A DNA stretch of 36,401 bases from Phycisphaerales bacterium. Its GTDB lineage: Bacteria > Planctomycetota > Phycisphaerae > Phycisphaerales > SM1A02. The position numbers were made by a program, and so were the translations under genes. The stretch spans positions 1 through 36,401 of the forward strand of contig VERO01000001.1 in NCBI GenBank assembly GCA_018882625.1, written 5' to 3'. Below the pieces are notes generated by a model. It was not told the origin of the DNA. It did no database searches and saw only the letters and a list, made by a program, of their open reading frames with translations. Shown here in pieces: positions 1 to 36,401 of the stretch. Every line of letters starts with the position of its first letter. The first letter of the stretch is position 1.

Positions 1-1
1 G

Positions 2-1885
2 CTAGCCCTGCGCCGGCGCGCCGGGACTGGCCACGCCCACGCACGCATCCTCGCGCTCATGCACGAACTGCTCGAGATAGAGCGCTCGGTACCGTCCCCC
101 GGGGCGCCGCACGAGCTCCGCATGGGGCCCCGACTCCACGATGCGCCCCTGGTCGATCACCAGGATGCGGTCCGCGCGGCGCACCGTGGAGAGCCTGTGC
201 GCGATGACGAGCCCGATGCGGTCGCGGAGCACGATGTCGATCGCAGACTGGATCGCGCGCTCGGTCTCCGAGTCGACCGAGCTCGTGGCCTCATCCATCA
301 CCAGGATGTCCGGATTGGCGAGCACTGCCCGCGCCAGCGACACCAGCTGCCGCTGGCCATGCGACAGCCGCTCGCCGCCCTCGCCGACCTGGAAGTCGAG
401 CCCCTGGGGCAGCGCCTCGATGAAGCGCCACGCACCCGTGCGCATCGCGGCCTCGCGCACCTCATCGCCGGTTGCATCGAGCCGGCCGAAGCGGATGTTC
501 GCGGCGATCGAGTCCGCGAAGAGCCAGGGCACCTGCTGCACCACGCCAAGCCTCGAGTGCAGCCACTCGAGCGACCGTTCGCGGATGTCGATGCCGTCGA
601 GCAGCACGCGCCCGCGAGTCACGTCGTAGAAGCGGCACATCAGGCTCGCGATCGTCGTCTTGCCGCCGCCGGTCGCACCAACGAGCGCGATCGTCTCGCC
701 GCGGCGGATCTCCAGGTCAAGGCCGCACACCACGGGCTGGCCAGGCAGGTACTCGAAGTGCACCTGGTCGAAGCGGACATGCGTGATGCGGTCCGGGCCG
801 CCGTCGGCCGCGCGGCCCGTGGGCGGCCCGCCGGCATCGCGAGCTGAGGCGACCGCGCGCGCCGTCGCGGGCGAGTCGCGGATGTCGGGCACCGTATCCA
901 CCAGCGACTGCACCCGCTCCGCGGCGCCCTGCGCCGACAGGAGGTCTGCGAAGCGCTGCGCCAGGTCCTGCACCGGATATATGAAGAGCAGCGCGTACTG
1001 GCAGAATGCGACAAGCTCGCCGGGCGAGAGGCCCTCCACAGCCGGCGCGCGCCACAGCAGCAGTGCGGCGCCCATCGACGCCAGCGTGGTGATGACGGGC
1101 AGGTAGAGCGCGCCCTGCATCGCATTGCGCAGGCTCCACCGCTCGAGCTCCCCGGCAAGACCCCCGAACTCGCGCTCGGCGCCAGACTCGCGCACCAGCG
1201 ACCGGGTGGTGCGGATCCCCGCGATCGCCTCTCCGTAGTACGCGGTGATCGTCGAGTTCGCACGTCGCGCCCGGCGGCTCGACCCGACCATGATGCGGGT
1301 GAAGATCACGCTGGCCACGATCATCAGCGGCACGACCGAGAGCACCCACAGCGCCAGCGACCAGCGCATCCACAGCATGGCCACGGCCGACGCGATCATC
1401 AGCGCATTGGCCCAGAAGAGGTCCAGCAGCACCCACGGGGCGATGCCCGACACCTTCGAGCAGTCGCTCGTGAGCCGCGCGAGAAGCCAGCCTGTGGGGC
1501 GACGGTCAAACCAGGCGAAGGGCAGCTCCTGGAGCTTCGCGAACGCCTGCTCGCGCAGGTCGAAGGCGAGCCCGGTCGCGAGCCTTCCGGCGAGCGCGAT
1601 GAACACCCACACGCCTGCCCCGAAGGCGATGCAGAGCGCCACCCACAGCCAGGCCATCCACATGAAGCGGGGGGAGATCCCGTGCGCCGCGGCTTCGTCG
1701 ATGAGTGCACCATTGAGCAGCGGGCGCGCGCCCTCGATGATCGCGATCGAGATGCCGCCGGCCACGATGCCGATCGCGGCCGCGCGGCGGCGCAGCGCCA
1801 CGCGCGCGATCGTGGCCCACAGGCGCCAGTCGATGCGGCTCGGGGCCGCGCCCTGATCCTCGTCGAGCAGCGACTCGATGCTCAT
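2..1885 (-). CDS. ABC transporter, fused permease/ATP-binding protein (MdlB/MsbA-type exporter half)
   Basis: The C-terminal half has Walker A GATGGGKTT, ABC signature LSHGQRQ, Walker B ILVMDEATS and IAHRLST. The N-terminal half is a hydrophobic exporter-type transmembrane domain. I chose the ATG at 1885 (MSIESLL) over the in-frame extension to 1987. TAG stop at 2-4. Confidence 0.9.
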   Translation of the reverse strand: MSIESLLDEDQGAAPSRIDWRLWATIARVALRRRAAAIGIVAGGISIAIIEGARPLLNGALIDEAAAHGISPRFMWMAWLWVALCIAFGAGVWVFIALAGRLATGLAFDLREQAFAKLQELPFAWFDRRPTGWLLARLTSDCSKVSGIAPWVLLDLFWANALMIASAVAMLWMRWSLALWVLSVVPLMIVASVIFTRIMVGSSRRARRANSTITAYYGEAIAGIRTTRSLVRESGAEREFGGLAGELERWSLRNAMQGALYLPVITTLASMGAALLLWRAPAVEGLSPGELVAFCQYALLFIYPVQDLAQRFADLLSAQGAAERVQSLVDTVPDIRDSPATARAVASARDAGGPPTGRAADGGPDRITHVRFDQVHFEYLPGQPVVCGLDLEIRRGETIALVGATGGGKTTIASLMCRFYDVTRGRVLLDGIDIRERSLEWLHSRLGVVQQVPWLFADSIAANIRFGRLDATGDEVREAAMRTGAWRFIEALPQGLDFQVGEGGERLSHGQRQLVSLARAVLANPDILVMDEATSSVDSETERAIQSAIDIVLRDRIGLVIAHRLSTVRRADRILVIDQGRIVESGPHAELVRRPGGRYRALYLEQFVHEREDACVGVASPGAPAQG

Positions 1886-1916
1886 GGCCCGACCTCGCGC
1901 TGCCGCAACTGGCCGC

Positions 1917-3731
1917 TCATGCGATCGCCTCCTCGAGCTCGCGCTGCAGGTCGTGCAGGCGCCGGTACAGGCCCGCGCGCGACGCAAGCTCGGCGTGGGT
2001 CCCGCTGTCCGCCACCCGTCCGCGCTCGATCACGATGACCCTGTCCGCCAGCTGAAGCGTCGAGAGCCGGTGCGCCACCACGATCGTCGTGCGCCGGCCT
2101 CGCCGCTCGCGGAGCGCATCGAGAATCCTGCGCTCGGTGTCCGTGTCGACCGCGCTCAGCGAGTCGTCGAGCACCAGCACGGGAGCGTCGATCAGCACGG
2201 TGCGCGCGATCGCGAGCCGCTGCCGCTGGCCGCCGCTGAGCGTGATCCCGCGCTCGCCGACGACTGTCGCATAGCCCGACTCGAAGCGCCGGATGCTGTC
2301 GTGGATCGATGCGGTCTCCGCGGCGGACTCCACATCCTCCCGCGCCGCGCCTGGCCTGGCGACGCGGATGTTCCCGTCGATGGAGCGCGAATAGAGGAAC
2401 GGCTGCTGCAGCACGGCCGCCACCGCGGCGCGCACCGCAGCGCGCGGGATCCGCCCGAGCGGCACGCCATCGACCGTGATGGATCCCGACTCCGGATCGC
2501 GCATCCGCAGCAGCAGGTCAATCAAGGTGCTCTTCCCGGCGCCCGATGGGCCGAGTAGCGCCACCGTCTCGCCCTCGGCGATCGACAGCGTGAGCCCATC
2601 GAGCGCCCACGCCGAAGACGGCGAGTGCCGGAACCTGACGTCGCGGAACTCGATGGCGCCGCGGATCTCCGGCACCAGCGGCTGGGATGGCTCCTCGTCC
2701 TCGGGCGCATTGAGCACCTCCTGCAGCCGCCCGAAGGCGACCGTGGCCTTGCCGAGGTCGGCGATCACGCGGCCCATCAGCCTCACCGGCCAGAGCCACA
2801 GGTTCACCGCGACCAGGAAGAAGCCGAGCTGGCCTGGCGCCATCGTGCCCTCGGACACGCGCCAGAGCCCGATGCCGAACACGAGCCCGAGCTGGCCGAT
2901 GCACAGCACATCGCTCGAGGCCCAGAAGAGCGCGAACGCGCGGAACAGCCGCTCGTCGAGCGTGCGGTGAAGGTCGTTCGCGGCACGAAAGCGCCGTGCC
3001 TCGAAGTCGCCTCGCCCGAAGGCGCGCACGACCCGGATCCCGAAGAGGTTCTCCTGCGCACGCGCCGTGAGCGCGCCCTCGGCCTCGTCCTTGCGGAGGA
3101 ACCGGTTCCGCACGATGCGGAAGAACACGAGGCCGTAGCCGATCACGGCAGGAAGGAGCAGGAGCGACCAGAGCGCCAGCGACACGTCGGTCAGCAGCAT
3201 CAGGGGCACCGCCGCCAGCAGCAGCGCCGTCGCGCGACCGATCTCCGTGACCTGGCCGGACAGGAAGGTGAGCACCGTGTCGACATCGCTCGTGCAGCGC
3301 TGCACGAGGTCGCCAGACGAGTGGCGATCGAAGAAGGACAGCGGCAGCCGCGTCAGGTGCGCGTGCACGCGCTCGCGCAGGCGACGCACCGCACGCTGGC
3401 TGGCGCGCGCCGCAAGCGCGCCCTTCATCCACGTGAGAATGCCGGCGAGAAGCGCGGTGGCCGCCGCGAACGCGGCGATGCGCCACGGCTCCGCAACGAC
3501 TGCCTCGCCGCCGAGCCACGCACGCAGGGCCGCGGCCGGCGGCGAACGGTCCTCGGTGCCGCTCGCGAACGCATCGATTGCCAGCTGCACCGCGAGCGGC
3601 GTCCCGTAGGCAAGCGCGCTCGCGAGCGCGATGCACACCATCGCCACGATGTAGGTGGGCGCCTCAGGACCGAGAACAGCCCACAGGGCGAGCATGCGTG
3701 GGCGGGGTGCATCGGGTGCGGGTGGGCTCAT
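1917..3731 (-). CDS. ABC transporter, fused permease/ATP-binding protein (MdlA-type partner of the downstream gene)
   Basis: Walker A GPSGAGKST, signature LSGGQRQRL, Walker B VLVLDDSLS and VAHRLST, with an N-terminal transmembrane domain. Start ATG at 3731 (MSPPAPD); an alternative ATG lies at 3695. The 982-aa track ORF is upstream read-through typical of high-GC DNA. The gene ends 31 nt before the next ABC gene, a layout typical of heterodimeric exporters. Confidence 0.88.
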   Translation of the reverse strand: MSPPAPDAPRPRMLALWAVLGPEAPTYIVAMVCIALASALAYGTPLAVQLAIDAFASGTEDRSPPAAALRAWLGGEAVVAEPWRIAAFAAATALLAGILTWMKGALAARASQRAVRRLRERVHAHLTRLPLSFFDRHSSGDLVQRCTSDVDTVLTFLSGQVTEIGRATALLLAAVPLMLLTDVSLALWSLLLLPAVIGYGLVFFRIVRNRFLRKDEAEGALTARAQENLFGIRVVRAFGRGDFEARRFRAANDLHRTLDERLFRAFALFWASSDVLCIGQLGLVFGIGLWRVSEGTMAPGQLGFFLVAVNLWLWPVRLMGRVIADLGKATVAFGRLQEVLNAPEDEEPSQPLVPEIRGAIEFRDVRFRHSPSSAWALDGLTLSIAEGETVALLGPSGAGKSTLIDLLLRMRDPESGSITVDGVPLGRIPRAAVRAAVAAVLQQPFLYSRSIDGNIRVARPGAAREDVESAAETASIHDSIRRFESGYATVVGERGITLSGGQRQRLAIARTVLIDAPVLVLDDSLSAVDTDTERRILDALRERRGRRTTIVVAHRLSTLQLADRVIVIERGRVADSGTHAELASRAGLYRRLHDLQRELEEAIA

Positions 3732-3783
3732 GGCGCGCTCGGCGGCGCCCTTGGCCGGCGCCGAACCCGCATACGCTACGCGG

Positions 3784-5169
3784 ATGATGCGTGCGTTCCC
3801 GCCGCGGTCTGGGCTGGTGCCCGCGCTCCTGTCGATGTCATGCCTCGCGCTTGGCGTTGTGACGCCAGCCGTGTCAGCCCAGCAGGCGCCCGTGAAGCGG
3901 GTGTCTCCGGAGGCTCCGCGTCCGCCAAGGTCCGCGCTGGCCAGGGCCACACCGGCGGAGGTCGCCGACTGGATACGGACCATCGTCGGCCGGCCGCTCA
4001 ACCGCGCCGAAGCCGCCGCGCTGCTGCGCGACTGGGGCGTGGACACCGACTCCGATCCCGCGCACCGTGGGGCACTCGATGCGGCGATGGAGGCGTTCAG
4101 GGTGCGATGGGACGCCTTCGCCAGCGCGGAGCTCAGTCCCATGGCGGAGCAGCGGGGCACCTCGCTCGCCGATCTCACCGCGGATCCGGCGCAATCGGCA
4201 TCGTTCATGGTGGATCTCCGCGCCCGTCGCCACGCGCTCGAGGATGCGATGCTCGACGAGTGCGCCCGTGCCTTGCCCGATGCGATGCGCACGAGGGTGG
4301 AGCTCGCGAAGGCTGCACGCGGATCTGAGGTGCCGGGGTGGGCGGCGGGCTCGCTCATGCCCGCAGCCACGGCCACGCCGCTGATGTCCATCGCATGGGA
4401 GGCCGCATACGTTCCGGAGGAGCGCCGTGATGAGGTGCGACGACTCGTGGAGAGTGCGCTCGCGAGCCATGCGCCGCCGCGGGGCAGGCTGATGGATGGG
4501 CTCCTGCGCGCGGCGCTCGAGTCGGACCTGATGGCCGACCGGGTTGCGGTCGAGGTGCAGGGTGCCGCGCGCCAGGTGCAGGAGTCGGGTTCGAAGGTCG
4601 ACGGCAATGCAGTCCTCGCCGTCGCCATGTCGCGCCAGCTCCTTCCGGTCATGTGCGCCGCGGGGGATGTGCAGGCGTCCAATGCCCAGATGCTCGAGTC
4701 GCTCAAGGGCGCGCTGACGCCGAGGGACTTCTCCGCGATGATGCAGGCGTACGCGCGGGCCGCGTCCATACCGCTGTCGCCGCAGCTCGATCCCGATGCG
4801 GCGCTGGCCAACATGCGCGCCGATGGCGGCTTCTCCGGTGCGCAGGTCGAGGCGATCGCGGCCATCGCCGACGCGTGGCGTGCGGACGATGCGGTGATCG
4901 TGATGTCCTACGTGCAGTCGCTGCCCGAGCTCTCGCGCAGCATGTGCGCGTCCCTGGGCGAGCTGCGCTGGAACGATCCTGCCACGCTTGCGGGCCAGTC
5001 CGCCACAGGCGACGGTCCGGCCCGCGTGCAGCAGCGGCAGATGCAGCTGGTGCAGGGTCGCACCGAGCGTGCGACCGCCGCAGTCGCCCTGATGAAGTCG
5101 CAGCTGTCGCCCGAGGAGTGGGATCGCATCAGGCCCACCAAGCCGCTCGCATGGCCATCACCCAAATGA
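3784..5169 (+). CDS. Hypothetical secreted protein, Ala/Arg/Leu-rich, predicted mostly helical
   Basis: The N-terminus MMRAFPPRSGLVPALLSMSCLALGVVTPAVSAQQ looks like a signal peptide. I recognise no catalytic motif. The TGA stop overlaps the ATG of the next gene (ATGA at 5166-5169). The track ORF starts at 3655; I chose the ATG at 3784 on signal-peptide logic. Confidence 0.6.
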   Translation: MMRAFPPRSGLVPALLSMSCLALGVVTPAVSAQQAPVKRVSPEAPRPPRSALARATPAEVADWIRTIVGRPLNRAEAAALLRDWGVDTDSDPAHRGALDAAMEAFRVRWDAFASAELSPMAEQRGTSLADLTADPAQSASFMVDLRARRHALEDAMLDECARALPDAMRTRVELAKAARGSEVPGWAAGSLMPAATATPLMSIAWEAAYVPEERRDEVRRLVESALASHAPPRGRLMDGLLRAALESDLMADRVAVEVQGAARQVQESGSKVDGNAVLAVAMSRQLLPVMCAAGDVQASNAQMLESLKGALTPRDFSAMMQAYARAASIPLSPQLDPDAALANMRADGGFSGAQVEAIAAIADAWRADDAVIVMSYVQSLPELSRSMCASLGELRWNDPATLAGQSATGDGPARVQQRQMQLVQGRTERATAAVALMKSQLSPEEWDRIRPTKPLAWPSPK

Positions 5170-7691
5170 TCCCTCATGCACCCGATCGCCTCAGCGCCCT
5201 TGGAGGATCGCGCACCTCAGCACCGCGCGAACGTGGCATCCGGCTGCATGTCGCATCAGCGGCCCTGATCGTCGCCGCGGTCGCGTCATATGGCCCCGTG
5301 ACCGCTGCGCATGCGTGGCAGGACCAGCGTGCCCCGCCTGCAGATGGGCCGCCTCGACAGAGCCAGCCGGCACGCGCGCCAACGCGAGGCGTCGCTCCGC
5401 TCGAGCCGGCATGGCGCGCAGACCAGCGCGCGATGCTCGCGAGCGTGCACCGCATCGCCGCACCAGGCACCCCGGGGACGCTGGCGCTGTGGTCCCCCGA
5501 CGCGATCCCTCTCGTGCTCGATGGATCCAACCCGCCGTCTGTGGTGGCGGCGGCGTCCCCGATGGGGAAGGGCAGGGTGGTGCTGCTCACGCACAGCTAC
5601 CTCGATGACCGTGTGCTCGCGGCGGACGACACCGCGCGCTTCATCGCCAACTGCATCTGGTGGCTGGCAGGGGCCAAGGATGCCCCGAAGGTCGTGATCG
5701 CGGGGGCGCCATCGCCACGGCGCCTGAAGCCTGCGGGCATCGACGCGAAGTCGCTCGGCAGCGACTGGACATCGCGTCTGGACGATGCGGACGTGCTGCT
5801 GCTGGCCACCGCCAACCTCAGCGACGACGAGATCGCGGCGGTGCGCCGCTTCATCGCGCGCGGAGGAGGCGTGCTCGCCGGCATGTGCCCGTGGGGCACG
5901 GCGCAGGTGAGGCGCGAGCCTGTCGATCGCACGCCCCTTGCTCGGCTCTTCGCGCCAAGCGGCATCGCGTTCACCGACGGGTACGCGCGCACGGACCGAG
6001 GCGGATTCGACGCGTGCACGCTCCCGACCCCCTCCAGTAACGGCGCGCTCGCGTTCGATGCGCTCGAGGATTTCGCGCTCGGACGCGCGGTGCCCCGGGA
6101 CTCGCCGCTCGCTCCGCCCCAGCCGCTGGAGCCCGATGCGCATGCGGGCCACGACCATGGCCCGCCCCGCAAGGTCGACGAGACGCAGACCGCAGTGCAT
6201 GCGGCCACCGAGGTGGTGCGCTGGATCCCGGACTGGAACGAGGTGCCGGAGGCACAGCGCACGATGTCGCGCATCGAGTCGCTCCGCTCCACGCACTCGC
6301 GGGGCATCGTGCCGCGGCCAGAGTCCCCGATCCAGCGGCAGGACGGTCTCGGGCGCGCCCTTGCCGCCGCCGAGATTGCCGCGTTCGCGCGCATGCAGCC
6401 CGCTGCCGCGCGTGCGTATCCAGGCGCGCGCGACTACCCGGGCGAGGTCGCACGCGACACGCCGCGCATCGAGCGCGAGTGTCGCGTTCCGCTCGCGGTG
6501 CCGAGGTGGCACTCCACCGGCCTCTACGCACCGGCCGGCGGGCCGATCCGGATCAGCATCCCCCCGGACGCGTCAGGCGCCGGACTCGCGGTGCGGATTG
6601 GCCCGCATACCGATTCGCTCTGGCACCTCGACTCGTGGCAGCGTGCGCCGGACATCTCCCTGGCGTGGACGCTCGACTCCGCGCAGACCGATGTGGTCAG
6701 CCCGTACGGGGGCCTCGTCTACATCGAGGTTCCCGAGCGCATCGCGATCGAGGCGCGCCGCTCGGGCGAGTCGCCAACGGTGCTCGTCACGATCGCGGGC
6801 GCCGTCGAGGCGCCGTACTTCAAGCTCGGCGTCACGAGCGCAGACGAGTGGCGGTCGCGCATCCGGACTCTCGGCGCGCCGTGGGCCGAGCTCGCCACTG
6901 ACAAGGTCGTACTCACGGTGCCTGCATCCGAAGTGCGCGAGCTCGACGATCCCGCCGCGCTCATGGCCTTCTGGGATTCGCTCATTGACGCGGCAAGCGA
7001 CCTGCGCGGCATCCCGCGCGACCGGCCGTTCCCGCACCGCTATGTCGCCGACGTGCAGATCAGCGCGGGCTACATGCACGCGGGCTACCCGATCATGACG
7101 CATCTCGACGCATCGATCCCGATGACGCGGCTGGACCAGATGCGCAAGGGCCAGTGGGGGCTCTTCCACGAGCTCGGCCACAACCACCAGGACTCGATGT
7201 GGACCTTCGAGGGCACTGGCGAGGTCACCTGCAACCTGTGGTCGATCTACCTGCTCGAGACCTGCTGCGGCACGACGTGGGAACCCGGCAACGAGGGCCA
7301 CGGCAACCGCGAGCGTCGGTGGGCGGAGTACGACGCGGATGGTCGCCCCTTCGGCAAGTGGCAGTCCGATCCGTTCCTGGCGCTGCAGATGTACGAGCAG
7401 GTCAAGAACCGGTTCGGATGGCAGCCGTTCACGGCGGTGTTCCGCGAGTACGACCGGCTGCCGCGCGACCAGAGGCCCAAGGGCACGCAGGAGCAGATCG
7501 ACCAGTGGATGGTGCGGCTCTCTCGCGCGTGCAGCCACAGCCTCGCGCCGTTCTTCGATGCGTGGGGCGTGCCCATCACCGATGGCGCGCGCGCCGAAGT
7601 CAAGGACCTTCCCGTGTGGATGCCTGAGGGACTCACCCCACGCGATGCCTCAGCACCGCCAGCCACGATCGGGCGCCCCCGTCGTGGCTGA
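5166..7691 (+). CDS. Peptidase M60-like (enhancin/TCAF-like) gluzincin with an N-terminal accessory domain
   Basis: The zinc motif HELGHNHQ begins at 7167, followed by FEGTGE, matching the HExxH...E gluzincin pattern. The stretch APYFKLGVTSADEWRSRIRTLGAPWAELATDKVVLTVP resembles the M60-like N-domain seen in TCAF/enhancin-like proteins. A hydrophobic signal-like segment RLHVASAALIVAAVASYGPVTAAHA lies near the start. An alternative ATG is at 5151. The track ORF start at 4653 is read-through. Confidence 0.8.
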   Translation: MIPHAPDRLSALGGSRTSAPRERGIRLHVASAALIVAAVASYGPVTAAHAWQDQRAPPADGPPRQSQPARAPTRGVAPLEPAWRADQRAMLASVHRIAAPGTPGTLALWSPDAIPLVLDGSNPPSVVAAASPMGKGRVVLLTHSYLDDRVLAADDTARFIANCIWWLAGAKDAPKVVIAGAPSPRRLKPAGIDAKSLGSDWTSRLDDADVLLLATANLSDDEIAAVRRFIARGGGVLAGMCPWGTAQVRREPVDRTPLARLFAPSGIAFTDGYARTDRGGFDACTLPTPSSNGALAFDALEDFALGRAVPRDSPLAPPQPLEPDAHAGHDHGPPRKVDETQTAVHAATEVVRWIPDWNEVPEAQRTMSRIESLRSTHSRGIVPRPESPIQRQDGLGRALAAAEIAAFARMQPAAARAYPGARDYPGEVARDTPRIERECRVPLAVPRWHSTGLYAPAGGPIRISIPPDASGAGLAVRIGPHTDSLWHLDSWQRAPDISLAWTLDSAQTDVVSPYGGLVYIEVPERIAIEARRSGESPTVLVTIAGAVEAPYFKLGVTSADEWRSRIRTLGAPWAELATDKVVLTVPASEVRELDDPAALMAFWDSLIDAASDLRGIPRDRPFPHRYVADVQISAGYMHAGYPIMTHLDASIPMTRLDQMRKGQWGLFHELGHNHQDSMWTFEGTGEVTCNLWSIYLLETCCGTTWEPGNEGHGNRERRWAEYDADGRPFGKWQSDPFLALQMYEQVKNRFGWQPFTAVFREYDRLPRDQRPKGTQEQIDQWMVRLSRACSHSLAPFFDAWGVPITDGARAEVKDLPVWMPEGLTPRDASAPPATIGRPRRG

Positions 7692-8448
7692 TGTGCTCGT
7701 AGCGCGCCGGCTGCACGCGCACGAGTGACCACCGCGGACCTAGCGTCCGCTCGATGTCGCGCACGCTCATGCGGCGCGGTCCGCCCGCGCGCGTCTCGTG
7801 CTCCGAGAACACGAGAACCACGATGCGCGCACCGGGTTCGGCTACCGCAGTCACCGACTCGCGGTACCGCTCGCGGTCCGCATCGGAGAAGACATGCAGC
7901 ACCGCGCAGTCGAGCAGCGTTCGGAACGTGCGCCCGCCGGTGCATGCGGGCAGGTCGAGCGCGCTCCCGACTCGGAACTCGGGCGCCATGCGCATCGACG
8001 CATCGCCGGCTGCTGCGCCGGATGCGACCGCACGTGCCGCATTGGCCTTCGCCATCTCGACCGCCTTCGGCACCAGGTCGACTCCCACAACCTCGAGCCC
8101 ACGATGCGCCAGCAGGATCGCGTTCTCGCCGGTGCCGCAGCCGATGTCGAGCACGGGACCCTCGAAGAAGTCGCGTGCGGCGAGCTCCGCGATCGCGCGC
8201 TGCGGCCGACCGATCGCCCACGGCGCGGGCACCTTCGCGCTGGTCCACGCCGGAGCCGGCCGCGCCCCAAGATCACCCGAACCCGCCCGCGCCTGCCCGC
8301 CCGAGTCGCCTCCCACCCGTGCCTGCTCACCGGCGTAGATACGGTGGAAGTTGTCGGGATCGACGCCCTCGGGCCCAGGGTGCGCAGAATGATGTGCCGG
8401 ACCGCAGGAAACCTGGGATTGGGGTGCCGAGGATGTGGTGGGGGCCAT
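7633..8448 (-). CDS. Class I SAM-dependent methyltransferase
   Basis: Motif I VLDIGCGTGENAILLA, followed by VVGVDL and a post-I/II layout. Start ATG at 8448 (MAPTTSS). The 3' end overlaps the convergent M60-like gene by 59 nt. Confidence 0.8.
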   Translation of the reverse strand: MAPTTSSAPQSQVSCGPAHHSAHPGPEGVDPDNFHRIYAGEQARVGGDSGGQARAGSGDLGARPAPAWTSAKVPAPWAIGRPQRAIAELAARDFFEGPVLDIGCGTGENAILLAHRGLEVVGVDLVPKAVEMAKANAARAVASGAAAGDASMRMAPEFRVGSALDLPACTGGRTFRTLLDCAVLHVFSDADRERYRESVTAVAEPGARIVVLVFSEHETRAGGPRRMSVRDIERTLGPRWSLVRVQPARYEHISHDGGARSWLAVLRHRVG

Positions 8449-8534
8449 GGGGTGCCTAGTATCCTCAACTTCCCGACGGCCGTCGCGGGCGCCCGCCCGC
8501 ACGTACCCCGCCGGGCCATCCTGGAGAGCCAACC

Positions 8535-9779
8535 GTGCACCACGTCGACACCCTCACGAGCCCGACCGCCGCCAAGTCCGCCACCAAGAGCTCCGCGGTG
8601 ACCGACGCAGAACGTGCCAAGCTGGTGGCCGACGTCGAGGCCTACTGCCAGGAGATCCGTCCCATCGAGGAGATCTGCTACCTCGAGCACCGCCCGAACC
8701 CCGCGATCGCCGAGCTCGCCAAGAAGCACAACCTGCTTGGCATGGCGATGCCGAAGGAGTACGGCGGCCGCGGCATGGACAGCCTGACCTACGCGCGCGC
8801 GCTCGTGCGCATCAACCGTGAGGGCACCGGCGTCCGCACATTCTTCTCGGGCCACACCTCGATCGGGCAGTACCCGATCCTCAAGTACGGCACTGACGAG
8901 CAGAAGAAGCGCTACCTGCCCAAGTCGTGCACGGGCGGATGCACACTCGCCTTCGGACTCACCGAGCCCGAAGCCGGATCGAACCCGCTCGAGGGCACCT
9001 GCACCTACCGCCGCGAGGGCGGCAAGCTCATCATGAACGGGGTCAAGTACCTCATCTCGAACGGCTCGATCGCGGATGCCGTGATCGTGTTCGCGTTCCC
9101 TGAGGGCTCGACCGGCAAGGACCGCCGCATGAGCGCGATCATCGTCGACACCGCAGGCGACACCTTCGAGAAGGAGGCGCTGCATGCCAAGCCCGGCATG
9201 TACACCTCCGACACCGCGATGTTCCAGATGAACGACCACCCGGTCAATGGCGACAACATGCTCGGCAAGGAAGGCGAGGGCTTCCGCATCGCGATGCACA
9301 CCCTCGTCTCCGGCCGCCTCTCGGTGGCCTCGGGCTGCCTCGGCACGATCGAGGACTGCCTCGACGAGTGCCTGCGCTACGCGCGCGAGCGGCACCAGCA
9401 CGGCAAGCCGATCGGCAAGCACCAGCTCGTGCAGGAGCACATCGCACGCATCGAGTTCATGCGCGCCACCAGCGACGCCATGATCGAGCGCGCCGCGATC
9501 GCCAAGGAGATCTCCGACAACGCGCCTGGCGACGCCGACCTGCTCTCGAAGGCAGACTTCGCGGTGGCCGAGGCCAAGTACTGGGCGAGCAACGCTGCCT
9601 GGGAGGCCGTGGACCGCGCAGTGCAGGTCTTCGGCGGCCGCGGCTGGAGCGAGCTCTACCGTCCCTTCCGTCACCTGCAGGATGTGCGCGTATGCCGCAT
9701 CTACGAGGGCACGGACGAGATCATGAAGCTCAAGATCGCGAGCAAGCTGCTCGGCAAGGGCTTCGAGGCTTTCGCCTGA
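8535..9779 (+). CDS. Acyl-CoA dehydrogenase family protein
   Basis: The full length matches the ACAD pattern: GLTEPEAGSNP, GEGFRIAMHTLVSGRLSVASG, ARERHQHGKPIGKHQLVQ and IYEGTDEIMKLKIA. GTG start at 8535, preceded by GGAGAG at 8524-8529. Confidence 0.92.
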   Translation: MHHVDTLTSPTAAKSATKSSAVTDAERAKLVADVEAYCQEIRPIEEICYLEHRPNPAIAELAKKHNLLGMAMPKEYGGRGMDSLTYARALVRINREGTGVRTFFSGHTSIGQYPILKYGTDEQKKRYLPKSCTGGCTLAFGLTEPEAGSNPLEGTCTYRREGGKLIMNGVKYLISNGSIADAVIVFAFPEGSTGKDRRMSAIIVDTAGDTFEKEALHAKPGMYTSDTAMFQMNDHPVNGDNMLGKEGEGFRIAMHTLVSGRLSVASGCLGTIEDCLDECLRYARERHQHGKPIGKHQLVQEHIARIEFMRATSDAMIERAAIAKEISDNAPGDADLLSKADFAVAEAKYWASNAAWEAVDRAVQVFGGRGWSELYRPFRHLQDVRVCRIYEGTDEIMKLKIASKLLGKGFEAFA

Positions 9780-9780
9780 T

Positions 9781-10242
9781 TCAGCCGCGCTTCTCGACGG
9801 CGGTCCGCATCCCGTCAAAGCCCTGCTTGATCACCTGATCCGCCGCCGCGCGGATGATGGTTGTCCCCACGGCCGCGACGAGCCCGCTCATCTTCTGGAT
9901 CGTGGCGGTCCACTTGAGGTCGCACGCGCCGCCCTCGGCAGGGGCGAGGTCCATCTCCGCCTTCACGGTGAACGCGGTGCCGATGCCGCTCGCGTCCACC
10001 TGCATCACGATGCGCGTGCCGGGCACGCGCTCGATGATCGTGAACGTCTGCTTCAGCGTGGTGCGGATGAAGCTGAACCCGGGACGCACCGAGCACTTGA
10101 TGGCGCTGTCGCCGACGCGCTCGCTTGACACAAGCCCGGGCACGATCTTGACGAGCTCATCGAGGTTGGTGACGAACGCATAGACGGCGTCTGGAGATGC
10201 GGCGAGACGCTCGGTGCCGGAGAAGGGCTCGTAGGTGGCCAT
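9781..10242 (-). CDS. SRPBCC-superfamily protein, CoxG-like (hydrophobic ligand-binding fold)
   Basis: 153 aa. The N-terminus and the pattern (VYAFVTNLDELVKIVPG ... FIRTTLKQTFTI ... IIRAAADQVIKQGF) match CoxG / carbon monoxide dehydrogenase subunit G-type SRPBCC proteins. Confidence 0.75.
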   Translation of the reverse strand: MATYEPFSGTERLAASPDAVYAFVTNLDELVKIVPGLVSSERVGDSAIKCSVRPGFSFIRTTLKQTFTIIERVPGTRIVMQVDASGIGTAFTVKAEMDLAPAEGGACDLKWTATIQKMSGLVAAVGTTIIRAAADQVIKQGFDGMRTAVEKRG

Positions 10243-10324
10243 AGGGTCGCGGAGTCTAGGGGCTTGCGCCGCGGACGCGGCGGACGCGAGTCAGGCTGGA
10301 TGCTGCCGCACCTAGCATCACGCC

Positions 10325-11053
10325 GTGGCCGCAATGCTCGAGTCCCGACAGCTGGTTCCGGAGCGCATGGACGATCCGGCGCTGCCGGCGCACGATCATG
10401 ACCGCGCGCTGGCAGACCTGGCGCGCCTGAACTCGCTCGCGCGGAGCGCCGCAATCCTGTGGCCCGGCGTGCGTGCCGAGCTGCAGCGCGCCGCATCGCA
10501 GGGCCGCATCGCCACAGTGCTCGATGTGGCGACGGGATCGGGCGACATCCCTGTGACGCTCGGCCGATGGGCCCGCCGCGAGGGGATGCAGGCCCGTTGG
10601 ATCGGCGTCGACGCGAGCGCGCACGCGCTGGCGCGGGCTGCAGACCGGGCAGGCCGCGAGGGGATCGAGCTCGAGCTGCATGAGGCGGATGCCACGCGAT
10701 CGCTTCCCGTTCGCGCCGACGTGGTCATCAGCAGCCTGTTCCTGCACCATCTCGATCAGGCGCACGCTGTTGATGCGCTGCGCGCGATGTCCGCTGCGGC
10801 GCAGTCGACGCTTCTCGTCAGCGACCTGCGACGGAGCGCACCGGGGCTCGCGCTCGCGTGGACGGCATCGCGTGTGCTCAGCCGGTCGCCCGTGGTGCAC
10901 TTCGACGCGGTGGCGTCGGTGCGCGGCGCGTTCAGCGTGCGCGAGCTGCGCGGCCTTGCGGAGGCCGCAGGGTTGCATGGCGCGACGGTCCGTCATGCGT
11001 GGCCGCAGCGCATGCTGCTGCGGTGGTCGCCGGGCGATGGGAGCCGGTCATGA
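10325..11053 (+). CDS. SAM-dependent methyltransferase, first gene of the type III PKS operon
   Basis: Motif I VLDVATGSGDIP, then WIGVDAS, and an acidic loop SSLFLHHL. Start is GTG 10325 or ATG 10334. The TGA stop overlaps the next ATG (ATGA at 11050-11053). Confidence 0.8.
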   Translation: MAAMLESRQLVPERMDDPALPAHDHDRALADLARLNSLARSAAILWPGVRAELQRAASQGRIATVLDVATGSGDIPVTLGRWARREGMQARWIGVDASAHALARAADRAGREGIELELHEADATRSLPVRADVVISSLFLHHLDQAHAVDALRAMSAAAQSTLLVSDLRRSAPGLALAWTASRVLSRSPVVHFDAVASVRGAFSVRELRGLAEAAGLHGATVRHAWPQRMLLRWSPGDGSRS

Positions 11054-12216
11054 GCGCGCTCGCCGCGACGCCACAGGATCCAGCGCCCCGCGTGCCGACC
11101 GTCGAGCGGGCCGATGCCGTCGTGATCGGCGGCGGACCCGCAGGCAGCGTGACTGCGGCGCTGCTGGCCCGGCAGGGGATGCGCACTGTCCTGCTCGAGC
11201 GCGAGCGGTTCCCGCGCCACAAGGTGTGCGGATGCTGCCTCGGGCCGCGCGGCGTGGCGGCGCTCGCACGCGCGCAGCTCGGCGACGCCATAGAAGGATC
11301 GCACGCGCTCGAATCCGTCTCGCTGGCGCACAGCACGCGCTGGATGTCGCTGCCGCTGTTCGGCACGCGCGTGATGGGCCGCGACGTGATGGACTCTCGG
11401 CTCGCCAGCAGTGCCGCACGGGAGGGATGCGACGTCCGGATGGGCATGCGCGCGGCGGTAGTGGATGCGGGGGGCGGGCGCGGTCCCGCGCAGGTCTCTG
11501 TCTCTGAGGCAGGCCATTCGCAGTCGCGCACGATCCTCGCCCGGATCGTGGTCTGCGCCGACGGCATCGGCGGCACATCACTGTCGCCGCTATGCGGCAC
11601 TGCATCGTGGGCAGTGGAGCCCCACTCGAGGTTCGGGGTCGCGGCCACGCTGCCGGCTGGCACGCTCGGCGTCCCTGCAGGCCAGCTCTGGATGATGTCG
11701 CACGCCGATGGATATGTCGGTGCGGTGAGGCTTCCCTCAGGTGACGTCGATGTCGCTGCGGCGCTCGACCCCGCAGCCGCACGGCGCACCGGCGGACCGG
11801 GCGCACTCATCGCCGCGGTGGTCGCCGGATGTGGCCGCCTGCTTGCGGACGCCGCCGCGCACCGGTGGAAAGGCACGCCTGCGCTCACCCGGCGCCGCGC
11901 ATGGGTCGCGCGGGACCGGGTCATCTGCGTCGGCGACGCCGCGGGCTACGTCGAGCCGTTCACGGGCGAGGGCATGAGCTGGGCGATCGAAGGCGCGGTC
12001 GTCGCGGCGCGCATCGCGCCCGCTGTCATGGCGTCCGGGGATGCCACACCGTGGTCACTCGCACTTGCAGATGCCATCGGTGCCCACCAGCGCCGGTGCC
12101 GCCGGGTTGCCGCCATGCTGAGATATCCGCGCGCCACGATGTGCGCACTGCGGGCAGCATCGCGTGTCCCGGGCATGCGCCGCCGCCTTGGTGCGATCGC
12201 GACGGGCGCGTCATGA
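11050..12216 (+). CDS. FAD-dependent oxidoreductase (geranylgeranyl reductase / flavin monooxygenase-like)
   Basis: Dinucleotide fold DAVVIGGGPAGSVTAALLARQGMRTVLLER near the N-terminus, and a GD motif VICVGDAAGYVEPFTGEGM. Start ATG at 11050 overlaps the upstream stop, and the stop overlaps the next ATG at 12213-12216. The track ORF start at 10858 is read-through. Confidence 0.85.
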   Translation: MSALAATPQDPAPRVPTVERADAVVIGGGPAGSVTAALLARQGMRTVLLERERFPRHKVCGCCLGPRGVAALARAQLGDAIEGSHALESVSLAHSTRWMSLPLFGTRVMGRDVMDSRLASSAAREGCDVRMGMRAAVVDAGGGRGPAQVSVSEAGHSQSRTILARIVVCADGIGGTSLSPLCGTASWAVEPHSRFGVAATLPAGTLGVPAGQLWMMSHADGYVGAVRLPSGDVDVAAALDPAAARRTGGPGALIAAVVAGCGRLLADAAAHRWKGTPALTRRRAWVARDRVICVGDAAGYVEPFTGEGMSWAIEGAVVAARIAPAVMASGDATPWSLALADAIGAHQRRCRRVAAMLRYPRATMCALRAASRVPGMRRRLGAIATGAS

Positions 12217-13394
12217 GCGGGCAGCACGGCATCGGGATGGATGCGGCGACGCGCGGACACACGCGTCCGCGCCCTGGCCGCGTGGGCTCCCGTGCCCCTG
12301 CGATCCGCTCCATCGGCACGGCGGTTCCCGAACGGTCCCTCTCCGCGGCGCGGTCCCTTGAGGTGGCGCGCGCGCTCACGCCCGAGGAGGTGCCGGTGTC
12401 GCTCCTGCGCCGCCTGCACGAGCGTTCGGGCATCGAGGCGCGAGGATGCGCGGTGCTTGCCCACGACGGATCGGTGCCGATCTACGGCGTGGCCGCAGCG
12501 GATGTGGCCGTGGCCACGAGCCCAGGCACGGCGGACCGCATGCAGGCCTATATGGAGGCGGCCGAGACCATGGCGATCGATGCGTCACGCCGCGCACTCG
12601 CGCACGCGCAGGTTGACGCATCGCGCATCACCCACCTCGTGACGGCATCGTGCACCGGATTCGCGGCCCCTGGTGTCGACCAGTCGATCATCGGTGCGCT
12701 TGGCCTCGGGGCCCACGTGCGGCGCACGCACATTGGCTTCATGGGATGCCATGCCGCAGTCAACGCGCTGGCGGTCGCCTCCGCCTTCGCGGCCGCTGAC
12801 CGCGACGCGTGCGTGCTGCTGGCGTGTGCCGAGGTGTGCACGGTTCACTTCCAGGCGAGCGCGCGGGTGGACCGGGTGGTCGCCAACACGCTGTTCGCCG
12901 ACGGCGCCGCAGCCGCAGTCGTATCCGCCGCGCCAGCCGATGACGATGGCGGAGTGCAGGGCCCCTTCGGTTGCCCTGCGGTGGCGCGCTGCGCATCGGC
13001 GATCATCCCCGACTCCGTGGGCTCGATGGCGTGGCACATCGGTGACCATGGGTTCGAGATGACGCTCGGCGCTGACGTGCCCGACCGCATTGCAGCGGCG
13101 CTCCCGGCATGGGTGGATCGCGAGCTGGCCGCGCTGGGCATGGCGCGCCACGAGGTGGGCGGATGGGCGATCCATCCGGGGGGTCCGCGCGTCATCGATG
13201 CCGTCATCGCGTCGCTTGGGCTTCCGGCGGCCGCCGGCGACGCATCGCGCGCCGTGCTCCGCCGGCACGGCAACATGTCCTCCGCCACGCTCCTCTTCAT
13301 CATGGATGAGATGCGCCGCGCTGGAGCGCCGCGGCCGTGGATCGGCCTCGCATTCGGCCCGGGTCTCGCGGGCGAGATGGTGATCCTCGCGTGA
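12213..13394 (+). CDS. Type III polyketide synthase (chalcone/stilbene synthase superfamily)
   Basis: Cys-His-Asn triad in conserved contexts: VTASCTGF (Cys codon 12651-12653), WAIHPGGPRV (His 13173-13175) and HGNMSSATLLF (Asn 13272-13274). The His-Asn spacing is 33 residues, as in chalcone synthases. The C-terminal GFGPGL-type motif is AFGPGLAGE. Confidence 0.93.
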   Translation: MSGQHGIGMDAATRGHTRPRPGRVGSRAPAIRSIGTAVPERSLSAARSLEVARALTPEEVPVSLLRRLHERSGIEARGCAVLAHDGSVPIYGVAAADVAVATSPGTADRMQAYMEAAETMAIDASRRALAHAQVDASRITHLVTASCTGFAAPGVDQSIIGALGLGAHVRRTHIGFMGCHAAVNALAVASAFAAADRDACVLLACAEVCTVHFQASARVDRVVANTLFADGAAAAVVSAAPADDDGGVQGPFGCPAVARCASAIIPDSVGSMAWHIGDHGFEMTLGADVPDRIAAALPAWVDRELAALGMARHEVGGWAIHPGGPRVIDAVIASLGLPAAAGDASRAVLRRHGNMSSATLLFIMDEMRRAGAPRPWIGLAFGPGLAGEMVILA

Positions 13395-14242
13395 GCAGCC
13401 CGCCTGCGACGGTGCACGGCGCGCCAACGCTTGAGGTGCCAGTCGACTCGATCGATGCCGTGGAGGTGGCGGCGCCACTGGCCGACCGCATCGAGCTCTG
13501 CGACGACCTCGCGACCGAAGGTTGGACGCCGGCCGCCGCACTGGTGCGCGCCGCGCGCGCCGTCAGCGATGCGCAGCCTGCGGGTCACCGCCCACGCATC
13601 ATCGCGATGATCCGGCCGCGGCTTCCCGGGTCCACCCTGTCGCTCGATGCCGCAGCGTTCGCCGCCACCGACCGGATCATGGCCGCGTCGATGCGCGAGA
13701 TCGCGGCGTGCATCGACGCCGGTGCGCACGAGATCGCGATCGGGTTGCTGGACGCGCATGGCCGCATCGATGTCGCCGCCTGCGCACGGTTGCGCGACGC
13801 TGCGCTCTCCCGCGGCGTCCCGGTGGCGTTCCTGCGCGTCTTCGACCTGCTCAAGGACCGTGCGCAGGGCTGGCATGACATGGCGCGGCTGGGCATCGGC
13901 CGCGTGCTCACGGCGGGGGTGCTCGGATGGGATGCAGGCATTGCGGCAGTCGATGCGCGCGCTCGGGTCATCGCTGAGGACGCTGCATGCGCTGCCGCGG
14001 CATTCGCGTCGGGCGGCATCCGGGATTCGGCTCCTGCGGTTTCGCGTCAAGGCCTCGCACCTCACGCGCACGTTGCGGACCACCCGGTCGCCATCGCGGC
14101 GGGCGGCGGAGTGCGTGCCTCCAACTCAGCCGAGTTCCTCTGCGTGACTCGCCACCTCCATGCATCCTGCAGGGTCGGTGGGCGCATCAGCGCCGCCGAG
14201 CTGGCCGCGCTTCAGGCGTGCATTCACGGCAGCAGGGGCTGA
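13391..14242 (+). CDS. cutC: CutC-family protein (TIM-barrel, 'copper homeostasis protein CutC' family)
   Basis: Blocks collinear with CutC: LEVPVDSIDAVEVAAPLADRIELCDDL..GWTP, IIAMIRPR, FLRVFDLL, LGIGRVLTAG and IAAGGGVRASN. GTG start at 13391 overlaps the PKS stop (GTGA at 13391-13394). Confidence 0.7.
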   Translation: MSSPPATVHGAPTLEVPVDSIDAVEVAAPLADRIELCDDLATEGWTPAAALVRAARAVSDAQPAGHRPRIIAMIRPRLPGSTLSLDAAAFAATDRIMAASMREIAACIDAGAHEIAIGLLDAHGRIDVAACARLRDAALSRGVPVAFLRVFDLLKDRAQGWHDMARLGIGRVLTAGVLGWDAGIAAVDARARVIAEDAACAAAAFASGGIRDSAPAVSRQGLAPHAHVADHPVAIAAGGGVRASNSAEFLCVTRHLHASCRVGGRISAAELAALQACIHGSRG

Positions 14243-14265
14243 CCCGATTGCCGTAGCCTTGCCGC

Positions 14266-15390
14266 GTGCCCCGCGACAATGCCATCGATCCTCCTGACAC
14301 GCCGGCCCATGGCCGCGTCTACAACTTCTCCGCAGGTCCCGCATGCATGCCCGAGAGCGTGCTCGTGCAGCTGCAGGGCGAGATGCTCAACCTCTTCGGC
14401 ACGGGCATAGGACTCCTCGAGCACAGCCACCGCGGCGCCGCGTACGACCGGCTGCTCGACGAGGCGCTTCACGCCGTGCGCGCATGCGCCGGCGTGGGGC
14501 CCGAATGGGAGATCCTCTTCATGCCGGGCGGCTCGATGCAGCACTTCCCGCTGCTGGCCATGAACTTCGTGCCCACCGGCGGCAGCGCGGCGTTCCTGGA
14601 CACCGGTCTCTGGGCGCACAAGGGCGCTGCGGAGACGTCTCGCGTCTGCACCGTGCGGACGCTCTTCGATGGCACGAAGGTCCGCTACGCGCATGTGCCC
14701 GAGGCGCGCGAGATCGCCGATCCAGGCGACGCGGCCTACCTCTGCTACTGCTCGAACAACACCGTCGAGGGCACCCAGTTCCGTGCGCCGCCGCGCACCG
14801 CTGTGCCGCTCTTCTGCGACGCGACCAGCGACATCTTCTCGCGCGACCTCGACTGGGATGCGCACGAGCTCGTCTTCGCCAGCGGCCAGAAGAACCTCGG
14901 CGCGTCGGGCATCTGCGTCGTCTTTGCGCGCACCTCGCTGCTGGCGCGCGCGAACGCGTCGCTGTCGCCCATGCTCAGCTACGCGCATTTCGCCAAGACC
15001 CAGTCGAGGCCCAACACCCCGCCCACGTTCGGAGTGCGCGTGATCGGCCTGATGGCCAAGTGGACCCTTGACCATGGCGGGACGGCAGCCTTCGCGCGCC
15101 GCGCTGCCGAGCGCTCGGCGATCGTGTACGCGGCGATCGACCGCAGCGGGGGCTTCTACCGCGGCTCCTCCGAGGCTGGCTGCCGCAGCACCACGGCCAT
15201 CAGCTTCCAGCTCCCAAGCGACGCGCTCGTCGACGCCTTCGTGAGCGAGTCCGAGTTGCAGGGACTCCACGGGCTGCGCGGTCACCGCGAGTGGGGTGGC
15301 ATCCGCGCCTGCCTCTACAACGCGTTCCCGTCGCAGGGCTGCACGCTGCTCGCATCCTTCATGGACGACTTCGCGCGGCGTCGCGGCTGA
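14266..15390 (+). CDS. serC: Phosphoserine aminotransferase (3-phosphoserine/phosphohydroxythreonine transaminase)
   Basis: The N-terminal hallmark YNFSAGPA, the PLP-lysine context ASGQKNLGASG, and the C-terminal GGIRACLYNA all match SerC. GTG start at 14266. Confidence 0.92.
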   Translation: MPRDNAIDPPDTPAHGRVYNFSAGPACMPESVLVQLQGEMLNLFGTGIGLLEHSHRGAAYDRLLDEALHAVRACAGVGPEWEILFMPGGSMQHFPLLAMNFVPTGGSAAFLDTGLWAHKGAAETSRVCTVRTLFDGTKVRYAHVPEAREIADPGDAAYLCYCSNNTVEGTQFRAPPRTAVPLFCDATSDIFSRDLDWDAHELVFASGQKNLGASGICVVFARTSLLARANASLSPMLSYAHFAKTQSRPNTPPTFGVRVIGLMAKWTLDHGGTAAFARRAAERSAIVYAAIDRSGGFYRGSSEAGCRSTTAISFQLPSDALVDAFVSESELQGLHGLRGHREWGGIRACLYNAFPSQGCTLLASFMDDFARRRG

Positions 15391-15411
15391 CAGGGCGGCA
15401 TCCTCAATCCC

Positions 15412-15831
15412 ATGAAGCACCTCACGGAGCACCTGTGGATGCACGTCAAGGGCCGGCGCGGCTTCGTGCACCTGACGCCGAAGGTGGAGGAGCTCGTGGC
15501 GCGCAGCGGCGTCCAGGAGGGTCTTGTGCTGGTCAACGCCATGCACATCACCGCGAGCGTGTTCATCAATGACCACGAGGAGGGGCTGCTGCACGACTGG
15601 GAGACCTGGCTCGAGCGGCTCGCGCCACACGCGCCCACCAGCCAGTACCGCCACAACCTCACTGGCGAGGACAACGCCGACGCGCACCTCAAGAGGCAGG
15701 TGATGGGCCGCGAGGTGGTGGTCGCGATCACCGGCGGCGCGCTCGACCTGGGTCCCTGGGAGCAGATCTTCTACGGCGAGTTCGACGGCAACCGCCGCAA
15801 GCGCGTGCTGGTGAAGATCATCGGCGAGTGA
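15412..15831 (+). CDS. YjbQ/UPF0047 family protein (secondary thiamine-phosphate synthase-like)
   Basis: 139 aa with family blocks [30 protein letters not shown] and [14 protein letters not shown]. Confidence 0.85.
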
Positions 15832-15835
15832 GTCG

Positions 15836-17113
15836 ATGGCAGGCACCCCGTCCGCCGTCGTCACCGGCACCAACCCCGGATCCCGTGCAGGGCGCATCGC
15901 CACCGCAGCGACCGCCGCGTATGTGGCGATCCTCGCGCTTGTGACGCTTCTTGCGCTCGACCGCGTCGTCGAAGGCAAGATCAACGACTTCTACGGCTAC
16001 TGGGATGCGGCACGCACGGTGATCGAGGGCCGACCGCTCGGCGAAGCGTGGGGCATCGTGTGGATGCCGCTGCTCACCTACATCATCCTTCCGCTGGGGC
16101 TGATTCCGCTGCTCGCGTCGGCCGCTGCGTGGACGCTGGTCAACGCGCTGCTTGCGGCGTTCCTGTGCCATGTCGCGGCTGCTGCGGCCGTGCGCGCGAG
16201 TGGAGGAGCGCCCGACACGGCCCGTGTGCCGGTCGTGCGCCTGGTTGCCCTGGTGGTGATGCTTCCGCCCATCCGCAATGTGATGTACGAGGGGCAGTTC
16301 GACCTGCTGCTCGCGCTGCTGTGCACACTCGCCATCGCGGGCCTCGCCAGCGGCAGGCGCGTCGGCCCCGCCGCGGGCGTGGTGGCCGCAGCGGTCGTCA
16401 AGTGGTCATCGGTGGCGCTGTTGCCGTGGATGATGGTGCGGCGGCCGCTGTCGGTCCTGTGGGCCGCAGCGTTCGCCGCAGTCGCGGCCTTCGCACCCGC
16501 GCTCATCCTCGGAATCCCGGAGTGCATGGCGCAGCTGCGGCGCGCGCTGTCGGGCCCGGTGGCCGCCACAGCCCCGTACCTCACGATGCCCGACCGCTGG
16601 TCGCTGACCAATGGACTTGGGCGCATCGCCAATGCCATTGGGATCAGCCCCCACGCAGGCCGATGGAGCGCGATCGGCGCATGCGCCGCGCTTGCAGCAC
16701 TGTTCCTGTGGCAGTACCGGTTGCGCGGCGTGCGCTGGTTCGGCACCAAGGCGCGAGCCCATCGCCCCGCCGTCCGCCCATCGACACTGCTTGCCGAGGG
16801 CGCTGCGATGATGGCGCTGCCGCTGGCCATTCACCCGCATGTGGCCACCCGCCACGCGGTCGTCATGGTGCTGCCCGCTGCGATTCTCGCGGCAGCGCTT
16901 GTGGCGCGAGCATCACGATCCTCTGCGCGGCTCGCAGCGGCGGGAATCGCCGTGATGGCCATCACCTGGTACATGCCGTATCCGGTGCGCGGATGGTGGC
17001 AGTGGGCCGGCGGCCCCGCCCTGGCCGTGCTTGCATCGGCGGCGATCGCGCTGTGGACCCAGTTGCCGGCACGCTCGCGCGGCCAGGCCGATGCGGTCGC
17101 GCCGGAGGCCTGA
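15836..17113 (+). CDS. Polytopic membrane protein, GT87/DUF2029-like glycosyltransferase (tentative)
   Basis: About 10 hydrophobic segments. The N-terminal loop NDFYGYWDAARTVIEGRPL resembles the D..Y loop of DUF2029 mannosyltransferase-like proteins. The assignment rests on pattern only. Confidence 0.5.
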   Translation: MAGTPSAVVTGTNPGSRAGRIATAATAAYVAILALVTLLALDRVVEGKINDFYGYWDAARTVIEGRPLGEAWGIVWMPLLTYIILPLGLIPLLASAAAWTLVNALLAAFLCHVAAAAAVRASGGAPDTARVPVVRLVALVVMLPPIRNVMYEGQFDLLLALLCTLAIAGLASGRRVGPAAGVVAAAVVKWSSVALLPWMMVRRPLSVLWAAAFAAVAAFAPALILGIPECMAQLRRALSGPVAATAPYLTMPDRWSLTNGLGRIANAIGISPHAGRWSAIGACAALAALFLWQYRLRGVRWFGTKARAHRPAVRPSTLLAEGAAMMALPLAIHPHVATRHAVVMVLPAAILAAALVARASRSSARLAAAGIAVMAITWYMPYPVRGWWQWAGGPALAVLASAAIALWTQLPARSRGQADAVAPEA

Positions 17114-17118
17114 CGGCT

Positions 17119-17529
17119 TCAGCGCGCGAGCTCGAGCCTCAGCGACTCTCCGTCCACTGCATTCGCAGGCGTCACGTGCACGACCACGGTCGCCCTGCGC
17201 GGTGCGTCAGCGCCGGCGCGGAACAGCAGCTCCCACTCGCCGGCAGCGACCTTTCCCGCAATGCCTGTGCGCTCGGGCGCATCGGTGTCCGTCGCGCGCA
17301 TCCGCCATCCCATCTCAGCGGGAGCGTTGCCGGTTCCGGACGCCCGGTACTTGCGCTCCGGCAGGATCGCGGCACCGTGAATGTCGCGCGATGCCTCCCA
17401 TGCAGATCCGTCTGCGGACAGGCGCCATCCGCCTTGCGGCGGCATCATCCACCACCTCACGAGGAACGCGGAGCACATCGCCACAGCGATGGCCCCGCCA
17501 ATCAGCATGCCCTTGCCGCGAGCAGTCAT
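17119..17529 (-). CDS. Hypothetical membrane-anchored protein
   Basis: The 136-aa product starts MTARGKGMLIGGAIAVAMCSAFLV, a single N-terminal transmembrane segment, followed by a soluble domain. This is the C-terminal part of the 421-aa track ORF; the upstream extension overlaps the OsmC gene and is rejected. Confidence 0.45.
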   Translation of the reverse strand: MTARGKGMLIGGAIAVAMCSAFLVRWWMMPPQGGWRLSADGSAWEASRDIHGAAILPERKYRASGTGNAPAEMGWRMRATDTDAPERTGIAGKVAAGEWELLFRAGADAPRRATVVVHVTPANAVDGESLRLELAR

Positions 17530-17607
17530 CTGCGGCAGGGTAATCCTGATAATGTCCCGAAGCTGCAGCGCCCCCGCAGGCGCTGGTGCAGAAGGAGACG
17601 CCCGCCC

Positions 17608-18018
17608 ATGGTCGAAGTCACTGTCCGCTACGAAGGCAACCTGCGCTGCAGCGCCACCCATGGGCCGTCGGGCACCGTCATTCTCACCGATGCCCCTGTC
17701 GACAACCACGGCAAGGGAGAGGCGTTTTCGCCCACCGACCTCCTTGCCGCGGCGCTGCCGTCGTGCATGATGACGATCATGGGGATCGTCGCGCAGCGTC
17801 ACGGCATCGCGCTCGAGGGCATGACGGCCACGACGCGCAAGGAGATGACCACCGAAGGTCCTCGGCGCATCAGGCGTCTCGTCACCACGATCCGCGTGCC
17901 TCTTCTGCCGACGCATCCTCACCGCGAGGCGCTCGAGCGCGCTGCGCACACCTGTCCCGTGCACAAGAGCCTCGGAGCCGAGGTTGACATGCCCGTCGAG
18001 TTCGTGTGGGCGGGGTAG
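17608..18018 (+). CDS. OsmC family protein (peroxiredoxin-like)
   Basis: 136 aa with two conserved Cys contexts (LLAAALPSCMM and AHTCPVHKSL) typical of OsmC/Ohr. The ATG at 17608 is preceded by GAAGGAGAC. The track ORF from 16048 is read-through across the GT87-like gene in another frame. Confidence 0.85.
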   Translation: MVEVTVRYEGNLRCSATHGPSGTVILTDAPVDNHGKGEAFSPTDLLAAALPSCMMTIMGIVAQRHGIALEGMTATTRKEMTTEGPRRIRRLVTTIRVPLLPTHPHREALERAAHTCPVHKSLGAEVDMPVEFVWAG

Positions 18019-18025
18019 GGGACGC

Positions 18026-19402
18026 ATGATGCGTCGCGCCCCACATCTGCAGTGTGCGTACGCGGCATGCGCGCTCGCACTGCTCGCGCCTGGGACCGTC
18101 GCGTCCGCAGACTTGCCGAAGTACCTGCCGCAGCTGCAGGCCCGCGTCAGCGGCTTCGATGGATTCAACCTGCCCACGGGCAGCTCGTTCTCGAGCGGCA
18201 CGCCTGACATCGACGACCAGGGGATCGTCGCGTTCCGCCTGATCGGGGTCGGGCTCACTGGCATAGGCGGCATGTGGGTCGGCGCGAACGGCAGCGGCAG
18301 CATCGTGTACCAGGCGCCGAGCGCCGATCCCGTGATCACGGATCCCGGCATTGCCGCTGGTGCGGTCGTCTTCGACCAGTACACGCTCCCCGGCTCTCAG
18401 GGGCTTCGCCGGTACAGCATCCTCACTGGTCAGACATCCGTCGCGATCCAGCCGGGCGGTGCCATCGGCGTGACGTACTTCGGCTCGCCCCAGGTGCTCG
18501 ATGATGGGCGCATCGGATTCCGCGCAACCATCGGGTCCAGCAACTACGCGCACGTGATTCACTCGGCAGGCACCTCGACGGTGATCGTGGGCACCCCAGC
18601 TGCGCAGCCTGGCAGCCCATACAGCTTTCTCTTCACGCCTTCGTTCAACCAGGCTGGACATGTGGCAAGCAAGGTCCAGCGTGCCGCCGGCGGCAACGAG
18701 ATCAGGATCTTCCGCATCGACGGCACCTCAACGCTGATCGCGTCGGACGCCGCCGCTGCACCAGGCTCCCCCTACACGGGCTTCGACAACAGCGTCGCGC
18801 TGACGAGCACCGGCGACGTCGCCTTCATCGCGAGCCTCGGTGGCGGGGTGCGCGGAGTGTTCCTCTCCAACGGAACCGCCACCTCGCAGATTGCGCGCAC
18901 GCAGGCCGGCCAGATCAACGAGATCGAGTTCTTTGCGCCCGCAGCGAGCGACACCGGGCTCGTCGCATTCCGGGGCCGCGATGGCGCAGGCAAGCGCTCC
19001 ATATTCGTAGGCGACGGCACTGAGCTGGTGCGCGTGGTCGGCGACGGTTCGCCAATGCCGAGCGACCTTGGAGACGCCAAAGTCGGCCGACCCGACACCA
19101 GTCCCGTCTTCGGCGGCAATCCGCGCATGAACGCGCGGGGCGACCTTGTGTTCGGATGCTCGATCATGCCGCTTGGAAGTTCCTCTGGAACGTGGGGCTC
19201 CGCGGTGTACGTGCTTCGCGCCCAGGAGCCCAGACGCCCCGCCGACATCAACGGTGACGGCACGGTCAACGGGCTCGACCTCACGGCGCTGCTCGCGGCA
19301 TGGGGCGCGTGCCCGACTGCGGGCGACTGCGCGGCTGATGTGGACGGCAGCGGCACTGTGGATGGCCTTGACCTCACCGCACTGCTCGCCGACTGGGGCT
19401 GA
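18026..19402 (+). CDS. Secreted tandem-repeat (NxxGxxAF-type, propeller-like) protein with a C-terminal dockerin-like module
   Basis: Signal peptide MMRRAPHLQCAYAACALALLAPGTVASA. About seven recurrences of a x(D/N)xxGxV(A/V)F motif (DDQGIVAF, DDGRIGF, NQAGHVAS, TSTGDVAF, SDTGLVAF, NARGDLVF). The C-terminus is ADINGDGTVNGLDLTALLAAWG...DVDGSGTVDGLDLTALLADWG. Confidence 0.75.
   Translation: MMRRAPHLQCAYAACALALLAPGTVASADLPKYLPQLQARVSGFDGFNLPTGSSFSSGTPDIDDQGIVAFRLIGVGLTGIGGMWVGANGSGSIVYQAPSADPVITDPGIAAGAVVFDQYTLPGSQGLRRYSILTGQTSVAIQPGGAIGVTYFGSPQVLDDGRIGFRATIGSSNYAHVIHSAGTSTVIVGTPAAQPGSPYSFLFTPSFNQAGHVASKVQRAAGGNEIRIFRIDGTSTLIASDAAAAPGSPYTGFDNSVALTSTGDVAFIASLGGGVRGVFLSNGTATSQIARTQAGQINEIEFFAPAASDTGLVAFRGRDGAGKRSIFVGDGTELVRVVGDGSPMPSDLGDAKVGRPDTSPVFGGNPRMNARGDLVFGCSIMPLGSSSGTWGSAVYVLRAQEPRRPADINGDGTVNGLDLTALLAAWGACPTAGDCAADVDGSGTVDGLDLTALLADWG
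19241..19399 (+). other. Dockerin-like duplicated Ca-loop module (copy 1 of 4 in the window)
   Basis: ADINGDGTVNGLDLTALLAAWGACPTAGDCAADVDGSGTVDGLDLTALLADWG. These are two D-x-[ND]-G-D-G-x-[VI]-[ND]-x-x-D-L-x-x-L-L-x-x-W-G segments. Confidence 0.8.
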
Positions 19403-19473
19403 GCGGCTACCCGCATCTCAGGGTGACGGTCGAGCACGCTGCGATGCAGCTGCGGGCGGTGCGGACTCGGTTC

Positions 19474-19502
19474 GGCGGCCTCCACGCGCCGCTGGAGCCG
19501 CC
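19474..19502 (+). terminator. GC-rich hairpin downstream of 18026..19402 (possible terminator or RNA element)
   Basis: GGCGGcCTCCA-CGCGCCGC-TGGAGCCGCC gives 10 bp with one bulge and an 8-nt loop, about 70 nt after the stop. No U-tract follows. Confidence 0.25.
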
Positions 19503-19634
19503 TGCACGGCTCCTTCACAGAACCCTAACGAAGGCATCACGTGACTTTGCGCGCGTGGGGCCCATGATGGCAGTGCGGGTTCCCTCCCGCGCGGTTCCTG
19601 TCCCTTTCCCTACACCCTTCCAGGATTCGACATC

Positions 19635-20372
19635 ATGAAGAGCTTCGCCACCACCGGCGCTATCGCCTCCATCGCCATCGCGGCCTCCGCAAGCGCACAG
19701 GGAATCATCACGCAGTGGACGTTCGAGGGTGACACAACCACCGCCACCACCGGATCGGGAGTCGCGTCCCTCATTGGGGGCACAACCGCCACATTTGGCA
19801 GCGGCAGTGGCGCGAGTCCGAACACTGGTCGCGCGTGGAACACCACGACGTACCAGGCCCAGGGCGCTGGGTCCGGCACCGCCGGCGTGCAGTTCCTCGT
19901 GGACACCACCGGCTACCAGGGCATACAGCTCTCGTTCGAACACCGCGCATCGGGAACCGCATCGCGCTGGGCACAGGTCGACTACACGCTCGATGGCGGC
20001 GCGAGCTGGGTCACCGGCTTCTGGAACAATGGCGGTGGACTGTCGCCGCATGACTCCTTCTACAGCTTCACGGTGGACTTCTCAGGCGTGGCGGGCGCGG
20101 GCAACAACGCGGGCTTTGGCGTCCGCATCGTCTCGATCTTCTCGCCGACCGCGTTCAACCAGAACGGCACCTTGGCCTTCGGCGCCAATGCGGCATACAT
20201 GCGCGCAAACGCAGATGCGCGGTACGCGCCTGATGCGGGAGTCGGCACGGGTAACTACGGCACCAGCGGCACCTGGCGCTTCGACAACGTGACCTTCACG
20301 CCCGCCCCCGGCGCGGTTGCGCTGCTCGGAGTCGCGGGGCTGCTCGGAACGCGCCGCCGCCGCGCCGCGTGA
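19635..20372 (+). CDS. PEP-CTERM sorting domain-containing secreted protein
   Basis: Signal peptide MKSFATTGAIASIAIAASASAQG and a Gly/Thr-rich beta-type body. The C-terminus TPAPGAVALLGVAGLLGTRRRRAA has a PEP-like motif, a hydrophobic helix and an Arg cluster. Confidence 0.85.
   Translation: MKSFATTGAIASIAIAASASAQGIITQWTFEGDTTTATTGSGVASLIGGTTATFGSGSGASPNTGRAWNTTTYQAQGAGSGTAGVQFLVDTTGYQGIQLSFEHRASGTASRWAQVDYTLDGGASWVTGFWNNGGGLSPHDSFYSFTVDFSGVAGAGNNAGFGVRIVSIFSPTAFNQNGTLAFGANAAYMRANADARYAPDAGVGTGNYGTSGTWRFDNVTFTPAPGAVALLGVAGLLGTRRRRAA
20289..20369 (+). other. PEP-CTERM-type sorting signal
   Basis: VTFTPAPGAVALLGVAGLLGTRRRRAA lies at the extreme C-terminus. Confidence 0.8.
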
Positions 20373-20384
20373 TGCGCACACGCA

Positions 20385-20810
20385 TCAGTGTGGCTGGGCA
20401 TGCATCGCGACGCGAAAGTCGCGTGAGCTGGACGATGCCTTGAATTCGAGGTCCCTCTGCTCAAGAGGCGCGAGCGTGACAATCTCACGGGACGGAACCT
20501 CGAAGTCCTGCACAGGATCACCGCTCGCATCGAGCCAGATGACCCCGACCCACACGGTCGCGGGCGATGCAGTGATGTTGCGCACAGTCACCATCCCAGT
20601 CAGGCCCTCGCGATCAATCCGCCGAATCGACTCGACGCGCACGGCACCGACGGAAGTCGGCCGCACCGGCTGCGAACCCAGCACGAGCATCGCCCCATCA
20701 GCCGAGCTGCCCGGTACGCGATGGACAGGTTGATGCGATGCGCATCCGGCCACCAGGCATACGGCCGTGAGGCCCGTCGCCACCAGAGCATCCCCGAATC
20801 GATTCGTCAT
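20385..20810 (-). CDS. Lipoprotein, YcfL/DUF1425-like
   Basis: Start ATG at 20810 is preceded by GGAGGG. Lipobox LVAGC. The core VTVRNITASPATVWVGVIWLDASGDPV resembles the YcfL pattern (..N.s......Y...W.D..G). Confidence 0.6.
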   Translation of the reverse strand: MTNRFGDALVATGLTAVCLVAGCASHQPVHRVPGSSADGAMLVLGSQPVRPTSVGAVRVESIRRIDREGLTGMVTVRNITASPATVWVGVIWLDASGDPVQDFEVPSREIVTLAPLEQRDLEFKASSSSRDFRVAMHAQPH

Positions 20811-20920
20811 ACGTTGACCCTCCGTGACTGAACCATACTCTTGCCGAATGGCATGCGCGAACGATTGCGCATCAAAACCCTCCAAATGACCCCCTCACGT
20901 GGCGCAAGCGATACGCACCA

Positions 20921-20964
20921 TTGAAAAGACCAATAACCCGCCCCGTGGATCCATTGCGCGGGCT
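20921..20964 (-). terminator. Possible intrinsic terminator after 20985..21725
   Basis: On the minus strand, CCCGCGCAATGGATCCACGGGGCGGG (GC stem around the palindrome TGGATCCA) is followed by TTATTGGTCTTTTC. It sits about 20 nt after the stop codon. Confidence 0.35.
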
Positions 20965-20984
20965 GGGCCTGCGAGCGCCTTGGT

Positions 20985-21725
20985 TCAGCTGCTGCCTTCC
21001 CTCATGCGGTCCACGCCCTGCGGGAACGGGTAGCGCGCAAAGACCCCGGTGTGCGGGAAGTCCCACGCCGACACCGGCGGGTAGAAGTCGCCCTGATACC
21101 CCGCGTCGTACATCGCCTTGAGCACGGCCTCGCTGCTGGGCTCGCGACCGTTGTGGTCGAGCAGCCTGTTGCTCTTGGCGCCGAGGAACGAGATGGTCGC
21201 GACAGGGGTGCGGTCCGCGCGACCATCAAGCATGTGGCTGACCGTGCGGAATCCCCGGTAGATGTCCTCGAGCGTGAAGTGATCGCGGCCATGGGGCCGG
21301 AGCAGCGCGAGCACCAGCAGCCGGTCGAGGTCGAACTTCAGCACGTACGGCTCGCGGTCCTCCTTGGCGTGCACGTTGACTGCGGAGCGGAAGACCTTGG
21401 CGTAGCTCGTCGCGGACGCAAGCGTCCACTGGCTCGTGGGAATCAGCTTGAGGATCTCGCCGAGCACGCCATGCGAATTGTCAGCGTCGTTCACTCCGCA
21501 GATCAGCGTGCGGTAGTGGCCCTCCACCACGTCATCGAGCAGATGGTGGCCCCACATGATGCGGATGCGCCGCGTGGCATTCGCCGTGCGCGGATCGCCA
21601 GACGGCAGGATCGTCACCTTCGGCCCCTCGGACGGCACCTCCACCAGCCGGTCGCCATCGCCCTCGTACAGCCTCACCGCATGTGTGCCCGAAGGTCCCT
21701 TCGCCGGATTCGCCTTGCTGCTCAT
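20985..21725 (-). CDS. Conserved hypothetical protein (possible divergent macro-like fold)
   Basis: A 246-aa ORF with good coding look. LICGVNDADNSHGVLGEIL, LLVLALLRPHG and VATISFLGAKSN are loosely collinear with three macro-domain blocks. I recognise no firm motif. Confidence 0.55.
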   Translation of the reverse strand: MSSKANPAKGPSGTHAVRLYEGDGDRLVEVPSEGPKVTILPSGDPRTANATRRIRIMWGHHLLDDVVEGHYRTLICGVNDADNSHGVLGEILKLIPTSQWTLASATSYAKVFRSAVNVHAKEDREPYVLKFDLDRLLVLALLRPHGRDHFTLEDIYRGFRTVSHMLDGRADRTPVATISFLGAKSNRLLDHNGREPSSEAVLKAMYDAGYQGDFYPPVSAWDFPHTGVFARYPFPQGVDRMREGSS

Positions 21726-21847
21726 GGCGCCAGTATCGCATGGTTGCGCGACTCATGCAGCGGTTCGATGGCTGAGTATGAAGGGCACGCCTGCGGCCGG
21801 ATCTAGACTGGCTGCCCGGCGCGGGACACGTCCGCGGCCGCACGGCA

Positions 21848-23494
21848 ATGGCAGGCGCGATCACCCAGCACGAGCTCGTCGGCGCCCTCAGGGATCCGGT
21901 CGCGCTGGGCTGCGCGCAGGGCACTCCAGTGGATGTGGTGCACACCCACGCGTCGACGGTGCTGCTGTGCGGGGACCGTGCCTGGAAGCTCAAGAAGCCC
22001 GTGCAACTCGGGTTCCTCGACTTCTCCACGCTCGAGCGCCGCCGCGCGGACTGCGATCGCGAGATCGCGCTCAACCGTCGCCTAGCTCCTGAGATCTACC
22101 TCGGCCTGAGCGCCGTGGTGCGACGCGGCGCGGCGCTGCGGATGGTGGATGCACCCGTCGCTGTCGAGGAAGCCGTCGAGTGGGCCGTCCGGATGCGCCG
22201 GATGCCTGCCGATGGCATGCTGGACCGGCTCGTGCCGCGCGGCGGAGTGACTGCGCAGCACGTGCGCGAGTTCGCCCGTCGTCTCGCGGACTTCCATGCG
22301 AGTGCAGGGCCTGCCGTTGTGGCCCAAGACCACGGATCCGTGGAGCAGCTGGCAGATCGCCTGCGCAGCAACCTTGAGCGGCTCGCGCGCGGCGCTCTGT
22401 CGGCCCGTGGCGCGAAGGGCAGAGATGGCGGCCGGGCGGGGGATGCAGACATGCCCCTTCAGCAGGAGTTCGTCGATGCGCTGCGCCAGTCGGCCGAGCG
22501 GCTACTGGTGCGGGTGGCGCCGTTGCTGCACGAGCGCCGCGCACAGGGACGCGTGCGCGATGGCCATGGCGACCTGCATGCACGCAATCTGTGCATGATC
22601 GACGGGACCATCACCGCATACGACTGCCTCGAGTTCGACGACTCGCTCCGATGCGCGGACGTCGCCGCCGATGTCGGATTTCTCGCGATGGACCTCGCGC
22701 GCCTAGGCCGCAGTGACCTGGCCCAAGAGTTCGTCGCCGAGTACGCGAGGGCTAGCGGGGACAGCGGCATCGCAGAGCCTGTGCAGCTCTTCAGCGTCCA
22801 CTATGCCATCGTGAGGGCGATGGTGGAGTCGATCCGCCTGGACCAGGCCGATATGTCGCTCACCGAGCGTCCCGCAGTCGTCCGCGCGATCCGCGAGTTC
22901 GCCATGCTTGCAGCGGGATACGCGGTCGAGCCAGCCACCGTGATCATGATGGGGCTGCCCGCGACCGGCAAGAGCACGCTTGGCCGTGCGCTGGCTGGCC
23001 ACCTTCGCGCTCGGATCATCGAGAGCGACCGCATCCGCAAGGAGCTGCACGGCATCGCGCCGACCGCGAGGGGCACCCCTGAGATGTACAGCGCCGCCGC
23101 CACGGCGCTCACGTACGCCGAGCTTGCGAACAGGGCGCAATCCGCCGCCGGCTCGGTGGTGATCGATGCGTCGCACCACGCGAGGGCTGGTCGAGCGTCG
23201 TCGGTCGCGGCAGCCGCCGGGCGCAGCGGCCCATGGCTGCTGCTCGAGGTCGACGCGGATCGCGCCACGATCGAGGCGCGCATGCAGCAGCGTGCACGGG
23301 ACGCGTCGAGTGTCTCGGATGCCACGCTGGATGTGCACGAGAGGCTCCTAGGGCGGCGCGAGGCTCCTGAGGAGGTGGATCCGCAGCACCGGCTCCGTGT
23401 GGTCAGCCGCGACGGCGACGGGTGGATCGACGACGCGTGCCAGCGGGCGCTGGCCCATTTGATGTTGTGTCGGGACTCCGATGGCGTACCTTGA
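21848..23494 (+). CDS. Bifunctional aminoglycoside phosphotransferase-like kinase / P-loop (AAA-type) kinase fusion protein
   Basis: The N-terminal half has the APH/choline-kinase catalytic loop VRDGHGDLHARNLCM and DCLEFDD. The C-terminal third has the P-loop MMGLPATGKSTLGRAL. Confidence 0.8.
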   Translation: MAGAITQHELVGALRDPVALGCAQGTPVDVVHTHASTVLLCGDRAWKLKKPVQLGFLDFSTLERRRADCDREIALNRRLAPEIYLGLSAVVRRGAALRMVDAPVAVEEAVEWAVRMRRMPADGMLDRLVPRGGVTAQHVREFARRLADFHASAGPAVVAQDHGSVEQLADRLRSNLERLARGALSARGAKGRDGGRAGDADMPLQQEFVDALRQSAERLLVRVAPLLHERRAQGRVRDGHGDLHARNLCMIDGTITAYDCLEFDDSLRCADVAADVGFLAMDLARLGRSDLAQEFVAEYARASGDSGIAEPVQLFSVHYAIVRAMVESIRLDQADMSLTERPAVVRAIREFAMLAAGYAVEPATVIMMGLPATGKSTLGRALAGHLRARIIESDRIRKELHGIAPTARGTPEMYSAAATALTYAELANRAQSAAGSVVIDASHHARAGRASSVAAAAGRSGPWLLLEVDADRATIEARMQQRARDASSVSDATLDVHERLLGRREAPEEVDPQHRLRVVSRDGDGWIDDACQRALAHLMLCRDSDGVP

Positions 23495-23498
23495 GGCC

Positions 23499-25058
23499 AT
23501 GCGTGATGCGATCGTCCCTTGGCGGATCGTGAGCAGCCTCGTCGCGGCTGCGGCATGCGGCACCGCGCTTGCGGGCAGCGTGCCCACGACCACCGTCATC
23601 GTCCACGGCTTCTCGCCGAGCGGAAAGGGCGCGTGGGTGCAGGCGACCGCGTCCGCGGTGATCGCGCGGGTTGGTGGTCAGGGCACCGTGTACCGCTACC
23701 AGGATGAGTTCGGCGCGTGGACCCGTGTGCCTGGCATCGGCAACGGGAGCGCCGACCACATCGTGCTCATCTTCAACTGGGATGCGGACTCCGGGGGTGC
23801 GGAGGAGGGTCCCAACCTTGGTTACGTGCAGGCCGCGGGCGATGCCCTGCACGCCACGATGCGCGATGCCACGTACGCGCCAGGCTCATCTGGCCCAGCC
23901 GACCTGGTCACCGGACGCGCATCGCACTTCATCGGCCACAGCCGAGGTGCCTGCCTGATCAGCGAGGCGATCCTCAGGCTTGGCGTCGCGGGTATCGCCG
24001 TGGACCAGATGACGACCCTCGACCCGCATCCGGTCAACGGCACGCTCGACGCGCGCTACAACCTCAACTGGGGCGATCCTGTGCCCCAGCGCTGGAGCAA
24101 CGTCGCGTGGGCCGACAACTACTGGCGCGCAGACGGCGGTGGTCTCCTCAACGGCCTCGACTTCGACGGCATGCCGCTCGACAACGTGCTCAACGTGCAG
24201 CTCTCCGAGTCCCTGCTGAACTGCTGTGCGTACTCGTTCTCGCACTCCGATGTGCACCTGTGGTACTTCGGGACCATCAGCCTTGCGACGGGCGCGAGCA
24301 ACGGCGAGGAGACGGTCACGGCGCAGATGCGCAGCAGCTGGTGGCCTGAGGGCGCCGCGAACGTCGGATTCGCGCGAAGCGCGATCGGTGGCGCTGCTCG
24401 GCCCACGATCTCGCCGGGCATTGCGCCAAATCCGGCGCTTGCCCCCATCCTCCACAACGGCAACTTCGTTGGCGGCACGCGCGCGGGCTGGGCCATGCAC
24501 GGCGGATCCGGCGCCACGCTGCAGAGCGAATCGGGCAACTGGTTCGCCCGGCTCTCGTCAGCGCGGCCGCAGCTGACGCACAACCGCTCGTACCTGCCCG
24601 CGCCGCGCGACCCGTCGCGGCCGGTGCAGCTCTCGATGGCCGTGCGGCGCAGCGGCGCTGCCGGGTCAGGCGATGCGCTGCGTGTCGAGATCCAGGGAGC
24701 TGGTGACGAGACGGCAACGCCGGTACCTGGCGCATCGTGGCCGGTGTCCTCGCTGGGCACCTCCTTCGCAGGCGTCACCGTGCCCATCCCGCCCGAGCTG
24801 TGCGGCATGACTGCACGTCTCCACGTCGTGCTTGACGGCGGAGGCAATGGCATCGCATCCAATGTGGACATCGACGACATCGTGATCACCGTGCCGCCGC
24901 GCGCAGCGGACCTCAATGGAGACCTTCGGGTTGATGGCACGGACCTCGGTGCGCTGCTCGCGGCGTGGGGCCCATGCTCGGGCTGCCCGGCGGACATCAA
25001 CGGTGACGGGTCCGTCAACGCCATCGATCTCGCGGCGCTGCTTGCCGCATTGGGCTGA
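23499..25058 (+). CDS. Secreted alpha/beta hydrolase (lipase/esterase-like) with a beta-sandwich domain and a C-terminal dockerin-like module
   Basis: Signal peptide MRDAIVPWRIVSSLVAAAACGTALAGS. The block VIVHGF and the nucleophile elbow GHSRG are present. The C-terminus is ADLNGDLRVDGTDLGALLAAWGPCSGCPADINGDGSVNAIDLAALLAALG. I preferred the ATG at 23499 over 23481 because it avoids overlap and fits a signal peptide. Confidence 0.7.
   Translation: MRDAIVPWRIVSSLVAAAACGTALAGSVPTTTVIVHGFSPSGKGAWVQATASAVIARVGGQGTVYRYQDEFGAWTRVPGIGNGSADHIVLIFNWDADSGGAEEGPNLGYVQAAGDALHATMRDATYAPGSSGPADLVTGRASHFIGHSRGACLISEAILRLGVAGIAVDQMTTLDPHPVNGTLDARYNLNWGDPVPQRWSNVAWADNYWRADGGGLLNGLDFDGMPLDNVLNVQLSESLLNCCAYSFSHSDVHLWYFGTISLATGASNGEETVTAQMRSSWWPEGAANVGFARSAIGGAARPTISPGIAPNPALAPILHNGNFVGGTRAGWAMHGGSGATLQSESGNWFARLSSARPQLTHNRSYLPAPRDPSRPVQLSMAVRRSGAAGSGDALRVEIQGAGDETATPVPGASWPVSSLGTSFAGVTVPIPPELCGMTARLHVVLDGGGNGIASNVDIDDIVITVPPRAADLNGDLRVDGTDLGALLAAWGPCSGCPADINGDGSVNAIDLAALLAALG
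24906..25055 (+). other. Dockerin-like duplicated module (copy 2 of 4)
   Basis: ADLNGDLRVDGTDLGALLAAWGPCSGCPADINGDGSVNAIDLAALLAALG. Confidence 0.8.
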
Positions 25059-25060
25059 GC

Positions 25061-25387
25061 GTGACCAGTCGTGCGCGATTGCGCGGCAAGCCCCTGGTCG
25101 CGAAGGCCCCGGTCGCAAACGCACGGCCTGTCGAGCCGTCGCTCGCCGACCTCCGCAACGTCGGTCCCGCAACGGTCACGGACCTCTCGAAGCTGGGCAT
25201 CCGCTCTGTGCGCCAACTGGCGACCCAGGATGCGTTCGAGCTCTACGAGAGGCTCTGCAGGATCACGCGGCAGCGCCACGATCCCTGCGTGATCGACGTG
25301 TTCATGTCGGCCATCGACCAGGCTCGCGGCGGCAAGGCCCGTCCCTGGTGGCACTACACGCCGCAGCGCAAGCGCCGCATGGCGTAG
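25061..25387 (+). CDS. Helix-hairpin-helix domain protein (Cdd1 / 'pathogenicity locus' family-like)
   Basis: 108 aa. LRNVGPATVTDLSKLGI, ELYERL, DPCVIDVF and WWHYT..RK fit the small HhH family. GTG start at 25061. Confidence 0.6.
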   Translation: MTSRARLRGKPLVAKAPVANARPVEPSLADLRNVGPATVTDLSKLGIRSVRQLATQDAFELYERLCRITRQRHDPCVIDVFMSAIDQARGGKARPWWHYTPQRKRRMA

Positions 25388-25390
25388 CGC

Positions 25391-26224
25391 TCAGCCGCCG
25401 GTGGCGGGCGTCTGCGAAGTGGCCAGGGTCAGGTGCGGCATGATCGCGTCCGCCCACACGGCGTATCCCTTGGGCGACAGGTGCAGCGCGTCGGGCATCA
25501 GCTCGGTCGGGATCTTGCCGTCCACGTCGATGAAGCGCACGCCGAAGTCCAGGAACCTCACCGCACCCCCGGATCCCGCCGCGGGGCCGGATGCAGAGCC
25601 CGTCGCAGGTCCAGACTCGCCCGTGGCACCGAACTCCCTGACCAGCGCCTGGTTCACCTGTAGCAGCTCGCCGCGCATCGCGTTCATGGCAGCGCCCCGG
25701 GGCAGGATCCCGCACAGGATCACGGTTGCTGCCGGCGCTTGCGCGCGCACGAGGGCCACAACCGCACGCACGCCGGCGAGAGCCGCGGCAGCGCCATCAC
25801 GCCCATGCCCGATGTTGTTCGTGCCGATCATGATCACGACGGCCTTGGGGTTGAGCCGGCTGAGCGGCGCCTGCGACAGGCGCCACAGCACATGCTCCGT
25901 GCGATCTCCGCCTACGCCTAGGTTGACTGCGCCCAGCGGCTCAATGCGCTCACGCCACACGGTGCTGCCCTCGGCCTCCCAGGACTGCGTGATCGAGTCG
26001 CCGATGAACACCACATTCGCGGGCGGCGACGTGCGCGCGCGCTCGAGCACAGCTGCCTGACGCGCGGCACCGCCTGGGTCCTCCCGCGGAGCGGGCACAG
26101 TGGAGACCTGGACGTCCGCAGCGCCTGCGGCAATCGCGGCAGCGCCGAGCGCCGCAGCGCCCCGTACCAATGCCCGAAGCGTCCGGTTGCGCCCGTTCCC
26201 ATCGCACTGTGCCGATGTGCTCAT
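25391..26224 (-). CDS. SGNH/GDSL hydrolase family esterase
   Basis: Blocks I FIGDSIT, II GVGGDRT, III MIGTNN and V DALHLS. A signal-like N-terminus is present. The ATG at 26222-26224 overlaps the stop of the upstream gene. Confidence 0.88.
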   Translation of the reverse strand: MSTSAQCDGNGRNRTLRALVRGAAALGAAAIAAGAADVQVSTVPAPREDPGGAARQAAVLERARTSPPANVVFIGDSITQSWEAEGSTVWRERIEPLGAVNLGVGGDRTEHVLWRLSQAPLSRLNPKAVVIMIGTNNIGHGRDGAAAALAGVRAVVALVRAQAPAATVILCGILPRGAAMNAMRGELLQVNQALVREFGATGESGPATGSASGPAAGSGGAVRFLDFGVRFIDVDGKIPTELMPDALHLSPKGYAVWADAIMPHLTLATSQTPATGG

Positions 26225-26886
26225 GTGCGCAGGCTATTCCACCCAACCACCAGATGCACCATAGCTGCTGTCAGCACCACCGGCGCGACGATGTTCAAGA
26301 GTGGGATCGTGGCCGCGAACGCTGCGAGTGACCCGAAGAGCAGCAGGGGAGCTCGCCGCGCACGGATCATCGCATCTACCGACTCCGGGCTGCAGCGCCG
26401 CAGCCCCACCAGCTCCGCATACTCCTGCCCGAGCAGGAACCCGTTCACGACGTAGTAGGCGATCAGGTACACCGGCGGCACCACCAGCAGCGCCAGCATC
26501 AGCACATTGGCGACAACCAGTGTCAGGACGAGCCGAGTGCTGCGCCACACACCTGCCATCAGCGGCACGCCGGGGGCGGGCCCGAGCTTCGGATAGTGCC
26601 TGCGCTCCACTGCGGTTGCGATCGGCTCGAGGAACAGGCTGACGAGCGCCACCGCGACCGGGGGAAACAGGAACCACGTGACCAGGAGGGTGGCCATGCC
26701 GCCCGCCAGTGCGATGGCCCAATCAAGCCACGCGTTCTGCAGGAGCTGCAGCTTGACCAGCACGTAGGGGACCAGCCACAGCATCAGGCCGAACAGCATC
26801 GCCGCCAGGGCCATGCACCCGCCCAGCACGGCAAGCACCACGGGATCACCGAGCTGCCCGAACGCCCGAAGCACCGACTTCGTCAC
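26221..26886 (-). CDS. EI24 domain / CysZ-like ('sulfate transporter family') membrane protein
   Basis: With the GTG at 26886 the N-terminus reads TKSVLRAFGQLGDP, typical of this family. It has four or more transmembrane segments, plus ERRHYP and the C-terminal IPLLNIVAPVVLTAAMVHL. An alternative ATG lies at 27012. The track ORF runs on to 27333. Confidence 0.7.
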   Translation of the reverse strand: MTKSVLRAFGQLGDPVVLAVLGGCMALAAMLFGLMLWLVPYVLVKLQLLQNAWLDWAIALAGGMATLLVTWFLFPPVAVALVSLFLEPIATAVERRHYPKLGPAPGVPLMAGVWRSTRLVLTLVVANVLMLALLVVPPVYLIAYYVVNGFLLGQEYAELVGLRRCSPESVDAMIRARRAPLLLFGSLAAFAATIPLLNIVAPVVLTAAMVHLVVGWNSLRT

Positions 26887-27079
26887 GCTGAGCGTCTCGT
26901 GCAGTTGGTGCGTCGCGCGCTGGCTCAATCGGGGGAGAGCGTAGATCACGATGGGCACATGCGACTCGCGGCATGCTGCCTTGTGCCCATTTCCACGTGT
27001 ACCGCGGAGCATGGCCTCTTTACACTGATGCATGCACGGTGGCCGGCAGCAGCCGTCCGCCGAGCGATGGAATGCCCGC

Positions 27080-28933
27080 ATGAACCGCTCCGAGCCGTGG
27101 CCTGCACGCACACTGATTGCCGCGCTCGTCTCCCTCGCGTGCCTGTGGATGGATCGGGCGGGGCTCGCTACGGCTGACGCCCCTCCACCCGAAGTGCGAT
27201 TTGAGGTCGGCAACGTGTGGGAGGGCGGGTACGGGGCGAACATCCGCATCTGGAATCGAGGCCCTGCGCCCATCGTGGGATGGACACTCACGTGGGACCG
27301 TGGCCCGACCATCGCGAGCCTCTGGAACGGCACTCACTCCGTCGACGGCATCCATCACACGGTGCAGAATGCCGGGTGGAACGCGACCATCGCAGCTGGC
27401 GCCACAGTCACTCTCGGCTTCACCGGCGCGGGCACGATGACTGACAACGTCACGGACTGCCGGCTCAATGGCGCCCCCTGCGAAGTGACCTACGACCTTC
27501 CCCCAGGCTGGTCTGGCGGCGGCAGTGGCGACGGATCGGGTGGAGGCGGTGCACCGCAGGTCGAGCCGCGCGGCCCGTTCTGGTTCCCCGAGGACATCGA
27601 CGGCAACCGCACCGTCAATGGCGCAGACCTCGCGCAGGTGCTTGGCGCATGGGGCAGTTCAGGCACACCAGGTCCCGCGTTCGCGGCCGACGTCAATCGC
27701 GACGGTCGCGTGGATGCCGTGGATCTCGCCGGCATCCTTGCTGCGTGGGGACCGCTCCCGCCAGAGCGGGTCATCGTGGGCTACTGGATCGAGTGGGGCA
27801 TCTACGGCCGCAACTACCAGCCCGCGGACACTCCATTCGAGAAGATGACGCACCTGCACTATGCGTTCGCGAAGATCAACCCCGACTTCACGATTGCACC
27901 GTTCGACACCTATGCGGCGCTCGACCGCTTCTATCCGGGCGACTCCTGGAGCATGCCCTTCCGCGGCACGTACCGGCAGATCAACCAGGTGCTGAAGGCG
28001 CAGCACCCGCACCTGCGCACGCTCATCTCAGTTGGCGGGTGGACGCTGTCGGGTCCGTTCAGCGACGCCGCGCTCACGCCTGAGCGTCGCGCAACCTTCG
28101 CGCAGTCGTGCGTCGACTTCATCCGCACCTACGGGTTCGACGGCGTCGACATCGACTGGGAGTACCCGGTCTGCTGCGGCCTCGAGTCCAACACGTACCG
28201 CCCGGAGGACCGCGCCAACTTCACGCTGCTGCTGGCGGCAGTGCGCGAGCGGCTCGACGCCGCGGGTGCGGAGGACGGCAGGCACTACCTGCTCGCGATC
28301 GCTGCGCCTGCCGGCATCGACAAGATCTCCAACCAGGAGCCGCACCTCTACCACCCATCGCTCGACTACATGACCGTGATGACCTACGACCTCTTTGGCG
28401 CGTGGGACCTCACGATGACAGGCCACCAGGCAGGGGTGTCGCGCAACCCTGCGCAGGGCAACTCGTTCACGGCGGTGAACTACAACATCGAGACGGCGAT
28501 CGGCGCATACCTTGACGCAGGCGTCCCCGCGCACAAGATCGTGCCTGGAGTGCCCTTCTACGGGCGCGCATGGCGTGGCGTGCCGCCCACGAACCACGGT
28601 CTCTTTCAGCCGGCGACCGGCGTCCCGCCCGGCACGTGGGACGACTGGGCATCGGGCGCCACAGGGGTGAACGACTTCACGCAGATCCGCGCGTTGCTGC
28701 AGGGCGGCGACTATGTCAGGCACTGGGATCCTGTGGCGAAGGCTGCATGGGCGTACTCGCCCACGGCACATGGCGGCCACTTCATCAGCTACGACGACGT
28801 CGAATCGATCGCGGTCAAGGGCGAGCTGGTGCGCCAGCGTGGCCTTGGCGGCTTCATGTTCTGGGAAGTCACGGGCGACCGTGAGGAGATCCTTCTGGAT
28901 GCCCTTGTCGACGAGCTCGGAGGCCGCCGGTGA
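27080..28933 (+). CDS. Secreted GH18 chitinase with N-terminal CBM2 and an internal dockerin-like module
   Basis: Signal peptide MNRSEPWPARTLIAALVSLACLW. CBM2-like region 27191-27487. GH18 catalytic motif FDGVDIDWEYP (Glu codon 28160-28162), plus SVGGW, MTYD and GGFMFWE. Confidence 0.92.
   Translation: MNRSEPWPARTLIAALVSLACLWMDRAGLATADAPPPEVRFEVGNVWEGGYGANIRIWNRGPAPIVGWTLTWDRGPTIASLWNGTHSVDGIHHTVQNAGWNATIAAGATVTLGFTGAGTMTDNVTDCRLNGAPCEVTYDLPPGWSGGGSGDGSGGGGAPQVEPRGPFWFPEDIDGNRTVNGADLAQVLGAWGSSGTPGPAFAADVNRDGRVDAVDLAGILAAWGPLPPERVIVGYWIEWGIYGRNYQPADTPFEKMTHLHYAFAKINPDFTIAPFDTYAALDRFYPGDSWSMPFRGTYRQINQVLKAQHPHLRTLISVGGWTLSGPFSDAALTPERRATFAQSCVDFIRTYGFDGVDIDWEYPVCCGLESNTYRPEDRANFTLLLAAVRERLDAAGAEDGRHYLLAIAAPAGIDKISNQEPHLYHPSLDYMTVMTYDLFGAWDLTMTGHQAGVSRNPAQGNSFTAVNYNIETAIGAYLDAGVPAHKIVPGVPFYGRAWRGVPPTNHGLFQPATGVPPGTWDDWASGATGVNDFTQIRALLQGGDYVRHWDPVAKAAWAYSPTAHGGHFISYDDVESIAVKGELVRQRGLGGFMFWEVTGDREEILLDALVDELGGRR
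27191..27487 (+). other. CBM2-like carbohydrate-binding module (chitinase)
   Basis: EVRFEVGNVWEGGYGANIRIWNRGPAPIVGWTLTW...WNATIAAGATVTLGF...CRLNGAPCEV, with conserved Trp residues and a Cys pair near the end. Confidence 0.75.
27590..27754 (+). other. Dockerin-like duplicated module (copy 3 of 4, internal position)
   Basis: EDIDGNRTVNGADLAQVLGAWGSSGTPGPAFAADVNRDGRVDAVDLAGILAAWGP. It lies between the CBM2 and the GH18 domain. Confidence 0.8.
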
Positions 28934-31227
28934 GTGCCCGTGCTTCATGTGCGCTGGCCCCAGGGCCAGCCGCCATCGCGGTCGTGGCTCGTGCCGCATT
29001 GGCCGCGATCGGGGCATCGCTCTGCGGTGCATCCGCAGCGCCGGCCGCCGCAGCTACGCAGTCGTCCGTCGCCATCGAGTTTGCGCTCTCGAGCGCGTGG
29101 GACGGCGGCTTCGTCACCAACGTCCGCTTGCGCAATGATGGCACCACGACGGTGAACGGATGGACCCTTGCCTTCACGTGGTCTCCGCAGATCGTCTCGC
29201 ACTGGAACGCCATCCTCACCACCACGCCGACGGGCACGAGCTACCGGCAGGAGCTCACGCCGCTCGAGTGGAACTCCATGATCGCGCCGGGCGCGACGGT
29301 GACGGTGGGGTTCCAGGCCAACGGCACCTTCACGCCGACGGTCACGGCGTGCTCGGTCAACGGTGTGCCGGTCGTGCCCACGTACGTCAACAGCCCAGGC
29401 GGTGGCGGGGGCACGCCCATCGTCGAGATCGCCGGAGTGCCGGCGGCCGCTGACGCGTTCCGCATTCCAGGTGGCATGACGGCGCGCGCCCTTGCGCTCT
29501 CAAGCGGCGCCGATGTGAACGGCTGGAGCGTGCGCACCAACAATCCGCACGTGGTCCAGGTGTCAGTGGGCGCTGCTGCCGGTGGCGGCCACGAGCTGCG
29601 GCTCAGCGCGCTCGCGCCAGGCTTCGCGTCGGTCACGGTCGCCGACACCGGGTCCGGCGCATCACGCATCGTGGGCGTTGCGGTCGAGAGGCCCGATGCA
29701 TCGATGCCCGGGTTCCCTGCGTACCTCGCGCTTGGCAGCGTCAGCGAGGACATCGCCGCGCATCTCGACTACTTCCGCGGCTACGGGCCGGGTGCAGCCG
29801 GCGGAAGCCGCTTCGTCGACTTCCGCTACATCTACATCAACGGCGGCCCGGTGTCAGGATGGCGCACATGGACTGCAGTGCCCGGCGACCGTGCGCGCCG
29901 GTACGTGCGAGAGAGCAAGCGCCTGGGGATGATCCCGTGCTTTGTCTTCTACAACGTGCCTGACTCGGGGGAGAGCCTGCCGACCAACATTGCGCACCTC
30001 CATGACCCGCAGTACATGGCAGGCTACTGGCGCGACCTTGACCTCTTCTGCGATGTGGTGCGCGAGGAGACGGCGGACGGCTGGCCCGTGGCCGTGATCC
30101 TCGAGCCCGACTGCCTCGGGTACTTCGCGCAGGCGGGGTACTCGCCCGATACGCCGGCGATCGCCCCGCGCGTCGACATGGCGTACTCGACCGCAGGCTT
30201 CGACAGCAGTCCGATCCTCGCCGCAGGGGATCCGCGGTTCCCGAACTCCATCCCCGGACTCGTGCGCGCGATCAACCACATCCTGCGCCGCGACATCCCG
30301 TCGGTGCGCTTCGGGTGGCAGCTCAACCTGTGGGCCTCTCCGCCTGGCGGCTTCGCGGGAACGCCCATCCCGGGCAACGGCATTTGCCGGATGACGGACA
30401 TCTACGGCATTGCGGACGGTCGAATGCGCATCAGGGCAGAGGCGCGCGCGATCGCCGAGTGGTACGTCGCAGCGGGGGTGCTCGCTTCGAACGCAGACTT
30501 CGTCTCGATCGACAAGTACGGGCTTGACGCTGTGGGCGCGAACCCCGCGTGCGCCGCCGATCCTGCTGCCGGCCCATGGTTCTTCAACGCCGACCACTGG
30601 CACAACTACCTCGCGGTCGTGCGAAGCCTGCGTGAGGCCACCGATAGGCCCGTGGTGCTGTGGCAGATCCCGGTAGGACGGGTGAACTCGACCACCGATG
30701 TCGATCCTGCGGCAGGCGCTCCCTTCGCCCCGCTCGACAACTCGATCCAGCGCTACGAGGACAGCGCCACGACCTTCTTCTTCGGCGACACGTTTGACCC
30801 GGGCACGGCGACGCGGCGCGCGTGGTTCGCGACCAATGCTGGGCAGGATCCGAAGGTGAGCACGAGCGGCGCGCTCGTCACGTGGGGCGAGCACCTGAGC
30901 GATGCGCGGGATGTGGGCGCGATCGCGCTGCTGTGCGGTGCAGGCGTGGGCGCGAGCACCACGAACATCCCGCCCTCAAGCGGCATCTCGCAAGGACCGA
31001 CTGACGGCGGCTTCTGGATGAGGCGCGCAGAGCTCTACTACCTCGATCCGATCCCGCTCGATCCGCAGCCACCGGCGCCCGCCGACCTGAACGGCGATGG
31101 CCGCATCAACGGGCTCGACCTCGCGATGCTGCTCGCGGCGTGGGGAACGCCCGGCGCCGACATCGACGGCAACGGCACCTCAGACGGCGTAGACCTCGCG
31201 ATGGCGCTCGCGAGCTGGACGGGGTGA
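28930..31227 (+). CDS. Secreted CBM2-containing protein with an Ig-like linker, an uncharacterised (GH6-like?) catalytic core and a C-terminal dockerin-like module
   Basis: GTG at 28930 overlaps the chitinase stop (GTGA). The N-terminus is signal-like. CBM2-like region 29062-29373. The core contains AVILEPDCLG (30091-30120) and FVFYNVPDSGE (29941-29973), which recall the GH6 signature regions. The C-terminus is ADLNGDGRINGLDLAMLLAAWGTPGADIDGNGTSDGVDLAMALASWTG. Confidence 0.75.
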   Translation: MSARASCALAPGPAAIAVVARAALAAIGASLCGASAAPAAAATQSSVAIEFALSSAWDGGFVTNVRLRNDGTTTVNGWTLAFTWSPQIVSHWNAILTTTPTGTSYRQELTPLEWNSMIAPGATVTVGFQANGTFTPTVTACSVNGVPVVPTYVNSPGGGGGTPIVEIAGVPAAADAFRIPGGMTARALALSSGADVNGWSVRTNNPHVVQVSVGAAAGGGHELRLSALAPGFASVTVADTGSGASRIVGVAVERPDASMPGFPAYLALGSVSEDIAAHLDYFRGYGPGAAGGSRFVDFRYIYINGGPVSGWRTWTAVPGDRARRYVRESKRLGMIPCFVFYNVPDSGESLPTNIAHLHDPQYMAGYWRDLDLFCDVVREETADGWPVAVILEPDCLGYFAQAGYSPDTPAIAPRVDMAYSTAGFDSSPILAAGDPRFPNSIPGLVRAINHILRRDIPSVRFGWQLNLWASPPGGFAGTPIPGNGICRMTDIYGIADGRMRIRAEARAIAEWYVAAGVLASNADFVSIDKYGLDAVGANPACAADPAAGPWFFNADHWHNYLAVVRSLREATDRPVVLWQIPVGRVNSTTDVDPAAGAPFAPLDNSIQRYEDSATTFFFGDTFDPGTATRRAWFATNAGQDPKVSTSGALVTWGEHLSDARDVGAIALLCGAGVGASTTNIPPSSGISQGPTDGGFWMRRAELYYLDPIPLDPQPPAPADLNGDGRINGLDLAMLLAAWGTPGADIDGNGTSDGVDLAMALASWTG
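29062..29373 (+). other. CBM2-like carbohydrate-binding module (second protein)
   Basis: SSVAIEFALSSAWDGGFVTNVRLRNDGTTTVNGWTLAFTW...WNSMIAPGATVTVGF...ACSVNGVPV. Confidence 0.7.
31081..31224 (+). other. Dockerin-like duplicated module (copy 4 of 4)
   Basis: ADLNGDGRINGLDLAMLLAAWGTPGADIDGNGTSDGVDLAMALASWTG. Confidence 0.8.
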
Positions 31228-31290
31228 AGCGCGGTGGCCTTCCGTCTCGGCCGTGACATCCCATGACGGGCAAGCCGAAGTGAAGCGGAA

Positions 31291-31364
31291 TGGGCGATAC
31301 TGGATTCGAACCAGTGACCCCACGCGTGTGATGCGTGTGCTCTAGCCAGCTGAGCTAATCGCCC
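31291..31364 (-). tRNA. tRNA-Val: tRNA-Val (anticodon CAC)
   Basis: The reverse complement folds as a cloverleaf: acceptor GGGCGAT/ATCGCCC, D-arm GCTC-AGCTGGCTA-GAGC, anticodon arm CACGC-AT[CAC]AC-GCGTG, variable loop GGGTC, T-arm ACTGG-TTCGAAT-CCAGT, discriminator A. 74 nt; CCA is not encoded. Confidence 0.93.
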
Positions 31365-31621
31365 GCGAAGTCGGGAAGTTACCGCAAGTCGGTCTCCGGA
31401 TGGGTCGATTCGGGGGCTTGTCCTGTTCCCGATCCCTACTTATCGGTACCGACAATGGCACATTTCTCTCAAGTAACCCACGACTTCTGCTGCCTAGATT
31501 CAAAACTACTTCCGTGTCGCGAGCACGGGATTATGTTGAACAAGCTGCCTCCGTCCGTTTGCCGGAGGGGCAAGCCGGTCGTAGCGCCGGCGGTTTCGTT
31601 CCCTTGAGCCGGACTCCAGAG

Positions 31622-34600
31622 ATGTTCAGGACACCGCGCCAGCACCATCCATCAGGTAGTGAGTCGTCCTGGTGGGCGTGGTCGGTTCGGCGCCTCGCGG
31701 TAGGGCTCTTGGCGATCTCCGGTGCGTTCTCTGCATCGAGCGCTCCGTCAAGGGCCGACATCATCTTTGCAACCGGCAAGTCCACCGGGGACCTGATCCG
31801 CTACGACTCACAGGATCCTGTCGGCACGAGGACAGTGCTCGCGAGCGGAACGCTCAGCGCACCGTCTGCGCTCGCAATCGGGCCCGACGGCAACCTTTAC
31901 ATCGGGAATGCCGGCAACGGCACGACCATCGCTCCGTCGATCGTGCGACTTAGCGTGGGAACCGGCACGTTCACGACGGTCCACACATTCAGTTCGTACG
32001 ACATCGTTCCAGGCAGCATGGTGTTCCAGGGATCGGCACTACTTGTGGGTCGCGATCCCGACAGTGGCAATGCCGGTCCGGTTGTACGGTTGACGAACGT
32101 CACTGGTGGTACGGTTACCGTCAGCAACTACACGTCGGGCGGCAACCTCGTGAGTAGCCCAGGGCTCGCCATCGCGCCCGACGGGCGCCTCTACGTCAGT
32201 GATCAGACTTGGAACCTTCTCAGTTTGGTCGCAAGTGGCCCAGTCAAGCGGTTTGATGCTTCGGGCGCTTTCGTGGACGAGGTCATCGCCGACGGTGCCT
32301 CCGGACTTCAGGGTCCGGCTGGGATGGTGATCGGCGGCAACCAGCTGTTCACGGCGAGCTACATGAACGGCGGTGTACTTGCGACCAGCCTCGTCTCCGG
32401 GGCCACAACGAGCTTTGCCTCGGCGGGTGCGCCGTTTGAGGCGCGGGCACTCACGCTGCTCGCGGACGGCAGCCTGCTGGCCGGCTCCGGTGTCGATGGG
32501 TCGATTCGCCGCTTCGGCTCGGGTGGCGCGCTCCTTGAGACCTTCGCGACTGACATCGGGCCGATTGGCGGACTGGCTGCAGTCGTGCCGAATGGGCCAT
32601 CGGAATGCCCGAACGAGCCGGGCGCCGCGAGCATCTTCGTCGGAGTTGACTCGGACGGCGATGACTACTGCTCGACCGCGTCGGGCGGAACCGACTGTGA
32701 TGATGGGGCGAACGACGTATACCCCGGGGCTCCAGAGCTGTGCGGCAACGTGGGATTCAACAACGACTGCGACAACGCAGGAGCAAGTGATGACCAGACC
32801 CCATTTGTGCTGCATCGGGACGTGGACGGCGACGGGTACGGAGACGTCAATGTGTTCCATCCGCAGTTCGTCATTGATTGCGCGTCGAACTGGCCCGGTT
32901 ACGTCAACGACCGCAATGACTGCAACGACAACGACCGCTACGTCAACCCGAGTGCAGCAGAGATCTGCGACGGCATCGACAACAACTGCTCCAACAGCAT
33001 CGACGAGAACCAGTCGAACATCGACTACTACGCCGACACGGACGATGACGGCTTCGGGGCCGGCGCACGGGTAGGCAGCTTCTGCAGCGAGGCGGCGGCG
33101 CGGGTGCGCCTCAGCAACCCGACCGGCAACTACTCGACCACAAGCGATGACTGCGGTGCGAGCGACTCAGCGGTCTACCCGGGCGCGCCCGAGAACTGCG
33201 CGAACCTCGGCACGAACAACGACTGCGACGGCTACAACGACGAGACTGAGGTGATCGCGGCGGGGGCCGGCGACCTCCAGACCTTCTATGCGGATGCAGA
33301 CGGGGACGGCTACGGAAGCCAGTCGGATACCACGGGCTCCCCGTTCTGCAGCCGGCCCTCGGGCCGGTCAGCGACCAACAACGATTGCAATGACACCTAC
33401 GGCGCTGGCGCGCCCATTAACCCGGGCGCCGCCGAGACCTGCAACGGGATCGACGACGACTGCGATGGCACGGCTGACGACGGCCTGCCGTCGTCCGACT
33501 ACTACGTGGACGGTGATGACGATGGGTACGGCACGGGCACCTCGCTGGGCTCGTACTGCAGCGAGGCCGCCGCTCGGGTGCGCCTTGGCAATCCATCAGG
33601 CAACTATTCGACCCGCTCCACCGATTGCGCGGATGGGGATGCGGCTCGCAACCCGAGCGCCGCCGAGACTTGCAACGGCATCGACGACGACTGCGACAGC
33701 TCGCCTGATGACGGTCTTCCGTCGTCTGCCTACTACGTGGACGGTGATGACGACGGCTACGGCACGGGCACCTCGCTGGGCTCGTACTGCAGCGAGGCCG
33801 CCGCCCGGGTGCGCCTGGGCAATCCATCGGGCAACTACTCGACGGCAAGCACCGACTGTGACGACGCGAGCGCAGCGGCCCGGCCCGGCCTTCCCGAGAT
33901 CTGCGCCGACTACGGCACCGACAACAACTGCGATGGCGACCGCTACGACTACGACAACACGGCGCCGGACCTGATCCGGTTCCACCAGGACCTCGACGGC
34001 GACGGGTACGGCGTTGCCGGCGGATTCTCAGTTGAGGCGTGCGAGACTCCGGAGCCGGCCAACCGCTGGGCGACCCGCACCGGCGACTGCAACGACTCCT
34101 ACGCCTACATCAGCCCGCTCGGCGCCGAGGTCTGCGACAGCTACAGCACGGCGCGCGACGAGGACTGCGACGGATACGCAGACGACCTAGATACGGCCGG
34201 TGGCGCCTCGGGCAAGGTGGACTACTTCACCGATACCGACGGCGACGGCTACGGCACCGGCAGCGCGCAGTCGCGATGCGACCAGCCGGCCAGTACATCT
34301 GCGTTTGCGGGTGACTGCAACGACTCCTACGCCTACATCAGCCCGGTCGGCACCGAGGTGTGCGACAGCTACAGCACGGCGCGCGACGAGGACTGCGACG
34401 GCTACGCCGATGACCTCGATGCGCAGGCCAGCTCGATCGGCAACCGCTCCACGTGGTACCGCGATTCTGACAGCGACGGCTACGGCGCGCTCAACGTGAC
34501 GGCCGAGCGCTGCGATGCCGGGACGGGCTCGGACGGCTACTCGTACATCGCCAACAGCACTGACTGCGACGACACGAACGCCGCGCGCGATCCGGGCAAC

Positions 34601-36401
34601 ACCGAGATCTGCGACGGCTCCAACCTGGACGAGGACTGCGACGGGTATGCGGACGACCTCGACACGGTCGGCGGCGCGTCCGGCAAGGTGACCTACTACG
34701 TCGATGGCGATAGCGATGGCTACGGCGCGGGAGCAGGCACGGACTACTGCGACCCGCCTGTCAACACCTCGACGATCGCCGGCGATTGCAACGACTCTTA
34801 CGCCTACATCAGCCCGGTCGGCACCGAGGTGTGCGACAGCTACGGCACGGCGCGCGACGAGGACTGCGACGGGTACGCGGACGACGCGGACCCGCAGGCC
34901 AGCTCGATCGGGAACCGCTCCACGTGGTACCGCGACTCGGACAACGACGGCTACGGCACTGCATCGGTGACGGACCTCCGCTGCGACGCAGGCACCGGCT
35001 CAGACGGCTACTCGTACATTGCCAACAGCGCGGACTGCGATGACACCACCGCCACCCGCGACCCTGGCAACGAGGAGGTCTGCGATGGCCTCGACGTGGA
35101 CGAGGACTGCGACGGGTATGCCGACGACGCCGACCCGCAGGCCAGCTCGATCGGGAACCGCTCGACGTGGTACCGCGACTCGGACAACGACGGCTACGGC
35201 GTGCTCGGCGTTACGGCGCAGCGCTGCGACGCGGGCACCGGCAGCGACGGCTACTCGTACATCGCCAACAGCACGGACTGCGACGACACGACCGCCACCC
35301 GCGACCCTGGCAACGCTGAGGTCTGCGACAGCTCCAACCTCGACGAGGACTGCGACGGGTACGCGGACGACCTCGACGTGGGCGGCGCGTCAGGCAAGGT
35401 GCCCTACTACACCGACATCGATGGCGACGGCTATGGCGTCACGACAAGCGTGGTGGGCACGTTCTGCGACGGCGGGGCAAGCCGCTCTGCCTTGGCCGGC
35501 GACTGCAACGACGCGTACACGTACATCAGCCCCGCGGGCACCGAGGTGTGCGACAGCTACAGCCCTGCGCGTGACGAGGACTGCGACGGTCTCTCTGACA
35601 ACGCCGACCCCTCGGCCCTCGACTCAGGCAAGAGCAACTTCTACCTCGACGGCGACCGCGATGGCTACGGAGCCGGCAACGCCGAGCGCTTCTGCGACCT
35701 GCCCGCCAAGTACTCATCCAACCCCGATGACTGCAACGATACGAACGCCGGCATCAGCCCAGGCGACGCGGAGATCACGGCGGACGGCATTGATCAGAAC
35801 TGCGATGGCTCCGAGATCTGCTTCGAGGATCTCGACAGCGACGGCTACCGCACCGGCATCACCCGCGTGTCCGTCGACTCCGACTGCGACGACCTGTTGG
35901 AGGCCCTTGACTCCGATCCCGGCGGCGACTGCGATGACGCATACTCGTACATCAGCCCGGCGGGTGCCGAGGCATGCGATGCCTACACGCCCGCGCGCGA
36001 CGAGGACTGCGACAACCTCACCGACGACGCGGATCTGGGCGGCGCGAGCGGCAAGGTGACCTACTTCGCCGACTCCGACTCCTTCGACTCGCTGCGCCCC
36101 GGACAGTCGGTGGTGGACACCTTCACCTACACGATCCGCGACTCGTTCGGCGCGCTCAGCACGGCGACGGTGAGTGTCACGGTGACTGGCGCCAACGAGG
36201 GCCTCACCATCATCGGCACGCGCCGTGGCGACCTCAACCTCAACGGCACCGAGGGCAACGACGTCATCTACGGCCGCCAGGGTGGCGACGTGGTCGATGG
36301 CCGCGGCGGCGCCGACCGCATCTTTGGCGGCCAGGGCCATGACAAGCTCTATGGCGGCGCCGGCAATGACGAGGTGCAGGGCGGCAACGGCCGCGATACG
36401 C
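31622..36401 (+). CDS. Giant secreted repeat protein (3' partial): signal peptide, NHL-like beta-propeller, about 15 Cys-rich DxDxDGYG / MopE-type 'putative metal-binding' modules, VCBS-like domain, RTX repeats
   Basis: Manual translation with codon starts at 31622, 31625 and so on shows no stop up to the window end, which is more than 1,590 codons. The N-terminus is MFRTPRQHHPSGSESSWWAWSVRRLAVGLLAISGAFSASSAPSRA. Propeller-like repeats include LSAPSALAIGPDGNLYIGN and VSSPGLAIAPDGRLYVSD. The repeated unit is D.D.DGYG...C...DC(D/N)D....(Y/I).P...E.CD....D.DCDG. The end reads GNDVIYGRQGGDVVDGRGGADRIFGGQGHDKLYGGAGNDEVQGGNGRDT. The frame is absent from the supplied track because it has no in-window stop. 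An in-frame ATG at 31400 is a less likely start because it lies in a low-GC leader. Confidence 0.85.
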   Translation, partial: MFRTPRQHHPSGSESSWWAWSVRRLAVGLLAISGAFSASSAPSRADIIFATGKSTGDLIRYDSQDPVGTRTVLASGTLSAPSALAIGPDGNLYIGNAGNGTTIAPSIVRLSVGTGTFTTVHTFSSYDIVPGSMVFQGSALLVGRDPDSGNAGPVVRLTNVTGGTVTVSNYTSGGNLVSSPGLAIAPDGRLYVSDQTWNLLSLVASGPVKRFDASGAFVDEVIADGASGLQGPAGMVIGGNQLFTASYMNGGVLATSLVSGATTSFASAGAPFEARALTLLADGSLLAGSGVDGSIRRFGSGGALLETFATDIGPIGGLAAVVPNGPSECPNEPGAASIFVGVDSDGDDYCSTASGGTDCDDGANDVYPGAPELCGNVGFNNDCDNAGASDDQTPFVLHRDVDGDGYGDVNVFHPQFVIDCASNWPGYVNDRNDCNDNDRYVNPSAAEICDGIDNNCSNSIDENQSNIDYYADTDDDGFGAGARVGSFCSEAAARVRLSNPTGNYSTTSDDCGASDSAVYPGAPENCANLGTNNDCDGYNDETEVIAAGAGDLQTFYADADGDGYGSQSDTTGSPFCSRPSGRSATNNDCNDTYGAGAPINPGAAETCNGIDDDCDGTADDGLPSSDYYVDGDDDGYGTGTSLGSYCSEAAARVRLGNPSGNYSTRSTDCADGDAARNPSAAETCNGIDDDCDSSPDDGLPSSAYYVDGDDDGYGTGTSLGSYCSEAAARVRLGNPSGNYSTASTDCDDASAAARPGLPEICADYGTDNNCDGDRYDYDNTAPDLIRFHQDLDGDGYGVAGGFSVEACETPEPANRWATRTGDCNDSYAYISPLGAEVCDSYSTARDEDCDGYADDLDTAGGASGKVDYFTDTDGDGYGTGSAQSRCDQPASTSAFAGDCNDSYAYISPVGTEVCDSYSTARDEDCDGYADDLDAQASSIGNRSTWYRDSDSDGYGALNVTAERCDAGTGSDGYSYIANSTDCDDTNAARDPGNTEICDGSNLDEDCDGYADDLDTVGGASGKVTYYVDGDSDGYGAGAGTDYCDPPVNTSTIAGDCNDSYAYISPVGTEVCDSYGTARDEDCDGYADDADPQASSIGNRSTWYRDSDNDGYGTASVTDLRCDAGTGSDGYSYIANSADCDDTTATRDPGNEEVCDGLDVDEDCDGYADDADPQASSIGNRSTWYRDSDNDGYGVLGVTAQRCDAGTGSDGYSYIANSTDCDDTTATRDPGNAEVCDSSNLDEDCDGYADDLDVGGASGKVPYYTDIDGDGYGVTTSVVGTFCDGGASRSALAGDCNDAYTYISPAGTEVCDSYSPARDEDCDGLSDNADPSALDSGKSNFYLDGDRDGYGAGNAERFCDLPAKYSSNPDDCNDTNAGISPGDAEITADGIDQNCDGSEICFEDLDSDGYRTGITRVSVDSDCDDLLEALDSDPGGDCDDAYSYISPAGAEACDAYTPARDEDCDNLTDDADLGGASGKVTYFADSDSFDSLRPGQSVVDTFTYTIRDSFGALSTATVSVTVTGANEGLTIIGTRRGDLNLNGTEGNDVIYGRQGGDVVDGRGGADRIFGGQGHDKLYGGAGNDEVQGGNGRDT
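33422..33883 (+). repeat. Two tandem 231-bp (77-codon) near-identical coding repeats inside the giant gene
   Basis: Units 33422-33652 and 33653-33883 both encode P(G/S)AAETCNGIDDDCD..DDGLPSS.YYVDGDDDGYGTGTSLGSYCSEAAARVRLGNPSGNYST. A diverged partial copy (SFCSEAAARVRLSNPTGNYST) lies at about 33075-33140. Confidence 0.85.
34160..35575 (+). repeat. Array of two interleaved coding repeat types: B of 228-231 bp and A of 243 bp, in the order B-A-B-A-A-B
   Basis: B units are at 34160-34387, 34631-34858 and 35345-35575 (..GGASGKV.Y..D.DGDGYG...DCNDSYAYISPVGTEVCDSY.TARD). A units are at 34388-34630, 34859-35101 and 35102-35344 (EDCDGYADD.D.QASSIGNRSTWYRDSD.DGYG...RCDAGTGSDGYSYIANS.DCDDT...DPGN.E.CD). 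Long runs of identical nucleotides occur between copies. Confidence 0.85.
36245..36401 (+). other. RTX (hemolysin-type Ca-binding) nonapeptide repeats at the window edge
   Basis: There are consecutive GGxGxDxUx-type units: GTEGNDVIY, GRQGGDVVD, GRGGADRIF, GGQGHDKLY, GGAGNDEVQ and GGNGRDT. Confidence 0.8.

Follow-up and report, generated by a model that had tools for sequence, protein, structure and literature searches.

A CutC-family gene overlapping a predicted hidABC-type phenolic-lipid cassette in a Phycisphaerales bacterium: probably a passenger of the pathway

When the start codon of one gene lies on the stop codon of another, does this reflect a shared function? The question arises for a stretch of 36,401 nucleotides from a Phycisphaerales bacterium (GCA_018882625.1, VERO01000001.1:1-36401; here called the window), in which the gene for a CutC-family protein begins on the stop codon of a type III polyketide synthase (PKS) gene. 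We know of no enzymatic function for any member of the CutC family. The initial annotation of the locus took the coupling as a hint either to a new step in the tailoring or handling of a phenolic lipid or to what CutC-family proteins actually do, and it regarded the CutC gene as foreign to the described phenolic-lipid gene clusters.

Four genes joined by overlaps

The unit is encoded on the plus strand and consists of the genes for a methyltransferase (10325-11053, 242 aa, with a GTG start at 10325 or possibly an ATG start at 10334), a FAD-dependent oxidoreductase (11050-12216, 388 aa), the type III PKS (12213-13394, 393 aa) and the CutC-family protein (13391-14242, 283 aa). The oxidoreductase gene overlaps both of its neighbours by ATGA (11050-11053 and 12213-12216), and the GTG start of the CutC gene forms GTGA with the PKS stop (13391-13394). 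The four reading frames and the three junctions thus lie exactly where they had been placed initially, and profile searches confirmed the domain calls for all four proteins. The proposed tight coupling of the unit agrees with the sequence as well, since all three overlaps are present and the PKS/CutC overlap is in frame in all loci in which the two genes are linked. The four-base overlap at the start of the oxidoreductase gene (ATG 11050) is also kept in relatives. Four-base overlaps are found at 5 of the 11 same-strand junctions of the window; because they are common there, they are a sign of tight packing and not a special feature.

Upstream of the methyltransferase gene, a divergent intergenic region of 82 bp (10243-10324) leads to a COXG/Polyketide_cyc2 (SRPBCC) gene on the minus strand (9781-10242), which is found near the cassette throughout the clade of close relatives and is 90-94% identical there. 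This region is the only space for a promoter immediately 5' of the operon in this genome, and it contains two short imperfect inverted repeats (10262-10287 and 10294-10324). A sigma-70 consensus was not found in it, but for an organism of this type that says nothing; the same holds for the scans for terminator-like and promoter-like sites, which found none in 9500-19600.

A cassette of the hidABC type

In the profile searches the methyltransferase matched Methyltransf_25 (48 bits) and a PRK06202-like NCBIfam model (187 bits), and the FAD protein matched FAD_binding_3 (63 bits) and TIGR02032 (115 bits), consistent with the geranylgeranyl-reductase/class A flavoprotein fold. The PKS contains the Chal_sti_synt_N and Chal_sti_synt_C domains (PF00195, PF02797). 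Its catalytic triad of Cys147, His321 and Asn354 is invariant in the PKS alignment (A2), in agreement with the alignment to PKS18, and among proteins of solved structure its best relatives are two long-chain-acyl enzymes from M. tuberculosis, PKS18 and PKS11.

The srsABC operon of Streptomyces griseus and the ars genes had been named as known examples, but they are not the closest known systems. In srsABC the PKS gene comes first, followed by the genes for the methyltransferase and a flavoprotein hydroxylase, and the products are methylated alkylresorcinol and alkylquinone lipids. Going by this general description, the two loci share a type III PKS, a methyltransferase and a flavoprotein, but the order in the window is methyltransferase, FAD enzyme, PKS, and the srsABC order was not found. 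The hidABC operon and its planctomycetal counterpart are closer, since their gene order is identical to the one found here.

The hidABC operon for hierridin has been described in Cyanobium sp. LEGE 06113, together with hierridin-like clusters of cyanobacteria; HidC is stated to convert a long acyl starter and three malonyl-CoA units to an alkylresorcinol (Costa et al. 2019, as summarised in PMC8086630 and PMC10896814). As far as these summaries describe it, hidABC has methyltransferase, oxidoreductase and type III PKS genes on one strand and in the same order as the window. It differs in its cyanobacterial host, whereas the host here has a GC content of about 70% and is not a cyanobacterium, and in that the window has a CutC gene attached behind the PKS gene.

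In planctomycetes, 58 of 96 PKS genes are part of a methyltransferase-FAD oxidoreductase-PKS operon (Milke et al. 2024, PMC10896814). This operon comprises three genes with the PKS gene in last position, the tested PKSs yield C15 and C17 alkylresorcinols, and the genes flanking the operon are conserved among close relatives only (PMC10896814), which is also the case here. The architecture is identical and all three window proteins match tested genes: in tblastn searches, the methyltransferase (mtr), oxidoreductase (fdo) and PKS (t3pks) genes of Gimesia maris were matched with E = 3e-19, 2e-12 and 7e-36, respectively, and t3pks of R. baltica with E = 4e-53. The identity to the tested enzymes is moderate (about 31-39%) and is an underestimate, since their sequences came from the machine-read, OCR-degraded supplement of PMC10896814 and contain reading errors. 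Two further differences are that the PKS of the window belongs to a separate subclade, 55-60% identical to uncharacterised PKSs from methyltransferase-FAD-PKS operons in metagenomes and in metagenome-assembled genomes (MAGs) labelled Planctomycetota, and that the CutC gene overlaps the PKS stop with three more genes close behind, whereas the planctomycetal operon ends with the PKS gene. MAGs with this label are also the nearest public genomes. The trio was found colinear in 45 of the 49 more distant PKS loci that have enough upstream sequence.

Judged by homology, positions 10325-13394 are an ordinary copy of the known hidABC-type phenolic-lipid cassette, with two ATGA overlaps joining a putative HidA-like methyltransferase, a HidB-like FAD enzyme and a HidC-like PKS of the alkylresorcinol-synthase type, all on one strand. 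The alkylresorcinol-type PKS system predicted initially is therewith supported for the first three genes. By analogy with characterised homologues and the nearest solved long-chain-acyl structures, the PKS would extend a long-chain fatty acyl thioester with three malonyl-CoA units and cyclise the product to a 5-alkylresorcinol; the FAD enzyme may then oxidise or hydroxylate the ring, and the SAM-dependent methyltransferase would methylate the ring product. Via their overlaps the three genes would form one coupled translation unit. With the cassette a further lineage, of about 70% GC, joins those in which hidABC-type alkylresorcinol operons have been described.

The CutC protein and the extent of its linkage

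Membership of the fourth protein in the CutC family, which had been proposed subject to an HMM check, is well supported. It scores 92 bits with PF03932 (cut-off 23.3) over profile positions 3-149 of 202, and its C-terminal motifs align with the family (alignments A1 and A3). The AlphaFold model is a TIM barrel (pLDDT 90, pTM 0.88), for which the top 19 Foldseek matches in the PDB, with E from 1e-16 to 3e-11, were CutC structures without exception; the next matches followed at about 1e-6. Equivalence to the E. coli protein is not indicated, since NCBIfam PRK11572, the E. coli-type equivalog, gave 53.6 bits against a cut-off of 311. The CutC proteins of E. coli/Shigella, Streptococcus agalactiae and Bacillus anthracis and human CUTC share with the window protein the TIM-barrel fold and the motifs ELC, IRPR, F.R.FD, RVLT.G, GGGV and H.S, but they are only 18-24% identical to it. 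A pair of conserved cysteines has reportedly been proposed for Cu(I) binding in human CUTC. Only one of the two is present in the window protein: the cysteine of ELC is retained (C37), whereas the one in the human MEVCVDS is replaced by a proline (LEVPVDS) that is invariant in 57 of 57 subfamily members. Residues 208-233, approximately, form a variable insert of about 25 residues with low model confidence, a further difference from the known proteins. At the sequence level the window CutC belongs to a divergent subfamily.

CutC was not found mentioned in the accessible literature on operons of the hidABC and planctomycetal type, and the PKS gene is described as the last gene of the operon (PMC10896814); the statement that CutC lies outside the described clusters therefore stands. 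The attachment of CutC is a lineage-specific extension of the three-gene operon. In about eight close relatives linkage and overlap are kept, with the whole region syntenic, but a CutC gene downstream of the PKS gene was absent from all 67 more distant PKS loci that have at least 900 bp of downstream sequence (tblastn and an HMM that recovers all control loci). A search for cutC behind PKS genes, as recommended initially, is thus positive for close relatives and negative for distant loci. Absence of synteny in every related genome had been named as evidence for a fortuitous linkage; since the close relatives have the same gene arrangement, a fortuitous linkage is not demonstrated. Seen from the side of CutC, the cassette lies within 8 kb in 4 of the 74 species-level loci with this CutC subfamily, all from a single clade whose CutC proteins are 67% or more identical, and is absent from this range in the other 70. 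The sister-type locus L012 (PKS 63% identical) has the methyltransferase, FAD and PKS genes followed by gatB. Unlinked CutC genes have no conserved partner among their neighbours, the best one occurring in 19 of 71 loci.

The motifs of the CutC protein do not change with the linkage: 59 alignment columns, all motif residues among them, do not vary among CutC proteins, whether linked or not, and CutC was found once among the scanned contigs of each linked genome. Compared with SerC, CutC diverges about 2.3 times faster in the linked clade; in unlinked lineages the factor relative to a neighbouring aminotransferase is about 2.7, so that relative divergence reveals no rate shift on linkage. In the CutC tree, the internal branch on which the linked clade sits is the longest.

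Within the clade, insertions are found on both sides of the unit: in some relatives LysR, OtsA and OtsB genes lie between the COXG and methyltransferase genes, and a DUF4394 gene is found downstream of CutC. An insertion between PKS and CutC was never seen in the linked relatives, and the four genes behave as a block. Every relative of the linked clade, representing about eight distinct sequences, carries an in-frame [A/G]TGA on the PKS stop. In 5 of 12 linked loci the PKS gene has the rarer alanine codon GCA before its stop, giving an ATG start (alanine codons in the window are GCG 49%, GCC 29%, GCA 15% and GCT 7%); since these five loci are not independent lineages, this signal is weak. The PKS-CutC linkage is real but phylogenetically shallow.

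Passenger or member of the pathway

The reading we favour, with a probability of roughly 65%, is that CutC is a lineage-specific passenger, co-transcribed with a phenolic-lipid cassette of known type and doing the usual job of CutC. The fourth gene looks like the ordinary CutC-family orthologue of its lineage, which in the ancestor of one narrow clade would have come to lie immediately downstream of the PKS gene, so that its start codon fell on the PKS stop. In this position CutC would be transcribed together with the cassette and probably translated with it too, and the transcript probably runs on into the serC, yjbQ and GT87 genes that follow. The conserved cassette does not include CutC, which most likely has the same role as in the many relatives in which it is located elsewhere; since the linkage is confined to one narrow related group, CutC is probably a neighbour expressed along with the cassette rather than a new step of the pathway. 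The presence of two housekeeping genes, serC and yjbQ, at gaps of 21-23 nt counts towards this reading, as does the published observation that flanking genes are conserved among close relatives only (PMC10896814). The kept overlap, the intact four-gene block, the GCA/ATG codon signal and the long branch of the CutC clade count against it. The suggested new tailoring step or clue to the function of CutC is not supported, since the linkage occurs in one syntenic clade only. With CutC absent from 67 of 67 distant PKS loci and the cassette from 70 of 74 CutC loci, and with a single CutC copy of unchanged motifs and rate, the evidence for a functional PKS-CutC link is weak.

It is unlikely, although not far-fetched, that the CutC TIM barrel has been drawn into the phenolic-lipid pathway in this clade, either as an enzyme or handler in an additional tailoring or handling step or as a guard against metal-catalysed, for instance copper-catalysed, oxidation of resorcinol or hydroquinone lipids. 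The start/stop overlap conserved throughout the clade would fit such a recruitment, and so would the integrity of the block despite insertions on both sides. GC at codon positions 1 and 3 places CutC with the cassette genes and not with the flanking housekeeping genes, but this argument is weak since several unrelated genes of the window share the composition. Recruitment is opposed by the restriction of the linkage to one shallow clade in which everything is syntenic, by the lack of a dedicated paralogue, motif change or rate shift, and, for a role with copper, by the invariant proline that stands where one of the two cysteines would be. In favour is a report, cited in PMC6356496, of oxidative DNA damage by resorcinol-copper(II) complexes; a copper function is in any case doubtful for CutC, because the copper phenotype of E. 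coli cutC is due to the sRNA MicL encoded within the gene (PMC4102768).

The unit might also be part of a larger stress/envelope operon from the methyltransferase to a GT87 gene (10325-17113), preceded in relatives by otsA and otsB, which are trehalose genes, in which CutC, SerC, YjbQ and GT87 would be co-regulated with phenolic-lipid synthesis and have no direct biochemical link to it. Downstream of CutC on the plus strand lie the genes for a SerC-like class-V aminotransferase (serC, 14266-15390), YjbQ/UPF0047 (yjbQ, 15412-15831) and a GT87 membrane glycosyltransferase (15836-17113); the gaps from the methyltransferase gene onwards are -4, -4, -4, 23, 21 and 4 nt without a terminator-like site. 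Relatives, among them loci L014-L016, have these downstream genes as well; in those three loci CutC and the aminotransferase gene are 0-26 nt apart. OtsB overlaps the methyltransferase gene in L008-L011. As an explanation of the locus we nevertheless consider the larger operon improbable. The downstream genes differ in GC3 (0.90-0.95 versus 0.81-0.83) and are much more conserved, several relatives have the DUF4394 gene between CutC and serC with gaps of 60-100 nt, and the promoter and terminator scans carry no information for this organism group.

Finally, independent translation of CutC from GTG 13412, which is in frame 18 nt past the PKS stop and would shorten the N-terminus to that of unlinked orthologues (these begin only 2-4 residues ahead of the conserved TLEVP motif), or from another internal start such as the ATG 17 nt past the PKS stop that gene callers chose in L001-L003, with the GTGA overlap incidental, is very improbable given the in-frame [A/G]TG on the PKS stop in every linked locus, ATG in 5 of 12, and a gap of 18 nt would still permit coupling by re-initiation.

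No activity has been established for CutC, and in E. coli its copper phenotype is now assigned to an sRNA; a true pathway context would therefore be valuable, and a recruited CutC would offer a first biochemical approach to a widespread family of proteins. The attachment of CutC would matter only if it had a function, and as a lead it is weak, since the comparative evidence points to a context of little depth that is probably incidental. As the case illustrates, a start/stop overlap is evidence of co-expression, not of shared function.

A four-gene operon with a hidABC-type core

Four consecutive open reading frames on the forward strand of the G/C-rich window (about 70% GC) encode a class I SAM methyltransferase (10325-11053, 242 aa), an FAD oxidoreductase of the FAD_binding_3 / geranylgeranyl-reductase family (11050-12216, 388 aa), a type III PKS with both chalcone/stilbene-synthase domains (12213-13394, 393 aa) and a CutC-family protein (13391-14242, 283 aa). 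They are joined by three start/stop overlaps (ATGA at 11050-11053, ATGA at 12213-12216 and GTGA at 13391-13394). Reading frames and junctions have coordinates identical to those in the initial annotation, and profile searches upheld all four gene identities proposed there, including the membership of the fourth in the CutC family (PF03932, 92 bits against a cut-off of 23.3). A possible alternative start for CutC is the in-frame GTG at 13412. Four-base overlaps are common in this genome, accounting for 5 of the window's 11 same-strand junctions, and the tight run extends past CutC: next come genes for a SerC-like aminotransferase (after 23 nucleotides), YjbQ (after 21) and a GT87 glycosyltransferase (after 4). 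Promoter and terminator consensus scans of 9500-19600 gave no match, a result that carries no information in an organism of this kind. When Rfam was run over the full window, the sole match was a tRNA-Val gene (anticodon CAC, 31291-31364, reverse strand), the only RNA gene found, and no riboswitch or leader precedes the operon.

In srsABC the PKS gene comes first, whereas in the window it is third, after the methyltransferase and FAD oxidoreductase genes. The window's order is that of hidABC, the hierridin B operon of picocyanobacteria (PMC8086630), and of an operon described from across the Planctomycetota; in that phylum 58 of 96 type III PKS genes close a three-gene operon of this kind, and the PKSs tested gave pentadecyl- and heptadecyl-resorcinols in Corynebacterium glutamicum (PMC10896814). 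Compared with sequences beyond its clade, the PKS of the window shares 55-60% identity with PKSs of metagenomes and MAGs labelled Planctomycetota, and homologues of the methyltransferase and FAD oxidoreductase precede the PKS in the same order in 45 of the 49 distant loci with enough upstream sequence. All three proteins match the experimentally used mtr, fdo and t3pks of Gimesia maris, with identities that are underestimated because the text of the supplement supplying these sequences (PMC10896814) was machine-read. The Cys-His-Asn triad of the PKS is intact, and PKS18 and PKS11, both long-chain-acyl enzymes, are the nearest matches of solved structure. Taken together, these sequence comparisons argue that the core is another, newly found member of a known cassette type, nearer to hidABC than to srsABC. 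The srsABC and ars genes were also considered as the nearest models; gene order, and what the closest homologues are, decided for hidABC.

Divergent from the cassette lies a COXG / Polyketide_cyc2 gene (SRPBCC, lipid-binding fold; 9781-10242, reverse strand) that is 90-94% conserved in all clade members. Its product could bind the phenolic lipid, but COXG travels with the adjoining acyl-CoA dehydrogenase gene, and in some relatives inserted genes part it from the cassette.

Depth of the linkage between CutC and the cassette

A scan with a CutC alignment, using one genome per species, returned 74 loci, the neighbours of which were then determined by tblastn with the window proteins. Methyltransferase, FAD oxidoreductase and PKS genes adjoin CutC in only four of them (L014-L017), the loci with a CutC at least 67% identical to that of the window; at the remaining 70 (43-53% identical), tblastn found none of the three within 8 kb. 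The scan recovered a single CutC locus per linked genome, all four being fragmented MAGs in which a further copy on an unassembled contig is possible. In individual homologue look-ups, all four genes stand in a row in close relatives (L001-L003, L008-L011 and L013), and more distant CutC genes are located behind a GNAT gene or alone. Downstream of the PKS in 67 metagenomic loci with 900 bp or more of sequence there, neither tblastn nor an HMM that recovered every control locus detected a CutC gene. Close relatives share the linkage of CutC and type III PKS genes, and it is absent from 70 of 74 CutC loci and 67 of 67 PKS loci. The public MAGs with this CutC subfamily (L014-L087) carry conflicting taxon labels: Phycisphaerales, Isosphaeraceae, Singulisphaera, Gemmatimonadaceae, 'Klebsiella' and 'Kuenenia'.

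Throughout the linked clade the entire region is syntenic, and the flanking proteins (acyl-CoA dehydrogenase, COXG, SerC, YjbQ) are 85-98% identical to those of the window. This shallowness matches a published remark that the genes adjoining the planctomycetal operon are conserved among close relatives only. In the sister-type locus L012 (PKS 63% identical) the cassette is followed by gatB; comparison with L004, which asked whether the cassette is a clean insertion beside gatB, found the region rearranged.

Every linked locus has an [A/G]TG that overlaps the stop codon of the PKS and lies in the CutC reading frame. The final PKS codon is expected to have G or A as its wobble base in 64% of cases per lineage, and given the shared ancestry of the loci the signal is too weak to indicate start-codon selection at this position. 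Insertions are found 5' of the methyltransferase gene (LysR, OtsA, OtsB) and 3' of CutC (a DUF4394/dockerin gene), and none inside the block. The retained overlap and the confinement of insertions to the outside suggest that the four genes are likely co-transcribed, and probably co-translated, across the clade.

In several close relatives, L008 (3884-6838), L009-L011 and L001 (1943-3319), the insertion between the COXG and methyltransferase genes comprises a LysR regulator, the trehalose-6-phosphate synthase OtsA and the trehalose phosphatase OtsB; these genes are missing from the window. OtsB overlaps the methyltransferase start by about 35 nucleotides there, an arrangement in which trehalose synthesis and the phenolic-lipid cassette may be placed on one transcript. 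The downstream insertion, between CutC and the SerC-like gene, encodes some 345 aa, and the matches of its product to DUF4394, Dockerin_1 or DUF6923 are faint to weak (L001:7310-8362, L009:8292-9320, L013:4423-5460); it is present in some relatives and absent from the window and L014-L016. The window itself encodes secreted-looking dockerin type I proteins (17984-19402, 23481-25058, 27032-31227), among them a GH18 chitinase with CBM2 (27032-28933) that has a four-base overlap with a CBM2/dockerin protein (28930-31227), as well as an M60 peptidase (4653-7691).

The CutC protein and its role

The AlphaFold model of CutC is a TIM barrel (pLDDT 90); CutC structures fill the first 19 places among its PDB matches, the next fold relatives being five orders of magnitude behind. 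The subfamily is divergent: identity to solved CutC proteins is only 18-24%, and the score lies far under the cut-off of the E. coli equivalog. The cysteine of 'ELC' is retained, and an invariant proline stands at the position of the human CUTC 'MEVCVDS' cysteine, which the structure paper reportedly proposed as one of two Cu(I) ligands. We know of no established activity for the CutC family, and literature searches found nothing relevant on an enzymatic role of CutC or on CutC together with type III PKS. The E. coli copper phenotype behind the name is due to the MicL sRNA encoded within the gene (PMC4102768). A very long reading frame, cut by the end of the window after 1667 aa or more (31400-36401, forward strand), contains six MopE-type putative copper-binding repeats (PF11617) and RTX calcium-binding repeats; we found no evidence connecting it with the CutC gene 17 kb away.

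Functional recruitment of CutC in this clade would be interesting if true, and the in-frame overlap at every linked locus and a block free of insertions despite insertions on both sides are in its favour. Resorcinol-Cu(II) complexes, reported in work cited in PMC6356496 to damage DNA, offer a speculative rationale. Recruitment nevertheless appears unlikely, since 59 alignment columns, all family motifs included, are invariant in linked and unlinked CutC alike. CutC diverges about 2.3 times faster than SerC in the linked clade and about 2.7 times faster than a neighbouring aminotransferase in 18 unlinked loci, which points to a fast-evolving family without a rate shift after linkage. In the CutC tree the linked clade is monophyletic, and the internal branch that bears it is the longest, a length that may reflect mere phylogenetic distance from the others. 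Nor do unlinked CutC genes have a shared partner that hints at function: the top neighbour clusters (class-III aminotransferase, NCS1 permease) occur in 19 of 71 loci and look like lineage synteny.

The observation that started this analysis is confirmed, and its interpretation is supported in part: the phenolic-lipid cassette of known type stands, and the evidence speaks against a new CutC function. The most likely reading, to which we give a probability of about 0.65, is a known hidABC-type alkylresorcinol cassette behind which the ordinary CutC gene of the lineage became attached and would be co-expressed as a passenger, on a transcript that probably also includes serC, yjbQ and the GT87 gene.

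Follow-up and report, generated by a model that had tools for sequence, protein, structure and literature searches.

A truncated planctomycete gene for a very large exported protein combines a PVC-type propeller, a MopE-type module array and RTX repeats, possibly as a stalked binder

The end of the Phycisphaerales contig VERO01000001.1 raises the question of whether the long stretch that stays open in one frame there is a gene and, if so, what kind of protein it encodes. In order to answer it, we analysed the window, that is, the whole stretch of 36,401 nucleotides. Translation of the + strand over 31622..36401 gave 1593 codons without a stop up to the window end, as a previous sequence-only reading had claimed, and this was indeed the longest frame in the window, with runners-up of 1012 and 982 aa. 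Its GC3 was 0.83 and no other frame in the region had a coding-like composition. The ORF track showed only off-frame ORFs at this place (32373..33074, 33288..33974 and 35019..36059), again as described. Since the listing omits frames running off the source, the absence of the big frame was due to this rule and not to biology, which bears out the suspicion that the lack of a stop inside the window was responsible. A public protein collection already contained the gene as the partial protein P0001, 1667 aa long and starting at ATG 31400. Its contig has a length of 36401, as has the window, which thus spans the entire contig. The 74 extra codons of that call had a GC3 of 0.51, indicating that ATG 31622 is the better start. 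The contig stops within the RTX repeats, in the sixth nonapeptide, and the true C-terminus lies beyond its end. Protein, genome-collection and metagenome scans found no overlapping or orthologous sequence for the missing 3′ part: exact look-ups gave no other contig with P0001 or the GH18 neighbour, and when the neighbouring CBM2-dockerin gene was used to scan metagenomes, its relatives were at only 34-40% and a homologue of the big gene accompanied none of them. The frame is part of a genuine gene that is cut short by the contig end and encodes a very large exported planctomycete protein, with the following features:

31622..36401, + strand: truncated coding sequence, 1593 stop-free codons, running off the contig end
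31622..31756, + strand: predicted Sec-type signal peptide, aa 1-45 (hydropathy, -3/-1 rule)
31757..32587, + strand: six-bladed beta-propeller head, aa 46-322 (homology, AF2, Foldseek)
32588..32641, + strand: linker PNGPSECPNEPGAASIFV, aa 323-340 (position of the homologues' PEP-CTERM tail in the alignment)
32642..36034, + strand: 15 Cys/Asp-rich MopE-type modules, aa 341-1471 (PF11617)
33419..35371, + strand: recent tandem duplication zone within the array (Tandem Repeats Finder)
36044..36223, + strand: single VCBS / bacterial Ig-like domain, aa 1475-1534 (TIGR01965)
36245..36400, + strand: RTX nonapeptide beta-roll repeats, aa 1542-1593 (PF00353, regex count)

An assembly artefact that mis-joined head, array and tail, or a decaying pseudogene, could also produce an unusual frame at a contig end. 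The position of this end in RTX repeats, the failure to find an orthologue with the same architecture and a change in GC3 from 0.71-0.80 over aa 1-450 to 0.84-0.93 beyond would be compatible with such an origin. However, the GC3 step lies two modules into the array, off the head/array junction, the stop-free run covers all 1593 codons and Ka/Ks between modules is below 1. In addition, the longest exact internal repeat was 47 nt and, as none reached 55 nt, k-mers of the usual sizes leave a single assembly path through the array. The PVC affinity of the head also agrees with the Phycisphaerales affinity of the acyl-CoA dehydrogenase encoded on the contig. We consequently regard an artefact or a dead gene as highly improbable.

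The N-terminal region had the n/h/c organisation of a Sec-type signal peptide, with a basic n-region (RR 23-24), the hydrophobic core LAVGLLAISGAF and, following the -3/-1 rule, a likely cleavage site at SRA|DI, where the precursor would be processed. In 41 homologues, the signal peptides aligned with this region and the mature ends begin ADTVY, in agreement with the Sec-like signal initially proposed. AF2 placed a low-confidence helix at 22-38 and the propeller from 47 onwards. The propeller core was modelled with a pLDDT of ~96 and a pTM of 0.81, and the top Foldseek matches were all six-bladed propellers (nidogen 1npe, E 2.6e-11; Kelch; LRP YWTD) with target-normalised TM values of up to 0.82. 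Thus, the ~300-aa NHL-like propeller of the sequence-only reading was right with respect to the fold, a six-bladed NHL/YWTD-like propeller of ~280 aa. Pfam NHL (PF01436) reached 18.4 bits (E 0.0022), under its cut-off of 20 bits. Several close propeller homologues have precomputed PF01436 or PF08450 matches.

Far from being an orphan, the propeller together with its signal was 55-61% identical to stand-alone proteins of ~330 aa from Planctomycetota, Verrucomicrobiota and Kiritimatiellia (80-90% of the 348-aa query, E to 5e-99). Nearly all close relatives of the head came from the PVC group (Planctomycetota–Verrucomicrobiota), and this taxonomic range agrees with that of the contig. The alignment of 42 sequences of the family contained 53 invariant columns, all of which are kept in the head, indicating that the head is constrained in the same way as the stand-alone surface proteins. 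By homology, the head is a member of this conserved PVC family of stand-alone PEP-CTERM propellers. The match with them covers signal and propeller. They close with a PEP-CTERM tail composed of VPEP, a hydrophobic helix and an Arg cluster, whereas in this protein no PEP-CTERM was detectable after the propeller and the chain runs on for over 1,250 residues. Among 21 cluster representatives of the family at E<1e-30, it was the only one longer than 753 aa, and the MopE motif was absent from the four longer propeller relatives examined. The linker at the tail position had an AF2 pLDDT below 50. Its VVP[NGPSECPN]EPGAASIFVG stretch aligns with the homologues' VPEP tail and was considered as a PEP-CTERM relic; this idea was dropped because the HMM was silent, PF07589 matching neither the whole protein at E<=1 nor the isolated linker with or without the 8-aa insert.

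The largest part of the protein is the array. PF11617 scored 246.3 bits (E 1.4e-74; gathering threshold 27 bits) over 15 separate stretches, in accordance with the estimate of about 15 MopE-family modules. The modules are about 60-86 aa long (~77 aa) and share the pattern [YF][YF]xDxDxDGYG ... C ... DC[ND]D...P...E.C...D[ED][DN]CDG..DD. A loop precedes 14 of the 15 motifs, 13 times as an exact DxDxDG[YF]G and once as DLDSDGYR. All 61 Cys of the protein lie within aa 329-1463, four per module. The count in the proposed pairing of a loop with a 4-Cys unit was therefore correct but its layout was not: three Cys belong to the PF11617 part, while the fourth follows the DGYG loop and precedes the motif. 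Because 61 is an odd number, a perfect two-disulfide scheme throughout is excluded. Asp accounts for 18% of the array. Ka/Ks between paralogous modules ranged from 0.27 to 0.55, indicating that purifying selection acts on them. Within the duplication zone, Tandem Repeats Finder gave periods of 231, 243 and 471 nt with matches of 81-90%, and the module alignment revealed two alternating sub-types.

Structure prediction, one of the checks suggested for the protein, worked for the propeller core but not for the modules: an AF2 model of two of them, built with the 12 module pairs within the gene as alignment, had a pLDDT of 49 and was unusable. The solved structure matched by the module profile was that of MopE* (2vov_A), at residues 12-45 (E 6e-4), which are absent from the crystal; a phmmer search of PDB sequences with the whole protein gave no match to MopE 2vov at E<=1. 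[quoted passage not shown] Acyloxyacyl hydrolase (E 0.05) and SusG (E 0.27) were set aside as insignificant structure matches of the module. With their Asp-rich Ca loops and disulfides, the modules resemble thrombospondin type 3 repeats by analogy only, and the Pfam scan reported neither PF02412 nor the bacterial PF18884 at E<=1. Ca2+ is bound near-identically by Dx[DN]xDG in at least 12 unrelated families (PMC3123361).

The Pfam name Cu-binding_MopE refers to MopE, which with CorA represents the copper-binding surface proteins of methanotrophs. MopE* has a single PF11617 motif, N-terminal and with a DRDGDG loop ahead, and this protein has no similarity to the beta-sandwich core of MopE/CorA or to its His/His/kynurenine Cu(I) site. 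The latter is formed by His132, His203 and kynurenine130, derived from Trp130 (PMC3423442). As the motif (12-45) lies outside this site, the PF11617 name gives no copper inference, and matches to it are an annotation trap that should not be taken as copper binding.

A broader version of metal binding is that the array itself is the functional part and binds Ca2+, Cu2+ or other metals with high capacity and low affinity, serving sequestration, buffering or mineral nucleation, and that the propeller only targets it. With 14 DxDxDG loops and 205 of its about 1,140 residues being Asp, the array would suit this function, and Pfam titles PF11617 a putative metal-binding motif. MopE* without its N-terminal 24 residues, which overlap the motif start, lost retention on a Cu(II) column, and CaCl2 stabilised MopE* (PMC3423442). 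Nevertheless, in the same protein EPR does not support cysteine coordination of Cu(II) and the high-affinity Cu(I) site is outside the motif (PMC3423442), the module alignment has no conserved His or Met in the motif, and no metal-transport or metal-resistance genes were present near the big gene on the contig stretch scanned. The lectins and other binding domains carried by related arrays are a better fit to a scaffold. Altogether, this possibility seems improbable to us, and we find slightly harder to believe its extension, in which the MopE-type module is an unrecognised, widespread extracellular cation-binding unit, the array is the working part and the PVC propeller docks it onto a specific surface. 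If this were true, the planctomycete would have on its surface at least 14 DxDxDG sites and ~200 carboxylates that capture or nucleate Ca2+, Cu2+ or rare-earth ions.

Downstream of the array, TIGR01965 (VCBS) matched once with 23.4 bits (cut-off 15.5), and Big_9 reached 21 bits, under its cut-off of 23.6. PF00353 (HemolysinCabind) followed with 41.8 bits (E 1e-10; gathering threshold 23). Five complete nonapeptides occupy aa 1542-1586 and the sixth is cut by the contig end; this part matched the PDB sequences of the CyaA RTX domain (1.3e-11) and the Pseudomonas lipase beta-roll (6e-10). The order of a VCBS-like segment and RTX nonapeptides had thus been recognised correctly. The label 'RTX protein' is justified for the repeat type but not for a classic type 1 secretion substrate, which the N-terminal Sec-like signal contradicts. 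In the rival view of a classic RTX adhesin or toxin, type 1 secretion would export the protein with its C-terminus leading, and the missing C-terminal part would contain the secretion signal. Its giant and repetitive nature, the nonapeptides on the C-terminal side with a VCBS/Ig-like domain ahead and two ABC exporter genes at 2..4865 would fit. However, the exporter genes are ~27 kb away and look like a heterodimeric pair, the 20 upstream neighbour ORFs scanned did not include one for an HlyD-type membrane-fusion protein, and the N-terminal signal is conserved with Sec-exported stand-alone homologues. A disulfide-rich rod with 61 Cys also suits periplasmic oxidative folding after Sec export.

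The comparison with known RTX adhesins pointed in the same direction. LapA, MpIBP, FrhA and AhLap are, like this protein, giant and built of long tandem repeats and separate ligand-binding domains (PMC12077191). Their repeats are thought to be Ca2+-stiffened and the RTX beta-roll lies near the C-terminus (PMC12077191; PMC7493085; PMC5550230), and the holding of a binding domain off the cell by Ca-stiffened tandem repeats is established for them (PMC7493085; PMC12077191). In contrast to the N-terminal retention domain, the Ig-like beta-sandwich extenders, the ligand-binding domains near the C-terminus and the linked type 1 secretion genes of these adhesins (PMC12077191), the protein studied here begins with a Sec-like signal followed by the propeller, has Cys-rich PF11617 modules and a single VCBS/Big_9-like domain in place of tandem Ig-like extenders, and no type 1 secretion operon was seen on the upstream side of the contig. 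A classic RTX adhesin or toxin is therefore an improbable identity for it.

The closest counterparts of the array were giant PF11617-array proteins related to MopE, mostly annotated in Myxococcota MAGs, which have the same module pattern (30-40% identity over the array, E down to 1e-291) and 13-35 motifs compared with 15 here. Like this protein, they join the array to a separate binding-type domain, which at one end of the relatives can be a C-type lectin, a lamin-tail domain or a set of FG-GAP repeats. In the three examined, the extra domain was C-terminal, whereas the binding-type propeller is N-terminal here, and their partners differ from the N-terminal PVC-type six-bladed propeller and the C-terminal VCBS and RTX parts. 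Among the 120 best relatives none had NHL, and PF00353 was found in this protein only. A literature search gave no paper on PF11617-array giant proteins, and the same domain order was not found in two very large protein collections. To this extent the combination is undescribed, as had been suggested, but MopE arrays with variable binding domains are commonplace. The architecture is a fresh shuffle of known building blocks rather than a system of a novel type; giant surface proteins of bacteria are, as a rule, unique in how their domains are shuffled, and no long-standing question is opened by this one.

We propose, with a probability of about one half, that the gene product is a calcium- and disulfide-stiffened stalk that presents a ligand-binding propeller and is exported by the Sec route to the cell surface or the extracellular space. 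The N-terminal six-bladed propeller would be the ligand-binding head, and the short membrane anchor of its relatives would have been swapped for a rod of ~1,130 residues made of the 15 modules, with two disulfides and one DxDxDG calcium site probably locking each of them. Because of this locking, the rod would become stiff only after leaving the cytoplasm. The VCBS/Ig-like domain and the RTX beta-roll would probably form a calcium-triggered folding or attachment unit, and the true C-terminus beyond the contig end may carry a sorting or anchoring signal. The ligand- or protein-binding nature of nidogen, Kelch and LRP YWTD propellers supports a binding head, and the junction of related arrays to assorted binding domains suggests that the array is a general scaffold for such domains. 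We also counted in favour of the stalked binder the neighbouring genes for secreted polymer-binding or -degrading proteins, with CBM2, GH18 chitinase and dockerin-type repeats. Counted against it were the following points: the head-array order is atypical, as the non-MopE domain of the three relatives is C-terminal; the odd Cys number does not fit modules with two disulfides each throughout; the C-terminus is missing; and the two-module AF2 model was unusable, with the motif disordered in the only solved protein bearing it. If the proposal is right, the gene would be a clean example of a long-reach surface protein that arose when a repeat rod took the place of a membrane anchor.

Alternatively, the protein could be a structural component of the envelope or of a biofilm matrix, cross-linked through its Cys by intermolecular disulfides together with calcium bridges and devoid of a specific ligand. 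Cystine-containing proteins, among them the YTV proteins, are reportedly abundant in planctomycete envelopes, and the very high Cys and Asp contents, the at least one Cys left unpaired by the total of 61 and the recent module amplification would agree with such a role. Pfam and TIGR scans gave, however, no match to a YTV or S-layer family, and the identity of the head to its relatives and its invariant positions imply a specific function. The lack of a close orthologue in the other sampled genomes would also be unexpected for a core envelope component. We consider this structural role unlikely.

Regarding the host, the acyl-CoA dehydrogenase of the contig was 84-85% identical to Phycisphaerales MAG proteins and the propeller relatives were almost all from the PVC group, at odds with the myxobacterial setting implied at first. 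The MopE-type array, mostly annotated in Myxococcota, is here found in a planctomycete, pointing to a module that crosses phylum lines. Attention is thereby drawn to two abundant and uncharacterised building blocks, namely the PF11617 module and the PVC propeller family, the latter 55-61% identical across phyla. A genomic island at tRNA-Val was considered and rejected, as the minus-strand tRNA has the gene on its 5′ side and an integrase was not seen. At two loci of the head family (L013 and L016), long ORFs overlapping the head match had no Pfam matches and are probably spurious frames. The only recurring neighbour of the family was a DUF1559/prepilin-like gene, present at 5 of the 18 loci.

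The forward-strand frame at 31622..36401 contained 1593 codons without a stop, in agreement with the sequence-only reading, which had described an uninterrupted frame of more than 1,590 codons reaching the last base of the window. That reading had also explained its omission from the ORF track by the want of an in-window stop, and rightly so: the gene is missing because the listing rule leaves out frames that run off the sequence end, and the ORFs listed for the region are only short, off-frame ones (32373..33074, 33288..33974 and 35019..36059). The frame is the longest of the window (the next encode 1012 and 982 aa) and the sole coding-like one in the region, with a GC3 of 0.83, similar to that of neighbouring genes. 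A partial product (P0001, 1667 aa) was already present in a public protein collection and its contig, 36,401 nt long, corresponds exactly to the window; therefore, the contig ends inside the gene and the 3′ end is not obtainable from this assembly. P0001 starts at ATG 31400, 36 nt from a tRNA-Val gene. We took the start to be ATG 31622, because the 74 codons at 31400..31621 had a GC3 of 0.51 and the aligned homologues begin at this position. Given this GC3 and the terminator-like hairpins at 31510-31530 and 31574-31591, the extension is probably an untranslated leader. Counted from the Met at 31622, the protein is organized as follows:

aa 1-45, + strand: signal, with a basic stretch, then the hydrophobic core LAVGLLAISGAF, then SRA|DI
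aa 46-322, + strand: head, a six-bladed beta-propeller (AlphaFold2 and structure matches)
aa 341-1471, + strand: array of 15 PF11617 (MopE-type) stretches (Pfam, 246 bits, cut-off 27)
aa 1475-1534, + strand: Ig-like domain (VCBS TIGR01965, 23.4 bits, cut-off 15.5)
aa 1542-1593, + strand: RTX, five complete nonapeptides and a sixth cut by the contig end

The signal region aligned with the signal peptides of 41 homologues and fits a Sec signal, which would be cleaved at the SRA|DI junction. An NHL-like propeller had been proposed for the head, and its AlphaFold2 model, built on a 42-sequence alignment, was indeed all-beta and six-bladed (core pLDDT about 96, pTM 0.81), with Pfam NHL scoring slightly below threshold (18.4 bits, cut-off 20). 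The best PDB structural matches were six-bladed propellers throughout, at 12-18% identity, including nidogen (1npe; E 2.6e-11, TM 0.82 on target), Kelch domains and the YWTD domains of LRP2/LRP6. A search with aa 1-348 matched 194 proteins, the best 120 of which had 317-395 aa, 50-61% identity and 79-93% query coverage; several carried the annotation of a PEP-CTERM sorting-domain protein from Planctomycetota, Pirellulales or Chthoniobacterales. At their C-termini the homologues have VPEP, then a hydrophobic helix and an Arg cluster. All 53 invariant columns of the family alignment were retained in the window protein. Relatives at 48-59% identity, retrieved from a one-genome-per-species collection that lacks the window's own source genome, came almost entirely from the Planctomycetota–Verrucomicrobiota group (PVC; Pirellulales, Planctomycetaceae, Kuenenia, Phycisphaerales, Akkermansiaceae, Chthoniobacter and Kiritimatiellia). 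The head is thus a member of a known but unstudied PVC propeller family. None of the 80 retrieved head-family loci encoded a MopE array. When 1.84 billion representatives were searched exhaustively with HMMER, 21 cluster representatives matched the head with E < 1e-30, of which only the window protein exceeded 753 aa; among them, the four longer ones that were examined contained DUF4369-like or Big_1/cadherin segments and lacked the MopE motif.

Between head and array, aa 321-341 (32582..32644; VVPNGPSECPNEPGAASIFVG) aligned with the PEP-CTERM tail (VPEP and hydrophobic stretch) of the homologues and looked like a VPEP split by an 8-residue insert bearing the first Cys. The PEP-CTERM HMM gave no match there, and a PEP-CTERM relic was dropped as unproven. 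Of 18 loci from PVC genomes, 5 had a co-oriented DUF1559 (SBP_bac_10) gene directly downstream of the stand-alone PEP-CTERM propeller gene; its product carries a prepilin methylation motif at the N-terminus. This recurrent gene pair was found at these PVC loci:

L002:3857-4867
L005:8946-9956
L015:3538-4551
L017:8963-9967
L019:4259-5299

The array contained the roughly 15 modules that had been anticipated; of their DxDxDG[YF]G loops, 13 were exact and one was degenerate. Aligned modules gave the consensus [YF][YF]xDxDxDGYG-(8-12)-C-(6-25)-DC[ND]D-(5-8)-P-(3)-E-x-C-(4-8)-D[ED][DN]CDG-x-x-DD. The earlier pairing of a Ca-loop with a 4-Cys unit held for the module, which has four Cys, and not for its PF11617 part, which has three. 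Asp made up 18% of the array, and all 61 Cys of the protein lay between aa 329 and 1463. Tandem repeats at 33419..35371 (periods of 231, 243 and 471 nt, 81-90% matches) and the alternation of two module sub-types indicate that recent duplications of single modules and of module pairs enlarged the array. Ka/Ks values of 0.27-0.55 between copies indicate purifying selection. A two-module AlphaFold2 model was unusable (pLDDT 49).

These data also bear on whether the gene is a mis-assembly or a pseudogene. The contig ends in repeats, and GC3 steps from 0.71-0.80 over aa 1-450 (31622..32970) to 0.84-0.93 thereafter (32971..36401), neighbouring genes having 0.80-0.93. Against such an artefact, the step falls inside the array, after the signal, the propeller and the first two modules, and away from the head/array junction; the frame is intact, Ka/Ks is below 1 and the PVC affinity of the head fits the contig. 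The longest exact repeat within the array was 47 nt and none reached 55 nt, so the assembled path is unambiguous at usual k-mer lengths. We consider an artefact very improbable.

The sequence-only reading had likened the modules to the 'putative metal-binding motif' family named after MopE; the family match stood, and it carries no inference of copper binding. The whole protein gave no match to MopE in a PDB sequence search, and a 14-module profile matched only residues 12-45 of MopE*, the crystallised form (2vov_A; E 6e-4). This lies outside the Cu(I) site of MopE, formed by His132, His203 and kynurenine130 (PMC3423442), and copper binding is therefore not transferable. The PF11617 motif is without a solved structure. 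Among 8000 candidates scored with the whole protein, 676 matches were significant; the best (29-40% identity, mostly 50-78% query coverage) aligned in the array and, where named, were "MopE-related" or "putative metal-binding motif-containing" proteins, 7 of the 12 with organism names being from Myxococcota or Myxococcales. Their other domains included C-type lectin, FG-GAP, beta-helix, lamin-tail, reprolysin-like peptidase, RCC1 and T9SS tails. Among the 120 best, PF00353 occurred in the window protein only and NHL in none. Three relatives examined had 13, 16 and 35 motifs and a lectin, LTD or FG-GAP domain at the C-terminal end. By its array the protein falls among the PF11617-array proteins, a class that is large and uncharacterised; a literature search for MopE-related arrays found no paper. 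The Asp and DxDxDG content could suit a cation sponge, with the array as metal binder, as could the weak Cu(II) results obtained on the N-terminus of MopE: a MopE* degradation product without the first 24 residues lost Cu(II)-column binding, and CaCl2 stabilises MopE* (PMC3423442). This is improbable, since the motif lacks conserved His and Met, EPR evidence speaks against Cys coordination of Cu(II) in MopE* (PMC3423442) and relatives use their arrays in a scaffold-like manner.

Downstream of the array, the expected VCBS-like segment and RTX nonapeptides were both recovered, with Pfam Big_9 slightly below threshold on the Ig-like domain. The RTX region matched PF00353 (E 1e-10) and, among PDB sequences, the CyaA RTX domain (1.3e-11) and the Pseudomonas lipase beta-roll (6e-10). 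VCBS plus RTX on the C-terminal side would suit a classic type-1-secreted RTX adhesin or toxin. This reading is improbable in view of the Sec signal and the Cys-rich extender, and no type 1 secretion operon was seen across the 31 kb upstream.

Neither the proteins retrieved by a word-indexed search (5.8 billion clustered proteins) nor the top matches of the exhaustive search (1.84 billion representatives) included one with the order signal, propeller, MopE array, VCBS and RTX, a combination that the sequence-only reading had not recognised as a described family; unique domain shuffles are normal for giant surface proteins. The protein belongs to the PF11617-array proteins, to the RTX-repeat proteins at the repeat level only and to the PVC propeller family by its head only. 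It falls outside the copper proteins of the MopE/CorA family, outside the PEP-CTERM proteins as regards the equivalent position and, so far as three defining features could be judged, outside the type-1-secreted RTX adhesins. We favour, with a probability of about 0.5, a stalked binder. The protein would be exported by Sec and fold in an oxidising, calcium-containing compartment, where the 15 modules would line up as a stiff, extended rod. Each module probably has two disulfides, next to a Dx[DN]xDG site, a motif that, in the account of PMC3123361, binds Ca2+ near-identically in at least twelve families. The conserved six-bladed propeller would sit at one end of the rod, and the VCBS domain and RTX beta-roll would form the other. 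The modelled propeller most likely binds a ligand, because its closest folds are protein- and ligand-binding propellers and other members of its family are presented at the cell surface through PEP-CTERM anchors. The proposed logic parallels that of RTX adhesins, whose binding domains are held away from the cell by Ca2+-stiffened tandem repeats (PMC7493085, PMC5550230, PMC12077191), although parts and polarity differ. The odd Cys count and the composition would also agree with a cross-linked envelope or matrix protein, an unlikely reading but the least so of the alternatives; it fits poorly with a conserved head and with the lack of orthologues.

The myxobacterial setting implied earlier was not upheld: the acyl-CoA dehydrogenase was 84-85% identical to proteins of Phycisphaerales metagenome-assembled genomes and all its named top matches were Phycisphaerae, so the contig is planctomycetal. 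Upstream features were:

31291..31364, - strand: tRNA-Val(CAC), in the 394 bp that separate the CBM2-dockerin gene from the big gene; the latter sits on the 5′ side of the tRNA
28930..31227: CBM2, ~550-aa unassigned core and dockerin
27032..28933: CBM2, dockerin and GH18 chitinase, overlapping the 28930..31227 gene by 4 nt
11829..13394: type III PKS
10325..11053: methyltransferase
9781..10290, - strand: CoxG/polyketide-cyclase-like protein
8535..9779: acyl-CoA dehydrogenase
4653..7691, + strand, and 2..4865, - strand: two overlapping ABC exporter genes (at 2..4865) and the M60 peptidase gene next to them

Dockerin type I repeats occurred in four secreted-looking proteins (17984..19402, 23481..25058, 27032..28933 and 28930..31227), and cohesin was not detected among the ORFs scanned. 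No Pfam family matched the ~500 residues in the middle of the CBM2-dockerin protein (aa ~200-720). Relatives of this core at 34-40% were present on 24 JGI, TARA and other metagenome contigs (L081-L104), which indicates that the core is conserved, as yet uncharacterised, and probably acts on carbohydrates. The 20 ORFs scanned included no HlyD-type protein, exosortase or metal-handling gene. Farther upstream lay an M60 peptidase, the type III PKS cluster (8535..13394), possibly a small polyketide cluster, and the ABC exporter pair. The second exporter (982 aa) has a ~400-aa N-terminal extension without Pfam match, and the pair adjoins the M60 enhancin-like peptidase of 1012 aa.
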